A DNA stretch of 64,000 nucleotides, taken from IMG/VR virus record IMGVR_UViG_3300031965_000001, positions 7,267 to 71,266 of that record. One strand, written 5' to 3'. The DNA comes from a virus. This document shows, one piece after another, positions 1 to 64,000 of the stretch. Both the position numbers and the translations under genes were made by a program. The notes beneath the pieces are model-generated. The model did no database searches. It saw only the letters and a program-made list of their open reading frames with translations, and was not told where the DNA came from. Each line of letters opens with the position of its first letter. The stretch's first letter is position 1.

Positions 1-351
1 GTAAAAATTAAAATCACAAACTTCCCCGTCCTGCTCACAAAGAAGTTTTAAGTCATAATATGACCAAACAGCCTCCGCGCCACGCCAGAGAGGAATCCAC
101 GACTTTATATCAGGAGTTTTTGTGCTCCTAACTGCGTATTGGACAATGGCGTATTTTTTACCTTGTTCTTTCAACCTTTCGATTAAATCCGTCATTCTTT
201 CCAATCTACCGATGATATTCACGATAACAAGATCTGCGTCGTCTATGTTATTCACTATCTCCACTGAACTGGGGGCGTGTTTTTCTAAGGCGTTAATCAC
301 CCTTGTCATTCCCCTGTCTCCTTTTTTGTGGGTTCTGGTGAAAACCCTCAT
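1..351 (-). CDS. Putative glycosyltransferase, N-terminal part (runs off window edge; absent from ORF track)
   Basis: Hand translation from ATG 351 is open to base 1: MRVFTRTHKKGDRGMTRVINALEKHAP...DADLVIVNIIG...AVWSYYDLKLLCEQDGEVCDFNFY. ATGA overlap with the GT2 stop. GT call rests on remembered resemblance and context. Confidence 0.5.
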   Translation of the reverse strand, partial: MRVFTRTHKKGDRGMTRVINALEKHAPSSVEIVNNIDDADLVIVNIIGRLERMTDLIERLKEQGKKYAIVQYAVRSTKTPDIKSWIPLWRGAEAVWSYYDLKLLCEQDGEVCDFNFY

Positions 352-1238
352 TTGCCCCAGTGTAATTTCTCCCTCTCTTTTAGTTTCTCAACTTCTTCAT
401 CCGACCACCCTGGCATCGGCATAAATTGATCTATCAGCCAAGAAAGAGGATATTTTTGGTCTTGCCAAACTTTTTCTCCTGCGAAGAATCGCATATTCAT
501 ATTTCTACCTTGTTTAAGCCAGCTACCATTCAAAGAGTATCCTCTACCATATTTTTTGCCCTTGTGCAAGTGAAAAAAATGCGCCTTTTTATTTGTCATA
601 ACCATCCCATCTCCTGCTAGATATGCCCGGAATGAAAGTTCTTGCGCCTCGCTCCAAAATGGTCCCCAATTTTTATCATCCATAAGACCAAGTTTCTGAA
701 AGTATTTTTTTGGCATCATCCAGCAACTCCCTTGAAATCCTATGTTTGGCGAAATCAATTCATCTTTTTTTTCTCTCGATCTCTCATCCCACTTTCTTCC
801 ATTTAATCCTGCCCCACCATAATCAGATGGGTTGTCTGGGAATGAAAGATACTCATAATCAATATGAGGCTTCCCCACATCCTGTTCACACCAATTCTCA
901 GCATCAAGGCGTCTTCGTTGTGGGATAACCACCCAATTGTCTTCGCACTCAGACGTTAAAACTTCATCAAACCCTTTTGACACGGAACAGTGACCGTCGA
1001 TCTTCACAAGATAATCTCCCTTTGCTATTGCTGCACAAGAATTTATTCCAGCCCTCATACCCATCGGTATCCCTTTATGTATATAAATAACCCTCGGATC
1101 GTCAATAGGATCACACCAATACCCATCGAGCGACACGATCACCTCAACATCTCCAGTACAGTTTTGTAAAATATCACGAATCGTATTGTCGAGGAATTTT
1201 TCATTGCGGGAAGGTATTAAGAAGGATGTCTTGGGCAT
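348..1238 (-). CDS. Glycosyltransferase family 2 (GT-A)
   Basis: SFLIPSRNE start, VIVSLDG, GMRAGINSCAAIAKGDYLVKIDGHC (DxH/DxD region), GSCWMM. Confidence 0.85.
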   Translation of the reverse strand: MPKTSFLIPSRNEKFLDNTIRDILQNCTGDVEVIVSLDGYWCDPIDDPRVIYIHKGIPMGMRAGINSCAAIAKGDYLVKIDGHCSVSKGFDEVLTSECEDNWVVIPQRRRLDAENWCEQDVGKPHIDYEYLSFPDNPSDYGGAGLNGRKWDERSREKKDELISPNIGFQGSCWMMPKKYFQKLGLMDDKNWGPFWSEAQELSFRAYLAGDGMVMTNKKAHFFHLHKGKKYGRGYSLNGSWLKQGRNMNMRFFAGEKVWQDQKYPLSWLIDQFMPMPGWSDEEVEKLKEREKLHWGK

Positions 1239-1247
1239 GAATGAATT

Positions 1248-1913
1248 CTAACCAATCCCATAAGCTGCCGCAAGGAATTTTTCTACCTCTGTAATATCTG
1301 CGTTTTCTGGAAGACTGCACTTCTCAAATTCCTCTTTACAGTGTTCCTCTAGCTGAAAAATCCTAGAAAAAATATCGCTGTCTGACTTTAGCCCGTTTTT
1401 TATTTGTACTAATTCCTCCAAGACTCCACCAGAATACTGCCCTATCAGTTCTCCTGTCTTCAAAAGATGCAACAGCTGGTATAGGGTTCTAACATGGGCA
1501 CAAGCATATTTGTATTTTCTGTTATCCCTTATGCCGTCATGGTCACGGAACTTTTTCTCCTGATTTTTCGAGTATCCTAAAAAGGCGTGAAAGCACCTTT
1601 TTGATAGGAATTTTGGTAATAATTTCTTCAAATCTTCGCCTAGAGGCGTCGTTGTTTTCGGAAGACCAACTAATACCTCTAAGGAAGATGGATTGCCCTG
1701 AGCGCACATTTTTAGGAACTTACATAATTCGTATGCAGTTGCATCCGTGTTCTCACCCTCAACCCAATGAGAATCCTTGACCGTTCTAAAAGGAGAAATA
1801 ATTTCGATAGGAGAAACCATAAAAACACCCCTTATATCTTCGTCGCTCTCTGGCGTGGCAGTACCGTGTAACCTAGAGCCGACGATGGTTGTGAGGATGA
1901 AATTCTTTTTCAT
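1248..1913 (-). CDS. Pol-beta superfamily nucleotidyltransferase (RlaP-like)
   Basis: GSRLHGTATPESDEDIRGVF = GS-x(10)-DxD motif. Start moved to ATG 1913, 1 nt after the PNK stop. Confidence 0.8.
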   Translation of the reverse strand: MKKNFILTTIVGSRLHGTATPESDEDIRGVFMVSPIEIISPFRTVKDSHWVEGENTDATAYELCKFLKMCAQGNPSSLEVLVGLPKTTTPLGEDLKKLLPKFLSKRCFHAFLGYSKNQEKKFRDHDGIRDNRKYKYACAHVRTLYQLLHLLKTGELIGQYSGGVLEELVQIKNGLKSDSDIFSRIFQLEEHCKEEFEKCSLPENADITEVEKFLAAAYGIG

Positions 1914-1914
1914 C

Positions 1915-2787
1915 TTAGAAATCATAATTAGGGTCTCCAACCTGAAAAACGTGAAGCCCCATTTTTCTCCATGCGTCACAAACTCTCGGTCGGTCGTCCA
2001 CAATAAACCTAGGGTTGAATTTTCCTCTTATATTTTCATCAAACATTCTAGTCTTAATCAATGCATCGTTCTCTGTATTACCCTCTGGTCTTATAAAGAA
2101 ATGGTGGTATTTTATTCCGTGTTTTTCGAGCCACTCCTTCGTTTCTTTTTCGCAAACCCCATCCCTTCCTGTCAAAATAATAATTTGATAACCAAGATCG
2201 TAATATGTTCTAGCCATGTGAGCAACTGGCTCGTTGACATCATCTTCTCCTACTCTGGACCAGTCGAAAGGTCCACGGTTTTTCATCAAAGCAAGCGTAC
2301 CGTCAGCGTCGAAAATTGCAGCATCAGGGAGCGAGTCGTCCATTTCATAACTATGCCTATGCACCTTCGGTCGTATGTACTGATTATACATTTGCATAAT
2401 CACCTTAACACCAACAGGATTTTCTCTTTTTGAGTCTCTATCAATACAAACATCAAGGGGGGTATCGAATTCTTTAATTTCAAAGTCTGCGCCATGAAAT
2501 TCTGCGAGAGAACGATATCTCTCTTCGTGGTAAGGATTGAAGTTTGTAGAATCTATTATCGGGATTCGACCAGATTCCAATGCCGCCTGTGCAATCGAAA
2601 ATTCAAACGCCTGAATCATTTTTTCCTTCGCCTTGCTCCATTTTCCATCGTGGAACATTTTTCTTAAATCATCTTTTGAAATTCTGACATATTTTATGGG
2701 GTCTTTTTCGACCAACGAACGGGCGTGTGTGCTTTTTCCAGAACTGGGTAAACCTCGTAAAAAATATATCTTTACCTTATTTACCAT
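1915..2787 (-). CDS. pseT: Polynucleotide 5'-kinase/3'-phosphatase (T4 PseT-like)
   Basis: P-loop RGLPSSGKST, RISKDDLR, HAD motif FDADGTLA, TGRD, VDDRPRV. Start placed at ATG 2787. Confidence 0.92.
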   Translation of the reverse strand: MVNKVKIYFLRGLPSSGKSTHARSLVEKDPIKYVRISKDDLRKMFHDGKWSKAKEKMIQAFEFSIAQAALESGRIPIIDSTNFNPYHEERYRSLAEFHGADFEIKEFDTPLDVCIDRDSKRENPVGVKVIMQMYNQYIRPKVHRHSYEMDDSLPDAAIFDADGTLALMKNRGPFDWSRVGEDDVNEPVAHMARTYYDLGYQIIILTGRDGVCEKETKEWLEKHGIKYHHFFIRPEGNTENDALIKTRMFDENIRGKFNPRFIVDDRPRVCDAWRKMGLHVFQVGDPNYDF

Positions 2788-2788
2788 T

Positions 2789-3886
2789 TTATTCTTCATC
2801 TTTAGAGAACGGTAGTGAATAAGGAGGCTCAACCATTTTCCATATAATTTCAGAATAGTCCTTTCCATCATACATGGAAAATAGGATGGAACTATACTCA
2901 CCACCCATTGCTCTTGCCATAGACGCAAAGTATTTTTTCCTCTCTTTTTGATCTTTTATTTTTTTCATCGAACTCATATCCATAATTGCTTCAAGTGTCT
3001 CCTTAGCCTGAGATTCTATATCGTTGTAATCGAATTCTATGTCCCTATATACCTTATTTGCCCATCTGAAAAATTCATCTGGCATTCCCTCTATCAGTTT
3101 CAATATGTCATCACCATTCTTCATGCCTTCCCAAATCTTTCGAGAGCTTGTCTGCGTTAAAATAGAGTGGAACCTGACATATTCTGGCAATTTGATTTTT
3201 ACTCTCAGATCGTCTTCAAATTTAACAACAACCCCTTCATTTTGCCCATCATCTATTGCAGAATCCAAATATTCATCTTTTGAAAGTTCAAATTTTTTCA
3301 CAATAGGAAACCCTACATTCTTAGCCACAGCCTCACAATATTTTCTGCCCATACTCTTCCCTGTCTCATTATCCAAAACATCTAGGAGTATAAGTTCCTC
3401 AAAATTATATTTTACGACGATTCTATTTTGTGGGTGAATTAACTCGAATAAAAGACTTTTCCCCTCTGGGAATCTAAAAATTGGCAAATATTTCTCAAGG
3501 AATAAATTCTTTCCAATTTCTGCTTGGACTGATTTGAAACTACCGACCGTGGAGAAACGCAAAAAACCACCGTACTTAAAAACCATAAAAAGAGATCCGT
3601 CCATTTTTTCCGTCACCTCATATTTTTTACTCCAATCTATTTTTTGCAATATAATCCCGTCGTGTTCTGAGTCGTTGAAAAATTTTCTAAATCCCCTCGC
3701 AACAACATTCCCACCATCGTCGAGAACCAATCCCCTACAAATTATAGAAAGATCGTCCCATTTTCTTTCGTAGGCACATTTTGCTGTGTATTTATATATT
3801 GTGAGCGGTAATCTGCTGTGCCGAGATGATCTAACGAGACCGCGCTCCACTAGATCATTTATTTTTTCTATGTCAACCCTCGTCAT
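2789..3886 (-). CDS. rnlA: RNA ligase 1 (T4 RnlA-like)
   Basis: CRGLVLD, adenylation motif TEKMDGS, LFELIHPQNRIVV, EGVVV, RVKIK. Confidence 0.9.
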   Translation of the reverse strand: MTRVDIEKINDLVERGLVRSSRHSRLPLTIYKYTAKCAYERKWDDLSIICRGLVLDDGGNVVARGFRKFFNDSEHDGIILQKIDWSKKYEVTEKMDGSLFMVFKYGGFLRFSTVGSFKSVQAEIGKNLFLEKYLPIFRFPEGKSLLFELIHPQNRIVVKYNFEELILLDVLDNETGKSMGRKYCEAVAKNVGFPIVKKFELSKDEYLDSAIDDGQNEGVVVKFEDDLRVKIKLPEYVRFHSILTQTSSRKIWEGMKNGDDILKLIEGMPDEFFRWANKVYRDIEFDYNDIESQAKETLEAIMDMSSMKKIKDQKERKKYFASMARAMGGEYSSILFSMYDGKDYSEIIWKMVEPPYSLPFSKDEE

Positions 3887-4181
3887 TTTTAAGAGAAGAA
3901 AGCATATTTTCGACTGCTTTTCTACTCTCTTCTTTCTCTTCTACTAGTTCTTTTGGTGGATACTCCTGATCTAAACCTATAAGAAAAAATCCATATTCAA
4001 AATACTGGAATTGACATGTTTCGAGGGATATTCGCGTAGCCTCCTGTTTGCTATCTGCGACCATCATGCAACTTCCCTTTTTGAGCTGTTCTTTTGTTGA
4101 CATCGCGCTTGCAAAATCCATATAGCCCCTCCATTTCCCATCAGGACATTCTAAGACGACGAGGACATTATCTGCTGACAC
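3873..4181 (-). CDS. Hypothetical protein
   Basis: ORF packed in an operon with neighbours, GTG start. Confidence 0.6.
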   Translation of the reverse strand: MSADNVLVVLECPDGKWRGYMDFASAMSTKEQLKKGSCMMVADSKQEATRISLETCQFQYFEYGFFLIGLDQEYPPKELVEEKEESRKAVENMLSSLKNDEG

Positions 4182-4366
4182 TATCTTTGTTGGGCAAGTT
4201 TTTGCAAAAGAACCTCACTCTCCCACTCATTCCTAGCCCAAGAAATGAAATCCTCTCCGTTCTCGTACCTCTCAACCACCCCACCCTCCTCATATGATTC
4301 CATCCATTCTGACTCTAATTCTTCCCTGTTCTCTTCCAGCCACAAATCGAAACTGATATGTTCCAT
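4181..4366 (-). CDS. Small acidic hypothetical protein, leaderless
   Basis: 61 aa; ATG lies 6 nt after a TAGTAT -10 box. Confidence 0.65.
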   Translation of the reverse strand: MEHISFDLWLEENREELESEWMESYEEGGVVERYENGEDFISWARNEWESEVLLQKLAQQR

Positions 4367-4372
4367 GTGTAA

Positions 4373-4401
4373 ATACTAGCAGATATTTCTACAAAAATCA
4401 A
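4373..4401 (-). promoter_or_regulatory. Sigma70-type promoter
   Basis: TTGATT-17 nt-TAGTAT, then 6 nt to ATG 4366. Confidence 0.7.
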
Positions 4402-4405
4402 TAGC

Positions 4406-4675
4406 TCAGAGCAACAATTTTACATAGATGTCATCCTTATTTAATCCTGTCTCATGAGCAGCAACTGACGCAAATTGATAGATAATCTGATCCAATACAT
4501 AATCTAAAGAATCCCCAGATGTAGAATCCCATAAAAAGTCAAGAGTCCTGATGCTGGCCAGCATAATGTCTGATATTCGAGCGATCCCGTTTTCTGACGC
4601 ACCATTCTCTACCATTGTTTCTCTGCATGAAACATACGCATTAGCAAGCCGCTGTTTTCTAGTTTGCTCAACCAT
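4406..4675 (-). CDS. Hypothetical protein
   Basis: Start placed at ATG 4675 (MVEQTRKQ), overlapping the upstream stop. Confidence 0.6.
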   Translation of the reverse strand: MVEQTRKQRLANAYVSCRETMVENGASENGIARISDIMLASIRTLDFLWDSTSGDSLDYVLDQIIYQFASVAAHETGLNKDDIYVKLLL

Positions 4676-5228
4676 TTTCTTTGGAGAGGAACTTGATTTC
4701 TTTGTCCGCGAATTCCGCAATTCCCGAAATTTCAGCCTCTGATGATTTTTGAAAAAAATAATCGACATTAATTCTAAGGTTCCTATAGGGCGTTTTACTC
4801 ATTCCAAATTTAAGAAGCATCATTTTCATCAGGTTCTTATATTGCTCTTCTCTGGGGGTAAATACTACCCCGCCATCACACATCAACATTGACAGTGCTC
4901 TTCTGCTCGGACAGTGAATTCTAAAAACATATCTTATCTTTATTGATTTTTTCCCGTTTAACCTCTCTCCCCGCTTACATAGCTTGTCCATATTTGGATC
5001 AATCAGAGCGACTGAATATTTCCCCATGAATTCAGCGGCTCTCAGAAATGCCTTTTGTGTTACCGAAATATAGGAACACGATTCCTCTTCTGGTGGGGAA
5101 TTCAATCGAACTATTTTTGATTCAACCGTCTCTCCGTTACAAAGAAATTCATACGCACCGATGGCGATGTCTCCTTGCTTCTTTGCATACACATAAATAT
5201 CTGATATGAACTCTGCCTCGTATTGCAT
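4668..5228 (-). CDS. Hypothetical protein, possible degenerate RNase H fold
   Basis: Pattern resembles RNase HI (IYVYAK..GAYEF; QKAFLRAAE; terminal FADKEIK) but most catalytic acids are absent. Confidence 0.3.
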   Translation of the reverse strand: MQYEAEFISDIYVYAKKQGDIAIGAYEFLCNGETVESKIVRLNSPPEEESCSYISVTQKAFLRAAEFMGKYSVALIDPNMDKLCKRGERLNGKKSIKIRYVFRIHCPSRRALSMLMCDGGVVFTPREEQYKNLMKMMLLKFGMSKTPYRNLRINVDYFFQKSSEAEISGIAEFADKEIKFLSKENG

Positions 5229-5237
5229 GAAAAGACA

Positions 5238-5420
5238 TTACACTTTTTTAATCCAGTGTTCAAATACTTTTATTGTTTCTCCATCCTCTGTTTTCATAAA
5301 ATACCGTGGGGTTCCGCACATATCTTCTTTTTCACCCGTATACTCCAAAAGGGTACCGATTGGGATACCCTTTGGGTTACTATTTATGATCTTAAATTTG
5401 TCACCTTCTTGCCAGTCCAT
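5238..5420 (-). CDS. Small hypothetical protein
   Basis: 60-aa ORF in operon. Confidence 0.55.
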   Translation of the reverse strand: MDWQEGDKFKIINSNPKGIPIGTLLEYTGEKEDMCGTPRYFMKTEDGETIKVFEHWIKKV

Positions 5421-5427
5421 GCTGCGA

Positions 5428-5961
5428 TTATAGCTGAGATACCAGCATTTTCAATATCTGATTCTTGGATTCCTTTGTTAGATTGCAATTTAAGACATCT
5501 CTCATTACTGAGAAATTTTCTTTTTCTGATTTCTCAACTTTCTTTTCTTGCTCTTTGGTCTTTGGGCTTTCTATTTTAGTTATTTTTTGTTGCCCCTTGT
5601 CCTGAAAAGCATCAATAAAAGATTGAAGTTCAGAGTGAAATTTCTTAGTCGTACTTTTTCTATGCCCTTTTAGAACTTGGCATAGGCTTTCTGGAGTAAG
5701 GCTGATATATTCTCTACCAATCTGTTTTTGGGAAAGGCCAGAGGATTCAATTGCGCTAGATAACCTCTTTCTAAGGTCGCTATTTATTTTAACGAGCGGA
5801 ACGCCGTTTCTTTTTTTAATAGTGTACGATCTTTTTTTCTTGGAACGACCATATTTTTCTAATTTGCTATTTTTTGAGACTACACCGACTGTTGTTATGG
5901 GGGGGGGTGTGACCACCGGACTGAAAGTATCCATGATTTTTTTTGGGAAAAAATTAATCAT
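5428..5961 (-). CDS. Putative HTH DNA-binding protein
   Basis: XRE-like segment LSSAIESSGLSQKQIGREYISLTPESLCQVLKG; own promoter TTGACT-17-TAGTAT at 5996-5968. Confidence 0.55.
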   Translation of the reverse strand: MINFFPKKIMDTFSPVVTPPPITTVGVVSKNSKLEKYGRSKKKRSYTIKKRNGVPLVKINSDLRKRLSSAIESSGLSQKQIGREYISLTPESLCQVLKGHRKSTTKKFHSELQSFIDAFQDKGQQKITKIESPKTKEQEKKVEKSEKENFSVMRDVLNCNLTKESKNQILKMLVSQL

Positions 5962-5967
5962 GTAAAA

Positions 5968-5996
5968 ATACTAGCATAGCCAAATAACAAAGTCAA
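5968..5996 (-). promoter_or_regulatory. Sigma70-type promoter with extended -10
   Basis: TTGACT-17 nt (ending TGC)-TAGTAT-6 nt-ATG 5961. Confidence 0.75.
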
Positions 5997-6514
5997 ATCT
6001 TTTTCTTCAGTGCTGCTCCTAATTTGGAGTACCGATCCAAGGTTTGATAATAGTAACGATGCAAAAACCGAAGTGAAAATGCCTCTTGAATACCCCTTGC
6101 CTGTATCAATTTCCATAACCAGATCAGGCGGCCACATCGTCCGTTCAGGTCTTCACACGGATGAATGTATTCATATTCATTGTGTGCTTTCCATGCGTCC
6201 ATCTCATCAAAATTCTCCCAAAATTTATCCATTAACTTTTGAACGTCTCTCCAGTCTGGGCAAACATGATTGCCAATCTGAACACTGCATCTCCTGTATT
6301 CCCCCTTATACATCAAGCTGCGACCTTCTGATAAAGATAAGTGAAGCTCTAAAAATTCCTTTTCTCCTATCTTCTCATACTCCAAAAATTTCTTTGCAGC
6401 ACTAACATCGTTTCTATTAAGAACACCTATCCAATTCTTTTCGTCTTCAAGTTCAAACTCTATGGCGTTCGACTCGCGCATGAACTTTTCAATAAGATTT
6501 TCGGGGATTTCCAT
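5993..6514 (-). CDS. Fic/Doc family protein
   Basis: HPCEDLNGRCGR matches the Fic motif HPFxDGNGRxxR; ESNAIE; YRRCSVQIG. Confidence 0.85.
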   Translation of the reverse strand: MEIPENLIEKFMRESNAIEFELEDEKNWIGVLNRNDVSAAKKFLEYEKIGEKEFLELHLSLSEGRSLMYKGEYRRCSVQIGNHVCPDWRDVQKLMDKFWENFDEMDAWKAHNEYEYIHPCEDLNGRCGRLIWLWKLIQARGIQEAFSLRFLHRYYYQTLDRYSKLGAALKKKI

Positions 6515-6520
6515 GGGAGA

Positions 6521-6549
6521 ATACTAGCAGTTTTTTCCAACGAAATCAA
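6521..6549 (-). promoter_or_regulatory. Sigma70-type promoter
   Basis: TTGATT-17-TAGTAT-6 nt-ATG 6514. Confidence 0.7.
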
Positions 6550-6608
6550 CCACTTTTTTCTGTACCAGAGTAGTGGCAGTATTCCTTAGCTGCCTCCAAA
6601 AGTTTCAG

Positions 6609-6914
6609 CTATCTCTTCTCGATGTCCAAAAGAAAAATCCTGTATTTCTGTGCCTCATTAGCAAGAACATAACGAAATTGGTTAATCTTCTGAGCCTTCG
6701 TGCATCGTGCCGCACCAGTCTCCTCTAGGTACTGGAGGCTTTCTTTCACCTCCTCATCCAATTCGACCCGAAACTCCCAAAAAGACCTCTGCAACCTCGC
6801 CCTCTCATTCTCGCACGCATCTGAGATTTCTCTCGACAGTTCATCTAGCTCATTTGAGTCTGATGGAGCGGAGTTAATCATGTGGTTCATGTCAACGGAT
6901 GTCCATTCGCTCAT
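6609..6914 (-). CDS. Hypothetical helical protein
   Basis: 101-aa ORF. Confidence 0.55.
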   Translation of the reverse strand: MSEWTSVDMNHMINSAPSDSNELDELSREISDACENERARLQRSFWEFRVELDEEVKESLQYLEETGAARCTKAQKINQFRYVLANEAQKYRIFLLDIEKR

Positions 6915-6986
6915 GCTCCAATATTAACACACGCGTCAAGATTTCAAAAATCCCCCCCTTGTGTAAATACCTCGTCATGGTGTACG

Positions 6987-7814
6987 ATGGTATTTGTGTC
7001 GGCTCCTAAAAAGAGAAAGGGCGAAGACGACTACTACAAGGTAGTAATTATTAGCGACCCCCATGCACAATTCTTAGACCAAAAAGCATTTAATCTATTC
7101 TTACAAATTTATACAGAAAATAAATTTGACCTTCTCGTTTGCAACGGTGACTTCATGGATTTCCCAACACTCTCGTCTTTCGCTAAGAGAATTGAGACCT
7201 TTAACCCATATATCATTAAAGAATATAGCCTTGGAGAAGAAATTGATTTCGTCGAAAAAAATATATTAGACCCCCTTCATAACGCACAAAAAAATACACC
7301 AAAATTATTCAGGATAGGAAATCACGAAAAGCGCTTCCTCCGACCAGTCAGAGACAACGCCACTGCCCTGTCTGAAATCCTCGAAGAGTGCAGAAAAAGA
7401 GGATCAACAAAACTAGAAGAATTACTACACTTTGACAAATATAACACAAAAATCAGCTACCGACATACCGATATTCTTAGGGGAAAATTTGCACTAATCC
7501 ACGGTACACACCTTGGACAAAATAGATGCGAAAAATACCTCAGAGAATTTATGATGTCTGGTACGAGCGGACATTCACATCAGGGTCTCCGAGGAGAAAA
7601 AACAATATACGGGAAACAGGGAATAGAATGGGTAGAGAGCTTTTGTCTGAGAACAATAAAAAATATCGAATATATGGAAGAGGGGATGATACCAAATTGG
7701 TCACACGGATTCGTAACGGTATGGTTCAAAAAGGGAAGCGACCGTATGCACATCAAACAACATAAATTCAATGGGTACGAGTGTGAGTTCCACGGAAAGG
7801 TTTACCGCTCTTGA
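6987..7814 (+). CDS. Calcineurin-like metallophosphoesterase
   Basis: SDPH, NGDFMD, GNHE, IHG, GHSH motifs; start placed at ATG 6987. Confidence 0.85.
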   Translation: MVFVSAPKKRKGEDDYYKVVIISDPHAQFLDQKAFNLFLQIYTENKFDLLVCNGDFMDFPTLSSFAKRIETFNPYIIKEYSLGEEIDFVEKNILDPLHNAQKNTPKLFRIGNHEKRFLRPVRDNATALSEILEECRKRGSTKLEELLHFDKYNTKISYRHTDILRGKFALIHGTHLGQNRCEKYLREFMMSGTSGHSHQGLRGEKTIYGKQGIEWVESFCLRTIKNIEYMEEGMIPNWSHGFVTVWFKKGSDRMHIKQHKFNGYECEFHGKVYRS

Positions 7815-7875
7815 GTTCTGAGGCACATGCCATGGATGAACCGAGAAGCCACTTGGTCTTTAGCCTAGTGGTAGT

Positions 7876-8202
7876 TCACTTATTCTTCTCTTTTCCTAGA
7901 ACCCTTAGAAGGAAAGCGCCAAAATCATTATTAAAATATCCTAAAGTGGTTCCCATGAGGGCATGTAAGAAAAAAGGCGTTTGTGAATCGTTAAATTGAA
8001 AAATTGCATTTGTTACTGATAAAGTCCATAAAATAATAATAATCGTATTAACGATAGCAATGGCAGCTTTTCTGCCCTCAATCCTAGTGACATCTACCCC
8101 TATCAACCCTCTCATAATCCAGCCAAAAACAACCCCTACTGCAAATCCAATTGCGAGAGCTGTAAAACTATCAATAAATTGTAAAAAGGCGTAGTCGATC
8201 AT
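7876..8202 (-). CDS. Small multi-pass membrane protein (holin candidate)
   Basis: Three hydrophobic segments and a basic C-terminus. Confidence 0.45.
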   Translation of the reverse strand: MIDYAFLQFIDSFTALAIGFAVGVVFGWIMRGLIGVDVTRIEGRKAAIAIVNTIIIILWTLSVTNAIFQFNDSQTPFFLHALMGTTLGYFNNDFGAFLLRVLGKEKNK

Positions 8203-8624
8203 GTTGGGTATGTAATAGTCTTCACCGCCCCCTTCTTAAATTCAACGACAAAGTGATTATCACATCCATGTTGTATATCATGGACAGCCCCTCCAGCAAA
8301 AAACAATCTCACAGTTCCATAATATTTTCCACTTAGGCTTTGGGAATCAGTGGGCGTTATCGGTATCTCTAAAATCCCCAATGAAATATCTATGTCATCG
8401 GTATCTTTCGTGAGAACCGCATCTGCGTCTGCGTCACCGATATTTCTCTTGAGAAGAAAAAGAACATCTTCGATAGCCGCTGGGTCAATATCCTGCTTTC
8501 TATCTTCTGTCACTGACCACCCTTTTGAATAGGTCAACTCTATCTGAATGACCCTATTGTTCCCCGATGGTGCTATAGCCTTTGACATATAGATATTATA
8601 TGTCAACTCTCCAATTTTACCCAC
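8199..8624 (-). CDS. BppU-N-like beta protein, possible virion component
   Basis: VLFLLKR...GILEIPITPTDSQSLSGKYYGTVRL resembles baseplate-upper N-terminal domains. Confidence 0.4.
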   Translation of the reverse strand: MGKIGELTYNIYMSKAIAPSGNNRVIQIELTYSKGWSVTEDRKQDIDPAAIEDVLFLLKRNIGDADADAVLTKDTDDIDISLGILEIPITPTDSQSLSGKYYGTVRLFFAGGAVHDIQHGCDNHFVVEFKKGAVKTITYPT

Positions 8625-8710
8625 AGATTATGTATTGCTAAGAAATTATTGCATTTCGTGGAAAAATGTGCTACACTTCCCATATATTATCACCTATTTC
8701 TCAATTAAAT

Positions 8711-9265
8711 ATGAGCTGTATAGTCGCAATCCGAAATGATAAAGGTGTAATAATGGGGGCAGATTCCTGTGTATCAAGTTACTATCATCGTGCGACCCCT
8801 CAAAAGGAACCAAAGATCAAAATGGTCGGGGAATATATATTCGGCACCGCTGGTGGCGCAAGGGAGGGGCAGATCATCAAAAATGCCATAGCAACAAAAA
8901 AATATAATGAGAAAGATGATTTCTTTTATCATTGCATTAACATCCTCATACCAGAAATAAAAACTGCTCTGGGACAGGCTGGGTGCCTTAAAAAGGAAAG
9001 AGAAATTGAGGAATTCAACGGAGAGATACTTATAGGGCATGGGACTAGGTTGATGAGGGTAGGAGGCTCTTTCGCTGTTATAGAGCACATTGATGACTTT
9101 TTAGCTATAGGATGTGGCGAGGAATGGGCAATAGGGGCAATGTACGCATTGAAGAAAAACATGAAAAAAATGTCGGACAAAGAGGTGCTAGAAAATGCCC
9201 TACTCGCTGCGACCCAATATTCTGGATTTGTGAAGGGACCATATCATTTCCTACAAAACTATTAG
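8711..9265 (+). CDS. HslV/proteasome-beta-like Ntn hydrolase
   Basis: MSCIVAI...GADS, KI, GTAG, AIGCG pattern; start placed at ATG 8711. Confidence 0.75.
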   Translation: MSCIVAIRNDKGVIMGADSCVSSYYHRATPQKEPKIKMVGEYIFGTAGGAREGQIIKNAIATKKYNEKDDFFYHCINILIPEIKTALGQAGCLKKEREIEEFNGEILIGHGTRLMRVGGSFAVIEHIDDFLAIGCGEEWAIGAMYALKKNMKKMSDKEVLENALLAATQYSGFVKGPYHFLQNY

Positions 9266-9266
9266 T

Positions 9267-9638
9267 ATGGAAAAGAATTTTGTAGACATGGTTATAAAGA
9301 AAATCGTAGAATCCAGAGATGGGTGTAAGCATGAATGTGAATACGGAGAAGGGCATGTGTTTGATACCTATTGTGCTAAATGTGGCATGTCGGTAAGAGA
9401 TTACAAATTTGAAGACTGGATAGACCTCGAAGATGTTCTAAGGGCAACGTGGACAGACGATTCTGTAAAAAAATATTTAGAAGTTAGGACTATTGACATT
9501 CCTAGAGATGATATTATGGGGTCCAGAGATAGCATGATCGCCAGTATCGTCTATTCATGGGAACTGGGTAAAACACTGCGCGAACAAAGCGAAGAAACAT
9601 TGAAATTTTTAGACTCAATTCTCCCACCATCTTTATGA
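9267..9638 (+). CDS. Hypothetical protein
   Basis: 123-aa ORF with a CxH...CxxC cluster. Confidence 0.55.
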   Translation: MEKNFVDMVIKKIVESRDGCKHECEYGEGHVFDTYCAKCGMSVRDYKFEDWIDLEDVLRATWTDDSVKKYLEVRTIDIPRDDIMGSRDSMIASIVYSWELGKTLREQSEETLKFLDSILPPSL

Positions 9639-9832
9639 TAAAATTTATATCATACATTCTCATCGCACCATTCATATTTTTCTGTATCCTCTTTTTTATA
9701 TTAACAGTAATAGTAAGCGCAATGATGGCATTTGATGGAATAAAAAATGGAGATATAGAACTGATATTTATTGGTGCAGGAATATTTTCCTTATTTCTTT
9801 TTGTATTAGGAATTTGGATAATGCCAAAATAA
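9635..9832 (+). CDS. Small two-TM membrane protein
   Basis: Two hydrophobic helices; ATGA overlap with the upstream stop. Confidence 0.55.
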   Translation: MIKFISYILIAPFIFFCILFFILTVIVSAMMAFDGIKNGDIELIFIGAGIFSLFLFVLGIWIMPK

Positions 9833-9837
9833 AAGAT

Positions 9838-10278
9838 ATGAAAATAATAATGTTAGACATTGACGGCGTATGTAACCAAATGGGTCCCTCCTACTCAACA
9901 CCCATAAAAATGGTTGGCGATATTTTAACTCAGGTTGAGCCAGAGATTATCTATAGGTTTAATCTTTTGGTGGATAGGACTGACGCAGAAATAGTCCTTT
10001 CTAGCTCTTGGAGATACCACCCAAACTGGAGAGAAATAATGAAGGCGAGTGGGATTGTAAAATCATTTTTAGACAGAACCCCATTTGATCGTTCTTACTC
10101 ATCTAGGGGTCATTCAATACAGGCGTGGCTGGATGATCATACAGAAGTAGAAAAATATGCGATAATTGACGATGATCGGGACATGCTTCCAGCACAACTG
10201 CCAAACTTCTTTCATTGTAATGAAGAAGAAGGATTAACAGAGGAAATTGCAAAGACCATAGAACTTCACCTTTCTTAA
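9838..10278 (+). CDS. HAD-fold phosphatase (Swiss-army-knife RNA-repair-like HAD family)
   Basis: MLDIDGV, IVLSSSWR, RGHSIQAWL, YAIIDDD. Confidence 0.8.
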   Translation: MKIIMLDIDGVCNQMGPSYSTPIKMVGDILTQVEPEIIYRFNLLVDRTDAEIVLSSSWRYHPNWREIMKASGIVKSFLDRTPFDRSYSSRGHSIQAWLDDHTEVEKYAIIDDDRDMLPAQLPNFFHCNEEEGLTEEIAKTIELHLS

Positions 10279-11997
10279 ATGGAACTCAGGCCCTACCAGC
10301 GTGATTGTGTCGATGCTATATGGAAGGCTGTGGATGAAGGTGAGAAATTAATGATAGTTGTCATGGCTACAGGGCTTGGGAAATCCGTCATACTAGCAGA
10401 TATACCTAAAGTTATCAAGGGTAGAGGGGGCAAAACTTTAATAGTAGCGCACAGAGAGGAGCTGCTTAACCAAATAAAAGAGAAAATAGAACTCATATCT
10501 CCTGAATTAAAAATAGGAGTGGAACAGGCAGAAAAAACAGCTCCACCATATTCAGATGTGATCCTCGCTAGTGTCGCCACCATAGGCAGAAAAGATTCAA
10601 AAAGATTAAAGAAATTTAACCCAAATGAAATTCAATGTATACTACTTGACGAAAGCCACAGATCGGTTTCTGATGGTTTCAGCAATGTTCTCTCGTACTT
10701 CGGATGTAATAAAAAGGAAGGGATTAAGCCTGATTGTCCTTTTGTGGTCGGCTTCACTGCCACACCGTTTCGTGGGGATTCGGTTGGGCTGGAAAAGGTA
10801 TTCAATAAGGTGGTTTATACATACGACATAAACACAGGAATTGAAAATGGATACCTTAGTGATATACGGGCCTATAGTATTTTTACAAATCATAAACTCA
10901 ATGTAGGGGTTAGGGCTGGGGATTTTGCAATCAACGAGCTATCAGAATCAGTGAACAACCCGATAAGAAACAAGCTAGTTGTTGATTCCTATAAAGAAAT
11001 ATGTGGAGGGGAAAAGGCTATATGCTTCACCGTAGATGTTCAACACACTTTTGATTTATGTAATCAATTTCGGTCATCTGGATTTTTGGCACACCCAGCA
11101 CACGGCGGTATGCCAAAAGACGAAAGACATGATGTTGTTGATAGGTTTAGGAACGGAGATATACAGGTTCTCTTGAATTGTTCTATGTACTGCGAAGGAT
11201 TCGATGCGCCTGAAACAAGGGCTATACTCATGGCTCGACCGACAAAGAGCAAGACCCTATGGCAACAGTGCATAGGGAGGGGCACAAGAATCACTCCCAC
11301 CAAGAATGAGATGAAACTGTTGGACTTCGTCGATAGCTGCAAGCGCCACAGGCTAGTAACCTCCAGCTCCCTCATCGGTCTCGATGAACCCCTCCGAGCA
11401 AAAGGTCAAAGAATAATGAAGATGAAAGATAAAATCGACGAACTAAGAAACCGCCACCCCAACAAAGACCTCTCAAAAATTGATCTTGAGAATATCGACA
11501 AAGAAATTGAAGAGATAAATATCTTTGAGATGGCTACGCTCCCCCCTATTATCATGGAGAATAGCAAATATAAATGGGTTCAATATCTTGATGGATATAA
11601 GATTTTTCTCGGAGATAATGAAAATGGAGAAAAGAGATATTGTGAAATAAGACCAAATATCGTTGGCACATACGAAATCCATATTTATACAATGGTTAAA
11701 AATCCCAAAGAGAGAATAGAAATGGATGGTCTTTACAGAAAAAATGACAGTAAGCTGGTTGGTTCTGCGCCGACCGATATAGATGCTATAAAAATGGCAG
11801 ACTCATTTATAGAGCAAAATATGGCATCTTCCAAAAACCTCATTAGCCAAGATGCTAGGTGGAATAATGATGTAGCTACACCTAAACAGGTGAGATTTCT
11901 TACGAGAAACGGTCATAACAAACAAGACGCAGAAATGCTCACAAAGGGGCAGGCGTCGAATTTGATATCAAATATAATCAATTCCTTCAAGGGCTAG
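10279..11997 (+). CDS. SF2 DEAD/DEAH-box helicase
   Basis: LRPYQ, ATGLGKS, DESH, GFTATP, EGFDAP, QCIGRGTR. Confidence 0.92.
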   Translation: MELRPYQRDCVDAIWKAVDEGEKLMIVVMATGLGKSVILADIPKVIKGRGGKTLIVAHREELLNQIKEKIELISPELKIGVEQAEKTAPPYSDVILASVATIGRKDSKRLKKFNPNEIQCILLDESHRSVSDGFSNVLSYFGCNKKEGIKPDCPFVVGFTATPFRGDSVGLEKVFNKVVYTYDINTGIENGYLSDIRAYSIFTNHKLNVGVRAGDFAINELSESVNNPIRNKLVVDSYKEICGGEKAICFTVDVQHTFDLCNQFRSSGFLAHPAHGGMPKDERHDVVDRFRNGDIQVLLNCSMYCEGFDAPETRAILMARPTKSKTLWQQCIGRGTRITPTKNEMKLLDFVDSCKRHRLVTSSSLIGLDEPLRAKGQRIMKMKDKIDELRNRHPNKDLSKIDLENIDKEIEEINIFEMATLPPIIMENSKYKWVQYLDGYKIFLGDNENGEKRYCEIRPNIVGTYEIHIYTMVKNPKERIEMDGLYRKNDSKLVGSAPTDIDAIKMADSFIEQNMASSKNLISQDARWNNDVATPKQVRFLTRNGHNKQDAEMLTKGQASNLISNIINSFKG

Positions 11998-12066
11998 AAA
12001 AAAGTCTTGCTTTTGTTATTGACACAGTTTACAATGCTGGTGTTAATTTTTATTGATTCTATTTCC

Positions 12067-12372
12067 ATGGTAAAAGAAAGAAAGATCGGAACGAAAGGAC
12101 ACAAAACACTGATGAGTGAATGGCGTGTCGCCAAGAATCTCAGCCTAAACGATATAGCCAAAAAAATGGGCATAACAAGGGAATGTGTACGTTTATGGGA
12201 AAGGGGACGGACGAGGGCGAGCTTAGAAAATATCATATTTATTGCTGGAATTTTGGGAGTAAAGCCGCACGATATCGAGAGACATTTTGCTGAGGAGGCG
12301 ATGAAAAGGCGGGGGATAATGTCGTATGGAGATGAAGGGGAGGAGGAGAAAAAAGAGCTGAAGGTCTTCTAG
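12067..12372 (+). CDS. XRE-family HTH regulator
   Basis: WRVAKNLSLNDIAKKMGITRECVRLWERG. Confidence 0.8.
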   Translation: MVKERKIGTKGHKTLMSEWRVAKNLSLNDIAKKMGITRECVRLWERGRTRASLENIIFIAGILGVKPHDIERHFAEEAMKRRGIMSYGDEGEEEKKELKVF

Positions 12373-12376
12373 GGTC

Positions 12377-12405
12377 TTGACAGAATCATGGAGAACTGCT
12401 AGGGT
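12377..12405 (+). promoter_or_regulatory. Sigma70-type promoter
   Basis: TTGACA-17-TAGGGT-6 nt-ATG 12412. Confidence 0.65.
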
Positions 12406-12411
12406 TTTGTC

Positions 12412-12597
12412 ATGGAACAACTATATTCCGACCTCGAACGGCACGATGGCATTGAGGGGGACATGAAAGATGAGCTGAAAATGCTCTATCCCGACTTCCC
12501 TGCCCTCGATTCCGACTCTCCTCCACCCATGCCTCAGGCAATGGTTGTAGGGATCAGGAGTGGAACGATGAGGATCAAGAGCGAGGTGCACCAATAA
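12412..12597 (+). CDS. Small hypothetical protein, leaderless
   Basis: 61 aa; followed by hairpin ATCGTATCA-TTT-TGATACGAT. Confidence 0.55.
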   Translation: MEQLYSDLERHDGIEGDMKDELKMLYPDFPALDSDSPPPMPQAMVVGIRSGTMRIKSEVHQ

Positions 12598-12702
12598 TCG
12601 TATCATTTTGATACGATTTGACAGAATAGCCCTAAAGGTGGATAGGGGGTCTTTGTTCTAAAATTGGTTGAATGGTGGAAAGATTTATATTATGGTGGGG
12701 GT

Positions 12703-13294
12703 ATGAGACCTGTGAACAGATTAAACATAGAGAATGGACAAAAGTTCAATAAGTGGACAGTTATTAGGGAAGAAGATCCAGTCATATATAGCAACGGAAA
12801 AAGAAAAAGACTTTTCCTATGTAGGTGTGAATGTGGGAAAGAGAATGTTGTACGCCTTGATAATATTAAAAATGGTAGGTCTCTATGCTGCATGAACTGC
12901 AAAAATGTTTTTCGAGCACACAGTATGTCTAAAACCGAAGAACATAATATATGGATGGGGATACAGAACAGATGCTATAACTCCAAGGGGAAACCACATA
13001 AAAATTACGGAGGAAGGGGTATATCAATGTGTGAATCATGGAAAAATGATTTTATGGAATTCTATAACGACATGGGGCCAAGACCGTCAAAAAAACATTC
13101 TATTGATAGAATTGATAATAATGGGAATTATTGCAAAGAAAATTGTAGGTGGGCAACGCAGGAGGAACAAAATAGTAATACTAGACAAAATTTCTATATA
13201 ACACACAACGGAGAAACTAAAACATTGGCTCAGTGGGAAAGGAAAACTGGTATATCCAAAACAGCAATAAAATACCGTATAAATTTTAAAAAAA
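12703..13294 (+). pseudogene. HNH endonuclease, 5' part, interrupted by the IS1595 element
   Basis: GQKFNKWTV, CRCECG, YGGRGI, SIDRIDNNGNYCKENCRWAT; frame continues at 16749 once the insertion is removed. Confidence 0.88.
13287..13294 (+). repeat. 8-bp target site duplication, left copy
   Basis: TAAAAAAA, identical to 16741-16748. Confidence 0.9.
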
Positions 13295-13395
13295 GGCGAC
13301 TATCCCTTGGAAGCTAGGACACTATGATTTACTCTCTTACTGTGACAGGCGGACTATGGCAGTAGACCCTTTCATTATTGGCTTCTGGCTCGGCG

Positions 13396-13743
13396 CTATT
13401 TTTTCTTTCTTTTTGACTTCGGTAGCTTCAGCACTGGTGTATCTCCGTCTTCGGCATTACCCAAATCATTAGCCGATAGTTCCATCGGTTCAGAAGTGCC
13501 ACTTTCTTTTGAGTATCCTTTTGAGTGTTGTAGTTTTGCAATCTCTTCACGTTGCTGTTCAATTTGACTATATTGACCTTGGATTTGTTGTCCTTGGTAT
13601 TCATGCTCCCTTACAAATCTCCCCACTCTATAGCTCCCGTAACAAATAGCAGGAATGACTACGACAAGAAATCCCCAGTTGCCCACAATACATTGCCACG
13701 CAAAACTTGCTATTTGTTCTACGTCTGGCGGGACATTGCTCAT
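13396..13743 (-). CDS. IS cargo: membrane-anchored hypothetical protein
   Basis: One TM helix then a Gln-rich coil. Confidence 0.6.
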   Translation of the reverse strand: MSNVPPDVEQIASFAWQCIVGNWGFLVVVIPAICYGSYRVGRFVREHEYQGQQIQGQYSQIEQQREEIAKLQHSKGYSKESGTSEPMELSANDLGNAEDGDTPVLKLPKSKRKKK

Positions 13744-14003
13744 TTCTTCTTTGGCAGTGAAACTTTAAGTTCGCCATATTTCTTTTCGTATTCCTCTATT
13801 TTTTCCTGTAAACGAAGCATTAACTTCTTAGCATGTTTTGGAGTAAATACGTACTGTCCATCAACAACAGAGCCTGTCTGTAATGCCAATATAAAGTGTT
13901 CTTCGTTAAACAAGACAAATGCCCTGTCACAAAAATAGCGACGCGGATCGCCAATTTCTACTTTTACTGTTTCTTCGTCATTCTGCTTTGTGGGTTTTGC
14001 CAT
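13740..14003 (-). CDS. IS cargo: DUF3467-like small protein
   Basis: RYFCDRAFVLFNEEHFILAL...FTPKHAKKLMLRLQEKIEEYEKKYG pattern. Confidence 0.55.
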   Translation of the reverse strand: MAKPTKQNDEETVKVEIGDPRRYFCDRAFVLFNEEHFILALQTGSVVDGQYVFTPKHAKKLMLRLQEKIEEYEKKYGELKVSLPKKK

Positions 14004-14043
14004 AGTGAAATGGGGAAAGAAACTAGACGATAGTATCAGTCTG

Positions 14044-14697
14044 TTATCTTTTGCTCCACCTATCTTTTACTTTTTTGAAGTATTCAATTCTGCTATCAAT
14101 CTTTACGATTTCTCTCGGATAAAAAGAGAGCATTACATCACACAGTTCAATCATCCAATCCTTTCTACTGTAATGTGAGTTAACAAGAATCTTGTTGGAG
14201 TTGGCAATCTGAATTTGCCCCCACCCCAATGCACCTACAGTAAGACATTCCCAAGATAAAAATTCGATAGGAACAAAATGAACCTTATCCACTTCAATAT
14301 GATTTTCATTCGCTGAGTATGCAACCATCAATATCACAAAGTAGTTTTTATCATCTTCATAGAATCTTGCCAGCCTCTCAACGGATGTTAAGTTTGGCAT
14401 ATTAAAGTGTGTATCCATTCTATGTGTTTTAATATCAACAACATGGTAGCATGAATTCTTGTCTGTGAATGCAACATCAGCCATTGCTCTTCGTGCAAAG
14501 TCAGAAGAGTATTCGGAAATATATTTGCCAAGAATTTTATCAAAATTGTCCTCCAAAACGCTTTGTATTGCATCACCTACTGCACGAGGGCTTGATATTG
14601 TTCTGGCTGATAAAAAGTCCTCTTCTGCGTTCAGAAAATCCTTTATCTTTTTTTGGATAGAAACATACTTATCTGTGCTGAATATAATGCTGCTCAT
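14044..14697 (-). CDS. IS cargo: type II restriction endonuclease, PD-(D/E)XK
   Basis: ADVAF...VDIKT catalytic pattern; PNLTSVERLA and QIQI recall HincII-type enzymes; TAATG overlap with the MTase stop. Confidence 0.7.
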   Translation of the reverse strand: MSSIIFSTDKYVSIQKKIKDFLNAEEDFLSARTISSPRAVGDAIQSVLEDNFDKILGKYISEYSSDFARRAMADVAFTDKNSCYHVVDIKTHRMDTHFNMPNLTSVERLARFYEDDKNYFVILMVAYSANENHIEVDKVHFVPIEFLSWECLTVGALGWGQIQIANSNKILVNSHYSRKDWMIELCDVMLSFYPREIVKIDSRIEYFKKVKDRWSKR

Positions 14698-15692
14698 TAC
14701 GAAACCAGAGAAAATAAGTCTGCTTCCTGTTGTACCCTATTTGGCTTGCCTTTCTTCTGGTCTGCAAGCGAATTCCTTTCCCAAAATACTCCATCACAAT
14801 ATCCCTGAATAGAGTTATCACCTTCTGCCATTTCTAGCCTTCTTTCAGTCAAACATGCGTAAAGTTTGTCGCTTTCCACTCCACAATATCTCCTTCCTAA
14901 CTTCTTAGCTACAACCGATGTTGTACCAGAGCCAAGAAACGGATCAAAGATCATATCACCCTCTTTGGAGCTTGCCAGTATTATTTTAGCAATGAGCTTT
15001 TCAGGTTTTTGTGTTGGATGATCTGTATTTTCTGGCATTGACCAGAAGGGAATGGAAATATCAGTCCAGAGATTGGAAGGTGATGTCAGACGGTAATTCC
15101 CATTTTCTTCTGATTGCCAGTCCTTAGCCTCTCCATTTTCATTTTTATATGGAGCTATCACTTTCTTTTTCAATTTAACTTCTTCCACATCGAAGAAAAA
15201 ATCATCACCTAACGTTCCGTACCAAATATCCTCAGAGCAGTTTTTCCAGTTAGTTTTTGCCCCACGACCTTTTTCTCTTTCCCATGTAATTCTATTTCGT
15301 ATGGTAAAATACTTCGACATTACGCGTTCTACTGCACTAGATGATTTCCAGTCGCAACAGACATATACGGAAGCAGTAGGCTTGAGTATTCTTGTAAGTT
15401 CAGATAGCCATGAATCTACATATTGTTTGTAATCATTATCCTGCATCTTCTTAAAAGAATTGGAATTAAACGTCTTATTTAAGTTGTACGGCGGATCAAT
15501 CACCAACAAATCAACGAAATTATCTGGTAAGCAATGTACTGCTTCAAAAAAGTCCTGATTTATCGTTTTACCATACAAGTAATCAGGTGTCACCCTTTCC
15601 TTTAATTCTATTAGATTGTGTGACAGTCTTTTCATTTCCTGTTCATCTAGCGTAATAGTTTTATTGCGTTCTGCACGAATTTTGTTTTCCAT
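14697..15692 (-). CDS. IS cargo: beta-class N6-adenine/N4-cytosine DNA methyltransferase
   Basis: DPPY precedes HPTQKP and FDPFLGSGTT. Confidence 0.93.
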   Translation of the reverse strand: MENKIRAERNKTITLDEQEMKRLSHNLIELKERVTPDYLYGKTINQDFFEAVHCLPDNFVDLLVIDPPYNLNKTFNSNSFKKMQDNDYKQYVDSWLSELTRILKPTASVYVCCDWKSSSAVERVMSKYFTIRNRITWEREKGRGAKTNWKNCSEDIWYGTLGDDFFFDVEEVKLKKKVIAPYKNENGEAKDWQSEENGNYRLTSPSNLWTDISIPFWSMPENTDHPTQKPEKLIAKIILASSKEGDMIFDPFLGSGTTSVVAKKLGRRYCGVESDKLYACLTERRLEMAEGDNSIQGYCDGVFWERNSLADQKKGKPNRVQQEADLFSLVS

Positions 15693-15764
15693 AAAACGAA
15701 GGGGTAATTGACCTCATACTAGCGACATTTATTTCTAGTAGCAAAAAATGCTATAATCCCCTAC

Positions 15765-15929
15765 ATGCCAGACCATTCCACTGACCAGAACAGCTTCTTT
15801 AGGCTCCTCAACCTTGCCGCTACGACACGCGTGAAAGGAGAAGATCGAAAAGATGGTTTCCACTCTTCCGATGATTGTAACGCCACTGAAATTCAGAAAC
15901 ATAAGCGTGGAGCATCTTCGGAGAAATAA
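15765..15929 (+). CDS. Putative 54-aa leaderless ORF convergent on and overlapping the transposase 3' end
   Basis: TGC-TATAAT at 15749-15757, 7 nt to ATG; MPDHSTDQNSFFRLLNLAATTR... Confidence 0.4.
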   Translation: MPDHSTDQNSFFRLLNLAATTRVKGEDRKDGFHSSDDCNATEIQKHKRGASSEK

Positions 15930-16677
15930 CGTGATGCGTACCGTCTAGGCTGCGTTTTAGTTGGCTCCAAAAGCCTTCAATGGTGTTTGTATGCGTTCCA
16001 TTCTCTTTGGCGTACTGCTTAGCTCCATGCTGTACCGTGTCATGCTCCATTTCCAGTAGTGTTGCGATTTTCTTGTAGGTCTTGAGTTCATCGGTCATAA
16101 CTTTCGTACCCTTGGCGATATTGTTTTGGAAGTGTGGAAGCAAGGTTGACGCTCTTACGTTCTCTACAACGGAAGCGTTCATTTTGCCCTTTCTCTGTAC
16201 GGCTCCAAACACAATCGTTTTTCCTTCTGCTCCACGCCCACGTTTACCTTTTCGCTTACCACCTACAGCCGTTTCATCGGCTTCTACTTCCCCGAAAAGC
16301 ATTGTGGCATTCTCCTTCATTAGCTTCCGTACTTGATGCCCGATTCTATAGGCGCATTTGTAGGTAACGTCCAAAGCCCTCTCCAGTTCCTTCGCTGATA
16401 CACCATTGCGAGATTGAGAGAAAAGAAAGATGGCAAAAAACCACTTCACAAGGTCTGTAGAAGAATGGTCAAAGATCGTTCCCTCCTTCGGGAAGATGTG
16501 AGAGCAGCCGTTCTTACAGGTGTAGCAAGCCCGTGTAGGGTGCTTGTAGAACTTTGTCTCCCCGCATTTCGCACACTTTGGTTCGGGGAAGCGTGCGTTG
16601 AAGAGATATGCCAGACAGGTGTTGTTATCGGGGAATCTCTTGTGGAAGTTGAGAACAGAGAGGCGTTGTGCTTTCAT
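15820..16677 (-). CDS. IS1595-family DDE transposase
   Basis: Zn ribbon CAKC...CKNGC, VEADET, MTDE, TNTIEGFWSQLKR, EFQWRYN. Confidence 0.95.
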   Translation of the reverse strand: MKAQRLSVLNFHKRFPDNNTCLAYLFNARFPEPKCAKCGETKFYKHPTRACYTCKNGCSHIFPKEGTIFDHSSTDLVKWFFAIFLFSQSRNGVSAKELERALDVTYKCAYRIGHQVRKLMKENATMLFGEVEADETAVGGKRKGKRGRGAEGKTIVFGAVQRKGKMNASVVENVRASTLLPHFQNNIAKGTKVMTDELKTYKKIATLLEMEHDTVQHGAKQYAKENGTHTNTIEGFWSQLKRSLDGTHHVISPKMLHAYVSEFQWRYNHRKSGNHLFDLLLSRVS

Positions 16678-16740
16678 AGGTGAGTAGGAATGTACCTATA
16701 GTCTAGCTTTTACCTTCCTAGTCGTCAAGGGATAATCACC

Positions 16741-16748
16741 TAAAAAAA
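16741..16748 (+). repeat. 8-bp target site duplication, right copy
   Basis: TAAAAAAA. Confidence 0.9.
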
Positions 16749-16966
16749 TGTCAGCAGAGGACGCACTATCAACACCTACTGACAAAATTAAATATGATAA
16801 TGCAAAAAAGATAAGATATAATGGACAAACAAAAACTATATCAGAATGGTCTATGGAAACTGGTCTCCCCTGCTATCTTATTTACAAAAGAATAGAAAGT
16901 GGATGGGACACTGAAAAAGTTCTAACAACAAAACACAAAAAATACAAAAAAAGAGGGAGATGTTAA
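16749..16966 (+). pseudogene. HNH endonuclease, 3' part (DNA-binding repeat)
   Basis: Joined read AIKYRINFKK-MSAEDALSTP; YNGQTKTISEW repeats HNGETKTLAQW of the 5' part. Confidence 0.85.
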
Positions 16967-16974
16967 TCTCCCTC
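16953..16974. terminator. Hairpin between convergent genes
   Basis: GAGGGAGAT-GTTA-ATCTCCCTC with an A-run on the left. Confidence 0.6.
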
Positions 16975-16997
16975 AAATTTCGCAGAGAAAAGACGAT

Positions 16998-17459
16998 TCA
17001 GAGCAAATTTTTCTTGACCAAAAGTGCATCATAAAACGTTTTCGCATCGGATGTTACATCATAATCACCATCAAGATTGAACTCAATGGAATACTGCCCT
17101 AAGCGAGGTTCCTGGTCATTCGCGTGATTTATCTTCTTGAACGTCCAGTGTGATGTTCCATCTGTGCTATGGTAGAACGCAACTCCATCCCCAACAGCCG
17201 TTCCGACAGTAACTGGAGTCAAATAACGATAATCAGCGTTATCCGAAGCTGCTACCATGAGCGTAAGCATGTTGGTTAAGTACGTTTTCAACTGATCTGC
17301 CGATCCCCCCTCGTCGGAGAAAACGACACCGCCCTTTACAGCGTCTGTGTCATTCACATCGTCTGCATCCCGTTCTGCGATAACGAGAGAGTCATGTACG
17401 ACACCAGTAACGTGTGTCAGGGCTTTTGTATTTCTATTGATAATAATAGCAACAGCCAT
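16998..17459 (-). CDS. Hypothetical protein, possibly virion
   Basis: 153 aa, Asp/Thr/Val/Gly-rich. Confidence 0.55.
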   Translation of the reverse strand: MAVAIIINRNTKALTHVTGVVHDSLVIAERDADDVNDTDAVKGGVVFSDEGGSADQLKTYLTNMLTLMVAASDNADYRYLTPVTVGTAVGDGVAFYHSTDGTSHWTFKKINHANDQEPRLGQYSIEFNLDGDYDVTSDAKTFYDALLVKKNLL

Positions 17460-17613
17460 TTGTAAAATTAGAATAAAATAAAGTATAGATAGTATCTCCT
17501 ACTATTTACACGTTGACAACCCCCTATTCTATATTTTACAAATAGTTGTTATTATAACATATTTTTTATTAAAATCAATGTTCTGTTTTTCATGATCGTG
17601 CTATGATAAAAAC

Positions 17614-17796
17614 ATGAACAAAGGGAAATCTCGACGGGCATCTAAACATAAGAAAAGCGGAAAGTATTCTAAGACTTTCAGTCGTTCGGTAAAAAAGAAT
17701 GGTATGTGGAGAGGGAAAGTTGTGGACAAAATTGTTCATGATGCCTACCTTTCTGAACTCCGCCAAAAAACTAAGGCAGTCTCGGCAAACGGCTAA
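17614..17796 (+). CDS. Small basic hypothetical protein
   Basis: 60 aa, Lys/Arg-rich. Confidence 0.4.
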   Translation: MNKGKSRRASKHKKSGKYSKTFSRSVKKNGMWRGKVVDKIVHDAYLSELRQKTKAVSANG

Positions 17797-18376
17797 CAAC
17801 GACAGCCAGCTCCTCTCTTGTAACAAAATCAGTGGGTCTAAATAGCCCATCTTCGCCCCCCTTCATTATCCCCTTTTCTTTGCAATAGCGAACGGCTTCC
17901 TCGCTCCATCTTCCTATCTCTACGTCTGGGAATACTGGGATCGGTATGGGAATAGATGTATCTAGTTTAATGTTGGAAAAAGGTCGATATTGGTTGATTC
18001 TATAGGTATTTTTTACCAATTTCGCTGGAAAAACGAGCGGGTCAATCATTTGCTTCGTATCGTTGTTATAGCAAAAGAAATGTGTTTCATAGCCTTGATC
18101 TGCATAATCTCTTGTTCTCGCGATACACCACCCATCTGGAGGAGTATTGGTAGCCCCCAATGCCCTACCCCCGCAATATTTTGCTATTGTATCTGAAAAT
18201 ATAAGACCAGCATCATTAAATGCTCCATTCACTACCAATAATTCTGTAGGATGTTTCTGATAAAGATTCGCTAAGGAAACGAGAAAACAGCCAAATCCAG
18301 AAACCCGAAGATTGCTTCTGCCAAGGCTAGCATTTTGATAGCTAGGGTCGCGCTGCGAATGCAAAAAGGTTGTCAT
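17771..18376 (-). CDS. Peptidase C39-like domain plus C-terminal SLH domain (endolysin candidate)
   Basis: HSQRDP...GCFLVSLA...THF; SLH FPDV...WSEEAV...GIMKG...FRPTDFVTREE; promoter TTGCCC-17-TATAAT-7-ATG. Confidence 0.72.
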   Translation of the reverse strand: MTTFLHSQRDPSYQNASLGRSNLRVSGFGCFLVSLANLYQKHPTELLVVNGAFNDAGLIFSDTIAKYCGGRALGATNTPPDGWCIARTRDYADQGYETHFFCYNNDTKQMIDPLVFPAKLVKNTYRINQYRPFSNIKLDTSIPIPIPVFPDVEIGRWSEEAVRYCKEKGIMKGGEDGLFRPTDFVTREELAVVVSRLPRLP

Positions 18377-18416
18377 TGTTTATATTATAGAGGGTCTTTT
18401 TTGTTGGGGCAAGGCA

Positions 18417-18445
18417 TTGACAACAATCTATTTTCTGATTAGAAT
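18417..18445 (+). promoter_or_regulatory. Promoter of the HNH gene
   Basis: TTGACA-17-TAGAAT, 5 nt before the conserved leader. Confidence 0.75.
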
Positions 18446-18450
18446 TAAAT

Positions 18451-18525
18451 AGATGCTGACAAGGGCATTTCTTAGAAGATTACTTTCCGTGCACTGCTTG
18501 TCCATTGCACGGAGAATAGTCTTTT
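18451..18525 (+). ncRNA. Structured 5' leader, copy 1 (two hairpins with complementary loops)
   Basis: Differs from 20562-20637 at only 3 positions, all outside stems. Confidence 0.65.
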
Positions 18526-19140
18526 ATGGGCAAAGTTAAAGATATTACTGGACAGAAATTTGGAAAACTTACTGTCATTAAAAGACATGGAAATGATAAT
18601 TTTGGGCAAGCAACATGGGGTTGCCTTTGTGAATGCGGAAAGAAAAAAGTAGTAACAGGATATGATCTCAGGGGTGGACGCTCAAAGAGCTGCGGATGCC
18701 TACAAAGATCTGGAACACATGGTAAATCCAAAACACGACTATACAGAACTTGGGTCTCGATGAAGACCAGGTGCCTTGACGAAAACCACAACAGCTATGC
18801 TTCCTACGGGGGTAGAGGAATTAAAGTTTGCGAATATTGGCTTAACCCAAAAAATTTTATGGATTGGGCATTAAAAAATGGTTACGATATGGCGCTGCAG
18901 CTAGATCGTATAGACAATAATGGAAATTATTGCCCTGAAAATTGCAGATATGTAACATCGAAGAAGAATAATCAAAATAGATCTAATAATGTTACATATA
19001 TGGGAGAATGTGCGTCAGAAGCTAGCAGAAGATTGGGCGGAAAAAGAAATCTTGTTTCTAGCAGAATTCAATATGGAATGTCAATTGAAAAAGCATTTAC
19101 AACTCCACTAATGAGGAAACAAGTATCCAAATGCTCATAA
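18526..19140 (+). CDS. Free-standing HNH homing endonuclease
   Basis: DITGQKFGKLTV, CLCECG, YGGRGIKVC, LDRIDNNGNYCPENCRYV. Confidence 0.88.
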   Translation: MGKVKDITGQKFGKLTVIKRHGNDNFGQATWGCLCECGKKKVVTGYDLRGGRSKSCGCLQRSGTHGKSKTRLYRTWVSMKTRCLDENHNSYASYGGRGIKVCEYWLNPKNFMDWALKNGYDMALQLDRIDNNGNYCPENCRYVTSKKNNQNRSNNVTYMGECASEASRRLGGKRNLVSSRIQYGMSIEKAFTTPLMRKQVSKCS

Positions 19141-20478
19141 AGATGAGCCATCCCTCCTATCAAGGACACCATTAAAAATAGGCTCCCAGGATTCTCGAAA
19201 AATTTTATCCCACGTATACTGCTGCGCCCATTCGTATCCCCTTTCAACCTGCTTAAATGTTTCTGTACCCTCTTTGGGATGTGGCAATCTATTCCCCCCT
19301 TCGTCGGTACAGTCTATAAACACCCTCTTCATCTGTCTCGCCAGAGACACCGGATCTGTTACAGGACGAGGCGGATCTGAAAATTGTGAGGATCTGTCCA
19401 TAAATCTCCAGTTCCAATAACCATTCGGACCATTCCCAGATACACAGAATTTTCCTCTCTCTGCATCGCCTTTATTGCCATATTCTTCGCCAAGGATTTC
19501 TATGCTGGCTGTATTTCTTGGCATGATCACTGGGGTTTTTGTGGCTAAGGATTCACTCAATTGAAATCCCCAGCCCTCGCCCCTGTTGCTACTTACAGAG
19601 CAATCCGCAGCATTATAAAACATATTTATCTCTTCAGTCGTGAATCCATTTGGCGGGATGGACGGGAAAATAATGTGGTCTGCAACATCCTTCATGTGCT
19701 CATCCCTAATATAAATAAGGTTCTCTCCTGGTCCAGAAATAGGGTGCATGTGGAGAAGTAATTTGGGCTTTGGGGTATTAAACTCCTGCTTCTTCCACCA
19801 TCCCATAAAAATCTGGAAAGCGAACATCGTTTGGGGTATATCCTTCCTGACCTGATTCTTATTGAGGTTCATAAATAATGCCTGATTTCCATAGAGATGA
19901 AGCTCCTCTTTTCTAAAAACTTCCACCCCCTCCTCTGGAAGCGGCTTAAAAATATCTACGTTTGTCCCATGATATGCGATGGTAACCCTCTCTAGTTCTC
20001 TTTCTGGGATATGTTTTTTTAGCTGTTCCATACCAAAATTTGTATAGACAACAGGTTGGTCAAAAGACATCGCAGTTTTACACCATGTCTCAGGAATGTC
20101 AGAAGCATCCACTGGGAAATAAAAAATGCTTTTGAAATTCGCTCCCATAGCCCTTTTTCTAGCGAGTGCTGTAGATATTTCTTGCATCTGGAAACTATCT
20201 TCAATTGAGAAAAACACATCAAAATCTGTATTCATTATATATTTACATAATGCTTTTTTATTTAACTGCTTATCTCTTTCGTCTCTATCTGGGCTTCCTT
20301 CTAGCCTAGAATCAATAATTGTAAAGCGTTCGTCAGATTCTCCTGTGTGATTTATCGCCCAGATAGTAATATCACATTTATATGTCTTGTGCACAAGACC
20401 GAGGATTTCATTAGCCACACGCCCGAAGCCTGATGGGGCTAGGGGGCTATCACAAAATACGAGGATCTTCTTTTTCAT
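19135..20478 (-). CDS. GT-B glycosyltransferase (GT4-like)
   Basis: DSPLAPSGFGRV, YHGTN, LNKNQVRKD, YNAADCSVSSNRGEGWGFQLSESLA. Confidence 0.85.
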   Translation of the reverse strand: MKKKILVFCDSPLAPSGFGRVANEILGLVHKTYKCDITIWAINHTGESDERFTIIDSRLEGSPDRDERDKQLNKKALCKYIMNTDFDVFFSIEDSFQMQEISTALARKRAMGANFKSIFYFPVDASDIPETWCKTAMSFDQPVVYTNFGMEQLKKHIPERELERVTIAYHGTNVDIFKPLPEEGVEVFRKEELHLYGNQALFMNLNKNQVRKDIPQTMFAFQIFMGWWKKQEFNTPKPKLLLHMHPISGPGENLIYIRDEHMKDVADHIIFPSIPPNGFTTEEINMFYNAADCSVSSNRGEGWGFQLSESLATKTPVIMPRNTASIEILGEEYGNKGDAERGKFCVSGNGPNGYWNWRFMDRSSQFSDPPRPVTDPVSLARQMKRVFIDCTDEGGNRLPHPKEGTETFKQVERGYEWAQQYTWDKIFRESWEPIFNGVLDRRDGSSL

Positions 20479-20527
20479 GGAGGAATCTTAATCTTATTTT
20501 ATTTTTAATACAATAGAAAATATTAAT

Positions 20528-20556
20528 TTGACACAGAAATATTATTTAATTAAAAT
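20528..20556 (+). promoter_or_regulatory. Promoter of the HNH gene
   Basis: TTGACA-17-TAAAAT, 5 nt before the conserved leader. Confidence 0.75.
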
Positions 20557-20561
20557 TAGAT

Positions 20562-20637
20562 AGATGCTGACAAGGGCATTTTATAGAAGATTACTTTCCG
20601 TGCACTGCTTGTCCATTGCACGGAGAATAGTCTTCTT
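20562..20637 (+). ncRNA. Structured 5' leader, copy 2
   Basis: Near-identical to 18451-18525. Confidence 0.65.
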
Positions 20638-21264
20638 ATGAGCAAGGTTATTTACATGAAAGGGGAGAAATTTGGAAGACTAACAGTGGTCAGAAGGGCA
20701 AAAAATGCTAACAATAGAAAGGCTATGTGGGAATGTACCTGTGAATGTGGTAAAAAAACAATAGTAATCGGTTACCAACTTAGATCAGGACGAACGAAAA
20801 GCTGTGGATGCCTTAGAATAGAAACAACTAGCAATAATATGAAGAGGCACGGGATGATAAATAGTAGTCTATATTGTGTCTGGGCTAGCATGAAGTCCAG
20901 ATGCCTTAACCCAAATACTAGGTGTTATCATAGATATGGAGGAAGGGGGATAAAAATTTGCAAAGAATGGATAGAATTTCTACCGTTCTATAATTGGGCT
21001 ACTGAAAATGGATTTGAAGACGGTCTTAAACTTGATCGAATAAATAACGACAGGGATTATGAACCGAAAAATTGCAGGTTTGTCACTCATGCAGAAAATA
21101 TGAGAAACATGAATTGTAATGTAAAATACAAAGGCGAATGCGCTTCAGAGGCATCAAGAAGGTTAGGGGGAAATCCAAGCCTTGTATCATGTAGAATTTT
21201 CCAAGGAATGTCTGTAGAGGAGGCATTCACCACTCCATTAAGAAAAAAGGGACAGGTCTCGTAA
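20638..21264 (+). CDS. Free-standing HNH homing endonuclease
   Basis: GEKFGRLTV, CTCECG, YGGRGIKIC, LDRINNDRDYEPKNCRFV. Confidence 0.88.
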   Translation: MSKVIYMKGEKFGRLTVVRRAKNANNRKAMWECTCECGKKTIVIGYQLRSGRTKSCGCLRIETTSNNMKRHGMINSSLYCVWASMKSRCLNPNTRCYHRYGGRGIKICKEWIEFLPFYNWATENGFEDGLKLDRINNDRDYEPKNCRFVTHAENMRNMNCNVKYKGECASEASRRLGGNPSLVSCRIFQGMSVEEAFTTPLRKKGQVS

Positions 21265-21282
21265 CCCATCCCTTATATTTTC

Positions 21283-21657
21283 CTACTGACCGATTTCCTT
21301 AGATTTTTCGTCTTTGACATCGGGAGCCGTAACGGTAACTTCTCCTTTGGGTTGGTTTACCGTCTGATTTGAAACAGAAGTTCTGGAAGCCAATAATCTC
21401 GCACTGTCCTGAGCGATTGGATACAAACCAGTCACGGTTCCACCAAGCACAATTCCTTGGTAGATGACATTTGACATAGCCGCTTCTCCGAGGGATGTGA
21501 CTCCGACTCCGATGAGAACGGCGACGATGGGCATAATGACATCTCTGTTGTCAGTAGAAAAAAACCTGTTGATTAATTTTCCAACGACAGCGGTAAGACC
21601 GACGATGACACCTGCCTGTAAAGCTAGACCTGTTAGTGAAATGCTATCTAAGTCCAT
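21283..21657 (-). CDS. Holin-like membrane protein
   Basis: Three TM segments, IMPIVAVLIG, GIVLGGTVTGLY, hydrophilic tail. Confidence 0.6.
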   Translation of the reverse strand: MDLDSISLTGLALQAGVIVGLTAVVGKLINRFFSTDNRDVIMPIVAVLIGVGVTSLGEAAMSNVIYQGIVLGGTVTGLYPIAQDSARLLASRTSVSNQTVNQPKGEVTVTAPDVKDEKSKEIGQ

Positions 21658-21708
21658 AGAATAAAATTGGGAAAAACAAACAAAATACTAGCACTTTTTA
21701 CAGGTGAA

Positions 21709-22137
21709 TCAATGCTTTTCACTTGCCTCATCCAAAAAGGATACAACAACACTTCTACTTCTTACCCCATCCATTTCTACAAGGAAAAGAGTCTCCCACT
21801 GCCCAAGTAGCATCTTTCCGTTAAGGACAGGGATCATTTCCGACGTATTAAATAATAAACTGCGAAGGTGAGAGTATCCATTAATTCTTTCGTCTGGCGG
21901 AACGTCCCTAATTCCCACGTAATCATGACGGAAGTGTCCTTTTTCTGGGAATGTATCTTCCAAGAATTTTAGGTAATCTGAATGAAGAAGAATTTCATTT
22001 TCAAGAATGCGAATGCTGGCAGTTGTATGCTGCGAAAACACATGGACAACACCATTGAACCCATCAGGTATTTTGTCCTGTACATCTCGCGTTATATTGG
22101 TGAACACCTTCTCTGTTGTAAAATTAAGTATAATCAT
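21709..22137 (-). CDS. yjbQ: YjbQ/UPF0047 family protein
   Basis: FTNIT, HVFSQHTTASIRILENE, NGYSHLRSLL, MLLGQWETLFLVEMDG.R.R. Confidence 0.85.
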   Translation of the reverse strand: MIILNFTTEKVFTNITRDVQDKIPDGFNGVVHVFSQHTTASIRILENEILLHSDYLKFLEDTFPEKGHFRHDYVGIRDVPPDERINGYSHLRSLLFNTSEMIPVLNGKMLLGQWETLFLVEMDGVRSRSVVVSFLDEASEKH

Positions 22138-22745
22138 CTTTCAATGAGGTAAGTTCTATCCACAGCTATCCCTATATGCGTTCCCCTCGGGTATTCACCC
22201 TTTACCATTTTCAAAACATGGTCAGCAATTCTCTCTGGGTCTAATAGCGTGTTTGGGTCTTCATCTGGAAACAAATCCTTCCTCATTTTTGTCGCTATCC
22301 TATGCGGAGAAATACAATAGGCATTTACCCCCTCCTCCACCAAAGATTCCGTCAAGGAGATCAGCCCAGCTTTACTCGCAGAATATCCACTCCATCCACC
22401 TCGCCCCTTTAATCCCGCTGCCGAGGCTATGTTAATAATAGTATGAGCACCATTCAAAAGGGCATATTTTGTACAATAGTATGCGCCGAGGAGATTCACA
22501 GAAATTTCTCTCTCCCAAAATTTTACAGAGTCGTTAGATGGATCATCAACACGGGCTGGATGTATGTATCCAGCGCAATTTACAAGAATTTTTGGTCTAT
22601 TCTCCTCCATAAATTCTTTTACCTCTTCTGATATTGTTATATCTAGGTCGTTGCTTCCTGGTGACATGCAATTTGGAAACCGAGAAGCTACAGCCTGAGC
22701 AGTTCCGCCAGTACCGCCAGTGACTAGAACTAAATCGTTTTGCAC
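22134..22745 (-). CDS. SDR oxidoreductase, putative ribitol-5-phosphate dehydrogenase
   Basis: TGGTGG, VNCAG, NIAS, YSASK; coupled to the IspD-like gene. Confidence 0.75.
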   Translation of the reverse strand: MQNDLVLVTGGTGGTAQAVASRFPNCMSPGSNDLDITISEEVKEFMEENRPKILVNCAGYIHPARVDDPSNDSVKFWEREISVNLLGAYYCTKYALLNGAHTIINIASAAGLKGRGGWSGYSASKAGLISLTESLVEEGVNAYCISPHRIATKMRKDLFPDEDPNTLLDPERIADHVLKMVKGEYPRGTHIGIAVDRTYLIER

Positions 22746-23314
22746 AGTGATTCGAGAATAGGCAAGTCTTCTTTATATGTCAATTTATATAGATTCCTAC
22801 CGCCCTCCAGAATTTTTGGTTTTACATCCCAGTATTCCTTAAATATCACAGTGTCATCTGTGGCATTTTCCATATTCGTGTGCTTGTGAGCCATCCTAAG
22901 ACTATTGAGATCAAACGCCTGTGGCACCTGTAGTGCAATCAGACCAGACCTTTTATAATCTCCATCATCATAAATAGTATCGACTGGCTCAATGCCGAAT
23001 GTCACTGATGGGTGTTCTAACACAGCCCCCTTTATACATTCTATTTGAAAAGGAGTTACGAGCGGTCTCACAGCATCAAAAATAACAACATAATCTCCAC
23101 TCACATTATTGATACCAATTTTACAAGATTCCTGCCTCGTCTTCCCCCCTGGTACATCCATTCCGACAATAACGATGTCGTCAAAATGATCTTCACAAGT
23201 ATCAGAAACCCACTTCCAAACTGGCTTACCGCTTAGGAATATATCTTGTTTTTTTTTGTCACCAGAGAACCTCTCTCCATTCCCGCCAGATAATATGATG
23301 GCGCTAAACCGCAT
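22730..23314 (-). CDS. IspD/TarI-family cytidylyltransferase
   Basis: ILSGGNGERF...K, GGKTRQES, FDAVRP, LQVPQAF, TDD, KLTYKEDL. Confidence 0.88.
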   Translation of the reverse strand: MRFSAIILSGGNGERFSGDKKKQDIFLSGKPVWKWVSDTCEDHFDDIVIVGMDVPGGKTRQESCKIGINNVSGDYVVIFDAVRPLVTPFQIECIKGAVLEHPSVTFGIEPVDTIYDDGDYKRSGLIALQVPQAFDLNSLRMAHKHTNMENATDDTVIFKEYWDVKPKILEGGRNLYKLTYKEDLPILESLCKTI

Positions 23315-24281
23315 TTTCTATGAAATGAACACAGTTATTTATAGCGTTACCGCAGTTAAAAAGCAACTGATCTTTCCAAAAATCTCTCCTATCCTTGAAA
23401 TAAGATTCCTTATTTTTTACTGCAATATCTATCTCTTTTTTAAGTTCAGATATATCATCTATATTCCTCCCAATGGTCATATCCTCCTGTTTTTTTGCGG
23501 TTAAATACGACCCCCTTTTTCTTGATTCCACATTAATCGTACTCCCATTAGGTGCAAGTATTTGTATAACTGGAAGGTCTGGTATTGCCAAAGCCTCAAA
23601 ACCAGAACTTGAAAAATCTGTTAAAACAACATCTGATATCGAAAGAAGATCATTGACATTCGGAGTTTCTATGTACCAAGGATAATTTTTATCGTATCCC
23701 CACCCCCTGAATTTTCGGTATGTGAGTTCGTGTGGTGCGATAATAAGATTAGGGATATTTAGAGAAACAATATCAGGAGTCCTAACCCATGCTGCTGAGT
23801 GGCTTGGAACCCAAGAAATTATTGGATACCCCTCTATGAAGGGACTCTTCATTTTTTTCTCAATTTCTTTTAGGATTTCTGATCTGTGATCCCTCATGGA
23901 AATCAACTCATCAGACTTCGGGTATCCAGTTACGACACATTTTTCTTTAACATCTTCAGCCCTGTTTACCCACCACTTCCCCGATACCAGAATCCAATCA
24001 AATTTACTATAAGAGTGGTTATTAAGAGGAAAAACAGACCTTAAAGGATTTATCCCATGCTCAATACAAATTTTCTTTCCACAATCACCCTTAAATTCAT
24101 TCACCAAAATAGAATAAGAAGTGATTGTACAGTCAGACCTTTCAAGGTGTATACCGTTTTTCAGGTCTTTCCTAGCCAAGTTTTTCAATATGATTTTGTG
24201 TCCTCTTTTTTCAAGTTCATCAAGGACTGACTTTGCAGAATATAGGTGCTGGTCGTGGCAATAAACATATTGGACGCGCAT
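23304..24281 (-). CDS. CDP-glycerol/ribitol phosphotransferase-like (TagB/TagF family), paralog 2
   Basis: IEHGIN, TGYPKSD, WVPSH, PHE, LLSISDVVLTDFSS; start placed at ATG 24281. Confidence 0.75.
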   Translation of the reverse strand: MRVQYVYCHDQHLYSAKSVLDELEKRGHKIILKNLARKDLKNGIHLERSDCTITSYSILVNEFKGDCGKKICIEHGINPLRSVFPLNNHSYSKFDWILVSGKWWVNRAEDVKEKCVVTGYPKSDELISMRDHRSEILKEIEKKMKSPFIEGYPIISWVPSHSAAWVRTPDIVSLNIPNLIIAPHELTYRKFRGWGYDKNYPWYIETPNVNDLLSISDVVLTDFSSSGFEALAIPDLPVIQILAPNGSTINVESRKRGSYLTAKKQEDMTIGRNIDDISELKKEIDIAVKNKESYFKDRRDFWKDQLLFNCGNAINNCVHFIENAV

Positions 24282-24282
24282 C

Positions 24283-25350
24283 CTAAAGAACAGAATTTTC
24301 CAAAAAATCGCAAACATCTTTTGTAGCATTCCCAGCATTATGGAAAATCTCATCCCTCCAAAATTCCCTCTCTTTCCGATGGTAGTCCGATTGCTCTATA
24401 AGTGCATCAGAAACCTCATTCTTTAAAATAGATAAATCACTCACATTCGCCCCCAATCTGAATTCCCTATCATCATTTTGTGAAAGAGGATAGTGACCGT
24501 TTTTTAGAACGTCAAACTCACTTCTGTTGTGGAATTTCATATCTTTCAATATCTGAATAATCGGTATGTTCAACAGTGTTGCCTCTACCCCCGCACTTGA
24601 ATAATCAGTAATGACTAGATCAGATGCCAAGAGAACGTCATATATTGTATCTGTCTCGATATAATATGGGTAATCCTCTTTGTAATTCATTTTCATTCTT
24701 CCGTCTCTAAATGCCGCATAACTTCCCTCATGTGGCGCAACTACAACATTATATTCATTGCCAATCCTATCTAAAATTTCGTCGGTCATATCGCATGCGC
24801 CTCCGTGGGTGGGAACCCACGAGATTATGGGACCAGACTTAAAATCCTGCTTAACAAAATCACGAAGCCTCTGCCTATATTTTCTCCTCACTTCCTGAGT
24901 GCCCTTCCCAACAAGAAAATCAGCCTTTGGCCATCCTGTCATCTTGCATTTTGGCAAAAGATCATAATTAAACAATGACCTCCTTACAGCATCCATTTGC
25001 CATTTTCCAGTAACAAAAACATGGTCGAATAATCTATGCCTATCTAGTGGAAATCCCCAAGCGATAGGGTTCACACCATGTTCAATACATACCGTTTTTT
25101 TACATCCATGATCGAACCGTATTCTGCCATTCTTCTTATCTCTCAATGTTTGCATTATCCTCGGATAAGAACAAATGAAAATATCACCGTTTGAAATATC
25201 TACATCTTCAAATCCTGGTTTCCTTTTCCGTATATCATCGTGGATTAGGCTGACTTCTGCTATATCATGCCCACGTTTGTCCATCTCTTCTAAAACAGGG
25301 TTCACTGCTGACCAATGTTGCCGACCACAATAAGCATGGATAATTTTCAC
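24283..25350 (-). CDS. CDP-glycerol/ribitol phosphotransferase-like (TagB/TagF family), paralog 1
   Basis: IEHGVN, TGWPKAD, WVPTH, PHE, LLASDLVITDYSS. Confidence 0.78.
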   Translation of the reverse strand: MKIIHAYCGRQHWSAVNPVLEEMDKRGHDIAEVSLIHDDIRKRKPGFEDVDISNGDIFICSYPRIMQTLRDKKNGRIRFDHGCKKTVCIEHGVNPIAWGFPLDRHRLFDHVFVTGKWQMDAVRRSLFNYDLLPKCKMTGWPKADFLVGKGTQEVRRKYRQRLRDFVKQDFKSGPIISWVPTHGGACDMTDEILDRIGNEYNVVVAPHEGSYAAFRDGRMKMNYKEDYPYYIETDTIYDVLLASDLVITDYSSAGVEATLLNIPIIQILKDMKFHNRSEFDVLKNGHYPLSQNDDREFRLGANVSDLSILKNEVSDALIEQSDYHRKEREFWRDEIFHNAGNATKDVCDFLENSVL

Positions 25351-25356
25351 TCAAGA

Positions 25357-25385
25357 ATTATAGATTTCTGATGAATTATTGTCAA
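25357..25385 (-). promoter_or_regulatory. Perfect-consensus sigma70 promoter of the phosphotransferase operon
   Basis: TTGACA-17-TATAAT-6 nt-GTG 25350. Confidence 0.85.
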
Positions 25386-27310
25386 ACCTCAATTTCTAAT
25401 GCTATGCCATTGCTACCCGAATTACCAGGGCTACCATCTACTCCAAGTGCCCCTCCGCCATCTGGGGCACCGGCAGACCCAGCAGCCCCCCCAGCAGCTC
25501 CTGTAAGAACATAAGAGCCTGTCCATCCAGAGTTGTCTGAATAAATGTTAATTCCTGAGCCTCCACTTCCCCCTGCACCACCACCACCACCACCGCCTGA
25601 GCCACCGGTATCTGCAGGGGCACCACTACCGTAAGTACCATTGCCACCATCCCCTCCTAGGCCCCCAGTAGAAACAATGTCCCAGTTTCCATCCATTACC
25701 TTAGCAGACACAAACCACCTTCCACCCTCTCCACCAGAACCACCACCACCACCGCCGCCGCCGCCATTAGAACCAACTGGGGGTGTACCAGCATTTCCAC
25801 CGCCGCCCCCACCTCCGCCACTTCCACTTCCACCGTTTCCTTTTATTTCAGATAATGTTTCCCCTTTACTGGTTATCATCCTCGGCAAATCTACAATATA
25901 TTTTTTAGATATTGATCCATCAGTAGCAGTCCCTGCTGGTCCCGCAGAACCACCAGGTGCCCCATTTCCAGCAGGACCAGCACTACCTGAGCCGCCAGCA
26001 CCACCTGAGCCGCCAGCAGATCCGCTTGTAGATCCAATTGAATTAGTCACTGACGTACCTGCTGTCCCAGCAGACCCAGGATTACCGTTAGCAACTGGCT
26101 CGCCTGATTTTCCGCTTCCTCCTGATCCACCAGTCTTTCCTGCTGTAGAATCTGGCAATGTCACCCCACTAGACGCTGCCCCAGCAGATCCGCCACTACC
26201 ACCAGGAGTACCACCAACAGGAGCTGCGTTCCCACCGTTACCTCCGTTGCCGCCACCAGGGGCGAAGATCCCACCACCGCCAGAAGAATCTGTTATTCTC
26301 CTTGCAAAAACCCTATACCCACCAGTGGTAAGATTAAAACCGGCAAGGTCTAATGTCTCATAATGTGCATCTGATGTTATGGAATCATTCCCAGTCAAAG
26401 TCTCATTACCATCTGATCCAGTACCCCATAAAAAAAGATTTTCTAAATCACCCTGCTCGGGTATTTGTGGTGTCTGCATTTGGAAATTTGTTCCATCAAA
26501 TTGAACATCAATAACCATATCTTCTTCTATATCGCCAGGTGATATGGTTCCGTCTTTATTTTTTCTTAAATCAACAGATGCGAATGCAACTCCCCTAGAA
26601 TCTGTTACGATTATACCAACTGCGCCTGTTACTGTTTGATTCGACTTAAATGAAAACCTAAGACCCTCTGTAATTTCAAGAATTGGGTATGGGAGCGTTA
26701 CATTAAAAGTATCGGATGACCCCGTTGCCGAACCTACATACCCCAATTCTCCAGAATAAACAGATTGGAGTGCCTGTATATTTATTTTTGATGGTTGCCT
26801 TGTGTCTACTATATCGCTATTTGTTATTGTCGAAAAAGAATCTGGCGTAATAATATCTGCCAATCTATAAAAACCATCTCCAGAATCTAATTCTGCTATT
26901 ATAGCTGCATCTGATAAAGCCGAAGTTCCTGTCCCCTCTATAAGCTCGATAGTTCCGTTATTATCAGCTTCCGCATCTGGGACTACCCCCGCCTGAACCC
27001 TAGCGATAACTGCATCGACACGATCATCCCCAGAGCTATTCGCAGGTACTGTCAATAACTCCTCTTCTGTGACATAGATTCTTTCTGAGTGTGGGTCTTC
27101 TAAGCCATCGTCAATACCAGAAATATACACCCGACCAACCTTAACCTTTACCTGATTATCTGGTGTATCATTTTCTACAACTTGGCAGTCGCTACCATCC
27201 CCCGAAAAATCTGCGACACCACTTTTAATAAGGTCTGTTTCTAAAAGAGAAACATCGACACTATTCCACAAGCGGCTGGGGGAGTTGCGATACGAAACAC
27301 GAACAGACAT
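25382..27310 (-). CDS. Tail fibre/receptor-binding protein with Gly-rich C-terminal domain
   Basis: Minor-tail-type N-terminus, about 280 aa of G-x-x/GGxG repeats, position after the hub; promoter TTGATT-17-TAGTGT-6-ATG. Confidence 0.75.
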   Translation of the reverse strand: MSVRVSYRNSPSRLWNSVDVSLLETDLIKSGVADFSGDGSDCQVVENDTPDNQVKVKVGRVYISGIDDGLEDPHSERIYVTEEELLTVPANSSGDDRVDAVIARVQAGVVPDAEADNNGTIELIEGTGTSALSDAAIIAELDSGDGFYRLADIITPDSFSTITNSDIVDTRQPSKINIQALQSVYSGELGYVGSATGSSDTFNVTLPYPILEITEGLRFSFKSNQTVTGAVGIIVTDSRGVAFASVDLRKNKDGTISPGDIEEDMVIDVQFDGTNFQMQTPQIPEQGDLENLFLWGTGSDGNETLTGNDSITSDAHYETLDLAGFNLTTGGYRVFARRITDSSGGGGIFAPGGGNGGNGGNAAPVGGTPGGSGGSAGAASSGVTLPDSTAGKTGGSGGSGKSGEPVANGNPGSAGTAGTSVTNSIGSTSGSAGGSGGAGGSGSAGPAGNGAPGGSAGPAGTATDGSISKKYIVDLPRMITSKGETLSEIKGNGGSGSGGGGGGGGNAGTPPVGSNGGGGGGGGGSGGEGGRWFVSAKVMDGNWDIVSTGGLGGDGGNGTYGSGAPADTGGSGGGGGGGAGGSGGSGINIYSDNSGWTGSYVLTGAAGGAAGSAGAPDGGGALGVDGSPGNSGSNGIALEIEV

Positions 27311-27363
27311 ATTAACACACTACGCAAAAAATCTTATACAATCAATTTTTTACTATTGTCAAA

Positions 27364-28038
27364 CTACGCCTTGAATCCACTCCAAAAATTCACAGAAAAC
27401 CTCCAGTCTGCTGGGTTTTTACTTTTCACCTTTACATTTTCAACGCTATGTAAGAAATGAGACGGGAAAAATACTATTCTATTATGCTTAGGAACCACCT
27501 TTTCTATCCTTTTCCCAAACTTAAACATAATAGATCCGCCTGTAAACTGCTCAGGGATAGTGTTTGCATAATATACAGCAGTAATGACCCTACCTGCTAT
27601 ATTCGTTCCTATTGCATCCGTATGCCATCCATAAAAATCACACTTACCATATCTGCTTAAAATCATCTCACTGTGGGTTGTCCTATAAATAACAGAAAGG
27701 AGTGTGTCCCCCATCTCTTTTTTGAGGATCTTATCTTGATATGTGACTTCTTCCAGTTTTTTTATTATGAATGATTTGTGCCTATCTCCAGTACCTTTCC
27801 CATATAATTCCTCTAAATATACAACATCATTTTTTCTCATCTTATTATTTAATACTCCTTTATCACCATCCATCACTTTTGCTGGTTCATAGAATGGTGC
27901 AAGATAAACACACTCATCTAGCACTGCCTGAGAATCTTTTTCGGGTAAAAAATTATCGACAATCAAAATAGGGGCACCGTCCATCCACTGAAATTCCATC
28001 GTATTCGCCTCTGATTCTTTCTTTTTTGGCACAGGCAA
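27364..28038 (-). CDS. 2OG-Fe(II) oxygenase, prolyl-4-hydroxylase-like
   Basis: YGWHTD (HxD), FTGG, PKHNRIVFF, HSV, RFSVNFW. Confidence 0.88.
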   Translation of the reverse strand: MPVPKKKESEANTMEFQWMDGAPILIVDNFLPEKDSQAVLDECVYLAPFYEPAKVMDGDKGVLNNKMRKNDVVYLEELYGKGTGDRHKSFIIKKLEEVTYQDKILKKEMGDTLLSVIYRTTHSEMILSRYGKCDFYGWHTDAIGTNIAGRVITAVYYANTIPEQFTGGSIMFKFGKRIEKVVPKHNRIVFFPSHFLHSVENVKVKSKNPADWRFSVNFWSGFKA

Positions 28039-28062
28039 ATCCTATCACTTAAAATATATAGG

Positions 28063-29385
28063 TCAAGCTCGTTCCAGAGAATATACCCTCCTCACAGTCT
28101 CCGCTATCGTATTAAGAACATCTTTCCTTGTTACAGCCCTATCAGAAAGAGATATTCTTACATTCTCCACCTGTTTATCTTGCCGAACCTCCGACATTTT
28201 TGATGTCACTCTGAATGGCAAATTCAATGAATAAAAGCCCCTATCTATTTTTACGCCAACAATATCTCCAACTTCGTATAAATTACTGGATATTCTCTCT
28301 TCGATTGGAACTAACTCTGGTATTTCTATTGGGCTGTCTAACTTTTCAAGGATAATCTCTGTTTCCTGATCGAGCGTGGATTGGTCATTTGCGTCTCCAA
28401 TGGATTCTACCCTCTCCAAAAGACCAAATGTGTCAATACTGTCCTGTGTGGTCTTTGTAGACGTTAGGCTGGTCGTAGTACCCTTTATGGAATTAAACAG
28501 CTCAGAACCGTCGTAGACCACATTTATGTCTTCTACATTGGTCTCATTTGGCTTATTGTCCAATAATTTGAAAGTGACTTCTCCGTTACTTTTATCCGAC
28601 CCCCTCGCAACCACCATTTTTGCTACCCCTCCGAAATCTATGAAAAATTCACTCCCCACTGATTGTGCCACCGTCCTCAGAGCAGATAACGCTGTCTGAT
28701 CCTGAAAATCGAAACCTCTCTGCGCCCTGATAAAACTTATGTCTCCCGTGCCATTATCTTGTATATTTATGACAGAACCGCCTGATGTTAGTGAAAGCTG
28801 AAATGTGTCTGTTGTTTCATTCACAACAAAATAAATCTGATGTTCTACTAATGGGAATGGAACAGATTCTGTAGATACAATAACAATCTGTTCGTTACCC
28901 AAAAACCCGTGCCCCTCTGATGTAAATGTATCAGTTGATTCATCTGGAACTGTCGGAACACCAACGCCTCCGAACTCGAATGTCCCAGCGGTTATCCCCG
29001 TATCATCTTCGTCATTGATAACATCAAAAATATCTTGAAATATCTCATTGGCTGCTTGTTCTGAATACTCTTTTGTTATCAGCCTCTTTTCTAAAATTCC
29101 CTCAAGTCCCAGACATCTAATCGTTACATCCGTTGATTGCATACTCCATAGGTTCAGATAGCCCTCCCATTTTGTATCCTCTCCGTGCTTTATGCGAACC
29201 CTGTTCATTACCTCTATGTTTTCTCTCGTTAATTCTGGTCTCGTATATGGGATAACGACCTCCGCAGTGTTTCCTTTGTCTATGCTTATTTCATAATTCA
29301 TAGAGCCGAACGCCTTGATTTTTGTCAGGATATTGCTGAATGTTCTATCCCAAATTTCAAGATGATATTCTATAGGAGCTGTCAT
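28063..29385 (-). CDS. Siphovirus baseplate hub/minor tail protein
   Basis: Follows Dit; LKIVAQSVGSEFFID-like segment, FGLLERV, VGDIV. Confidence 0.7.
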   Translation of the reverse strand: MTAPIEYHLEIWDRTFSNILTKIKAFGSMNYEISIDKGNTAEVVIPYTRPELTRENIEVMNRVRIKHGEDTKWEGYLNLWSMQSTDVTIRCLGLEGILEKRLITKEYSEQAANEIFQDIFDVINDEDDTGITAGTFEFGGVGVPTVPDESTDTFTSEGHGFLGNEQIVIVSTESVPFPLVEHQIYFVVNETTDTFQLSLTSGGSVINIQDNGTGDISFIRAQRGFDFQDQTALSALRTVAQSVGSEFFIDFGGVAKMVVARGSDKSNGEVTFKLLDNKPNETNVEDINVVYDGSELFNSIKGTTTSLTSTKTTQDSIDTFGLLERVESIGDANDQSTLDQETEIILEKLDSPIEIPELVPIEERISSNLYEVGDIVGVKIDRGFYSLNLPFRVTSKMSEVRQDKQVENVRISLSDRAVTRKDVLNTIAETVRRVYSLERA

Positions 29386-30167
29386 GTTTTACATTTTACA
29401 CCAATAGAGTTTTTTTTCATAAATTCCTTCATGGTTAGTTTCTGTTTTTTGGAATTGCAACTCAGACAAATAATTTGAGTATTGTCAAGGGTCATTGGAA
29501 CTGATGTCAAATCATTATTTTTTCTATCCCACGATGCAGTAGATGCCTTACTATGTCCATCAATATATACCAAATCTTTTTTGCACAAAAAACATGTTTT
29601 TGTTCCCGACGCTAAAGATTCTAATTCTTTTCTTGATACAGAAATCCTAAAACCACTTCTCTTATGATTCTGGATTGTTCTGCCAGCCCATACCCTGTAT
29701 GGATACTTTTTATTATACATTTCTTTCCATATTTTAAGTCTAATCTTATTGCCCCTCCTCCAATCTCTCTGTTTTTTAGAAAAAACTTCTTGGTTATTAT
29801 CACGCCATCTTTTAGTTGAAACATAGCTTTTTTCCTTATTATTATAATAATAATTCTTGCGATTCTCTCTAATTTTAGACTTATTATTTTCATAGTATTT
29901 TGCTCCATAAGAACGCACTTTGCATTTATTTTTTCTCTTCCATTCTATACTTTTTCTATTTAGCTTATCCTTATTATTTCTATAATAGATCTTGCGAGTT
30001 TTTATTACTTTTTCCTTATTATTCATGCGATAAATTTTTTGTTTTACTGACCTACACGCCTTACATTGCCCGTTATATTGTTTCTCACCATTGTGTATTC
30101 TTTTCACATAAAAATCACCAATAAATTTAACCTCACAACACTCCGAACATTTCTTCCGTTCTTCCAT
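29382..30167 (-). CDS. HNH-type endonuclease with N-terminal Zn finger and basic repeats
   Basis: CSECC...CKAC; CFLC...SWDRKNN...NTQIICLSCNSKK. Confidence 0.75.
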   Translation of the reverse strand: MEERKKCSECCEVKFIGDFYVKRIHNGEKQYNGQCKACRSVKQKIYRMNNKEKVIKTRKIYYRNNKDKLNRKSIEWKRKNKCKVRSYGAKYYENNKSKIRENRKNYYYNNKEKSYVSTKRWRDNNQEVFSKKQRDWRRGNKIRLKIWKEMYNKKYPYRVWAGRTIQNHKRSGFRISVSRKELESLASGTKTCFLCKKDLVYIDGHSKASTASWDRKNNDLTSVPMTLDNTQIICLSCNSKKQKLTMKEFMKKNSIGVKCKT

Positions 30168-30181
30168 GTCCTAATAATAAT

Positions 30182-31114
30182 CTATCTGGGCGCAGAAATC
30201 CATGTGTCCCTATATGATAAAGTGGCAGATGGAATCCCTGACATAGAAGTAACCCTCAGCGTGTCTGTGCTTCTTGGTGAAATATATATCCAACTGCTCA
30301 ATTCTGTCTCAAATTTCAATACGCTATTCCCATCTTGGTCTACTGCCGTCCCCTGAAGGGTATCGACCGTTATAGTATCCCCAGGATCCATCTCCATATT
30401 AAATTCTTGATACGTTCCCCTAGTCTCATTTGTTATCCTAGGACTTTGAACTGTCCCTGACCCAACATTTTCAATGGTATATTCGACTGGGGCTGACCAG
30501 TTTCCGTCTGAGATTGCTGTCTCATCATTTAGATAGCCACTAGCCCCAAACATAATTGGAAAGAAATTTGGAAATCCCGAAGCGAGAACGGCCTTATCTA
30601 GTGATAATGTTTTTTGAATAGTGGAATAGATTCTCGGGTCTTCACACCTGAACTGCACCTGAAAACTATACTTCTTCCTTGCCTGCAATTCTCTTTCAAC
30701 AAGAGAAAGGCTATGAATCTTTGCATTGACGAATTTCGATGGCTCCCCTGGTTTCGAGAATGTCAAGGGTGCATAACCATTATTCGACGGCGTGGGGATG
30801 TCTGCAACATTCCAGTAGAAATTTAAGTCCTCCATTAATTCAAGGGTCTCATTTTCATTGGCACCATATAAAATACCCTCTAGGGTAATGAGCCTAGACC
30901 CAATATAGCTAAGATGATCAACAATCCCATGATTCCCGATAATGACAGATTCACTATGCCTAATTTCTGGAGACGTAAATCCTGTTACCTTGTGAACTGC
31001 GATTATTTTTTTGCTCCTACTTGTATTACAATCTGAAACGCCCCCCAGAAGATCATCTGGGCTTCCAAAGATATTTATCGTATAGCCATTGTAGGTGTAT
31101 TCGTAACTCTGCAT
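30182..31114 (-). CDS. Distal tail protein (Dit)
   Basis: Directly after TMP; GSRLITLEG, FRCEDPRIYS, PGDTITVDT. Confidence 0.8.
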   Translation of the reverse strand: MQSYEYTYNGYTINIFGSPDDLLGGVSDCNTSRSKKIIAVHKVTGFTSPEIRHSESVIIGNHGIVDHLSYIGSRLITLEGILYGANENETLELMEDLNFYWNVADIPTPSNNGYAPLTFSKPGEPSKFVNAKIHSLSLVERELQARKKYSFQVQFRCEDPRIYSTIQKTLSLDKAVLASGFPNFFPIMFGASGYLNDETAISDGNWSAPVEYTIENVGSGTVQSPRITNETRGTYQEFNMEMDPGDTITVDTLQGTAVDQDGNSVLKFETELSSWIYISPRSTDTLRVTSMSGIPSATLSYRDTWISAPR

Positions 31115-34100
31115 TTAAGAAAGGAGCCTGTTAGAAAGAGAGTACCCCAGATATTCTGCGAGTGATCGCATATCAATTGACTCTTTAATTGTGTTCGTCA
31201 TATTGATCTTAATATCATTAGACTTGTGAACGCTGCTAGAAACTGCCCCAGCCAAGCCACCAGATGAAAATGATGGAACTGATCCAGATTTTCTGATGGA
31301 TTCCAACCACGATATGACACCTGGCATACCCCTGTTCATCCATTTGGGAATAATGTATTCATCTTTGTGGACAATACCTGCTGGCTGAAATTTCCCACCG
31401 CTTCCAGTATATCCACCACCAGCAAATGATTTGAAAATATTGGCGACTCTCGCCCATCCACCTTCAGAATTACTAGGAACATCCCCAGTCGGCTGTTGTG
31501 CGCCACCGCCTCCGCCTGCCTGTGCGGCTGCTAATGCCTGATATTTTAGAATCAAGGCATCAATCGCCTCTCCTATTTTTTGCATTCTGGTAGTCTCTGC
31601 CTCTTGGAATTGCTGCCCCCTTGTTTCCATGTTGTCATGCGTAACCTGAAATTGGGTATCAAGGTTTCTAAGATTTTCTATAGCAGCTGATTGTTTCTTT
31701 CTATCTTCCTCCATAGCAGTAATCGAAGCCTCTATAGTTCTCCTCTGCTCTTCGGTTAACCTTTCATCGTTATCCTCAAGGAATTGTCTTTGCGCCCCTT
31801 CAGATATAACCCGCTTCAGATTTTCTTCAGCAAGGGCAATCTCCTTTTCTCTATCTATCTTATTTTTCATATTGCCTTCTTCATCGTTAAATCTTCGGGC
31901 TAATGTAACTGCCTGCTGTGCAGCGATGTAATTATTTACATCGTCAACCCCTGCCTGTGCAATGTTCCTTTTAAATTCTTCTTCTTCCACCGCCCTCCTT
32001 TTCTCTTCTTCTGCTCTTTCAGTTGGACTAAGACCCTCAAGAAACTGTTTATCCTCATATCCTTTTGCAAATGCAGATTGCGGTGTCGTCCCAGTTCTCC
32101 TAGCTTCTGACTCCTTTATCCGTTTGATCGAAGCCTCTATTGACAAATATTTTCGATTCATCTCATGAAGTTTCGCTATTTGTTTTGCCGATTTATCAGA
32201 AATAGCGTCAAGTTCTGTTCTCTGGATTCCAAGGCTCGTAAGTTGTTCCTCTAATAATTTCAGCTCCTTTGATCTATCTGGGACATTGGAAATGTTATTC
32301 GCTGTCTCTATCATTTTGTTCGTTTCTTCAACAGTTTTCATGTCCTGATCCCTCTGCTTCTGATCTTCTGGACTAAAGCCTCCTTCTGGAGCCTCTTCCT
32401 TTAGCCTTTTATCTGCGTCCATTCTTATTTGAACCAATTCATCAACGTGATCCTTTTCTATCTGGGCTATCTCATCATTGATGTCATCAATATCATTCAA
32501 AAATTCCTCCTTCATATCCCTGAAACTTTGCAATACATCATCTACAACCTGTGTGCTTTCCCTGAAAGAATCATTGAGCTTTTCAAGATTCTCATTCATT
32601 TTTTCTAAATCTTTCGCCAATTCTTCTAATTTCCACCCTTCAAATGTGTCCCCTGCTGCCCTTTTTATTCTTCCCAATAACAGAAGCTCTTTCTCAGTGA
32701 TAGTATTGAGTTTCTTCTTATCCTCAAGAATCTTTTCTTGGCTGGAAACATATTCTTTTCTGTATTCTTCTATTTTCTTCGTTGTTTCATCAATCTGTCT
32801 TTGGAGTTCTTTTTGCGCTTCTGATTCCTTAGATGTACCGCCTCCGCCACCAATATCCTCAATTGATTTTTCAAGTTCTTCTAACATTTTTGCAAACTGA
32901 TTATCCTTTAACTGGTCTTCTATGCCCATGGCTGCCCAAACCCCAGTTACAGCACCACCCACATTCTTTGCATATTCTGCGCCGTGCTCTTTTCCAGCGG
33001 CACCAAACCAAGGCTTTGCCTTTGCTATTTCAAGAAGCGCACTAGATGTCAGAGCACCAGAAGCAGCGGCTGCTGCATCAGATTCCGAGATCATTCCCAG
33101 TGCCAAAAGACTAGTAGCCAGTCTGCCAGCATCTTCATATCGTATGGCGTTCGCAGCATTGGAGATAAACCATTCATCTGTTATCACCTGTCCTGCATCC
33201 CTCAATTTTGAGATGGCCTCTGTTGATGTCATGCCCTCAGACATTAATATTGTTATAGCCTTGCCTATGTCTCCAGCTGCTGCCTCCATCCTTGCCACTT
33301 GAAAAATGGTTTCAGATGCTGCTTTTTCTGTAACCTTTGGAAGTTTCAAAAATCCCTTCCTAACTAATTCCAAAAACTCATCAGATGTTTCAGACATATT
33401 TTCATTAGCGGTCTTCACCTGCTTTGCGACTTCAATATATTGATCAACAAAATTTCCCATAGTCTCTCTTCCTTTTGAGCTGACCTCGCTAACAACCTGC
33501 CCATATTCCTGAGATCCAACGGACATATTCTTTATTTCTTCTCTTATTTTCTCTCCGCTTTGCCCTGTAGATTCAGCCAACTGAATGAGGCTTTCTTTCG
33601 ATTTCCTTGCCTCTTCTGCCAATAATTTCAGGTCTTCCCTAGCAAAAGGCAAATTAAATAGTGGATCTTTTCCTTTCAGCGCTCTCCCCACACCACCCCT
33701 CTCGGCCCCAATTTCCCCAGCCATATCTGATGTCCTATCCATCGAATTCAGAACGTCAGACCCAGCACCTCCAAACTCAGATAAATTAGAAAAATCTTCT
33801 CTGAAATTCCTCAGTCTTTCCATTTGGGCATTTAGATTTTTCACATGCCTGACTACCAATGCTAGAGATATAACAGCAGCTGCCACCCATGTCATTGGGT
33901 TCACTAGAAGGGCGGAGACCATCCCCTTAGCAGCTAATGCCGCACCTTTCAGAGATGCCCCAAGTCCCACGGCAGCAGTATTTGACGCCAATATTGCGCT
34001 ATTCATTGTCACAAATTTGCCAGTGGTCTTATCTACAAGGTTGCCAGCCTTACTAATTTCGACTCCCATAGCTGCCATCCTTTGATTTATCGCAGTTCCG

Positions 34101-35575
34101 ACTATTGCAGCAGAAGACCCAGCCCCTGCTGCCTTTGATGCTGCTATGGCCGCCTTTATTCTTCCTGTGTCAGACATGATTGATGTAAGGGCAACGCCCG
34201 AAAACATTGATCTGCTAGCCGCCAATACAGTAAGTGCCTTCATATCACCAGCTAGAGCAGCTATAACCAATCTCAAACCCCCAAGTGCGGCTGCTACCTT
34301 ATTTATGCCGATTACAACAGCGACACCAAAAAGAACGTGCCTAAAATCAACTGCTATTTTTATAGTTCCAAGCATTATTTTCCCTAAAAATGCAATGGTC
34401 TTCCCAAGCGCCTCGACACTCCTAACAAAATCCGTACTTGTAAAAATCTTCGACATCTCCAATGAGAATTTCCTAATCATTGGAAGGAATTGTTTTGCGA
34501 ATGAATCTGAGATAAAGCTAAGGGCTGCCCCTAGAATTTTAACGCCAGACTGTGTTGATTCAAGCTGCCTCTCAAATTCTTGCTGAATAGATGTCCCTTT
34601 CATAAATCCTTTCCCAGATAGTTCTAATGTATTCGTCAGTGATTGAAGCCCCTTGTCTCCAGACAGCTGAAGCATCGTTTGGATGACACGAACACCGCTC
34701 AAATTTAATTCCTTTAGGAATGTGGTAGCCCCGTCCCCCTTCTTGTTCAGTTCCTCAAGAAAAACCTGAAGACCCAAAACTGGGCTTCTCTCAAATGCCT
34801 CTTTGAATTTTTGCCCAGCTGGACCCAATTTATTAACAAACTTATCCATGTCTTTGCTGGCATCAATGAAGAATCTGTTTATAGCAGTAGACCCCAACTC
34901 TGCTGTTGATCCCACCTCTGTTAGAGACGCACCTAGCGCTGCTACTTGCGCTGCCGTTCCACCCATAACAACACCAGTGGCTCCAATCCTCCTTGTAAAC
35001 TCTGAAATATCATCGGCACCAGCTGCCGTGTTATTCGAAAGTTCGTTAAATGCAGATAGGAGCCTCTCAGTATCATCGACACCAAGATTCAAAACATTCA
35101 AAAGTTTTGCTACTTTTGTGGCAGCCTCCTCTGAGCTACCAGCCATTTCTGGCATCGCAACTCTCGATTTTGCTATGAGTTCCGTAAATTTTTCAAGAGC
35201 CTTTATGCCCTGCTCCCCCTTGCCAGCCTTTGTGAATATTCCCAATCGACCAGCCACAACCGATATTTCTGCAAGTTCTTTTTTGGCTATTCCCGTTTTG
35301 ACTGATAGATCTTTGAACGTATCACCCATTCTATTCACCTCCTCTATGGTTGCACCCGTTGTTTTTCTGACATTATACAATTCTGCCTCGAATGTTACTG
35401 CGTCCTTGATAACTTTTCCGAATAATGCGACAGAGGCTGTTGCTGCTGCAAATTTAAGGTAGCTGGATTTCATAGTGCCAAATCCTCGGTGTATTCTGGA
35501 CATGCTACGAAATAGCTCTGAATCTTGGGCTTGGAACCTAATCGTAGCTCTAGCCATTGTAGCCGATACCGCCAT
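31115..35575 (-). CDS. Tape measure protein
   Basis: 1486 aa, helical; TP901-type core (VRKTTG, LSNNTAAG, AELGSTAINRF). Confidence 0.93.
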   Translation of the reverse strand: MAVSATMARATIRFQAQDSELFRSMSRIHRGFGTMKSSYLKFAAATASVALFGKVIKDAVTFEAELYNVRKTTGATIEEVNRMGDTFKDLSVKTGIAKKELAEISVVAGRLGIFTKAGKGEQGIKALEKFTELIAKSRVAMPEMAGSSEEAATKVAKLLNVLNLGVDDTERLLSAFNELSNNTAAGADDISEFTRRIGATGVVMGGTAAQVAALGASLTEVGSTAELGSTAINRFFIDASKDMDKFVNKLGPAGQKFKEAFERSPVLGLQVFLEELNKKGDGATTFLKELNLSGVRVIQTMLQLSGDKGLQSLTNTLELSGKGFMKGTSIQQEFERQLESTQSGVKILGAALSFISDSFAKQFLPMIRKFSLEMSKIFTSTDFVRSVEALGKTIAFLGKIMLGTIKIAVDFRHVLFGVAVVIGINKVAAALGGLRLVIAALAGDMKALTVLAASRSMFSGVALTSIMSDTGRIKAAIAASKAAGAGSSAAIVGTAINQRMAAMGVEISKAGNLVDKTTGKFVTMNSAILASNTAAVGLGASLKGAALAAKGMVSALLVNPMTWVAAAVISLALVVRHVKNLNAQMERLRNFREDFSNLSEFGGAGSDVLNSMDRTSDMAGEIGAERGGVGRALKGKDPLFNLPFAREDLKLLAEEARKSKESLIQLAESTGQSGEKIREEIKNMSVGSQEYGQVVSEVSSKGRETMGNFVDQYIEVAKQVKTANENMSETSDEFLELVRKGFLKLPKVTEKAASETIFQVARMEAAAGDIGKAITILMSEGMTSTEAISKLRDAGQVITDEWFISNAANAIRYEDAGRLATSLLALGMISESDAAAAASGALTSSALLEIAKAKPWFGAAGKEHGAEYAKNVGGAVTGVWAAMGIEDQLKDNQFAKMLEELEKSIEDIGGGGGTSKESEAQKELQRQIDETTKKIEEYRKEYVSSQEKILEDKKKLNTITEKELLLLGRIKRAAGDTFEGWKLEELAKDLEKMNENLEKLNDSFRESTQVVDDVLQSFRDMKEEFLNDIDDINDEIAQIEKDHVDELVQIRMDADKRLKEEAPEGGFSPEDQKQRDQDMKTVEETNKMIETANNISNVPDRSKELKLLEEQLTSLGIQRTELDAISDKSAKQIAKLHEMNRKYLSIEASIKRIKESEARRTGTTPQSAFAKGYEDKQFLEGLSPTERAEEEKRRAVEEEEFKRNIAQAGVDDVNNYIAAQQAVTLARRFNDEEGNMKNKIDREKEIALAEENLKRVISEGAQRQFLEDNDERLTEEQRRTIEASITAMEEDRKKQSAAIENLRNLDTQFQVTHDNMETRGQQFQEAETTRMQKIGEAIDALILKYQALAAAQAGGGGGAQQPTGDVPSNSEGGWARVANIFKSFAGGGYTGSGGKFQPAGIVHKDEYIIPKWMNRGMPGVISWLESIRKSGSVPSFSSGGLAGAVSSSVHKSNDIKINMTNTIKESIDMRSLAEYLGYSLSNRLLS

Positions 35576-35688
35576 CTTAAATTAATGGGAAAATCATCGG
35601 CTGTATTTTACAATAGAAATATAGTATTGACAATTGCCAAATACCCCCTTGACACAAAATGTCTTGGGGGTAGGCTGTCATTAACGAG

Positions 35689-36351
35689 ATGACGAATCAA
35701 ATAATAAACCATCGGCTGTGCAGTGTCAAGGGATGCGGAATAAACCACAGCTCACGGGGGTATTGCAAAAGCCATGCTCGAAGATTTAGAAAATACGGAG
35801 ATCCCCTTGCTGAATCAGAAAAATCAAGAAAATATAAAAGAAATAACTATATCAAGGATGGGATTGGTTTTATCCAGCTTACACATGGCAAATATACTAT
35901 GGTTGATATTGAGGATTTTGAGGAAATGTCGAAGTATAAATGGTGTTATTGCAAACCAAAAAATAAGAGAACTGGTTATGCCAATAGGCAAGTAGGCGGA
36001 AGGAATAATGTAAAAACCATAATTATGCACAGAGAAATAATAAAAGCTGGTCCAAGAATTTCTGTGGACCACATTTCGCACGACGGCCTTGACAACAGAA
36101 AAAGAAACATCAGGAAATGTACTGCCTCTGAAAATGCATGTAATTCAAGAAAGAGAAGAGGGAATACATCGTCTAAATATAAAGGAGTGTGTTGGCACAA
36201 AGCCTCTAATAAATGGATGGCATATATAAACTTTAACAAAAAACGAGAATACCTCGGTCTTTTCACCTATGAAGAATATGCAGCTAGGGCTTACGATATA
36301 AAGGCGAAAGAGATATTTGGCAAATTCGCTTTTCTCAACTTTCCCCAATAA
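35689..36351 (+). CDS. HNH-AP2 homing endonuclease
   Basis: VDHISHDGLDNRKRNIRKCT; AP2 SSKYKGV.W...AARAYD...FGKFAFLNF. Confidence 0.9.
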   Translation: MTNQIINHRLCSVKGCGINHSSRGYCKSHARRFRKYGDPLAESEKSRKYKRNNYIKDGIGFIQLTHGKYTMVDIEDFEEMSKYKWCYCKPKNKRTGYANRQVGGRNNVKTIIMHREIIKAGPRISVDHISHDGLDNRKRNIRKCTASENACNSRKRRGNTSSKYKGVCWHKASNKWMAYINFNKKREYLGLFTYEEYAARAYDIKAKEIFGKFAFLNFPQ

Positions 36352-36368
36352 AACAATAGAAAACAACA

Positions 36369-36757
36369 CTATTCCTTCTTTTTCTTCACTGGCTTTTGTA
36401 CTTTTGTCCTCATTCCAAGACCAGCAATTACATTGTCATCTGCGAACCATTTTTCTGATTTCTTATCTTTCTTTGTTCTCATTTCAAGAAGGTTTTGTCC
36501 AAATGTTTTCGGTGGTTGAACCTCCTTCGACATTCCTGCCGCATAGAGGTGCATGACCAGATTCGCCAATTGAAGATTATTGTTGTAATTCTGCATTATA
36601 CACAATTCAAATGTTGATCTGACCCAAACAAACGACTTATTGAGAATATATTCGTCAGTGTACCCACAGCCCATCCTGATGGTATTTATCATCTCAAGGA
36701 GGGCATCTGGCTCTATGGACGCTATTCGTTCATCACTGCCATTATTTTCTCCACTTC
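36369..36757 (-). CDS. Tail assembly chaperone, frameshift extension (gpT/GT)
   Basis: The -1 frame from the slippery site is open through RSGENNGSDERIASIEPDALLE into MINTIR at 36692. Confidence 0.8.
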
Positions 36758-37210
36758 TAAAAAAACCCCCTTAAAATCCTCGGTATGCACGAACGCCCTG
36801 ATCAGACGTAACATGCCTAAAATAGAAAAGTTCTCCTTCGTGAATTTTTCATCCTTTCTCATTATCATAGAAAGGAGGGTGATTATCTCATCTTCATCAA
36901 GGGTAGAGACAAATTCATAAACAATGTTGGACCACATTTCATTCGCTGTGCTATTAGGATCTTCTTTCGCCTTTTGGAATGCCTCAGTCTGAAATAATCT
37001 TGAGTAATTCTTCGCTATAAATTTACTAACAAATAGGGCAGTCTTCGGACTCATTGGCTCCAGTTTTATTTCCTCTTTTCCAAATTGGACAACGCAGAGA
37101 GGGTCTGGCATCAAAACATCCTCAGCCTTCATATCAATGCCGCTCTTTTCTGGTTCCTTCTTCTCTACCTCGTCAACATCTTCCTTAGTTTTTTTCTTCT
37201 TATCAGCCAT
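36722..37210 (-). CDS. Tail assembly chaperone (gpG)
   Basis: Between tail tube and TMP, with the slippery site near its end. Confidence 0.82.
   Translation of the reverse strand: MADKKKKTKEDVDEVEKKEPEKSGIDMKAEDVLMPDPLCVVQFGKEEIKLEPMSPKTALFVSKFIAKNYSRLFQTEAFQKAKEDPNSTANEMWSNIVYEFVSTLDEDEIITLLSMIMRKDEKFTKENFSILGMLRLIRAFVHTEDFKGVFLEVEKIMAVMNE
36758..36764 (-). promoter_or_regulatory. Programmed -1 ribosomal frameshift site
   Basis: T TTT TTA heptamer in frame (GGG GTT TTT TTA). Confidence 0.8.
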
Positions 37211-37278
37211 GTAAAATAATTGGAATTAATATATATGGTTAAATTTTACATGTTAAAAACAAAAAGTAAAGCACAAAA

Positions 37279-37300
37279 AATAGGGGATTTCTCCCCTATT
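37279..37300 (-). terminator. Rho-independent terminator after the tail tube gene
   Basis: AATAGGGGA-TTTC-TCCCCTATT plus T-run on the minus strand. Confidence 0.7.
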
Positions 37301-37321
37301 TCTATAGAACGATCACAGTTC

Positions 37322-37975
37322 TTACGATGGCGGATTCTGGCGGAGAACAATACCGAACTCCTCACCTTCATCCTTGCTAGGATCAGGCAAAAGCCTAAAC
37401 GTAACAGGCAAAACGGTTTTTTCACCTTTCACAAAGGCGTGAGAAGATTCACTACCATCGACCTGAGCGATCCAGAAAATATACGCTCGAACCCTTGCCT
37501 CACCAGCCGCACAATCTTCAGCCTCATCAACGATGAGTGCGATCATGCGCTCTGGAAGACAGGTCGGAGCACCAAATCCAAGCCTTCGCTCGTCTGGATA
37601 CCCAGAGGGTACGGTTGTTATAGTCGTGATAGAGGATGCACCGATCCACGCAATCTGGAGATTCTCCAGTGTGGTTTCGGCAAGTTCCGTGCTAAGAGAC
37701 ATGCTCCAGCTCGTAACTTCCTCATCAAAAACGCCAGCAAGCTGGTCAACCATGATCTCATTCTTTTCGTAAGAACGAGAAATGGCAGCACCACCTTCTG
37801 TGGCACCGAAATCGTTCCATCCTGACTGCGCTGCATACGGAGAGGTACCGACGTTTACGATATCAGAGATATCAGTAGGAACGGCTGTTCCGCTGTCTGC
37901 ATAGAGCAGACGACCAGCACCTCCGAAGATATTATCTCTCGATATAATCTTCTTACCGCTTCTGTAAACTGGCAT
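37322..37975 (-). CDS. Major tail (tube) protein
   Basis: GAGRLLY, DFGATEGG, LSTELAETTLENL, LPVTFRLL; position. Confidence 0.85.
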   Translation of the reverse strand: MPVYRSGKKIISRDNIFGGAGRLLYADSGTAVPTDISDIVNVGTSPYAAQSGWNDFGATEGGAAISRSYEKNEIMVDQLAGVFDEEVTSWSMSLSTELAETTLENLQIAWIGASSITTITTVPSGYPDERRLGFGAPTCLPERMIALIVDEAEDCAAGEARVRAYIFWIAQVDGSESSHAFVKGEKTVLPVTFRLLPDPSKDEGEEFGIVLRQNPPS

Positions 37976-38005
37976 AGTAACGAATGGAAAAACGATTAAA
38001 AATCC

Positions 38006-38350
38006 CTATAAAATATCAAATCCGAATCCTTGTTCAGAAAGTTTCTGTAATAGCGCGTTGCTTATGTAAGCTGTGCGTTTGTCGCCTTTTTTCAGGGTGA
38101 TGATTTTTTTAGAAACCTCATCCTTTAGGCAAAGATCATCTTTTCCTTTGGTATATCGTACTTGTACGAGATTCCTTAGGACGGAAACATTTAGTTCCGT
38201 ATGAGCGTAGCCCGTTCTTGCAATACCCCTTACGGGGGAAGCAATGAATTGGTCGGACTTCTTCTCATCAAGAGACTGGGTTTCGTTTTGATTGACCTGC
38301 CTTTTAGGGACAGAATACGCCTTTTTTCGCTGATACTTCTTTCTGGACAT
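38006..38350 (-). CDS. Hypothetical protein in the tail module
   Basis: 114-aa ORF. Confidence 0.55.
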   Translation of the reverse strand: MSRKKYQRKKAYSVPKRQVNQNETQSLDEKKSDQFIASPVRGIARTGYAHTELNVSVLRNLVQVRYTKGKDDLCLKDEVSKKIITLKKGDKRTAYISNALLQKLSEQGFGFDIL

Positions 38351-38542
38351 AATATACGGATGGTTGAAGATTTACAGGAGATGGGACTTTATACCCACCT
38401 ATTTTTTTAATCGTGCTTCATTCAGATGCCCATCTGACAGAATTTTTAGTGTCTCTCATAGAGAGATTGAAGCTAGTAAAAAATTCCACTTTTTATTCTA
38501 TAACAAATATATACCTTGTCCATGAATAAGACTTGCCCCGAC

Positions 38543-38953
38543 TCAAATATACTGAGCCTCCATTATCTCTATATTTACATACATAGAGGACTCAAACCAT
38601 CCAAGAGTCTCATCGCTAGTGTCTCCAAATTGCCCTTCTATTGTAACCTCTGTGATATTTTCTCCTGTAGGCAAATTCATGGGTGAGTGCAGCCTTCTGA
38701 TAACAGCCCTTCTCAATAATGCCAGCGTAGCCATATCCTTTGCCCTGACTCTGAAAAAATATCTGTATCTTCCGTAAACACCCCCTGCCCTATTAAAAAC
38801 AATAAGGGGAACATCTGGCTCCTTCCCCTTGATAAGAGGAACACGATAATAAAAAACCCTCGTCCCAACAAGGTCTGATATATCATCATAATCTAATAGA
38901 AATGTTCTTATACTCTCGTCTATCTCTGGGAATGGATCGTAGGCTGACATCAA
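38543..38953 (-). CDS. Tail terminator-like protein
   Basis: IRTFLL...LVGTRVF...PLIVF; position. Confidence 0.65.
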   Translation of the reverse strand: MMSAYDPFPEIDESIRTFLLDYDDISDLVGTRVFYYRVPLIKGKEPDVPLIVFNRAGGVYGRYRYFFRVRAKDMATLALLRRAVIRRLHSPMNLPTGENITEVTIEGQFGDTSDETLGWFESSMYVNIEIMEAQYI

Positions 38954-39339
38954 GAATTTTGGGTAACTGATTTGGCAAATACTGCACCTGCTAATGCCTT
39001 TATTTTTGGCTCTGACTTATCGAGAGAAATTGCTAAAATATGATACCTTCTTTCGAGAATGGGAGCATAGTGCTCGTTCGTATCTGGATCAGTTGCAGAA
39101 CTCCCTACATCAAGCCATTTATTACTTGGTCCGAATTCAAAAATACCAAATTCAGATAATGGGTTCCCGATTGAAAGCATATATCTTGCTGTCACAATAT
39201 GGTCTTCATCAATAGTGTGTTGTTTAGCCTCGTTCGCAAACACCTGACCAGCCTTTTTTAGAACTTCCTTTATGCCACCCCTTACGGCTGGTTTGAAGCG
39301 TGGATTCATTTGGAAGATACCAACTGTCTTAAAAATCAT
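38950..39339 (-). CDS. Neck protein (HK97 gp10-like)
   Basis: Position; TARYMLSIG, YAPILE. Confidence 0.55.
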   Translation of the reverse strand: MIFKTVGIFQMNPRFKPAVRGGIKEVLKKAGQVFANEAKQHTIDEDHIVTARYMLSIGNPLSEFGIFEFGPSNKWLDVGSSATDPDTNEHYAPILERRYHILAISLDKSEPKIKALAGAVFAKSVTQNS

Positions 39340-39767
39340 ACTGAGATGTTGGGATTTCTAAAGGTGCAAGATGCCTCTATATGATGTATGCCCCTGTCTG
39401 CTGGGATTTTCACAACATTATTAACAATCATTGGGTTCGCCCCCCCATCATCCTCGAAAACAATCTCCCCATTATTCGTTTGAATTTTCATTATCTGATC
39501 CGATTGCCGTATATTTGCGCTGGGCAAAAGCATTAAAAAGAAATCGTAATCGACAATATACTCTTTGTTTTTCACCCTCTTTGTCTCTTTTTGAAATACA
39601 CCAGATTCAACATGGCATTTCTCTATGGTATCTTCTGTGACCTGATCATATTGCCCAAAACCGTCCTGAGTCCCAGAATCAGTAATATGTCTCACCGTCA
39701 CAGTATGGCGCAACTCGTTCGCTGGGATAACATGAAGACCTTCCATGAGGGTAGTATAGCTTGACAC
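39336..39767 (-). CDS. Head closure/stopper protein
   Basis: HTVTVR...QDGFGQ, HHIEA; position. Confidence 0.7.
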   Translation of the reverse strand: MSSYTTLMEGLHVIPANELRHTVTVRHITDSGTQDGFGQYDQVTEDTIEKCHVESGVFQKETKRVKNKEYIVDYDFFLMLLPSANIRQSDQIMKIQTNNGEIVFEDDGGANPMIVNNVVKIPADRGIHHIEASCTFRNPNISV

Positions 39768-39794
39768 GAAAATAAATGTAGTTTTTTGTTTTGC

Positions 39795-40106
39795 TCAAAG
39801 ATTATGAACCATCCCCTTTACATTACGCCAACAATCTGAGAAAAGCCTAAATCTTCCCTTATTGTTATGGAACTCTCTTACAGATGATTGGAGTGCCTTT
39901 TTATCTTCTTGTGTTTTTGACATAAATACAAAAGATGCCCTATTGTTTCCCTCCTCTCTCGCAACACTGTGAACGGAGTACCCTTCCATCGTGAGGTATG
40001 CAGCCACCGTTAAATCTGCCGTTATATAGGGATATGACGACGTTTCTTCAAGTAAAATTGAAGGAATTTCGTTTGTCAGCGCCTCTTCTTTCTTTTTGGC
40101 ACTCAT
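39795..40106 (-). CDS. DUF5659-like small protein
   Basis: TADLTVAAYL...Y.V...ASFVF pattern. Confidence 0.55.
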   Translation of the reverse strand: MSAKKKEEALTNEIPSILLEETSSYPYITADLTVAAYLTMEGYSVHSVAREEGNNRASFVFMSKTQEDKKALQSSVREFHNNKGRFRLFSDCWRNVKGMVHNL

Positions 40107-41314
40107 AGGAAGCTAATCGAAAAATTCTCCATATAGGTCTTAAAAACATCTCTATTATTTTTTATCATCGCTGCATCGAATGATACACCTATGGTCTCAA
40201 GCGCCTTAGAGCTTATTCTCTGTCCAGAACCCTCAGCAGCCGTCTCAAACCACTGCTTTGTATATTTACCTGTCGTTATTGTCCTTACAAATGCGTCTGA
40301 TGTCCTCTCCCCAGAAACAAAGTCGCTCGTATGATGGACATATCTCTTAATCATGTCTTCATTTCTTAGGTGCATTGCAATGACATTCAGAAGGAGTTTC
40401 CGTATGTCCGCTGGGACCGCACTCGATTCAAAATATCCCACTTTCAGGAGAAGGTGCAACCTGTCATTATCATCATCATTCCACGACATCGACAAATCAA
40501 GCCCTGGTAAATGGACAACTCCCTGTGAAAATACCTCATACGGCTTTTCTATTTCTATCGACGCCCCAGTAATGGGATTAACGATGTGCGCCTCCAACAC
40601 CTCAACGACTGGTCTTGCGTCTTTTATCTTCATTCTTACCTTATTGAATGAGCTTACCTTGTCCATGGGAATAACAACCTTTTTATAGTGATGCCATAGC
40701 CTTTCATTCTGGAATCTCCCTATCGTATGGTCTAATAAATCACTATAGGCATCACACAACATAATCACATTGGGGTCACACTCATCAATACCGTCAGGAT
40801 ATTTCATATATTCAACAACCTCTTCTGGCGTGACATACGGCTCTTTTGTTTTTACATATTCTATCTTTTCCATCGAATAATCCGATGTCACATCAGTAAC
40901 GGAATTGGAATACCTGTACCTGTATCTATCTGTCTTCTCTGGATTGGGATCAACAAAAATTGTGTATGGACCATCGACATCCATTACCTTTTTTTCTAAC
41001 AATTGGAATTCTCCGTTTCTTCTCTGCTTATATAATTCAATAATATCGTATGGCGATGGATAAACAAGAAAACCATCTCTATGTTGATATGTTAGTGTGC
41101 TGATCGTTAAAACAGGAGAATCAATACTGATAACTTGTACGATCTCATTGTTATCTTTGTCATTATCATATCCGAATACGGCAAAATTATTAGCCAGAAA
41201 GCCAGTAGAAGACGCAAGCTCTGCGCTAGATTCTGTTGCCAGTACCACCTCTTCAAGCAGTTGTCCTGTTTGCAGTTTCCTGAAGTCGTAGTTGGGGGCG
41301 CGGATGGCTTGCAC
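40103..41314 (-). CDS. Head-tail adaptor with N-terminal beta extension
   Basis: PYVTPEEV, VGY...VPADIRKLLL; position. Confidence 0.65.
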   Translation of the reverse strand: MQAIRAPNYDFRKLQTGQLLEEVVLATESSAELASSTGFLANNFAVFGYDNDKDNNEIVQVISIDSPVLTISTLTYQHRDGFLVYPSPYDIIELYKQRRNGEFQLLEKKVMDVDGPYTIFVDPNPEKTDRYRYRYSNSVTDVTSDYSMEKIEYVKTKEPYVTPEEVVEYMKYPDGIDECDPNVIMLCDAYSDLLDHTIGRFQNERLWHHYKKVVIPMDKVSSFNKVRMKIKDARPVVEVLEAHIVNPITGASIEIEKPYEVFSQGVVHLPGLDLSMSWNDDDNDRLHLLLKVGYFESSAVPADIRKLLLNVIAMHLRNEDMIKRYVHHTSDFVSGERTSDAFVRTITTGKYTKQWFETAAEGSGQRISSKALETIGVSFDAAMIKNNRDVFKTYMENFSISFL

Positions 41315-41331
41315 AAAAAATAAAGAAAATA

Positions 41332-42051
41332 TTAATCCTCAGTTACAGCTCCACCCTCATAAGCGCACTCTCCGAACATATTTCTTTTCCCCCTGAAATA
41401 TTTTAATTCGACATCGAGTGATCTGTATGGGGTTTCTTTCCTCAGCCTTATGCCTGGAATGTTCGTATATGGTGATGTGAAGGAGCTGAGTTTCGTTCCT
41501 TTTAGAAGAAAAAAACAAATATCAGTTATCTTTGCGCCGTGTTTTCTGGCTGCCTCCTTGTGGTACTCTGCGATTCCTGCGTCTGCGGCTGCAACCAACC
41601 TTGCATTCTTAATATCATTAGTTCTCCTCTCCTGCTCTCTAAGAATTCTTCCCTCTAGCGTCTCGCCAAATTGATCATCACCAGAAGCGAAGTCTGATGA
41701 TATAATCTTATTAATCGAGGCTGATTCTCCATCGTGGGGTTGGACCTCTTTCGATTCGATATCGAGCTTCCTTTTTACTGGTTTATTCTTTTCTGCACTT
41801 CTGTCGGGAAGTCTAGGCTGTGATTCACCAGAATCATCATCATCTTCTTCTTCATCTAACACACTATCGGCAGCTGCTTTTGCCCTAGAATCTAGTGAGT
41901 CACCATCGTCTCCAAGTGCATCTTGCACTTCCATAGCCTTTTCTCTAATCATAGGCAGAGACGCTTTCGGGTCCATTGTATTCCCTGTTTCTTGCAGATA
42001 TGACAAAAGAGTGTCTTTGTCTGCTGTAGATAAATCTTTTTCTTTAGACAT
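41332..42051 (-). CDS. Hypothetical protein after the capsid gene (N-terminal HeH-like motif, acidic linker)
   Basis: 239-aa ORF. Confidence 0.55.
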   Translation of the reverse strand: MSKEKDLSTADKDTLLSYLQETGNTMDPKASLPMIREKAMEVQDALGDDGDSLDSRAKAAADSVLDEEEDDDDSGESQPRLPDRSAEKNKPVKRKLDIESKEVQPHDGESASINKIISSDFASGDDQFGETLEGRILREQERRTNDIKNARLVAAADAGIAEYHKEAARKHGAKITDICFFLLKGTKLSSFTSPYTNIPGIRLRKETPYRSLDVELKYFRGKRNMFGECAYEGGAVTED

Positions 42052-42135
42052 ATAGTTAATTGGGAAAAATTAATTGAAAAGTGTCTATATTTTACACAGA
42101 ATATTTAAAATAACAATTGACATGTAACAAAGAAA

Positions 42136-42157
42136 AACCCCACTTTTAGGTGGGGTT
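42136..42157 (-). terminator. Rho-independent terminator after the capsid gene
   Basis: AACCCCAC-TTTTAG-GTGGGGTT plus T-run. Confidence 0.75.
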
Positions 42158-42179
42158 AAACTTCTACTTTTTGCCTCTA

Positions 42180-43085
42180 TTAAGCAGTCAAACTGTCGTT
42201 CCAGACCGTTGCGTCTGAATTATCGAGGCCGAAACCGATTCTCGTAGTAATAGTCCACTCAGTAGAACGCTTCCTAGGCTTGCGCTCACTCTCCCGAGTA
42301 ATGTCACGGTGGACACCAACAACGAAGTTGTTCATAGGAGTAAGAATCGCAAGGTTATCAGAGAGGCGTGGGATACCGATTACTGGGCGACCGAACAGAC
42401 GAGGAAACGAATCTGATGCCAACTGAGTATCTCCCAGCTGTGTCTCTCTCTGAGAGATCGTGTTCCGATAGTTCTGAAGGCTGTTCTCACTTACCGCAAA
42501 CGCAAGATTCTTATTGCGCCACTTTGTCGGCATAGCCTTAATCATTGTGTGGGCAACAGAAGTGCCAAACACGCCAGAAACAGTAACATAATGGCTGCCT
42601 GGACTCTGTGTTTGGAGCAATCGAAGGAATCCTTCCTGCTTGTTTAAGTCTGCATCAGCAGACGTTGTGTCTGAGAAAAGTGCGAAATCCTCAAGGTCAT
42701 TACCAGCTTGAGCTGCGATCATCTCTGCAATCGTTCGGTTCGTACCATCCTTTGCGATGGTGTCTTCTGCGATACGATCAGACTCATTCCAGATGATGAT
42801 ATATTCCTGTGTGGAGAGAGTCAGTTTATCAGAGGTGATTTGAACCAATTTGTCATTACCAGGTTCAACACTCTCATTAGCGTGGTGCATGACTCGCTCA
42901 CCAAGGTGGAGCCTGTCAATTTCCTCAACTGGTGCGCTCATCGTAACGACACGACCAAAGTTTCTAACGAATGCTGATTCATCTACAACGTGATGAACGA
43001 ATTCGTCTCTTTGCTGAGGATTGAGCAGCCCACCCCCTTGGAAGTCTTGGGTTCCGATTTTCTTCAGGGCTTTCTTATTATCCAT
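42180..43085 (-). CDS. Major capsid protein, HK97 fold
   Basis: GGLLNPQQ, IAAQAGNDLEDFALFSD, LFGRPVI, TITTRIGF. Confidence 0.9.
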   Translation of the reverse strand: MDNKKALKKIGTQDFQGGGLLNPQQRDEFVHHVVDESAFVRNFGRVVTMSAPVEEIDRLHLGERVMHHANESVEPGNDKLVQITSDKLTLSTQEYIIIWNESDRIAEDTIAKDGTNRTIAEMIAAQAGNDLEDFALFSDTTSADADLNKQEGFLRLLQTQSPGSHYVTVSGVFGTSVAHTMIKAMPTKWRNKNLAFAVSENSLQNYRNTISQRETQLGDTQLASDSFPRLFGRPVIGIPRLSDNLAILTPMNNFVVGVHRDITRESERKPRKRSTEWTITTRIGFGLDNSDATVWNDSLTA

Positions 43086-43118
43086 ATTCCAAGATAGAAA
43101 AAATAAATAAAATAGATA

Positions 43119-44507
43119 CTAGGCAATCCTCTTGCCCCACGGATCAGACTTGAATGAAGTTTTCTTGCCAGAACTACACGTTCCACCGCAATCATCTTCA
43201 TCAATTTCCTGATCGTCTCTCTGAACAGATCCGCCCGCTTTCTTTGCGAACTGTTCAATGGTTTGGGCAACAGCCTTATTAGATTTCTTGATCTCAGCAA
43301 CAGTATCCTTGTTGCTCTTTTCGATGGAACCAGCAAGTGACTTGATGGCATCGACAATCGCATTCGTTTGCGCCGACGCCTCCTTGGTCTCTTCCGTTTC
43401 ATCTTCGTCCTCTTTCTCCTCATCCTCTTTTTCATCTTCCTCTGTAGACTCAGTTTCCTCAGTCTCCTTCTCATCTTCTGTGGTTTCCTCATCTTCAGAC
43501 GATACCTCAGTCTCATCAGAATCTTCCGTTTCCACGGTTTCATCCTCTGATCCCTCAACGGCACCCTCTTCAGACTCTTCTACTCCATCAGCCTTAACGA
43601 GAATCGCTAGATGTTGAACAACATCTGCAACCAATTCCTTGGCTGCCTCTACGATTTCTCCTCGACTGAGAGTGTGAAGCTCAGACATGCTTTCGTCAGT
43701 GATGCCAGCAGCCTTGAGAGCCGACTGAATTGCACTGTCTGCCGTTTTTTGCATCTGAGCCAAATTTACTTTACTCATAGTTAGAGGGGCTAAAATTGAT
43801 AATGGGTTACGCTTCTTGAGCGTTTTCATTGAAGATGGGCAATTCACAGTATCTAACACCTTACCTATTCTTGTCAAATCAGGTTGTAAAATTACACTTG
43901 GCACGAAGTTTTCTTCCGAGTCTACCTGACCATCCTTACTGTCAAATTTACACAGTTTTGCCGCTTTATAGCTTGATATAAGGGCATCTGGATTCGCTGG
44001 TCTATCGACCAAGGAAATTTCAATGAGTTTAATTTTTATAATTTCGATACCCCCTGTAAATACTTCGTGCATATTCCCATCTTTATCTGCGACCTCGACC
44101 GTGATTGGTTCCCACTCCTCAATAACTCCGCCGATACTGAACCCCTTATACACTTCTTCTTTTACCTTCTCCCATTCCTGATTATCTACAACCTTGGCTG
44201 TAATATAGAAAATCTTCTCAGTTTCATCTACTTTGTGGTCTACTATTTTTCCAGCAGCAATGTTCGAGTGCATCGAGCGAAGGTTGGCGAATTTCATATA
44301 GTCGGGTAGCGCATCTTTTATCGCTGTCACTCGTACAATATCTCCATAGGAATCTACGGACTCAGAGGACGCTATCCCCTCCACTGTTTTATCCTCTTCA
44401 TTAATACGAATAAACGGAGAGTAGTATGCCATTTTCTTGGAACGATCTTCCACTTTATCATTCTTTTTTAACGCTTTCTTCGCCATCATTTTCTTGAATT
44501 TTGACAC
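43119..44507 (-). CDS. HK97-type prohead protease fused to an acidic scaffold-like region
   Basis: VEGIAS...DSYGD, LRSMH, YKGFSIGG, EISLVDRPANPDA; Glu-rich tail. Confidence 0.9.
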   Translation of the reverse strand: MSKFKKMMAKKALKKNDKVEDRSKKMAYYSPFIRINEEDKTVEGIASSESVDSYGDIVRVTAIKDALPDYMKFANLRSMHSNIAAGKIVDHKVDETEKIFYITAKVVDNQEWEKVKEEVYKGFSIGGVIEEWEPITVEVADKDGNMHEVFTGGIEIIKIKLIEISLVDRPANPDALISSYKAAKLCKFDSKDGQVDSEENFVPSVILQPDLTRIGKVLDTVNCPSSMKTLKKRNPLSILAPLTMSKVNLAQMQKTADSAIQSALKAAGITDESMSELHTLSRGEIVEAAKELVADVVQHLAILVKADGVEESEEGAVEGSEDETVETEDSDETEVSSEDEETTEDEKETEETESTEEDEKEDEEKEDEDETEETKEASAQTNAIVDAIKSLAGSIEKSNKDTVAEIKKSNKAVAQTIEQFAKKAGGSVQRDDQEIDEDDCGGTCSSGKKTSFKSDPWGKRIA

Positions 44508-44531
44508 AGTAATTATGGGTAACAGATAAAA

Positions 44532-44831
44532 TTATTTAACAGAAAAATTAGAATCGACCCACTTCTGGGCTTCTTCTATTGAAAAGTTTTTCTTAGGGAA
44601 TCTGAAGGCAGAAACTGCGCACTGCATTTTCTTGCCCTTGATGATACCGACTATCGCACTCACCCCGATCTCCTTATTAACACCTATGTTTGTCAGTGAC
44701 CCATCTACAAAATCAGATGTTTTCCTAAATGTTATTCTAATAAATTCTGGTTCATCTTTGCTCTTGCTAAAATGAGAACTGGAAATTTTTGATAAATTTG
44801 GGTAGCGATTCTCTTGAGAATTTTTAGTCAT
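44532..44831 (-). CDS. Small head-module protein of unknown function
   Basis: GVSAIVG...AFRFPKKNFSIEEAQKWV. Confidence 0.55.
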   Translation of the reverse strand: MTKNSQENRYPNLSKISSSHFSKSKDEPEFIRITFRKTSDFVDGSLTNIGVNKEIGVSAIVGIIKGKKMQCAVSAFRFPKKNFSIEEAQKWVDSNFSVK

Positions 44832-44882
44832 TAACAGTATTAAAACATAATACTGTCAAAAGTGGTATATTTTTCCCTTGCC

Positions 44883-45383
44883 TTACTTTTTCTCTGGGAG
44901 GCGAAAGTTTTCTTCCTTTAGCCAGTGGGCTATTAAAAGGCTCTCTGCCCTGTTGTGATGTTTCTTTAAATATATATCTGCATCTGGATATAATTCTAGT
45001 GCCATTTTTATCGAGTCTGATTTATCACTTTTTAGCCCAAAATACTTCTTCCATTTTTGTGGCGTGACTATCGTGTAATACATATCGCTGTACTCAAGTG
45101 ATCCTATTAAAATCCCATATCCATATCCAAGACTAAACACAGAGGAGACCCCCTGCTTGGGCATAGAGTGCTGTGATTCTATCGCGCAACATACGGTATC
45201 GCCGGACAAAAGGCTCATCAGGGAGGCCATCTCCCTTTCATCATATTTTTTCCTATATGTCTTTCCTACTTTTACTTTTGTCACTGGCATATCGTAAATT
45301 TCTACTTTTTTCCCGTTATTTGATATGACAGACAGCGCCCCAGTAAGACCCACATCTATCCCAATAAAAGATTTGTAGCCCAC
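44883..45383 (-). CDS. RuvC-like Holliday junction resolvase
   Basis: IGIDVG, IESQ, SVFSLGYGYG, PQKWKK, NRAESLLIA. Confidence 0.85.
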   Translation of the reverse strand: MGYKSFIGIDVGLTGALSVISNNGKKVEIYDMPVTKVKVGKTYRKKYDEREMASLMSLLSGDTVCCAIESQHSMPKQGVSSVFSLGYGYGILIGSLEYSDMYYTIVTPQKWKKYFGLKSDKSDSIKMALELYPDADIYLKKHHNRAESLLIAHWLKEENFRLPEKK

Positions 45384-45419
45384 AGAGTGTAGGGTACATC
45401 ATGGCATAAAAAACACAAC

Positions 45420-45620
45420 CTATTTCGGGATGGCTCCCGAAAGATAGTTCCACTCTGTGATCTCCAGCCCCCTTTTTCTCCTCCATCTCCGGTATTTTTT
45501 CTTCCTTGCAACCAATTCCCTAGAAACTGGTTTCGATTGTTTGTGGGTTACCCTATCCATCGCTCGTCTTCTGGCTCGATTGATAACTGGTTTTTCGCCA
45601 ATGTTTTTTTGTTTATCCAT
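45420..45620 (-). CDS. Small basic hypothetical protein, leaderless
   Basis: TTGACT-16-TAGTAT-7-ATG. Confidence 0.55.
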   Translation of the reverse strand: MDKQKNIGEKPVINRARRRAMDRVTHKQSKPVSRELVARKKKYRRWRRKRGLEITEWNYLSGAIPK

Positions 45621-45665
45621 TGAAAGAATACTAGCGTACTTTGATGCAAAGTCAAATGTTTTTCT

Positions 45666-46034
45666 TTAGCTGTCCAGTGATAACTCTATTTGCCTCTTTA
45701 TTACCTTATTCTCTTTAATCATTCTGCCTATATAATCTTGCGCTGATTTAGGAAATAGTGGATGGTAATAATTATGTTGGAATTCACTGTGCGGAAGTGT
45801 TATATCCGCAATGGCTATTTTTATATGGTCATCTTCAAAATATGAAGGATCAAATTCTGTGATATTGTTCATCGTCCTCCTCTTCTCTTTGACATGTGTT
45901 TTTTTTACAATCCCTATCTTGAATACTATAAAATCGGTGTCGCTTGCGTCCCAACAAATTCTTCCAAAATACTTACTGTGTTTCAGTGGGACCGAGCTAA
46001 CTGGATGATATAGTGCACTATCCATACCCTTCAA
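45666..46034 (-). CDS. Hypothetical protein
   Basis: ORF in operon. Confidence 0.5.
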   Translation of the reverse strand: MKGMDSALYHPVSSVPLKHSKYFGRICWDASDTDFIVFKIGIVKKTHVKEKRRTMNNITEFDPSYFEDDHIKIAIADITLPHSEFQHNYYHPLFPKSAQDYIGRMIKENKVIKRQIELSLDS

Positions 46035-46107
46035 ATTCTACACAAATTTTCAAATTAATAAAATATTTACGATTGACTCGATGGTACAAAAATTGTGTAC
46101 ATAAAAA

Positions 46108-46551
46108 TCAGCCTCCAAATGGGTTCCCAGCTTGCGGTTGAACCTGTTGCTGTGGCTGCTGAACATTCCACGGAGGGGAAACAGCCTGTTGCTGTTGCTG
46201 GGGGGCTGGTTGACCGTGCTGCTGTGGTACTGGGGCTGGTTGTGCCTGCTGTTGAGGTGCATACGCAGCTGGTTGTGTATGCGGCGTATAGGATGGTTGC
46301 TGAGGCTGCTGGTCTCTAGGTTTCGACAAAAGGATTGTGTACTTAGGAACCTTTTCATTTTCTGCAGATTTCTCATTATAGAATGCGACAAGGGGAAGAG
46401 GCTGACCAGAACCGAGACACCGATCAATTTCTGCCTTCGCCATAGGGCTATGAGATACATCGAGGCTAATAGAAAGGAATGTGCTGCCCTTGGAGCTAAT
46501 TTTTTCCCAGATAGCACCGACCTGTTTTTCTGGCTTCTGATATGCTGACAT
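46108..46551 (-). CDS. DUF736-like OB-fold protein, putative SSB
   Basis: VGAIWEK.S.KG..FLSISL...PKYTIL; Q/P-rich tail ending NPF. Confidence 0.6.
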   Translation of the reverse strand: MSAYQKPEKQVGAIWEKISSKGSTFLSISLDVSHSPMAKAEIDRCLGSGQPLPLVAFYNEKSAENEKVPKYTILLSKPRDQQPQQPSYTPHTQPAAYAPQQQAQPAPVPQQHGQPAPQQQQQAVSPPWNVQQPQQQVQPQAGNPFGG

Positions 46552-46552
46552 G

Positions 46553-46933
46553 TTAATTGGGGGAATTTGGAGATAAAAGTGATTCTAATTCCTCTTCTAA
46601 TCCTTGCGCCTCTGGATGTTCCTCCTTTAATTGTTCTACAATAAATTTTCTTACATTCTCCTCCCTGAATCCCAGTTTCTTAAACAGAAACATCAACATG
46701 TGGATAATTACTTCTGATGATTCTGACTGATTCCTCTCCGACTTCCTGAATGCCATGACCGTTTTTGCCTTTTTTCCTGAAAACATACCACGAAGAAAAA
46801 CTATTGCGGATAGATCAGTGAAGCCATCTTCCATAAATACACCATCTACCTTATTGAGAACGTCATTCATAGACGAATCTAGTTCTTGCTCTGTCCGATT
46901 TTCTGTCTCATTATTTGACTCGTCTGAGGACAT
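46553..46933 (-). CDS. Hypothetical protein
   Basis: Start placed at ATG 46933. Confidence 0.5.
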   Translation of the reverse strand: MSSDESNNETENRTEQELDSSMNDVLNKVDGVFMEDGFTDLSAIVFLRGMFSGKKAKTVMAFRKSERNQSESSEVIIHMLMFLFKKLGFREENVRKFIVEQLKEEHPEAQGLEEELESLLSPNSPN

Positions 46934-47372
46934 TCTTGAAGAGGGAAACTTGATAATCAATATTTTCTGGACATGGCTCTGAATCAATACTATCACTGAT
47001 GGCCTTCCATGTCACATTACTCGCTGTGTCATCAACCCAATGGAATCCGCCAATGTTCTTAAACAATTTATGTGGAATAAGAATTTCTTTTTTGACATGC
47101 GACGCTCTCCTCATGTTCACCTCCTCGGTGAAATAAATCTTCCACTTCTCATAAAACGACAGAGTTCTCTGCTCTTTATCAAAGATGACAAAGACCATAT
47201 CATCTCCCATCGTCTCAATGTCTGTTATGTCATATACGACACAGTGATCCTCCCTAGAGTTTTTATCTAGTGAAAATATATTATCAATAGTAGTAAAGTA
47301 CATTTTACCATCTGCACCATCCCGCAGTATCTTCGTTCTGCCGTTCTTGGATTTGAAATAATTTTCTCGCAT
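46911..47372 (-). CDS. Hypothetical protein
   Basis: 153-aa ORF with upstream TTCCCTCAATT motif. Confidence 0.55.
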   Translation of the reverse strand: MRENYFKSKNGRTKILRDGADGKMYFTTIDNIFSLDKNSREDHCVVYDITDIETMGDDMVFVIFDKEQRTLSFYEKWKIYFTEEVNMRRASHVKKEILIPHKLFKNIGGFHWVDDTASNVTWKAISDSIDSEPCPENIDYQVSLFKNVLRRVK

Positions 47373-47374
47373 AG

Positions 47375-47866
47375 TTAATTGAGGGAATTTCGTTCCTGCT
47401 CGTCAATGATAGCGTAGACAACTGTGTTGGGCAACTCTCTTACGATTTTTGTAACAAAATCATCTGCATTCAGTGAAATGGTCAATGTTTTTGATGTATC
47501 AGAATTTCGTAGGTTGATGCGAACAGATTTATCTTGCTCCAAAAATGAGAATTTCACAGAATCAAACTCCTGCTTCTCTTGTGACTCGATCATTTCCTTT
47601 CTTATCTCCTTTGTCTTTTCTGTAATAGATTCAAAATCTTCCATTAGTCCGACAATCTGAATATCCCTAGTGGCTATATCACAACTGAAGCCATCTAATG
47701 TTTTAACTTTTATACTGTATGGCGGTAAATCTCCATTAATGCAAACTGATCCGTCTGGATAGAAACAGTTCAAATTTGATTCTAACGCCATGAACCTGAA
47801 AGCCCCCAAATCGGTTCTTATATAGTATTCCTTGCCTTCTTCAAAATTGAAAACACTAAAATACAT
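47375..47866 (-). CDS. Hypothetical protein
   Basis: Start placed at ATG 47866. Confidence 0.5.
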   Translation of the reverse strand: MYFSVFNFEEGKEYYIRTDLGAFRFMALESNLNCFYPDGSVCINGDLPPYSIKVKTLDGFSCDIATRDIQIVGLMEDFESITEKTKEIRKEMIESQEKQEFDSVKFSFLEQDKSVRINLRNSDTSKTLTISLNADDFVTKIVRELPNTVVYAIIDEQERNSLN

Positions 47867-48338
47867 CTCCCTTTTTGATAACAAGGTAAATATTTGGCGA
47901 TACTTCCACCCCACATTCTTCTGGCTCTGGGAGAACCCTATCGTTCTTTAACTCCATGACGTAGGAGTTGAGAGCCTTTTTATCGAATACCTCTTTTTTC
48001 TGTACGATGCTATCGTACATATTATTATCCCTGAGCCATTTCTTGACTATCTCTTCGTCATTTATATTCACACCTTCTCTTTCTGCTGTGTGAATTTTAT
48101 ACTCACCAGATTGCACATTCTTCTCATCCTCATCTTTCATCCGTTGTAAAAGCATCTCCTTAGCCGAATATATTTTTCCTTCCAGTTCTTCCTCATCTCT
48201 TTTCATTGATTGATATTCCTTATATTCCTTTGTTTTTTCAAATTTTTCAACGGCATCAATCGTCGATTGCTTTGCGCCTTCTAATTTTGAAGATGCCTCT
48301 GCAATCTCATCTGCCAACGATTGAATTGTTTTATGCAC
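47856..48338 (-). CDS. Coiled-coil protein, Gp157/Gam-like
   Basis: N-terminal coil, then V.I.DEE.V..WL...K...DKKAL. Confidence 0.5.
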   Translation of the reverse strand: MHKTIQSLADEIAEASSKLEGAKQSTIDAVEKFEKTKEYKEYQSMKRDEEELEGKIYSAKEMLLQRMKDEDEKNVQSGEYKIHTAEREGVNINDEEIVKKWLRDNNMYDSIVQKKEVFDKKALNSYVMELKNDRVLPEPEECGVEVSPNIYLVIKKGDVF

Positions 48339-48361
48339 AAAAGAATACTAGCGTGTTTTCT

Positions 48362-48877
48362 TCAACGGCGCAACCCCTTTTTTCTCCGATATGCCACTTG
48401 CATCGGTGTTAGTCCTTGATTTTTAGACATAAATCTTTTCTTTTCATATATGTATTTATCTCTCATATATGTCTTGTATGCCTTTGGCTGATTTTTTTTC
48501 GCCGTACTGGCCTTGAAGTGCTTTTCTGAATAGTCGATCTCAGGAAGTCCAGCCTCCATCCTTCTCCTCAGCGCTGTTTCAATACACAAATTCTCAAGTT
48601 CTTTTGATTCTTTGACTTCCGATAGAGCTGGCTTGTGTAACAGGTCGTGGCACCAGCCACATAAATTAAACAAATTCCATTCCTCGTCCCTATCCCTACC
48701 CCTATATCTACTCTTAAATATACAGTGGTGCAGATGTAGTTTATTCTGAACCCACAATCCCAATTCCTCATTCCAGTGTCTTTTTTTCCTGAATTTACAT
48801 TTAGGATTTTGACACTGATAATTATCTCTTACGAGACATTGACGCCTTACCTCGTCTCTGATGCCGTTTAGTGCCAT
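48362..48877 (-). CDS. HNH endonuclease
   Basis: RDNYQCQNPKC, LHLHH, NLFNLCGWCHDLLH. Confidence 0.85.
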   Translation of the reverse strand: MALNGIRDEVRRQCLVRDNYQCQNPKCKFRKKRHWNEELGLWVQNKLHLHHCIFKSRYRGRDRDEEWNLFNLCGWCHDLLHKPALSEVKESKELENLCIETALRRRMEAGLPEIDYSEKHFKASTAKKNQPKAYKTYMRDKYIYEKKRFMSKNQGLTPMQVAYRRKKGLRR

Positions 48878-48886
48878 GCCTAAATC

Positions 48887-49291
48887 CTAGCAAACGAGTA
48901 TACATGAGTCCAGAACATCATCCTTCGCGTCCGATACGGCATCCACACCACCTCCTACAATTCCATCAACAACATCGACTAGTCCACTTTCGACGTTGAC
49001 CACATTCTCATCATCTGCCCCGCTGCTAGAATCTTCTCCTTTGGTGCTTGGTATAACCTTCTCAATTGTCCTTTCGATAATTGATGGGAAAATGGAACTT
49101 TCTTGCTCCTGCTCTTTCGCTTCAACTGATGGAACGAATCTCCCGCCCTCTCTCTCACTGGTTATTCTTCCTTCCATTACACCGTCTCCACCATTTCTGA
49201 ACATAGAAGTGATCAGTATCGCTAGCACTGGGAGCATGAAGGCGAATGTTGCCATTGATACGAGCCTAGACTTATCATCAAGGTCCATCAT
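48887..49291 (-). CDS. Membrane-anchored hypothetical protein
   Basis: One N-terminal TM helix. Confidence 0.5.
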   Translation of the reverse strand: MMDLDDKSRLVSMATFAFMLPVLAILITSMFRNGGDGVMEGRITSEREGGRFVPSVEAKEQEQESSIFPSIIERTIEKVIPSTKGEDSSSGADDENVVNVESGLVDVVDGIVGGGVDAVSDAKDDVLDSCILVC

Positions 49292-49359
49292 TGACTATAC
49301 ATTATAGAACAAAATTATTAATTTTCAATTGGCGATTTGGATTTTATCTTGCCACTAAT

Positions 49360-50343
49360 TCATTTCAAGAACCAATTCGACGATGGAGCTGAAATCGACC
49401 TCTCTATCACTTCTTCGGATAAGAACCTAAGTCTCAGATACCCACCAGGATATTTTCTTAGGTTGTCCAGTGCCTGAGTAGATTGTCCAGCCCAAATGTC
49501 GATTCTCCTGTTTTGTATTGCAGAACCGTGATCACGGCAGCTTAAAACCCCAATACCCTCTACCTCAACCTTTGTCCCAAATGGAATCTCAGGTGGGCAA
49601 GCAGCAACCTTAAACGCATCTTCTGGCTTTAGAATATAACTACTTGCTGTGCTTAAACAATTACCCCAACAGTTCACCACAAAGTCCTCCTCATACTCTA
49701 AGTCCCTTCTCAGGCTATCCCTGATTGCTGGTCGATCATGAAACCACTGATCTGCCTCCTCCAGTGAATCGCCTATAATTTCATCGTTGAACATGATCTG
49801 CGATCCACTATTGGTTATGTAATCCCATTTTTTTGCCGTCGCTATAAAAACTGAATCTTTTACCGATCTAAAATACCGTTCCTGACCTCGAACTGGCGTA
49901 TAATATCTAGTGACATCCCAAATCTCCCATGTGTGAGTTGTTCTCCACATATCATCGAGGGCTGTCATTATATTATCCCCTGGGCAGGCTGTGGGGCTAG
50001 CCCACCGATGGGGAATTATTTCATCAAAATTATAGATAGAATCTAGGTTCTTTATCAGGTCTCTTGCTGCCTGCAATTGTTCTGGCGTCGGTTGTTCTAC
50101 TTGGAAATTCCCAGAAAAGACGATGGCGATGGCATGATTATTAACCTCTGAGTTTCTTGTGGTCCCAGTCCTTTCATACGTTGCCCTGTTTGGTATCACC
50201 TCTCCTGATGTTTCTACTAGAAAGTGATATGCAATGTGAATACCATACACGCTCTCTTCATACCCCCTGTTCTTGTGAGAACTATTGATCTTACTGTGTT
50301 GGTTGTCTCCATCTTCGGCAGTATGATGGACGACCAAGATCAT
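49360..50343 (-). CDS. N-acetylmuramoyl-L-alanine amidase (Amidase_2) fused to a 3D domain
   Basis: VVHHTA, IAYHFLV, IVFSGNF, HR...TACPG; AACPPEIPFGTKV...RDHGSAIQNRRIDIW. Confidence 0.85.
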   Translation of the reverse strand: MILVVHHTAEDGDNQHSKINSSHKNRGYEESVYGIHIAYHFLVETSGEVIPNRATYERTGTTRNSEVNNHAIAIVFSGNFQVEQPTPEQLQAARDLIKNLDSIYNFDEIIPHRWASPTACPGDNIMTALDDMWRTTHTWEIWDVTRYYTPVRGQERYFRSVKDSVFIATAKKWDYITNSGSQIMFNDEIIGDSLEEADQWFHDRPAIRDSLRRDLEYEEDFVVNCWGNCLSTASSYILKPEDAFKVAACPPEIPFGTKVEVEGIGVLSCRDHGSAIQNRRIDIWAGQSTQALDNLRKYPGGYLRLRFLSEEVIERSISAPSSNWFLK

Positions 50344-50351
50344 GGGGCTAT

Positions 50352-50666
50352 CTACCTGGCCCCTAATTTTAAAGGGTCGTAGACATTGGGACAGACTGTA
50401 TCTGGGTATCCCTCTCTATAATGATCATGGAACCATATTGTGCTGTTATCTTTCTCAATACACTCCTCCTTGTCTCCGTTGAGGCACTTGCTCCACCTTT
50501 CTGCAATGGTCTTACAAGATTTTTGCATAGATTTTTGCTTTGCGACAGCAGCCCGATACGCAACCCTTTCATCCGAATTATATGCAGACACGGCAGAATA
50601 AATGCCCAGACCAAATACGACAAGGGAAACAAAAATAACGCCAGTGATGAATTTGTTTTTGTTCAT
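50352..50666 (-). CDS. Membrane-anchored/exported small Cys-containing protein
   Basis: N-terminal TM helix, four Cys. Confidence 0.55.
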   Translation of the reverse strand: MNKNKFITGVIFVSLVVFGLGIYSAVSAYNSDERVAYRAAVAKQKSMQKSCKTIAERWSKCLNGDKEECIEKDNSTIWFHDHYREGYPDTVCPNVYDPLKLGAR

Positions 50667-50721
50667 AATTACATTGATAAAAGAATAAAAAGACAAACGA
50701 CGGAAAAAATAAAAATAGTTC

Positions 50722-51123
50722 TCATTTTATTATTTGGTCTTGGAATTTTGATTCGAGATATTTGTCTATCCACTTTGCGTCGAACACAATAGGCTTATTG
50801 TTAATGGTCTCCTCTGAATCCTCGTCTGTAATGGCATCCACCATTTTTGATAAAACATTTTCAGAGCTTACTCGAACATCTAAATTATATTTATCTAGGA
50901 AATTATCAATCACACATTTTACAAGGTCTTTCTGTAAAATAAGCAACGCCTCGTCATACATATCAAGGTGCTTTCTAAATGGGTTTTTCCAATATTCCAT
51001 TTCGTCTAATTTCATCTTTGAGGCATAGATTATCATTGATTTTCTTATGTTCTGCTTATTCAGCATCTTTGACTGCCAGAGGGCGTTTATTTCATCCGAT
51101 GGTTCAATATCTTCAAACTTCAT
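50722..51123 (-). CDS. Hypothetical protein
   Basis: Start placed at ATG 51123. Confidence 0.5.
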   Translation of the reverse strand: MKFEDIEPSDEINALWQSKMLNKQNIRKSMIIYASKMKLDEMEYWKNPFRKHLDMYDEALLILQKDLVKCVIDNFLDKYNLDVRVSSENVLSKMVDAITDEDSEETINNKPIVFDAKWIDKYLESKFQDQIIK

Positions 51124-51166
51124 GCGATCAGTGTAGCAGAACACCAAAGAAAAGTCAATGACATTT

Positions 51167-51445
51167 CTAGCTATTTATGGCATCTTTCATTGTCTTACCT
51201 GCCTTGAAATGCGCTCTACTCTTGGGAGGAATCTTTATTTTCTCAGTAGGATTTCGGGGGTTGATGCCGATTCTTGATCCACGGTGCTTAACGCTAAAAC
51301 ATCCAAATCCATTGATTTTTACTTTCTTCCCCTCCCTCATATTCTTATATACAAAATTTACAAAAGCATCTAAAGCGTCTGACGCTGCATTTTTGGGGAG
51401 ACCTGCTCCTTCTGCAATGGCATCAATGATGTCTTTTCTGACCAT
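51167..51445 (-). CDS. hup: HU-family DNA-binding protein
   Basis: KVKINGFGCF, GINPRNP.EKIKIP, FKAGK. Confidence 0.92.
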   Translation of the reverse strand: MVRKDIIDAIAEGAGLPKNAASDALDAFVNFVYKNMREGKKVKINGFGCFSVKHRGSRIGINPRNPTEKIKIPPKSRAHFKAGKTMKDAINS

Positions 51446-51460
51446 AATTTAATTGGGAAT

Positions 51461-51763
51461 TTAATTAAAAGGGTTTTTGGGGTCTTTATTGCCCCTAGAA
51501 TTCTTAGCGGATCGTTCCCAGACTCTCACAAGCGTTTCCTTTGTCTCCTTCCTCTTTAGCCATTTTACAAGATTATGTCTCCTAATAACATAATAATTCT
51601 TTGAGGCATGTCCAGTTTTAGCCGTATAATTATGTTCTAATGGCGTATTAAACCCCTGATATATCCATGCGGGAGAAACCCCTAAAATACCAACGAGATC
51701 TTTGGGCTTTAGTATTTCTGGACCATTTTCTACATCCTTGATTATTGAATCTATAGTTTTCAT
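51461..51763 (-). CDS. Excisionase-like HTH protein
   Basis: ILKPKDLVGILGVSPAWIY. Confidence 0.55.
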   Translation of the reverse strand: MKTIDSIIKDVENGPEILKPKDLVGILGVSPAWIYQGFNTPLEHNYTAKTGHASKNYYVIRRHNLVKWLKRKETKETLVRVWERSAKNSRGNKDPKNPFN

Positions 51764-51827
51764 ATAGCAGAAATATACATGACTTTTAACTATATTCAAG
51801 TGTAAAATTTTGTTTGCTCTTGCCACC

Positions 51828-52442
51828 CTATCCTCGGCTAGTAATACGATCTTTTTGTGCCCCTCGCCATTCTGCATACAGCTTCATGTGCCGATCCGAT
51901 AGAATTTTCTGCTGCTGATATATCGTATCCATCATTCCCTTTAAAGTCCTTGAAACGTGATAAAAATACAACTCCTTCCTCGATTCATCCGCTGATGTGA
52001 TAGTCGCAATGGATTTTTTGTCATCATTCGTGAGACCCTTCTGTATCCTCTCTGCTAAAGTCTTTGCCTTTTTACTGAGCGACCACGTTATCCCCGCTTC
52101 GTGCAATTTAATTGCGTATTTTAACTGTAGTGACCTACCCTCACACCACGCCTGTTTCTGTGAGAGGAAAAGATACATCTGTGATAGATTCCATGAATGA
52201 GAAATTATATCGTCCATTGTCATTCCCATAAGGTAATTCACATCCATATCTATCTTCTGTTTTAGCTGATTAAGAGACTCCTCCATATCCTTCGGAGGGA
52301 CAAGATCGAAATCCATGACCTCTGATAAATCTTTTAATAGAGAAGAGAAATTTGATTTAGCCTCTTCTCCCATTTCTAGGGCATCAAACACTCGCTCAAT
52401 GTGCTCGGAAATTTTGCCTATTGCTTTGGATTCTTCGCTCAT
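51828..52442 (-). CDS. Hypothetical helical protein
   Basis: ATGA overlap with the upstream ORF. Confidence 0.55.
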   Translation of the reverse strand: MSEESKAIGKISEHIERVFDALEMGEEAKSNFSSLLKDLSEVMDFDLVPPKDMEESLNQLKQKIDMDVNYLMGMTMDDIISHSWNLSQMYLFLSQKQAWCEGRSLQLKYAIKLHEAGITWSLSKKAKTLAERIQKGLTNDDKKSIATITSADESRKELYFYHVSRTLKGMMDTIYQQQKILSDRHMKLYAEWRGAQKDRITSRG

Positions 52443-52627
52443 TTTTTTAGGGAAAGGCATCCTTTATGCTCTGCATTACATTCTTCTCCTGACAGATCAC
52501 AGTCCATTTTTATGCAAGCCTCCCACCATTTCCTATCTGCGTACTCTTCCCAGCAATCTTGGCAGAACTCATCCGCCCATTCTGCGATCTTGCCGCATTT
52601 GCATTTTGCTTCTGTCTCATCATTCAT
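52439..52627 (-). CDS. Small Cys-rich hypothetical protein
   Basis: CxC...CxxC; coupled at both ends. Confidence 0.55.
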   Translation of the reverse strand: MNDETEAKCKCGKIAEWADEFCQDCWEEYADRKWWEACIKMDCDLSGEECNAEHKGCLSLKK

Positions 52628-53436
52628 CTGTACGGGCAGAAGAAATTATTAGAACAACTGGGCAAATTATATTTCCCCTCCATCATATCCTTACATATCG
52701 ACATGCCCCGCTTCGTATCTTCATAGAACCCAACAAGATCTTTCATTGTAAATTCTACTGGCTGGTTCGATACGGTCGCATCCTTATTACCATTCTTTTT
52801 AATCAATGAAATAACATCTATCATTGGAATTTCCCCAGTAACAGCCCATCCGAAATAACAATACCCCTTGAATTGATATGAATTCATACACTTGCTTTTT
52901 GTCCATTTTGTTGTGCCACTCTTAAAGTCCGCTATTCTCATCTTTTGCCCCTTTAATCCATCATTAGATAAAATTTTACTCAGGTCGATGATCCCATAAA
53001 GAGGAATATCTAAAAATTCATTCGGATTCTCTGGATGACGAATCCATGTTAGAAATTCTTTTTCTGGCGATCCATCTCTTAGTCCTAATGTATCTAATTT
53101 TTCTTTCAGAAGCCGAACATGGGTCTCTATTTGATCAATATACTCCAGACCAGCCCTCGCTGCTATCTCCGCTTCCTCTGGCAAATCTTCCCCCTTTATC
53201 GCAAGCTCTATTACATAATGAACAAGCTCCCCATATCCATAAATATGCTTCTTGTCCTTAAATGGATCTTCCTGTTCTTTCTTAATGTATTTTCTGTAAA
53301 AGCATGATGGACAGGATTTCAACATGTTGTGTCGAGTCGCGCTCCAGTAGAATGGTAGTTCTTCTGATTTCTTCTTCGCTGGAGTACCGTACCATGTTGG
53401 AATTTTCTCAGTCAATAGGTAACTATTCCCTAACAT
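52624..53436 (-). CDS. PD-(D/E)XK nuclease (RecB/Cas4-like); start codon now supplied by the mobile element end
   Basis: WSAT...CP, YGELVH, GIIDL...IADFKSG, QFKGY, C...FCPYR. Confidence 0.85.
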   Translation of the reverse strand: MLGNSYLLTEKIPTWYGTPAKKKSEELPFYWSATRHNMLKSCPSCFYRKYIKKEQEDPFKDKKHIYGYGELVHYVIELAIKGEDLPEEAEIAARAGLEYIDQIETHVRLLKEKLDTLGLRDGSPEKEFLTWIRHPENPNEFLDIPLYGIIDLSKILSNDGLKGQKMRIADFKSGTTKWTKSKCMNSYQFKGYCYFGWAVTGEIPMIDVISLIKKNGNKDATVSNQPVEFTMKDLVGFYEDTKRGMSICKDMMEGKYNLPSCSNNFFCPYR

Positions 53437-53560
53437 ATAGTTTGGGGAACTCTACGTTTCACAGGGCGAGTAACTCTCACACAGTCCCGTAGGGCTGTGC
53501 TACCATCTCCTCCCTCCGCGTCTTGGTTGGCACCCAACCAGTGCTTCAGAACCATTTTGG
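53400..53560 (-). ncRNA. Predicted TnpB omega RNA (scaffold plus flank-derived guide); boundaries approximate
   Basis: Hairpins TGGTTGG/CCAACCA, CACAGCCC/GGGACTGTG and TTCCC/GGGAA over the tnpB 3' end; position expected for omega RNAs. Confidence 0.6.
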
Positions 53561-54687
53561 CAGCGTTAATGTCTCTGTCGTGTTTTGTAGAACACTTTGG
53601 ACATTCCCATTGCCTTATTGATAATGGAAGCGATTGACACACGAAATTACACTGTGAGCAGGTCTTCGAGCTTGGGAAGAAGCGACCAACTTTCTCTACT
53701 GAGTTGCCACGCCACTTCTGCTTATACTCCAACTGTCTGATGAATTCACTCCATGAGGCATCCCCTATGGATTCCGCAAGGCAATGATTCTTCATCATGT
53801 TGCTCACTGCCAAATCTTCACAGACGATGACAACGTGGTTCTTGTTTGCCAACTTCTTCGAGATATGGTGTAAGTGATTAGATCGTGTGTTTTTTATTTT
53901 CTTGTGAAGTCTAGCTACTTTTAATTTGGCTACAGTACGGCTCTTTGATCCTTTTTGTTTTCTTGAAAGACCCTGTTGAATCTTCTTCATTTCTTTTTTT
54001 AGACTCTTCTTTGGATGGATGTTCTCGTACTTCTTTCCATCACTGGTAATAGCAAGGTGGGTGAGTCCAAGGTCAAGACCTATGGGGTCTTTCTTTTTTC
54101 CTCTTGGTTCTTTCATTTCTTCCTCTGAAACAATCGTAGCCCACCAGTCCCCACAGGCATCTACCTTGATTGTAACGGAGTAATTCTTATTGTCCTTCGG
54201 AGGGGGGTTCCCCTTAAAATAAATGGAAAGACCACGTTCTATATGTAATTTCTTTCCATTGATTCTCCATCTATCGGGTTTTCTGAAGGATTGGTTTGGA
54301 TTGTACTTGGATTTGAATTTAGGATAATTTGCCCTCTTCTCAAAGAAGTTTTTGTATGCTGCATCTAAATCTCGGAGAGATTGCTGAAGGGGGTGTGTCT
54401 GCGCTTCTCCAATCCATTTATACTCATCCTGCTGCTTTAGTTTTGTTAGTGCCATAGCAGTTTCATGGTAGTACATTTTTTCTCCTCTCTCTAAATAGGC
54501 TGTTTTTCGTTCATTAAGAAAGTAGTTCCAAACAAATCTACACGCTCCGAAGGTTTTCCTTAGCTTCTCCTCTTGATACTTTCGAGGATAGAGCTTGAGC
54601 CTATAGGTCTTTTTTACTTCCATGATTGAATGGTACACGGATGATATGGTTGTGTCAATAGTTACTATACTATAGGGAATAGTCACG
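53418..54687 (-). mobile_element. Non-autonomous TnpB element with TIRs and 8-bp TSD, 1270 bp
   Basis: 24-bp TIRs GGTAACTATTCCCTAACATATAGT and CGTGACTATTCCCTATAGTATAGT (19/24); flanks AGTCAATA 53410-53417 and AGTTAATA 54688-54695; removal restores MEILTEKIP. Confidence 0.82.
53430..54623 (-). CDS. tnpB: TnpB RNA-guided endonuclease
   Basis: HTH YRLKLYP...FGACRFVWN; RuvC GLDLG, VCEDL, DRDINAA; Zn finger CSQC/CPKC; all three acids intact; promoter TTGACA-17-TACCAT-6-ATG. Confidence 0.95.
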   Translation of the reverse strand: MEVKKTYRLKLYPRKYQEEKLRKTFGACRFVWNYFLNERKTAYLERGEKMYYHETAMALTKLKQQDEYKWIGEAQTHPLQQSLRDLDAAYKNFFEKRANYPKFKSKYNPNQSFRKPDRWRINGKKLHIERGLSIYFKGNPPPKDNKNYSVTIKVDACGDWWATIVSEEEMKEPRGKKKDPIGLDLGLTHLAITSDGKKYENIHPKKSLKKEMKKIQQGLSRKQKGSKSRTVAKLKVARLHKKIKNTRSNHLHHISKKLANKNHVVIVCEDLAVSNMMKNHCLAESIGDASWSEFIRQLEYKQKWRGNSVEKVGRFFPSSKTCSQCNFVCQSLPLSIRQWECPKCSTKHDRDINAAKMVLKHWLGANQDAEGGDGSTALRDCVRVTRPVKRRVPQTIC

Positions 54688-54702
54688 AGTTAATATCTCC
54701 AT

Positions 54703-55530
54703 CTAAGATTGGGGGGACGATTCGTTCGCCTTCGCTAATACCTCCTGATAAACAGAGCTAAGATGTTTCTTTGCCCCTGCGCTCAGGGTGGAAATTTCCT
54801 TTTTCATTTCCTTCGCAATTTTATTCAGGGCATCGTTTGGATTCTCTTCATTTAAACATGCCCTTATTTTAGCCTCCATAGACTGAACCGCCATTCTCGC
54901 CCCCGAATCTGGGCTTTCTTCGGTCTCTGCATCTGACAACATAACATCTTCAATAGTCGAAAATCCTCCCGCAATGTCCAATCCTATTCCGGCGGCCGCT
55001 ATTGCCCTTGACCTTGCCGCTGTCTCTGCCTTTTCGATATATGTCGTTGAATAATTTGCATCCCCACTTCTTTTTGCTGTGCCTGTGCCCTCCTTTAAGA
55101 TGATAGGATTTTGCTCGCATGGAAGAAATACTTCTAGGGTGAATCTAACACTGGCTATTGTGGTGAATGGCACGTTGGCAGATATAAACTCTGTTTTTGT
55201 AAAGTTAATAAGCGCCCTGCACCCCATTTCCTTCTCGATTGCGTTAGCAACCATCTGCGCCATAAAAGCCCTCCCAGATGCTTTGAGATATGTGTTTCTT
55301 GAGTGCTCAATGTATTCTCCCTTTTTATCCCCATCAATATATCCTACATAGTCTAGCAAATAATGATAATATATAGGATTCTGAGCCGATGCAGCCCTCT
55401 GGCTAGGGCTGGCGAGTCCATTCATTTGACAGTAAACATCAAAAGCCTTCTCACATTCTGGGTAACTTTCTGCTGGGGGCTTGAACTGTTCGACCTGCTG
55501 ATAAACTTTAATTTTTCCTTTGTATGACAT
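54703..55530 (-). CDS. Rad52/Sak-like single-strand annealing protein
   Basis: YLKASGR, GTGTA, YIEKAETAARSRAIAAAGIG. Confidence 0.7.
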   Translation of the reverse strand: MSYKGKIKVYQQVEQFKPPAESYPECEKAFDVYCQMNGLASPSQRAASAQNPIYYHYLLDYVGYIDGDKKGEYIEHSRNTYLKASGRAFMAQMVANAIEKEMGCRALINFTKTEFISANVPFTTIASVRFTLEVFLPCEQNPIILKEGTGTAKRSGDANYSTTYIEKAETAARSRAIAAAGIGLDIAGGFSTIEDVMLSDAETEESPDSGARMAVQSMEAKIRACLNEENPNDALNKIAKEMKKEISTLSAGAKKHLSSVYQEVLAKANESSPQS

Positions 55531-55583
55531 AAATAAAAATGGTAGTTAATATGTATGAAATCTACTCTAGTTTTTCCCAGTGG

Positions 55584-56114
55584 TCAAGGATTTTTTTTCT
55601 TCCTAGCTGCCAGACCACTTTCCAGAGATTTCACAAACATGTCATCATCAAACATCCATTCAAATCTTCCTGTATAAATACAAAGAGGAAGGGAAAAAAG
55701 CGGGGTGACCTCTACGAGAAATGAATACCTCTTAACATAAGATTTTGGGCTTACAGTCGTTATCACTCCCTTTTTATCAGATACCTTTATATGAGGATAT
55801 TCGACTTTTCCCTCAGTCTCTTTATCATAAAAAAACTTATACAAATAATATTCAATAATCATTATTGAAATAAATATTGAATATATAATAATTATTTTTT
55901 CTGTATAGCCCCAAAATAAAAATGCAGATATGGATATAATTGGCAATAGGATTGACACAAACCACTTTATAACCTGATCTGTATCCCCCATCGCCAACTC
56001 CCCATTTTCATTATTATAAAATTCTTCTGGTGCCTCTTTTAGTATTGGAACAATTTCATAGTCGGTACCGCCATGGTAAAATGTGGATGGGATATCACTG
56101 TCTTTGAGGTCCAT
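55584..56114 (-). CDS. Membrane protein of unknown function
   Basis: Two adjacent TM helices. Confidence 0.55.
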   Translation of the reverse strand: MDLKDSDIPSTFYHGGTDYEIVPILKEAPEEFYNNENGELAMGDTDQVIKWFVSILLPIISISAFLFWGYTEKIIIIYSIFISIMIIEYYLYKFFYDKETEGKVEYPHIKVSDKKGVITTVSPKSYVKRYSFLVEVTPLFSLPLCIYTGRFEWMFDDDMFVKSLESGLAARKKKNP

Positions 56115-56132
56115 ATAAAAATTGGGGAAAAA

Positions 56133-56429
56133 TCAGCAAACAAATCCCATCAATTTTACCTTATGTTCTATTTCTTTTGCAACTGTCTCACCAACACCCT
56201 TAATGGATGTTAGCGTGGAATACCTAATTTCTATAAGAATATCTCCTATAGTTTCTATATCGTCATTAAGCATTGCCCTGTATGCCCTTGCGCTGAGCCG
56301 CAAAAATTCTATGGGACTGTCTTCTGTAATTTGGAACTTACTTTCTTTCTTGGGGGCCAGTGTTCTAGTTCTTACTGAGGAGACTTGCACAGTTAAAATG
56401 CTATCATAAAAACTACCATTTTGAAACAA
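56133..56429 (-). CDS. Small protein with helix-hairpin-helix motif
   Basis: LTSIKGVGETVAKEI; start uncertain. Confidence 0.5.
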   Translation of the reverse strand: MFQNGSFYDSILTVQVSSVRTRTLAPKKESKFQITEDSPIEFLRLSARAYRAMLNDDIETIGDILIEIRYSTLTSIKGVGETVAKEIEHKVKLMGFVC

Positions 56430-56448
56430 AAACGCTTTGCTTTTTCTC

Positions 56449-58398
56449 TCAATTATCAGTGTTGTCTTCTTCCTCTCCCGATCCTATCTCCTCACCACCT
56501 TCATCTTGCTGCCCATCTTCTGCGACACCCGCATCATCAGAAGTGGGCGCAGATACGATAATATCCTCTTCTCCAAGACCATTAATTGGGTGAACAGAAT
56601 TCGGGAGATAGATAAGGTGGACATCAGCATACGGTACATTCGATACCCTGGGCATATTCAACATCTCCCTACCCTCATTTATGGTTATCTCACCAACCCT
56701 AACCATATCTTTGACTATTTCACTATCCTCTTTCATATCAGTAAGATCTGGCGGATAGAACACAAACCGACCACTGAAACCAAAGTCTTGCCTAATCATC
56801 TTGGTAAATTTATATGCGATTAGCATCTGAAGAGGTCTGACCTGATCATGATAGAATGTCTCTCTTTGGTCCCTAGAATTGGAATTATGTACAAGAATAC
56901 CATTGGCGATGAAATTGTGTGAATCTTCAACCTCAATATCGTATGTCATTTCTTTCCTTCCTGTTTTCTCAATAGAATCTACAGTCTGGGTTCTTAGCTT
57001 CCTGAAAAACTTTTTATCAGTATTGTCAAAAACAATAATAGAATCACCCTCCATAAGCTGATCAGCATTGCACCAAACGAAGTCCTCATCATACATTTCA
57101 TCAACGAGTGCAAACGGATGGTTGGCCGTACAATTAATCTCTTTCCCGCCACATGTGATTTTATAAATTTCCTTTTCTCCATTTTCAAAAATATTTATTA
57201 CCTTTCTCTCTTCCAGTTTTCCATCATCGAATGAGTATACCATATCTCCAACTTCTATTTCAGAAATAGGTTTGCGCCCTTCTACCATTGAAACGACTGT
57301 CTCCGCAGTCAGACACCTATTCGCATTTTCGACTAGATTGAGAAGAATCGGCGGGACTCCATACGCCATAAAAACCATCTCCCTTAGATATTTCATAAGA
57401 TTCAAATACGCCCCTTCTGGCTGGTGTTGATTGAGGAATTTCACCTCAAAATCTGCGTTGTCCTCCCCCTGCAAGTTAATAATAGGAACCTTATTCCACC
57501 TCTTCTCTTCATGGATAACCTCTTCAATATATTCTTCAAGCTCCATGAGCTGCTCGTCACTAATTGACCCTCTCTTAACAACGAAAAGGAACTTCTGTAA
57601 CCAACCATGTTCAAATTGGTCTATATTAAATTCCTCTGTATATTTTGCCATCAGAAGAACCCTCGATAAAGATATTGCCGGAGATTGCCCATAATATTTA
57701 CTATCTGGATTAGAGAGCTTGAACCACATTATCTCTGTCATTTTTTTCTGACGAGATCCCTTTGGCGGCTTCCGTGCGAACCCTTCTGATTCAACGCGCA
57801 TATCTCTCTCAGGTGTATATTTGTTGTACCAAACAATTTCATCTTTCATGTTTAATGTTTCATCAATCTCAACGAATCTCTGCCCAGTCCTGAATGCACC
57901 ATATTTTTTGTCATCAGACCTTCCTCTGGCAACACGCATTTTTCCTATCGGTGCTCTATAAAATCCAGATGGTTTACCGTCAACACTCCCTGCGAATCTT
58001 GTTATCTCCATGGCGGCAGAACCCGTATTAAGGAGATCCGTAACCAAATCTTCCATCTCTACAGCAAATGGAGAATCTGGGTTCCCATTTTCAAAAAATT
58101 CAGTGACATCACTCGGCACTGCCTGCGCAGTATTATCAGGAACAACCCCATACCCGTTTTTTGTGACTGACCCAGCTGTGACATCTATACATCTCTGCAA
58201 TGTTGCGTTTTCAGAATATAGATTGATTAAAGAGTCAAATGGGAATGTAGGATGTAAAACGCCTATATCTTTCAAGATTCCCTCTTCTTTTTCATCATCT
58301 ACCTGTTGGCTTTGAACATGGCTTTTCCCCAATAAAACAACAGATGACTCCTTTTTTGAAGTATCTCCTGCCAATGTCTTCTTAGTCTTCTTTGCCAC
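56449..58398 (-). CDS. Portal protein with intein
   Basis: CIDVTAGSV, LLNTGSAAME, YYGQSP, AYGVPPILL, ITINEGREML. Confidence 0.92.
   Translation of the reverse strand: MAKKTKKTLAGDTSKKESSVVLLGKSHVQSQQVDDEKEEGILKDIGVLHPTFPFDSLINLYSENATLQRCIDVTAGSVTKNGYGVVPDNTAQAVPSDVTEFFENGNPDSPFAVEMEDLVTDLLNTGSAAMEITRFAGSVDGKPSGFYRAPIGKMRVARGRSDDKKYGAFRTGQRFVEIDETLNMKDEIVWYNKYTPERDMRVESEGFARKPPKGSRQKKMTEIMWFKLSNPDSKYYGQSPAISLSRVLLMAKYTEEFNIDQFEHGWLQKFLFVVKRGSISDEQLMELEEYIEEVIHEEKRWNKVPIINLQGEDNADFEVKFLNQHQPEGAYLNLMKYLREMVFMAYGVPPILLNLVENANRCLTAETVVSMVEGRKPISEIEVGDMVYSFDDGKLEERKVINIFENGEKEIYKITCGGKEINCTANHPFALVDEMYDEDFVWCNADQLMEGDSIIVFDNTDKKFFRKLRTQTVDSIEKTGRKEMTYDIEVEDSHNFIANGILVHNSNSRDQRETFYHDQVRPLQMLIAYKFTKMIRQDFGFSGRFVFYPPDLTDMKEDSEIVKDMVRVGEITINEGREMLNMPRVSNVPYADVHLIYLPNSVHPINGLGEEDIIVSAPTSDDAGVAEDGQQDEGGEEIGSGEEEDNTDN
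56884..57315 (-). other. Mini-intein, 144 aa, no homing endonuclease
   Basis: ANR|CLTAET...TANHPF...YDIEV...HNFIANGILVHN|S. Confidence 0.93.
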
Positions 58399-58456
58399 TT
58401 ACACCACATCATACTTATTATTTACACAAACGCAAGGGTTTCCGCATGTCTAATGC

Positions 58457-58927
58457 CTAAAAATCTGGGTACAATGCCAAACAGCCCTGAATATCAGACT
58501 TATACCTCGATTCAACCACATTGTCGTAAAACATGAATTTACCAACAATTTTCGATTGCATACAGGTAACGAACCCCTCGTATTCATCGTGCCCTTCGAC
58601 TGATCCTGAAGAAGTATAATATACCAATGGATCATCGGAAACCGTGATATTAGCCCAATACTGATCAAGGCACCTTTTTGCATCTAATCGAAGATTGAGA
58701 ACTGGCACATCCACCGAAAGCTCGTCCTCTATACAATCATAATATTCTTCGTGGATATTCCTTGTTTTCTCATCGTTTTCAATATACTTGGTTACTTCTT
58801 GTTTGCTATTGATGGCCAGATGGTTAGCAGGCACGATAGCCGCTTCCCTATAATCCAAGACCAACCATATAGCCAACATAAAAACTGCAATAGTGGCACC
58901 GACGATTTTTAGAAAATTTTGAGACAT
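58457..58927 (-). CDS. Membrane-anchored/exported hypothetical protein
   Basis: TM helix after MSQNF; start uncertain. Confidence 0.55.
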   Translation of the reverse strand: MSQNFLKIVGATIAVFMLAIWLVLDYREAAIVPANHLAINSKQEVTKYIENDEKTRNIHEEYYDCIEDELSVDVPVLNLRLDAKRCLDQYWANITVSDDPLVYYTSSGSVEGHDEYEGFVTCMQSKIVGKFMFYDNVVESRYKSDIQGCLALYPDF

Positions 58928-58985
58928 TCGATATTGGGAAGGAGAACACCATAAGAGGGAAAAATTCCCCCTCATGCTAACCTCT

Positions 58986-59159
58986 TTAGCGGCAAAGATG
59001 ATGCTGCCCCCTACGAACCTCTGCTCCCCATCGTGCCTCATGCGTTTCAGACACTGCATGGTTTGCAATGAACGTAGTATATAGCTGCCCATCATGGCGA
59101 ACTCCATCGCAGAAGTTGGCACCAACTGACAGATACAAGGCGATAAGTGCAAAACCCAT
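58986..59159 (-). CDS. Small hypothetical protein
   Basis: ATG 59159 preceded by TTTTTCTCCAATTTTAT. Confidence 0.4.
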   Translation of the reverse strand: MGFALIALYLSVGANFCDGVRHDGQLYTTFIANHAVSETHEARWGAEVRRGQHHLCR

Positions 59160-59367
59160 ATAAAATTGGAGAAAAATATAAGAGTTTTCAGTGTAGCAGA
59201 AACAAACTTGGAAGTCAAGACCTGTTTCCCCTTTTCTTCTTTTTCCTGTATTCCGCCGGAGCAAATGGGTCAGCACCAAATTTATATCCAGAATCCTCAA
59301 GTTCCTTTGCATATTCGTGACAATACATCCCTGGCACTTTGCTGTTCTTTCTTTTCTTCGCCATATA

Positions 59368-59751
59368 CTAATCGTAGCCTATATTGCCCTCTTGTGGAAG
59401 GGAAATCGCCTCTCGCAACAATTCTCTCACATCTCTTCCCTCTTTATGGAATCTGGGTCTCGAAAGTTGTATCGCAAACCCCCTTAGGTGTGGGTGATAA
59501 GAAAGAGAAAAATGCGTATTGTGCTTTTGCCTAAGAGCCTCCAACAATGTTACCCCGTCATTCAGGCTAACCTGATTTGGTTTCCTCATAGACACGCTCT
59601 GCACACTCGCTAATATTTTTCCCCTCGCAGCATTTTTTGATGTAGCCCTGCACGCCTTGCAAACCCCCTCTTTTCCGTCTGGCCTCCTCTTATCTGCCCT
59701 GAACATCTCTATTGGTTTTTGTGTTCCGCATTTGTTGCAAGATTTTTCCAT
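59368..59751 (-). CDS. Zn-finger protein (HNH-associated finger, no nuclease domain)
   Basis: CNKCGTQKPIEMF...DG...CKAC. Confidence 0.6.
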   Translation of the reverse strand: MEKSCNKCGTQKPIEMFRADKRRPDGKEGVCKACRATSKNAARGKILASVQSVSMRKPNQVSLNDGVTLLEALRQKHNTHFSLSYHPHLRGFAIQLSRPRFHKEGRDVRELLREAISLPQEGNIGYD

Positions 59752-59815
59752 TTTTGAGAATTGTGAAGTTAATTGGTGACTGATTTTAGCTGAGGGAACG
59801 GTCGGTGTCAACCCC

Positions 59816-61810
59816 CTAGAACGGCAAATCGTCTGGTTTTTCCTCTTTCTTTTTTTGTTTCTTCGGTGCTTTCAGAAGGGAGATTTCCTTCTCTCTCGTT
59901 AGCTCCTGCTTCGTCCCTATCTTTTGATCGACATATTCATATTCAAAAGTATATGGGTTAAATTTCATCACTATCGTCTTTTCCCCGACTGGAGAACGTA
60001 TCTTTGGCATCATAAAGTGTGTTTCATTGATGTCTGTCCCGAGATCATCGCTTCTATCTCTCCACATATTTATGACGACGTTCGCCGTTTGCACTATTGA
60101 ACTCGAATCTTTGAATGAGTCTAGCGTAGGCTTCTCACCTCGCAATTTATGATAATGAGCAACCAATAATATGGCTACCTCTAGCTTATCAGCAAGTCCC
60201 TTTATTCTCTGCATAACCTCTTCTATTGCATCTGCCTTTGTTCTGTTCTGCACACCAATATTGAAGAAGTGAAGGTGATCTATCCCAAATAATTTGTATC
60301 CCCTTTCCGCAGATTTTATTATTAGATCTTCCAATGTATCGACATCCATTTTTTTGGGTGCATCTTCGTGCCCTCTGTCATAAAATATAAGATTCCCACT
60401 ATCCTTGGTCATCCGCTCTGCCTCTTCCCTTTCTTCTGCGTAAGAAGAACTAACTATATTATTGTTTCTAAATTCCTTCCATGGATAATTTTTGTGACCA
60501 GCCCTCTTTCTAATTTTCCCGATTGAAAACCACAACTGCTTTAGTGTGTAGTCCAAGAGAGTATCCTCTAGGGAGAAAAGAACTACTTTATGCCGTAGAG
60601 AATTATGCCTTAAAATGCTTGTAATAAAAGAACTTTTCCCGAGTCCTGACTCTCCGCCCACTAAAACAACCTCGCTGGGATATATTCCTCCCAAGTGATC
60701 ATCTAGCGGTGCGTACCCATAAGAGAATATACTATTCGGATCAAGTTCGTCAATGTATTTTGCTGATTTGTCCACCATTGTATCCAGCGTCACAAATGGG
60801 AATGAGTTCTTTTTCTTCTCTTCATATTCTCTTTTCGACGCTTCTCTGACTTGCTGATAATTTTTTCTGAACCATGCAAAGGTGTCTTTTGAATCAAGTT
60901 TTAACCATGTTTTCACAAATGAGAACGGCGAATACCCCTCCGAATCTGGCGGGAGATGGTCTGTCCCTCCATGAACGAGAAAATTCCCCTTATCCGCGAC
61001 AAAACATGCCTTGGGCTTCGTATCTCCTCCACTGTAAAAATGATTTTTCTCTAGTCTCCAGCCAGTAAGACTGGCAACGATCCCCCCGATTGGGATTGAG
61101 TTTATCACAGATAGCGTGTTGTCTGGATCTGACGGCTCTATTGAATTTTCAGGCTCCTCATCGGAAAAAATGGCTAGTGCTTTCCCCACATCCTGAATTT
61201 CATGTATTTTGAATGTTCTATCTTGATAGTAGAGAATTTCTACTAGTGTGTGTTGACCGTTTTTATTGTTGTACGTTCCTGGGAATCTCGAAAGTCTTGC
61301 TGCATTTTTGCACGCTGGGTCTATCTCTATTCCAACAGTTCTCACCGCCTCTTCTATAAAATGCTCCACCCCTAACCTCCACCATAATTTATCTTCTACC
61401 TCAACTGTATCTCCTATAAAATGTATATGGATGCCATTAGCTGTAAAAACAAGATATCTCCAATTTCGTAATTCTGTGTGGGAATCTAGTTTGTCAACAA
61501 TATACCCAGCCGCACTGTTTTTTATCTCCTCTTTGGATATCTCTTTACCATACTGTTTTTTGTGCCATTCCCTGATATCAAAATCTAAGAAAAAGCTATT
61601 CTTGTGAGTTATGTGATCATCCTTTGCTCTCCCCTTGGTTCCTATTTTTACACCCCCCAAAAAATATAAATCCTCATTCTCATGTTTTTTAATTATTTCT
61701 GTTGGGAATTTATCTTTTTCTAAAACTGAATATACTGTGTAGAGATTTCCAAATTGCAAATCGCAGCCGTCAATAATAAGATCGTTCTGAAACTTTAGGA
61801 GGTTGCTCAT
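59816..61810 (-). CDS. Primase-helicase (AEP-like primase plus DnaB-like SF4 helicase)
   Basis: FFLDFD, NGIHIHF, RLSRFPGTYNNK; GGESGLGKS, GIDHLH, LVAH, KDSSSIVQTANVV. Confidence 0.88.
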   Translation of the reverse strand: MSNLLKFQNDLIIDGCDLQFGNLYTVYSVLEKDKFPTEIIKKHENEDLYFLGGVKIGTKGRAKDDHITHKNSFFLDFDIREWHKKQYGKEISKEEIKNSAAGYIVDKLDSHTELRNWRYLVFTANGIHIHFIGDTVEVEDKLWWRLGVEHFIEEAVRTVGIEIDPACKNAARLSRFPGTYNNKNGQHTLVEILYYQDRTFKIHEIQDVGKALAIFSDEEPENSIEPSDPDNTLSVINSIPIGGIVASLTGWRLEKNHFYSGGDTKPKACFVADKGNFLVHGGTDHLPPDSEGYSPFSFVKTWLKLDSKDTFAWFRKNYQQVREASKREYEEKKKNSFPFVTLDTMVDKSAKYIDELDPNSIFSYGYAPLDDHLGGIYPSEVVLVGGESGLGKSSFITSILRHNSLRHKVVLFSLEDTLLDYTLKQLWFSIGKIRKRAGHKNYPWKEFRNNNIVSSSYAEEREEAERMTKDSGNLIFYDRGHEDAPKKMDVDTLEDLIIKSAERGYKLFGIDHLHFFNIGVQNRTKADAIEEVMQRIKGLADKLEVAILLVAHYHKLRGEKPTLDSFKDSSSIVQTANVVINMWRDRSDDLGTDINETHFMMPKIRSPVGEKTIVMKFNPYTFEYEYVDQKIGTKQELTREKEISLLKAPKKQKKKEEKPDDLPF

Positions 61811-61898
61811 TGGGAATCAATTATGCTCTGCTATTGCCATATCCGCAAATGAACGTGGGTTGAAAATAAGAAAAAATGTTTTAACAAACAAAAAGAAA

Positions 61899-61916
61899 GG
61901 CCGCTTGGGAGCGGCC
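61899..61916 (-). terminator. Rho-independent terminator
   Basis: GGCCGC-6-GCGGCC plus T-run on the minus strand. Confidence 0.6.
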
Positions 61917-61937
61917 ACACGTGATAGTCTAAATTTT

Positions 61938-62249
61938 CTAAAGAATCTTTATAATCTCGTCCATGGCATTTATAAAATCTCCAACTTTGTCTACTTTAAT
62001 AATGTTTTTGTCTTTTAGGACTTTTAGAATTTCAAAAGCCTGTTTTCCTTTATCAATGGACTTTTCCTGAATATATACTGGATATGTTTCTTTTATGACA
62101 TGCGGGTAATAATAATCTCTCCAATATCCCCAGCATGTCATCCCTGATTCCTGTGGAGAAATATAATCTGTCGTAACACTTACGCCCAAATTATCTCCAA
62201 CTGGAGAATTCATCATTGACATTACCTGTGATTTATTAAGATTTTCCAT
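61938..62249 (-). CDS. Hypothetical protein
   Basis: 103-aa ORF. Confidence 0.55.
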   Translation of the reverse strand: MENLNKSQVMSMMNSPVGDNLGVSVTTDYISPQESGMTCWGYWRDYYYPHVIKETYPVYIQEKSIDKGKQAFEILKVLKDKNIIKVDKVGDFINAMDEIIKIL

Positions 62250-62330
62250 AGTTTTTGCAATTGGAAGGCGGATAAAAAACGACTATCAAGTGCAATCTGA
62301 ATATACTCTTCCGATTCTGACTGTCAACCC

Positions 62331-62693
62331 TCAACACCAAAGTGCTCTCATATATTCCCCAAGAAGTCGTAGCCCCTCTTCTCGCCTCCTAGCTCTTATT
62401 GAAAATTCGTCGGGACTCAGTTCTGAAAAATATTTGTCCTCATTTGCAGTAAAATCGACTGCGTCAATCATCTCGTCCACAATATCATGCCAATCTCCAT
62501 CTTTGTATTCCTGTTCTCCCACATATTTTCTATTAAATTTTTGGAACTCCTTTAGCCTTGGTAGTAGCCAGACACAAAGCGTGTGGTCCAATGACCATAG
62601 ATCTTCATCTGAGAAGCCTCTTGTTAATTTCTGCCATTTATATTTGATGTATCTAAGCGGTCTCATCTTTTTTATAGAATTCTTTCGTATCAA
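62331..62693 (-). CDS. Hypothetical phage protein
   Basis: RGFSDEDLWSLD...W..IVDEMI...EEGLRLLGEY. Confidence 0.6.
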   Translation of the reverse strand: MIRKNSIKKMRPLRYIKYKWQKLTRGFSDEDLWSLDHTLCVWLLPRLKEFQKFNRKYVGEQEYKDGDWHDIVDEMIDAVDFTANEDKYFSELSPDEFSIRARRREEGLRLLGEYMRALWC

Positions 62694-62967
62694 TGTCTGT
62701 CATATATTTTACAATTTCTGATATTTTTTCTCCAGACACTATCATCTTTTGCATACTCGATACTATATCTTCTCCATCATCCATCATACGATGTATAGAC
62801 ATATTACTCAAAACATGGCTAAAAATATGAACTGCGTTCATCACATCCTCATCTGTATATCGAATATGTTTAGATTTGTCTCCCGCATCTAGCTCCAACA
62901 TCGCTGATGCCATTTCATTTAATAGTTCTGATATTTTTGGACCTGTGCTGGGGTGTGGCTTGGTCAT
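62653..62967 (-). CDS. Hypothetical protein
   Basis: 104-aa ORF. Confidence 0.55.
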   Translation of the reverse strand: MTKPHPSTGPKISELLNEMASAMLELDAGDKSKHIRYTDEDVMNAVHIFSHVLSNMSIHRMMDDGEDIVSSMQKMIVSGEKISEIVKYMTDIDTKEFYKKDETA

Positions 62968-62970
62968 AGA

Positions 62971-63144
62971 TTATTGTGGGAATCCCATTTCCTTTAAAAT
63001 TTCCAAATATTCCTCTCTCGTCTCTTCTTTAATTCTTTCGTTTGCTATGATGGTATCTTCTCCCCTTTTAGTTGCCTCAAGGAACATATTCTTGACTTTC
63101 TCATCGAATTCTTCCATGCGCCGTGATGGTTCCACCTTGGTCAT
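62971..63144 (-). CDS. Small hypothetical protein (57 aa, not in track)
   Basis: ATGA overlap with the recA stop; MTKVEPSRRMEEFDEK... Confidence 0.5.
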   Translation of the reverse strand: MTKVEPSRRMEEFDEKVKNMFLEATKRGEDTIIANERIKEETREEYLEILKEMGFPQ

Positions 63145-64000
63145 TCAGCGGTGGAGTTTCGGATAACCTCTTCGATTTCTTTTTGGAGTTTTTGATCACC
63201 AGAGACTTCCTCTCTCATCGCAACCTCACCTTTCCATTTTCTATCTGCGAATGAAATCATTGGACCTGATTTTTTAATCACTCCTGTCATTAGACCAGTG
63301 GTTATTATGTCTTGCACAAGATCAAAACCTAGACCATATCGGATAATCACCTTCGTCTTCCCGAATGGCTTTCCTACTTTATTCTTCTTTACATCAATCG
63401 TCGTCTCCCCAGTCTTCTCATCTATCTTTTTTGATGACGCGTGTAGAACGATGCTCGATGCGTAGGGTAGGGCTTTCCCACCTGGGCTTGTGATTGGATT
63501 TCCATACATAGCCATACTTGCCCTGAGCTGGTTGATGAAGATGCAGGTACATTTGTTTTTAGATGCCTTGGGTGAAATTTTCCTCAATGCCTGACCCATG
63601 AGTCTAGCCCTTGCCCCGAACTCTGCATCTCCTATCTCTTTTGTCAGTTCCACATTTGGAGTGAGCTGCGCTACAGAATCCAAAACAACGACCTTAAATT
63701 CCCCAGAAGAAACGAGGGCATCCATTATTTCTAATGCCCCCTCTGCTGAGTCTGGCTGGGAAAGAAAAATATTATCAATATCTAGTCCCAATGTCCTTGC
63801 ATAATCTGGAGATAGGGCGTGTTCTATGTCAAGAAACGCCAACTTCTTATTGGGATACTTTTTTTGTGCCTGCGCCAAAATCGTTATCGCAAGACTGGTT
63901 TTCCCGCTGGCTTCCATTCCAAGAATACTCATTATTCTGCCCTCTGGGATTCCTCCTCCGATAATAAGGTCAAGGCTAGGAAGACCAGACGAAAATCTGT
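63141..64000 (-). CDS. recA: RecA/UvsX recombinase (5' end outside the window)
   Basis: SGLPSLDLIIGGGIPEGR, GMEASGKT, VVLDSVA, FINQLR, GGKAL, KNKVGKPF. Confidence 0.95.
   Translation of the reverse strand, partial: RFSSGLPSLDLIIGGGIPEGRIMSILGMEASGKTSLAITILAQAQKKYPNKKLAFLDIEHALSPDYARTLGLDIDNIFLSQPDSAEGALEIMDALVSSGEFKVVVLDSVAQLTPNVELTKEIGDAEFGARARLMGQALRKISPKASKNKCTCIFINQLRASMAMYGNPITSPGGKALPYASSIVLHASSKKIDEKTGETTIDVKKNKVGKPFGKTKVIIRYGLGFDLVQDIITTGLMTGVIKKSGPMISFADRKWKGEVAMREEVSGDQKLQKEIEEVIRNSTAE

Follow-up and report, generated by a model that had tools for sequence, protein, structure and literature searches.

The gene cluster at 21709-25385 of the 64-kb window (the whole stretch of viral DNA analyzed here) appears to form the heart of a self-contained module for attaching alditol-phosphate to a glycan, an explanation that we favor, taken in full, with modest confidence. 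A first-pass annotation of this DNA had described a five-gene operon here, and all five ORFs are intact, on the minus strand, and located where it had put them. The promoter-like element and the genes, from upstream to downstream, are:

25357-25385, minus strand: promoter-like TTGACA-17-TATAAT, sigma-70-type, 12/12 consensus match
24283-25350, minus strand: TagF-like A, GTG start, 355 aa; predicted minimal GT-B CDP-alditol phosphotransferase
23304-24281, minus strand: TagF-like B, 325 aa from ATG 24281; paralogue of A
22730-23314, minus strand: IspD/TarI-family cytidylyltransferase, 194 aa (PF01128, E 3.6e-20); predicted CDP-alditol synthase half
22134-22745, minus strand: SDR, 203 aa (PF00106, E 1.8e-20); predicted half reducing ketose-phosphate to alditol-phosphate
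21709-22137, minus strand: YjbQ/UPF0047, 142 aa (PF01894, E 7.6e-29); translationally coupled to the SDR

In the proposed route, the SDR would convert a host ketose phosphate, most likely ribulose-5-phosphate drawn from the host pentose phosphate pathway, to an alditol phosphate, from which the IspD-like enzyme and CTP would yield CDP-alditol, most likely CDP-ribitol. TagF-like A and B would each transfer one alditol-phosphate from CDP-alditol to an acceptor hydroxyl, using two conserved histidines as TagF and TarL do, and a virus-type GT4 encoded nearby would supply or extend the sugar that bears it. In related phages, a SAM methyltransferase in the place of TagF-like B would cap the product. 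Gene content, family membership, fold, the conservation of catalytic residues, and the synteny in the fibre-lysis interval are observed, whereas the substrate, the order of these steps, the chain length, and the target are what we infer here.

The CDP-ribitol synthase of Haemophilus influenzae, Bcs1/Acs1, carries ribulose-5-P reductase and ribitol-5-P cytidylyltransferase activities in one bifunctional enzyme, and the window shares with it, and with TarI/TarJ of Gram-positives, the combination of an IspD-family cytidylyltransferase and a reductase (here an SDR). Aligned along their full lengths, the IspD-like protein and the SDR each match one half of the Bcs1-type bifunctional cytidylyltransferase/SDR enzymes; some such enzymes bear the JGI name ribitol-5-phosphate 2-dehydrogenase / D-ribitol-5-phosphate cytidylyltransferase. 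In this alignment, the former keeps the GxGxR, KQ, DAVRP, QxPQxF, TDD, and KxT motifs, and the latter keeps the N-S-Y-K catalytic residues and shares the family-specific PxRxxTxMR motif. Furthermore, the two are fused into one protein, in the Bcs1 order, in orthologous phage loci, and the PDB entry that best matches a fused relative is that of the ribitol-5-P cytidylyltransferase TarI. With fusion in orthologous loci and all motif residues kept, the Bcs1 architecture proposed in the first-pass annotation holds, and the prediction that the pair is a split Bcs1-type bifunctional synthase is supported at the sequence level. In contrast to Bcs1, the halves in the window are separate genes overlapping by 16 nt, with the YjbQ gene coupled to the second through a 4-nt overlap; upstream, TagF-like B and IspD overlap by 11 nt. 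An insertion of about 22 residues present in Bcs1-type enzymes is also missing from the window cytidylyltransferase, and identity of the phage proteins to the bacterial bifunctional enzymes is about 25-34%. YjbQ (87 bits against NCBIfam TIGR00149; cut-off 67.75) accompanies split IspD and SDR genes both here and in the related locus L007, where the split IspD orthologue is 65% identical. The alditol is likely ribitol. It could be another, since the window IspD scores below the NCBIfam cut-offs for both IspD (110 vs 181 bits) and ribitol-5-P cytidylyltransferase (39 vs 166); arabinitol, glucitol, and mannitol types are known in bacteria.

Profile and fold together support the prediction that both GT-B proteins are TagF-family CDP-alditol phosphotransferases. 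TagF-like A matches Pfam PF04464 at E 9.6e-11 (41.7 bits; cut-off 22.1), and TagF-like B, 34% identical to A, at E 4.9e-07 (29.5 bits). The ORF of B spans 24353-23304, and its start is most likely ATG 24281, one base past the stop of A, because homology to A and to the orthologues begins at Met25. Searched against the PDB, the family profile gives hits of E 5e-28 to 3e-22 to Cps3D, TarL, and TagF. With the AF2 model of A (pLDDT 92.5), the 16 best Foldseek matches are all TagF, TarL, or Cps3D (E 1e-13 to 8e-11; TM 0.57-0.66) and rank above generic GT-B folds. These matches argue against an ordinary sugar or sialyl transferase identity for the pair, and the HMM and structure searches suggested in the first-pass annotation (PF04464, PF01128, SDR) have confirmed the families. 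H91 and H207 are invariant across 31 family members. In a profile alignment, H207 of A falls on TarL H433, within donor-domain motifs common to both, and on the His of 'RMHY' in TagF; H91, in the N-domain, is the putative equivalent of the catalytic base (TagF H444, TarL H300), judged from invariance and position rather than from a residue-level alignment.

The GT-B fold and PF04464 are common to the phage enzymes, the wall teichoic acid enzymes TagB/TarB/TarF and TagF/TarL, and the capsule domains of Cps3D/Bcs3, and, as in TagF/TarL systems, the phage genes lie beside a predicted CDP-alditol synthase. However, TagF-like identity to the solved enzymes is only 14-17%. Unlike TagF/TarL, the phage enzymes lack membrane helices, are acidic (pI 5.9-6.6 for TagF-like A and its orthologues), belong to a phage whose likely host lineage shows no PF04464 in five MAGs, and have relatives in which the TagF-like domain is paired with or fused to a methyltransferase. 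Neither hydropathy nor the AF2 model revealed a hydrophobic segment, membrane anchor, or amphipathic N-terminal helix, a finding with which peripheral membrane binding is still possibly compatible. The family is very small: 1.84 billion representatives yield six clusters at E<1e-30. Among short PF04464 clusters, those nearest to it come from bacteria, and their proteins presumably have lipid-linked glycans as substrates. No INPHARED phage, SP-15 included, shows detectable similarity to TagF-like A.

The expected product is one or two capped alditol-phosphates on a sugar, with no long teichoic-acid chain. This expectation follows from the bare GT-B domains and from the methyltransferase in place of, or fused to, TagF-like genes in relatives. 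According to the TarL paper (PMC10901376), polymerases possess an extra N-terminal domain, which is absent from TagF-like A and B (325-355 aa); the AF2 model of A begins directly with strand 1. The first-pass annotation had instead envisioned poly(ribitol-phosphate), and a TagB-like primer working with a TagF/TarL-like polymerase to make such a long chain seems improbable to us on these same grounds. Two paralogues in series do resemble TagB plus TagF, and the best structural matches are polymerases, but only polymerase structures exist for comparison. Moreover, TagF-like B is found only in the present phage, and in the relatives a lone TagF-like gene precedes a methyltransferase gene or is fused to one, which points to a cap being placed once a single unit has been added.

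The neighborhood of the cluster comprises the following features:

25382-27310, minus strand: glycine-rich fibre-like protein, 642 aa; conserved N-terminal 290 aa and Gly/Ser/Thr-rich C-terminal half
21283-21657, minus strand: holin-like protein, 124 aa, two hydrophobic segments (PHROG holin families, hydropathy)
21247-21274, minus strand: terminator-like hairpin directly 3' of the holin gene
20638-21264, plus strand: HNH homing endonuclease (PHROG 374, E 1.5e-65), between holin and GT4
19135-20478, minus strand: GT4-type glycosyltransferase, 447 aa (PHROG 2170, E 3e-24)
17771-18376, minus strand: SLH-domain protein, 201 aa, with C-terminal Pfam SLH (E 1.1e-10)

The cluster thus lies between the fibre-like and holin-like genes, as first annotated; the orthologue of the fibre-like protein in locus L005 has a phage tail Collar domain. 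The five genes of the annotated unit stand, but its end does not, as the GT4 gene was missed. A survey of synteny, also proposed there, found about 12 metagenomic phage loci that share the order fibre, TagF-like, methyltransferase, IspD-SDR, holin, GT4, and SLH endolysin. In each relative, only one TagF-like gene is present, and the methyltransferase either lies next to it, at the position of TagF-like B, or is fused to it (three cases). GT4 is a conserved member of the module, though separated from it by the holin and HNH genes; the orthologues in L005, L006, and L009 share 60-64% identity with it, and the one in L007 shares 30%. The HNH gene is missing at the corresponding place in related loci and is an insertion outside the pathway. 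The 201-aa SLH protein is probably a wall-binding lysin that closes a fibre-module-lysis block; its orthologue comes after GT4 in L009, and SLH endolysins do so in L007 and L099.

The TTGACA-17-TATAAT element directly upstream of TagF-like A, correctly reported at first pass, is the sole perfect match in the 64-kb window (0.03 expected from shuffles). Its -35 hexamer shares bases with the stop codon of the fibre-like gene, and 6 nt separate its -10 hexamer from the GTG of TagF-like A, so that a transcript from it would be leaderless. Of 87 gene starts, 9 have a promoter-like box 6-7 nt 5' of the start codon, where 1.4 would be expected; among these are the starts of the tail gene (29385) and the SLH lysin gene (18376). 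A weaker box precedes the fibre gene, and the holin-like gene has its own TAGTAT box with a 25-nt leader. Since start-proximal boxes also occur at late genes, the promoter does not distinguish the operon from them, and the argument that it sets the cluster apart from a late structural transcript is weak.

The host of this soil phage is probably a member of the Peregrinibacteria/Peribacteria (CPR), which are tiny bacteria. The IS1595 transposase of the phage is 81-83% identical to copies in MAGs of these lineages. SLH domains abound in five MAGs from these lineages, but neither PF04464 nor an IspD above cut-off occurs in them, so a host pathway of teichoic type into which the module could feed is not evident. 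In Peribacteria, the mevalonate route is used and the pentose phosphate pathway is present (PMC4736985).

The target of the decoration is the least secure step. Tentatively, we place it on proteins of the virion itself (the fibre or another one exposed at the surface), modified in the cytoplasm before assembly, with the 642-aa fibre-like protein as a candidate acceptor. GT4 falls in a group that is viral almost throughout (nearest Atlas clusters 96-100% viral; sole PDB sequence match the chlorovirus glycosyltransferase B736L), and its homologues in phages TJE1 and S-CBS4 adjoin head genes, together with methyltransferases. A C-terminal serine on the capsid or tail-tube protein is not conserved in the one close relative, so this lead to an acceptor site is not supported. 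A precedent is virion glycosylation in mycobacteriophages Che8, Corndog, and Myrna, in which the GTs are likewise phage-encoded and act on capsid and tail-tube proteins (Freeman et al. 2023, Cell Host Microbe, cited through PMC12363180 and PMC12619734); those citing accounts report no alditol-phosphate chemistry, and the present module differs in lying in the fibre-lysis interval. The holin and SLH-lysin genes are interleaved with the module in all loci, so an envelope role fits this arrangement equally well. The sugar and alditol-phosphate would then be added to a lipid-linked wall-glycopolymer precursor exported by the host, with SLH-bound secondary cell-wall polymer or S-layer glycan as candidate acceptors. 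The fibre-lysis slot is also a usual site of host-interaction accessory genes. In addition, TagF-family enzymes classically use lipid-linked wall or capsule polymers (PMC10901376), the nearest short relatives are bacterial, and nucleotide-sugar genes reported in CPR phages have been interpreted as surface modification (bioRxiv 10.1101/2025.02.25.640227). Nevertheless, we regard such remodeling as rather unlikely: the TagF-like enzymes are acidic and unanchored, GT4 is of viral type, the five host-lineage MAGs lack PF04464 and IspD, and no exporter, flippase, ABC exporter, or LCP ligase was found within the module loci examined. Nor was an integrase or resolvase found for the present phage; hence, lysogenic conversion is not indicated.

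Hypermodification of DNA, in which GT4 and the TagF-like enzymes would put sugar and alditol-phosphate on a modified base to evade restriction, is very unlikely in our view. Phage DNA can be glycosylated by GT-B enzymes, and a Mom-family gene elsewhere in the present phage indicates investment in DNA modification. In Bacillus phage SP-15, PF04464 gene 151 is likewise clustered with glycosyltransferase and nucleotide-sugar genes, in a 10-gene carbohydrate cluster proposed for DNA hypermodification, and the authors linked it to a phospho-esterified hypermodified base (PMC5977210). However, SP-15 has a hydroxymethyl-dUMP synthase, the gene list quoted from that paper includes no IspD-SDR pair, and TagF-like A lacks detectable similarity to it. 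A thymidylate-synthase-family hydroxymethylase (PF00303) was not found in the 106-kb record of the present phage, which is only about 70% complete, so that this absence is not proof; a hydroxyl-bearing base is thus not evident. The module also lies between fibre and lysis genes, away from replication genes.

By analogy only, the module with its virion target recalls alpha-dystroglycan, where ISPD/CRPPA makes CDP-ribitol and a tandem ribitol-phosphate is built by FKTN and FKRP, one unit by each: an IspD-family synthase feeds two sequential single-unit transferases acting on a protein-bound glycan. FKTN and FKRP have a LicD-type nucleotidyltransferase fold and work in the eukaryotic secretory pathway, whereas the phage transferases are of the PF04464 family. 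Should the host envelope be the target instead, the decoration could mask receptors (superinfection exclusion, or fewer progeny lost on cell debris) or alter CPR cell attachment. The module is carried by a small siphovirus clade, and attachment of alditol-phosphate, familiar from bacterial teichoic acids, is hardly known in viruses.

The source record is a 105.9-kb IMG/VR virus from a soil metagenome, with an estimated completeness of about 70%, and its tail block is of the siphovirus type (tape measure, Dit, tail proteins). Downstream of a gene for a 642-aa glycine-rich fiber-like protein lie five intact minus-strand genes, neighbors either abutting or sharing 4 to 16 nt. The operon proposed in the first-pass annotation thus stands at its claimed place, and Pfam and NCBIfam confirmed its families:

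25350..24283, minus strand: TagF-like A, GTG start, PF04464
ORF from 24353, likely start ATG 24281, minus strand: TagF-like B, PF04464
23314..22730, minus strand: IspD-like, Pfam and NCBIfam family match
22745..22134, minus strand: SDR, Pfam and NCBIfam family match
22137..21709, minus strand: YjbQ, Pfam and NCBIfam family match

The start of TagF-like B is most likely ATG 24281, since homology begins at Met25 of the ORF. However, the five-gene unit was drawn too small, as a GT4 gene (20478..19135, minus strand), with nothing but the holin gene and an HNH insertion between it and the operon, is conserved in the same order in related metagenomic phage loci (60 to 64% identity to the counterparts in L005, L006, and L009). 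The recurring order in such loci is tail protein, fiber, TagF-like, methyltransferase, IspD-SDR, a holin-like protein (about 100 aa, two hydrophobic segments), GT4, and an endolysin, which is of the Amidase_2+SLH type in L007 and L099 and of the Peptidase_M15_4 type in L005. Two HNH genes of the window (starts 18526 and 20638, plus strand) break the module-lysis block at different places, and the 50 nt upstream of each (18476-18525 and 20588-20637) are nearly identical. A 2OG-Fe(II) oxygenase gene between the tail protein and the fiber (27364-28038, minus strand) was rejected as a module member; L005 lacks it, and the 224-aa protein encoded ahead of the TagF-like gene in L007 is unrelated to it. 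On this comparison, the oxygenase is best regarded as an add-on of this phage outside the module.

The IspD-like and SDR proteins match the respective halves of bifunctional Bcs1-type enzymes from end to end, their motifs kept, which bears out the proposed Bcs1-like architecture. Specifically, G11, G13, R15, K22, Q23, D80, R83, and P84 of the IspD-like protein are invariant in the alignment with Bcs1-type enzymes, as are Q129, P131, Q132, F134, T152, D153, D154, K177, and T179. The catalytic N-S-Y-K of the SDR (N84, S108, Y121, and K125) is invariant in alignment A3, and so are P147, R149, T152, M154, and R155 of a C-terminal PxRxxTxMR motif that is specific to its SDR group. Whereas Bcs1 carries both activities in one polypeptide, the window, like L007, has separate IspD and SDR genes with a 16-nt overlap; the two are fused (417 to 453 aa) in L002, L005, L006, L009, L010, L099, and L101. 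The fused protein belongs to a broad bacterial family, ‘bifunctional cytidylyltransferase/SDR family oxidoreductase’, some members of which carry the JGI name ribitol-5-phosphate 2-dehydrogenase / D-ribitol-5-phosphate cytidylyltransferase, and the best PDB match of a fused relative is TarI. A MEP-pathway IspD was rejected: with TIGR00453 the protein reached 110 bits (cut-off 181), it is partnered, like the Bcs1 enzyme, by an SDR, no other MEP genes are present, and the likely host class relies on the mevalonate pathway (PMC4736985). As judged from the alignments, the pair is a predicted split Bcs1-type synthase, an enzyme that would form CDP-ribitol out of ribulose-5-phosphate with NADPH and CTP. 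The IspD-like protein also scored 39 bits against the NCBIfam model for ribitol-5-phosphate cytidylyltransferase (cut-off 166); since it falls below the equivalog cut-offs for both MEP IspD and TarI, ribitol is most likely the predicted alditol, short of proven. YjbQ matched PF01894 at 100.7 bits (cut-off 27) and TIGR00149 at 87.3 bits (cut-off 67.75). It is coupled to the split IspD/SDR version in the window and L007, and the YjbQ / UPF0047 literature holds promiscuous activities only and no established physiological function.

TagF-like A and B are paralogs (34% identity), with PF04464 scores of 41.7 and 29.5 bits, respectively (cut-off 22.1), and are the sole PF04464 matches across the whole genome record. 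A search of 5.8 billion proteins gave 10 relatives of TagF-like A, and among 1.84 billion representatives it had 6 clusters at E<1e-30, the next match reaching only E 8e-10. A direct phmmer search of the PDB sequences with TagF-like A gave zero matches and a family profile was required, which retrieved Cps3D, TarL, and TagF at E 5e-28 to 3e-22. TagF, TarL, and Cps3D made up the best 16 Foldseek matches of the AlphaFold model of TagF-like A (pLDDT 92.5), at TMq 0.57-0.66 and E 1e-13 to 8e-11; generic GT-B folds followed from E 1.6e-9 on, at TM <=0.55. In the ESM Atlas, its nearest structure clusters were all PF04464, the nearest short ones being bacterial; a viral structure library searched with the same model returned generic GT-B folds only and zero TagF-like viral models. 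In the HMM alignment, H207 (APHE) aligns with the histidine of TarL ‘KMHP’ (H433) and of TagF ‘RMHY’. H91 (IEHG) lies at the end of strand 85-89, upstream of the region covered by that alignment, where the counterpart of the catalytic base (TagF H444 / TarL H300) is expected, and by position and invariance it is the putative equivalent. Both histidines are present in A and B and invariant in 31 family sequences, and an invariant histidine pair is likewise described in TagB, TagF, and TarL (PMC10901376). Because of the TagF-type structural and profile matches and these histidines, the pair is of the TagF type, as first annotated, and not one of ordinary sugar or sialyl transferases.

The long poly(ribitol-phosphate) chain envisioned in the same annotation is improbable. 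Polymerases of the family carry an additional N-terminal domain (PMC10901376). Whereas TagF/TarL polymerases combine this domain with amphipathic membrane-binding helices, the phage proteins are without both. They are bare GT-B domains of 325 to 355 aa, the model of A opening with strand 1, and neither model nor hydropathy revealed an extra N-terminal domain, an N-terminal amphipathic helix, or a hydrophobic segment in A or B. The pI is 6.3 for TagF-like A and 5.9 to 6.6 when its orthologs are included. Furthermore, relatives pair one TagF-like protein with a methyltransferase. In related loci, a methyltransferase occupies the slot of TagF-like B, which is found in the window’s phage alone, and in three representatives (594 to 610 aa; P0011, P0013, and P0014; L099:833-2617) the TagF-like domain is fused to Methyltransf_23. 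Where a transferase of one domain precedes a methyltransferase, or is joined to it, the arrangement suggests that one unit is added and then capped. In the window’s phage, which has TagF-like B in that slot, a second unit would be added instead.

The TTGACA-17-TATAAT site at 25385..25357 is indeed the sole perfect match in 64 kb (0.03 expected by chance), and it is the strongest in the window and real-looking. Only 6 nt separate its end from the GTG of TagF-like A, which implies a leaderless transcript. TTGnnn-17-TAnnnT-like boxes stand 6 to 7 nt ahead of the start codon in 9 of 87 putative genes, as against 1.4 expected at random positions, among them 18376 (lysin), 25350, 29385 (tail gene), 5961, and 6514; this window-wide excess points to frequent leaderless transcripts. 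The fiber gene is preceded by a weaker promoter-like box, and a separate TAGTAT box serves the holin gene. The independent promoter had been taken as a sign of separate timing. Since comparable boxes also precede the tail, lysin, and fiber genes, it does not show that operon timing departs from that of the late genes.

By its nearest relatives, the module is mosaic: TagF-like A and GT4 are nearest the L005/L006/L009 type, and IspD, SDR, and YjbQ are nearest the split L007 type (54 to 65% identity). The nearest Atlas clusters of GT4 are 96 to 100% viral, and its sole PDB sequence match is chlorovirus B736L. Among 50,697 phage genomes, no match was found by megablast (region) or tblastn (TagF-like A; a head-region protein), and pattern scans of IMG/VR, run with TagF-like A by itself or with its alignment, gave no relative beyond the window’s own record. 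A scan of metagenome contigs contributed just two close relatives, both short; its remaining 66 loci are distant, ordinary PF04464 genes. The closest IMG/VR relative is IMGVR_UViG_3300009788_000299 (L102/L103; 23.9 kb), whose capsid and tail-tube proteins are 74 to 76% identical to those of the window; its contig stops short of the fiber region, where the module would lie.

The best host clue is an IS1595-family transposase (15820-16677, minus strand) with 81 to 83% identity to copies in Candidatus Peribacteria/Peregrinibacteria MAGs. Five such MAGs have 17 to 40 SLH domain matches each, which fits the SLH domain of the window’s lysin-like protein and of the relatives’ endolysins. A PF04464 gene or an above-cut-off IspD was found in none of the five. 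Thus, the phage would import a pathway that its probable host lineage appears to lack. In published genomes (PMC4736985), Peribacteria rely on the mevalonate pathway; they also possess a pentose phosphate pathway and an envelope of Gram-positive-like build that bears an S-layer. The ribulose-5-phosphate precursor should be obtainable from the host.

The phage carries three glycosyltransferases, two TagF-like enzymes, and one methyltransferase in total. A second glycan set comprises a 296-aa GT2 (window 348-1238, minus strand) and, outside the window on segment L028 of the same record, a 567-aa GT2 (L028:4426-6129, minus strand) and a 216-aa Methyltransf_24 protein (L028:6126-6776, minus strand); their neighbor is a 1476-aa protein that matches DUF2460 (L028:21-4451, minus strand). 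On another outside segment, a Mom-family protein (PF25680, E 1.3e-44; L029:5463-6131, minus strand; genome 76463-77131) suggests a separate adenine-type DNA modification. A 979-aa protein, also outside the window (L030:2955-5894, minus strand), has an intein splicing domain enclosing an HNH endonuclease. A set of RNA repair enzymes (RlaP-like nucleotidyltransferase, PNKP kinase-phosphatase, and T4-type RNA ligase) is encoded, along with a Fic/DOC protein, at window 1248-3886 and 5993-6514, both on the minus strand.

The predicted product could be placed on virion proteins, on the host envelope, or on DNA. We regard virion proteins as a credible target, with a little less than even confidence. 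The nearest clusters of the GT4 group are almost exclusively viral, and its homologs in Tetrasphaera phage TJE1 and Synechococcus phage S-CBS4 lie beside head genes, accompanied by methyltransferases and nucleotide-sugar genes. The enzymes look soluble, an exporter or ligase is absent within the examined module loci, the integrase search of the record (about 70% complete) was empty, and the second glycan set (two GT2 and a methyltransferase) adjoins the 1476-aa DUF2460 protein. Glycosylation of mycobacteriophage virions has also been established (Freeman et al. 2023, as cited in PMC12363180). A complex prediction for GT4 and the conserved N-terminal 300 residues of the fiber scored 0.01, weighing neither for nor against. 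A conserved C-terminal Ser signal was rejected, as the window’s tail tube ends in Ser and its capsid candidate in Ala, the reverse of the 74 to 76% identical relative.

Decoration of the host envelope is possible but rather doubtful. It is consistent with the classical PF04464 substrates, which are lipid-linked wall and capsule polymers, with the interleaving of the module with lysis genes, and with the bacterial nature of the nearest short PF04464 clusters. Lysogenic conversion was considered and rejected, no integrase or resolvase having been found in the record (about 70% complete). DNA is an improbable target. A PF04464 gene of phage SP-15 does lie in a cluster tied to a hypermodified base (PMC5977210). 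However, DNA hypermodification of the SP-15 type needs a pathway for a hydroxyl-bearing base (hydroxymethyl-dUMP/dCMP synthase), and the 105.9 kb of the window’s record (about 70% complete) gave no PF00303 hydroxymethylase match.

Going back to the virion, a CPR phage may coat its fiber or other virion proteins with a short ribitol-phosphate glycan through a complete pathway of its own that is absent from the host, although we put this full reading forward only tentatively, as somewhat unlikely. If true, no viral protein would have been seen with an alditol-phosphate modification before, and bacterial viruses would have their counterpart of the tandem ribitol-phosphate of alpha-dystroglycan; the glycan might also mimic teichoic acid and so tune adsorption or shield the particle. 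Alditol-phosphate transfer is textbook bacterial cell-wall and capsule chemistry. Neither a phage-encoded CDP-ribitol pathway nor a characterized phage TagF-like enzyme was found in the searched literature, and the sole viral PF04464 gene found there, SP-15 gene 151, is uncharacterized (PMC5977210).

Being minimal and apparently soluble, the TagF-like enzymes (325 to 355 aa) are, together with the split Bcs1-type synthase, potential tools for producing CDP-alditols and defined alditol-phosphate glycoconjugates. A complete portable set (predicted to make CDP-alditol, transfer it, add sugar, and cap) is conserved in a phage clade whose probable hosts are uncultured Peregrinibacteria. If the target is the virion, phage particle glycosylation would gain a new chemistry and a new bacterial branch. 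The CPR cell surface governs symbiotic attachment, and if the target is instead the host surface, the module would offer a rare view of phages reshaping the CPR cell envelope.

Follow-up and report, generated by a model that had tools for sequence, protein, structure and literature searches.

Introduction

Cas12 descends from TnpB, which itself serves as a compact genome editor. To our knowledge, the biology of TnpB is understood almost entirely from IS605 and IS607 elements, which excise without leaving a scar.

A different association was described by Altae-Tran et al. (2023, PNAS; PMC10691335, section 9): six TnpB branches (DDE-1 to DDE-6) accompany DDE transposases, and each of the six has inverted terminal repeats; solo TnpBs that share these ends are presumed to be mobilized in trans. 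The DDE families named are IS630 in that paper, and ISL2, IS630, and IS1031 in the review by Kojima (2026; PMC13565253). The review raises the question of what a cut-and-paste DDE transposon, whose insertion leaves a duplication, gains from a guide-RNA nuclease. TnpB-type nuclease cargo is also carried by cut-and-paste DDE transposons of eukaryotes, in the form of Fanzor (PMC3627910; Yoon et al. 2023, PMC10711439). The IS1595/Merlin group of DDE elements is defined by inverted repeats ending in GG and by 8–9-bp target duplications (PMC8101967).

Here, we describe a 1270-bp (1.27 kb) mobile cassette whose cargo is a single intact tnpB and a guide-RNA scaffold. It lies on the minus strand at positions 53418–54687 of a 64,000-nucleotide stretch of phage DNA (the window), part of a 105.9-kb contig that is ~70% complete. 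An initial annotation of the window proposed a new TnpB–transposon partnership with IS1595-like ends, on the premise that prokaryotic TnpB normally travels with HUH or serine transposases. The premise is incomplete in view of the DDE-associated branches of PMC10691335, and since DDE-associated and solo, trans-mobilized TnpBs are already described there, the partnership is not new in kind. The general arrangement is thus already published, and novelty lies at most in the partner family: IS1595 is unnamed as a TnpB partner in the main text of PMC10691335 and in the portions of PMC13565253 covered here, and one of the DDE branches of the former might be IS1595-linked.

Results

Anatomy of the cassette and its insertion site

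Among the long open reading frames between the repeats of the element, tnpB is the only one with a Pfam family match, and no DDE_Tnp_IS1595 transposase is encoded inside. The longest inverted repeat computed for the region pairs 53419–53441 with 54664–54686 (23 nt, 83%); a by-eye reading of the terminal repeats in Table 1 gives 19 matches over 24 positions, as first annotated. When ~120 TnpB loci were scored by an identical procedure, this repeat ranked in the top three against a background score of 8–10. An origin as an artefact of palindromic hairpins was rejected: between the two ends, the loop bases are inverted rather than direct, and the left end does not fold into a hairpin (−2.6 kcal/mol, z = 0.13). 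The right end does fold (z = −3.5).

The minus-strand 8-mers on either side, TATTAACT and TATTGACT, agree at seven of eight positions, and the empirical chance of a match of at least 7/8, taken from 8-mers at equal spacing in the phage's own genome, is 6.7e-4; the 8-bp duplication of the initial annotation was thereby upheld as well. A reading of the 8-mer as part of a promoter motif was also rejected: TATTGAC is found at 25 places in the genome, yet the left copy sits in a coding start.

In silico deletion of the element and one 8-mer copy yields ATG GAG ATA TTA ACT GAG AAA directly 3' of the TAG stop of the upstream gene, the restored nuclease start that the initial annotation had predicted. 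A related phage carries the empty allele, a check that the annotation had proposed. There, the orthologues of both flanking genes (50% identity for the upstream gene) overlap without tnpB between them, and the uninterrupted nuclease orthologue P0124 (55% identity) opens with ATG GAG GTA (MEV). Because the related phage has both flanking genes adjacent, lacks tnpB, and keeps the MEV start, we regard the insertion as real. In the interrupted allele, the nuclease restarts at an ATG (53436–53434) supplied by the right inverted repeat, so that the protein begins with MLGNSY in place of MEI.

The left end holds a promoter whose −35/17/−10 layout is common to four relatives (L049, L053, L055, and L137). 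As the tnpB ATG lies 6 nt past the TACCAT hexamer, the predicted transcript is nearly leaderless.

Table 1. Features of the cassette, its insertion site, and the resident IS1595-family element (window coordinates)
Feature	Position	Strand	Evidence or remark
Duplications of the resident element, perfect TAAAAAAA	13287–13294 and 16741–16748		
Resident IS1595-family element	13295–16740	−	26-nt inverted repeats; candidate transposase source
Resident transposase gene	15820–16677		285 aa; full-length IS1595 DDE transposase, Pfam 1e-39
Interrupted PD-(D/E)XK nuclease gene	52624–53436	−	Pfam PDDEXK_1; 55% identity to uninterrupted P0124
Right duplication copy TATTGACT	53410–53417	−	First 8 bases of the predicted guide
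Right-end terminal inverted repeat (GGTAACTATTCCCTAACATATAGT on the + strand)	53418–53441	−	IS1595 matrix rank 3/211,772
Omega RNA scaffold, predicted	53418–53630	−	RNAalifold; overlaps the 3' end of tnpB; 5' limit approximate
tnpB, intact, 397 aa	53430–54623	−	Pfam domains, ISDra2 TnpB match, clade alignment
tnpB promoter in the left end	54630–54658	−	TTGACA, 17-nt spacer, TACCAT; read from sequence
Left-end terminal inverted repeat CGTGACTATTCCCTATAGTATAGT	54664–54687	−	IS1595 matrix rank 27/211,772
Left duplication copy TATTAACT	54688–54695	−	Codons 3–5 of the ancestral nuclease start; ancestral ATG at 54702–54700

Resident IS1595 element and the family of the cassette ends

The window contains an IS1595-family element with an 8-bp duplication (Table 1), in agreement with the initial annotation. 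Among its cargo are a DNA methylase and a DUF3467 protein, and its transposase shares 83% identity with copies from Candidatus Peribacteria genomes. A host IS1595 copy with the same type of repeat has a perfect TAATATTT duplication and likewise carries cargo genes. The case also shows that IS1595 elements pass between Peregrinibacteria-like hosts and the phages that infect them. No other transposase was found in the contig, in which both the Y1 (PF01797) and the serine (PF00239) families are absent.

We then compared the cassette ends with this family, using a weight matrix built from 13 IS1595 inverted repeats, all from other genomes, and scored at 211,772 positions of the phage. The top two ranks went to the phage's own IS1595 ends; the right end of the cassette came third and the left end 27th. 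Aligned with the host IS1595 repeat, the right end of the cassette agrees at 17 of 25 positions, as good an alignment being reached by only 18 of 39,993 random 26-mers. The matrix also picks out the right ends of relatives: that of L049 (72% TnpB identity) is the best match in its own contig and agrees at 19/24 with the left repeat of this phage's IS1595 element, and those of L136 and L139 are the top matches in their respective contigs. The duplication of the cassette is 8 bp long and AT-rich, as are those of genuine IS1595 copies (TAAAAAAA, TAATATTT, AAATTTTA, and TCAAATTA), and its repeats are of the GG(Y)(R)A(Y)TATCCCT type that characterizes the family.

Several features count against this assignment. 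Unlike IS1595 repeats, those of the cassette have an extra T, and the left end opens with CG, not GG; in ungapped alignment, only about one position in two agrees with the resident IS1595 repeats. By tblastn, no IS1595 transposase was found at any TnpB locus, and the only TnpB match in 32 phage-contig IS1595 loci was a partial 52-aa fragment at the edge of L339, so that no copy was found in which an IS1595 transposase and tnpB share one repeat pair. Ends of canonical Y1-type relatives (a hairpin followed by TAGTTCAC) align with the right-end boundary as well, and the IS1595 resemblance may therefore be partly inherited rather than acquired. The IS1595-like character noted at first thus holds as far as the matrix ranks go, and is tempered by the partial match to the resident repeats. 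On balance, the sequence evidence supports placing the ends in the IS1595 inverted-repeat family, and since no transposase is encoded inside, the element would be a member only as a non-autonomous derivative.

TnpB protein and phylogeny

The protein has three Pfam domains, HTH_OrfB_IS605, OrfB_IS605, and the Cas12f1-like TNB zinc finger, with matches from 1e-16 to 6e-22, and residues 5–363 match the ISDra2 TnpB structures 8bf8/8exa (E 2e-69). The RuvC Asp/Glu/Asp residues (D184, E269, and D351) are invariant across the clade alignment, in which the zinc finger is kept too. These results bear out the annotation of an intact tnpB without tnpA.

In the phylogenetic tree, which the annotation had suggested building against the IS605 and IS607 clades, TnpB falls into a 12-row clade of phage and metagenome members with 100/100 support and tnpA in 0/12; the serine-associated TnpBs group apart in a clade of their own. 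A tnpA neighbour is missing at all 22 loci with at least 48% TnpB identity, compared with 53 Y1 and seven serine neighbours among the remaining loci. The closest TnpBs with any transposase are Y1-associated and 44–45% identical. The cassette differs from IS607 in that it has inverted repeats and a duplication, with no serine recombinase in the contig.

An alternative reading is an ordinary tnpB-only IS200/IS605 (IS1341-like) element moved in trans by a Y1 transposase, with TTAAC as the target, TTGAC as the end motif encoded by the element, and the inverted repeat arising incidentally from end hairpins. In its favour, IS605 elements are known to target TTAAC (PMC13565253, section 5.1), the nearest transposase-associated TnpBs are of the Y1 type, and the right end aligns with canonical Y1-type ends. 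The cassette shares with the IS1341 group the tnpB architecture, a scaffold over the 3' end of the gene, and this homologous right-end boundary. The same Y1-end alignment, however, places the element end after GTTACC, which makes TATTGACT flank rather than element. Elements of the IS1341 group carry matched subterminal hairpins and have neither inverted repeats nor a duplication, and the cassette reverses each of these features; the second TnpB element in this phage (L005), which belongs to that group and served as a control, does have matched GC-rich hairpins at both ends. The left end of the cassette lacks a hairpin and its loop bases are inverted, a Y1 gene is absent from the contig and from beside every clade member, and the IS1595 repeat match (rank 3 of 211,772) would have to be a coincidence. 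The flank repeats, 8–9 nt long and different in each element, also far exceed a 4–5-nt motif. We therefore consider a Y1-moved element unlikely.

Relatives and flank repeats

No second copy of the element was found in the 105.9-kb contig, and no insertion of the same element at another site in any collection searched. Among 5.8 billion proteins, the best TnpB match is 72% identical; in IMG/VR, JGI metagenomes, and GTDB genomes, the best identity is at most 40–52%, and curated phage records contain no relatives of the locus. With a single genome copy and no second insertion site found, mobility is read from the footprint alone. The identical proteins P0068 and P0083 occur in many contigs, each time in one context. 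The region itself is represented in one soil metagenome sequencing run.

Footprints are present in some of the relatives. L053 and L137 have perfect 9-bp flank repeats (TGTATACTT and TGAGTGTAC, respectively), each confined to its two flanks, and L236 has a 7/9 repeat; the sequences differ from element to element among these three and the cassette itself. Against the IS1595 reading, the left-end repeats are poor in L137 and L236, although these have 9-bp flank repeats, and no duplication is seen at L136 and L139, which have the element and right flank in common and different left flanks.

It is very improbable that the flank repeats are instead the shared core of a site-specific recombination or microhomology-mediated insertion, with a fortuitous IS1595 likeness. 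Their lengths do vary (8, 9, 9, and 9), two are imperfect, and some relatives have no convincing left-end repeat. Yet recombinases are absent from every clade member and from its immediate surroundings, each element has a core sequence unrelated to the others, a range of 8–9 bp is what defines IS1595/Merlin (PMC8101967), and both the weight-matrix and the alignment statistics oppose chance.

The same data were weighed for a fossil origin, that is, a single ancient insertion by a DDE transposase, after which transposition was lost and only inter-phage recombination, whether or not TnpB cuts, has maintained and spread the unit. The imperfect duplication (7/8), the five differences between the 24-nt repeats, the single copy in the genome, the distant best protein relative (72% among 5.8 billion), the L136/L139 pair, and the decayed left-end repeats of L137 and L236 are all in line with it. 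On the other hand, tnpB, promoter, and scaffold are all intact and kept across the clade, and the perfect 9-bp repeats of L053 and L137 point to fairly recent insertions there. Such a loss of activity seems rather unlikely to us; it concerns present activity and not origin, and is compatible with a DDE-mediated insertion of a non-autonomous IS1595-family element.

Predicted guide-RNA scaffold and its target

RNAalifold analysis of eight relatives predicted 46 base pairs, 21 of them with compensatory changes, and a search of Rfam with the scaffold gave no match. The predicted 3' limit of the scaffold coincides with the element boundary inside the right inverted repeat, and the 3' arm of the last stem consists of repeat bases. 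This conserved-structure prediction supports the proposal that the terminal stem of the omega RNA uses inverted-repeat bases.

By analogy with TnpB biology, the guide would run from 53417 down to ~53402, its first eight bases being the right copy of the duplication, and this predicted guide differs from the reconstructed empty site by one mismatch. Because the scaffold ends at the element boundary, the guide would be copied from the duplicated target and its flank, and therefore each transposition would re-aim TnpB at its own insertion site. An A precedes the left duplication in 4/4 elements, and a T opens the flank in 8/8; beyond these two bases nothing is shared, and no consistent target-adjacent motif could be derived. 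The duplications of true IS1595 copies likewise tend to begin with T.

Discussion

Taken together, we think it probable that the cassette is a non-autonomous member of the IS1595 family (ISXO2/Merlin-related, DDE) that carries tnpB and its scaffold as cargo and is moved by a transposase supplied in trans. A borrowed transposase most likely moved it. Such an IS1595-family enzyme would recognize both inverted repeats and insert the element through a staggered cut into codons 3–5 of the phage nuclease gene, with repair duplicating 8 bp. The helper may be the product of the resident gene at 15820–16677 or a closer cognate in a Peregrinibacteria-like host; since the repeats of the cassette match those of the resident element at just about half of the positions, the resident transposase is a candidate only. 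Of the original proposal of a trans-mobilized IS1595-type capture, the repeats, the duplication, and the family of the ends have stood.

The right inverted repeat may serve three roles: a putative binding site for the transposase, the final stem and the tail of the omega RNA scaffold, and the source of a new start codon that would keep the interrupted gene translatable.

Like the DDE-associated TnpBs of PMC10691335, this TnpB lies between inverted repeats, occurs solo with a transposase of similar ends elsewhere, and has its 3' end no more than 250 bp from the edge of the transposon (12 nt in this case). Unlike the solo TnpBs described there, its ends are similar, and not nearly identical, to those of the transposase-bearing element, and no cis copy was found. 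It differs from known IS1595 elements in lacking a transposase and in having as its cargo an RNA-guided nuclease with an RNA scaffold fused to the repeat. In Fanzor transposons, too, the scaffold extends into the inverted repeat, and the guide starts with the duplication (PMC3627910; PMC10711439); those elements, however, reside in eukaryotic or giant-virus hosts and belong to other superfamilies, Merlin/IS1595 being unnamed in Bao and Jurka 2013 (PMC3627910).

As to the question of Kojima (PMC13565253), the cassette offers a compact, fully bounded case, with an overlap of scaffold and repeat, a guide predicted to start with the duplication, and a candidate helper on the same 106-kb phage genome. 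As the initial annotation suggested, TnpB could conceivably cut empty alleles and so bias inheritance during co-infection. More tentatively than for the origin of the cassette, we suggest that a phage TnpB lineage may have fused the 3' end of its scaffold with an IS1595 repeat, so that one 24-nt sequence would serve both a DDE transposase and a nuclease and each fresh 8–9-bp duplication would become the start of the guide. Such an element would be a bacterial counterpart of Fanzor within transposons, and, in phages of CPR bacteria, might provide a cut-and-paste element with a gene drive that retargets itself.

Structure and boundaries of the tnpB element

The window forms a portion of a 105.9-kb IMG/VR virus contig. 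The tnpB product is matched across residues 5–363 by ISDra2 TnpB, whose structure has been solved (E = 2e-69), and an alignment with 13 relatives shows no variation at its RuvC Asp, Glu and Asp positions; together with its three Pfam domains, this supports the initial annotation of an intact gene. The two ends of the element constitute the longest inverted repeat of the region and, read directly, agree with the 19/24 match originally proposed. In an identical scan of ~120 other TnpB loci, where the background was 8–10, the inverted-repeat score of this element was 13, and scores at or above it belonged mostly to palindromic hairpins or AT-rich runs. Just beyond the repeats lie TATTAACT and TATTGACT, which match at 7/8 positions, as occurs with a frequency of 6.7e-4 at this spacing in this phage genome, upholding the suggested 8-bp duplication.

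Coordinates and properties of the elements, their ends and related TnpB loci
Feature	Position	Strand	Description
tnpB	54623 to 53430	minus	397 aa; three Pfam TnpB domains
tnpB-bearing unit	53418-54687	minus	1270 bp
tnpB element, right end			matrix rank 3 of 211,772
tnpB element, left end			matrix rank 27 of 211,772
Resident IS1595-family element	13295-16740		3.4 kb; full-length transposase; 26-nt inverted repeats
Resident IS1595 ends			matrix ranks 1 and 2 of 211,772
Second TnpB of the phage	L005:1400-2680 (G000:C1:104019-105298), outside window		385 aa; intact; 42% identity
Related TnpB, L053			flank repeat TGTATACTT, 9/9, present only at the two flanks
Related TnpB, L137			flank repeat TGAGTGTAC, 9/9, present only at the two flanks
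Related TnpB, L236			flank repeat 7/9
Related TnpBs, L136 and L139			no flank repeat; right flank shared, left flanks differ

A promoter (TTGACA-17-TACCAT), in a layout common to relatives, follows the left repeat and lies 6 nt ahead of the tnpB start codon. It uses the motif CTATTGACA (window 54651-54664), which is also found at L005:1197-1212 and 3142-3156, the locus of the second TnpB, and has seven occurrences in the phage genome; this motif looks like the phage's standard -35 region.

Insertion site and empty allele

The tnpB unit is an insertion. The TAG of the upstream gene (54705-54703) is followed directly by ATG GAG ATA TTA ACT, and the reading frame resumes beyond the element with GAG AAA ATT CCA, the single mismatch between the flanking 8-mers being a synonymous Leu change. 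The sole homologue of the interrupted nuclease among 5.8 billion proteins, P0124 (55% identity), was found in a related phage (18 contigs) and starts with ATG GAG GTA (MEV), in keeping with the nuclease start predicted on removal of the element. P0124 overlaps an orthologue (50% identity) of the upstream gene, with no tnpB between the two on these 18 contigs, which provides the empty allele.

At 53436, overlapping the stop codon of tnpB, the right end contributes a new ATG in frame with the nuclease, which is therefore still encoded. In the last predicted scaffold stem, the loop includes TATATG both here (ATG at window 53434-53436) and at two related loci (ATG at L136:1500-1502 and L139:1366-1368); in each case the ATG overlaps the tnpB stop and serves as start codon for the next gene beyond the element. 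Such a conserved start codon would soften insertions into gene starts.

Comparison with IS1595 elements

The IS1595 family is defined by GG termini, 8-9-bp duplications and a transposase with zinc-finger and DDE_Tnp_IS1595 domains (PMC8101967). The resident element is flanked by a perfect duplication, TAAAAAAA, as had been noted, and its cargo comprises a DNA methylase, an unassigned 217-aa ORF, a DUF3467 protein and a 115-aa ORF. Copies of its transposase at 83% identity occur in Candidatus Peribacteria and Peregrinibacteria genomes. The host (Peribacteria) copy (L229:3936-5686, ~1.75 kb) has the same repeat type and a perfect duplication, TAATATTT; it carries only the DUF3467 protein and the 115-aa ORF, so either the phage lineage gained the methylase module or the host lost it. 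Six further IS1595 elements from phage contigs gave the consensus GG-Y-R-A-Y-TATCCCTTGAC-R-ACAAGTA, their duplications including AAATTTTA and TCAAATTA.

A weight matrix built from these 13 foreign IS1595 repeats only was used to scan both strands of the phage genome (211,772 positions), and the ranks of the two tnpB element ends bear out their proposed IS1595-like character. In an anchored alignment, the right end matches the host repeat at 17/25 positions, a value reached by only 18/39,993 random 26-mers. For L049, whose TnpB is the closest (72% identity), no position of the contig matches the matrix better than the right end, which aligns ungapped with this phage's IS1595 left repeat at 19/24 positions. 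The fourth-best matrix match of the phage genome (window 63328-63351, minus strand, score 13) falls within an ORF, lacks a partner repeat in the surrounding 6 kb, and is either a chance match or a solitary end remnant.

Alternative transposon types and the predicted guide-RNA scaffold

An IS200/IS605 assignment fails on four counts: no Y1 transposase was found on the 105.9-kb phage contig, the left end lacks a hairpin (-2.6 kcal/mol, z = 0.13), and both inverted repeats and a target duplication are present. The phage's second TnpB served as an internal control: it has the canonical IS605-type end sequence with GC-rich hairpins matched at its left and right ends, so both end types occur in one phage, and no tnpA was seen near it. 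An IS607 assignment also fails, as no serine recombinase was found on the phage contig and the TnpBs associated with serine recombinases group in a clade of their own.

An alignment of eight right ends revealed a conserved multi-stem fold of 46 pairs, 21 with compensatory changes. Its final predicted stem, GTTCC/GGAAT, draws on bases 7–13 of the right inverted repeat, matching the earlier proposal that the omega-RNA terminal stem uses repeat bases. When the alignment was extended to Y1-type relatives, the boundary after GTTACC aligned with the canonical end after TAGTTCAC; TATTGACT is therefore flank. The extended alignment also suggests an IS605-type ancestry for the nuclease-RNA module, with an end that was remodelled into an IS1595 repeat or was already like one.

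Phylogeny and flanks of related TnpBs

TnpBs of at least 48% identity came only from phage-like or short metagenome contigs, and none of their 22 loci had a tnpA neighbour; among the other ~280 TnpB loci, 53 had a Y1 gene and seven a serine recombinase (Pfam-confirmed on representatives). The maximum-likelihood tree grouped 12 rows, the window TnpB among them, in one clade (100/100), within which eight rows form a further clade (98/98), and Y1-linked TnpBs were dispersed across the remaining tree. A 38%-identical TnpB on a separate branch, sister to the serine-linked clade (L107:545-1822), is bounded by a 30-nt inverted repeat whose sequence is unrelated, and may be a further independent TnpB with inverted-repeat ends.

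Where flank repeats occur, they begin at one aligned position past the right end. The left-end repeat is best in this element and declines in quality through L053 and L136 to L137 and L236, which is the main loose end for a pure DDE reading. Across four elements, no consistent target-adjacent motif was found. The first base past the right end is T in 8/8 elements (window, L049, L050, L053, L055, L136, L137 and L236), and, in the 4/4 where this base is definable, the left flank repeat is preceded by A; these bases may point to a target preference of the transposase or to a minimal nuclease-adjacent motif.

Relation to published TnpB partnerships

The element had been proposed as a possible new TnpB-transposon partnership. 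Our literature search found no paper linking TnpB to IS1595 or ISXO2, Merlin and IS1595 are absent from Bao and Jurka's Fanzor survey, and a 2026 review names ISL2, IS630 and IS1031 as the DDE partners of TnpB (PMC13565253). At most, IS1595 is a partner family unnamed in the literature found, but DDE-linked TnpBs as such are already published: Altae-Tran et al. 2023 (PMC10691335) describe six DDE-linked TnpB branches, each of which has inverted terminal repeats, as well as solo TnpBs bearing the same ends. Overall, the tnpB cassette is real and well bounded, its ends are of the IS1595 type, and it represents a variation on a published kind, not a kind of its own.
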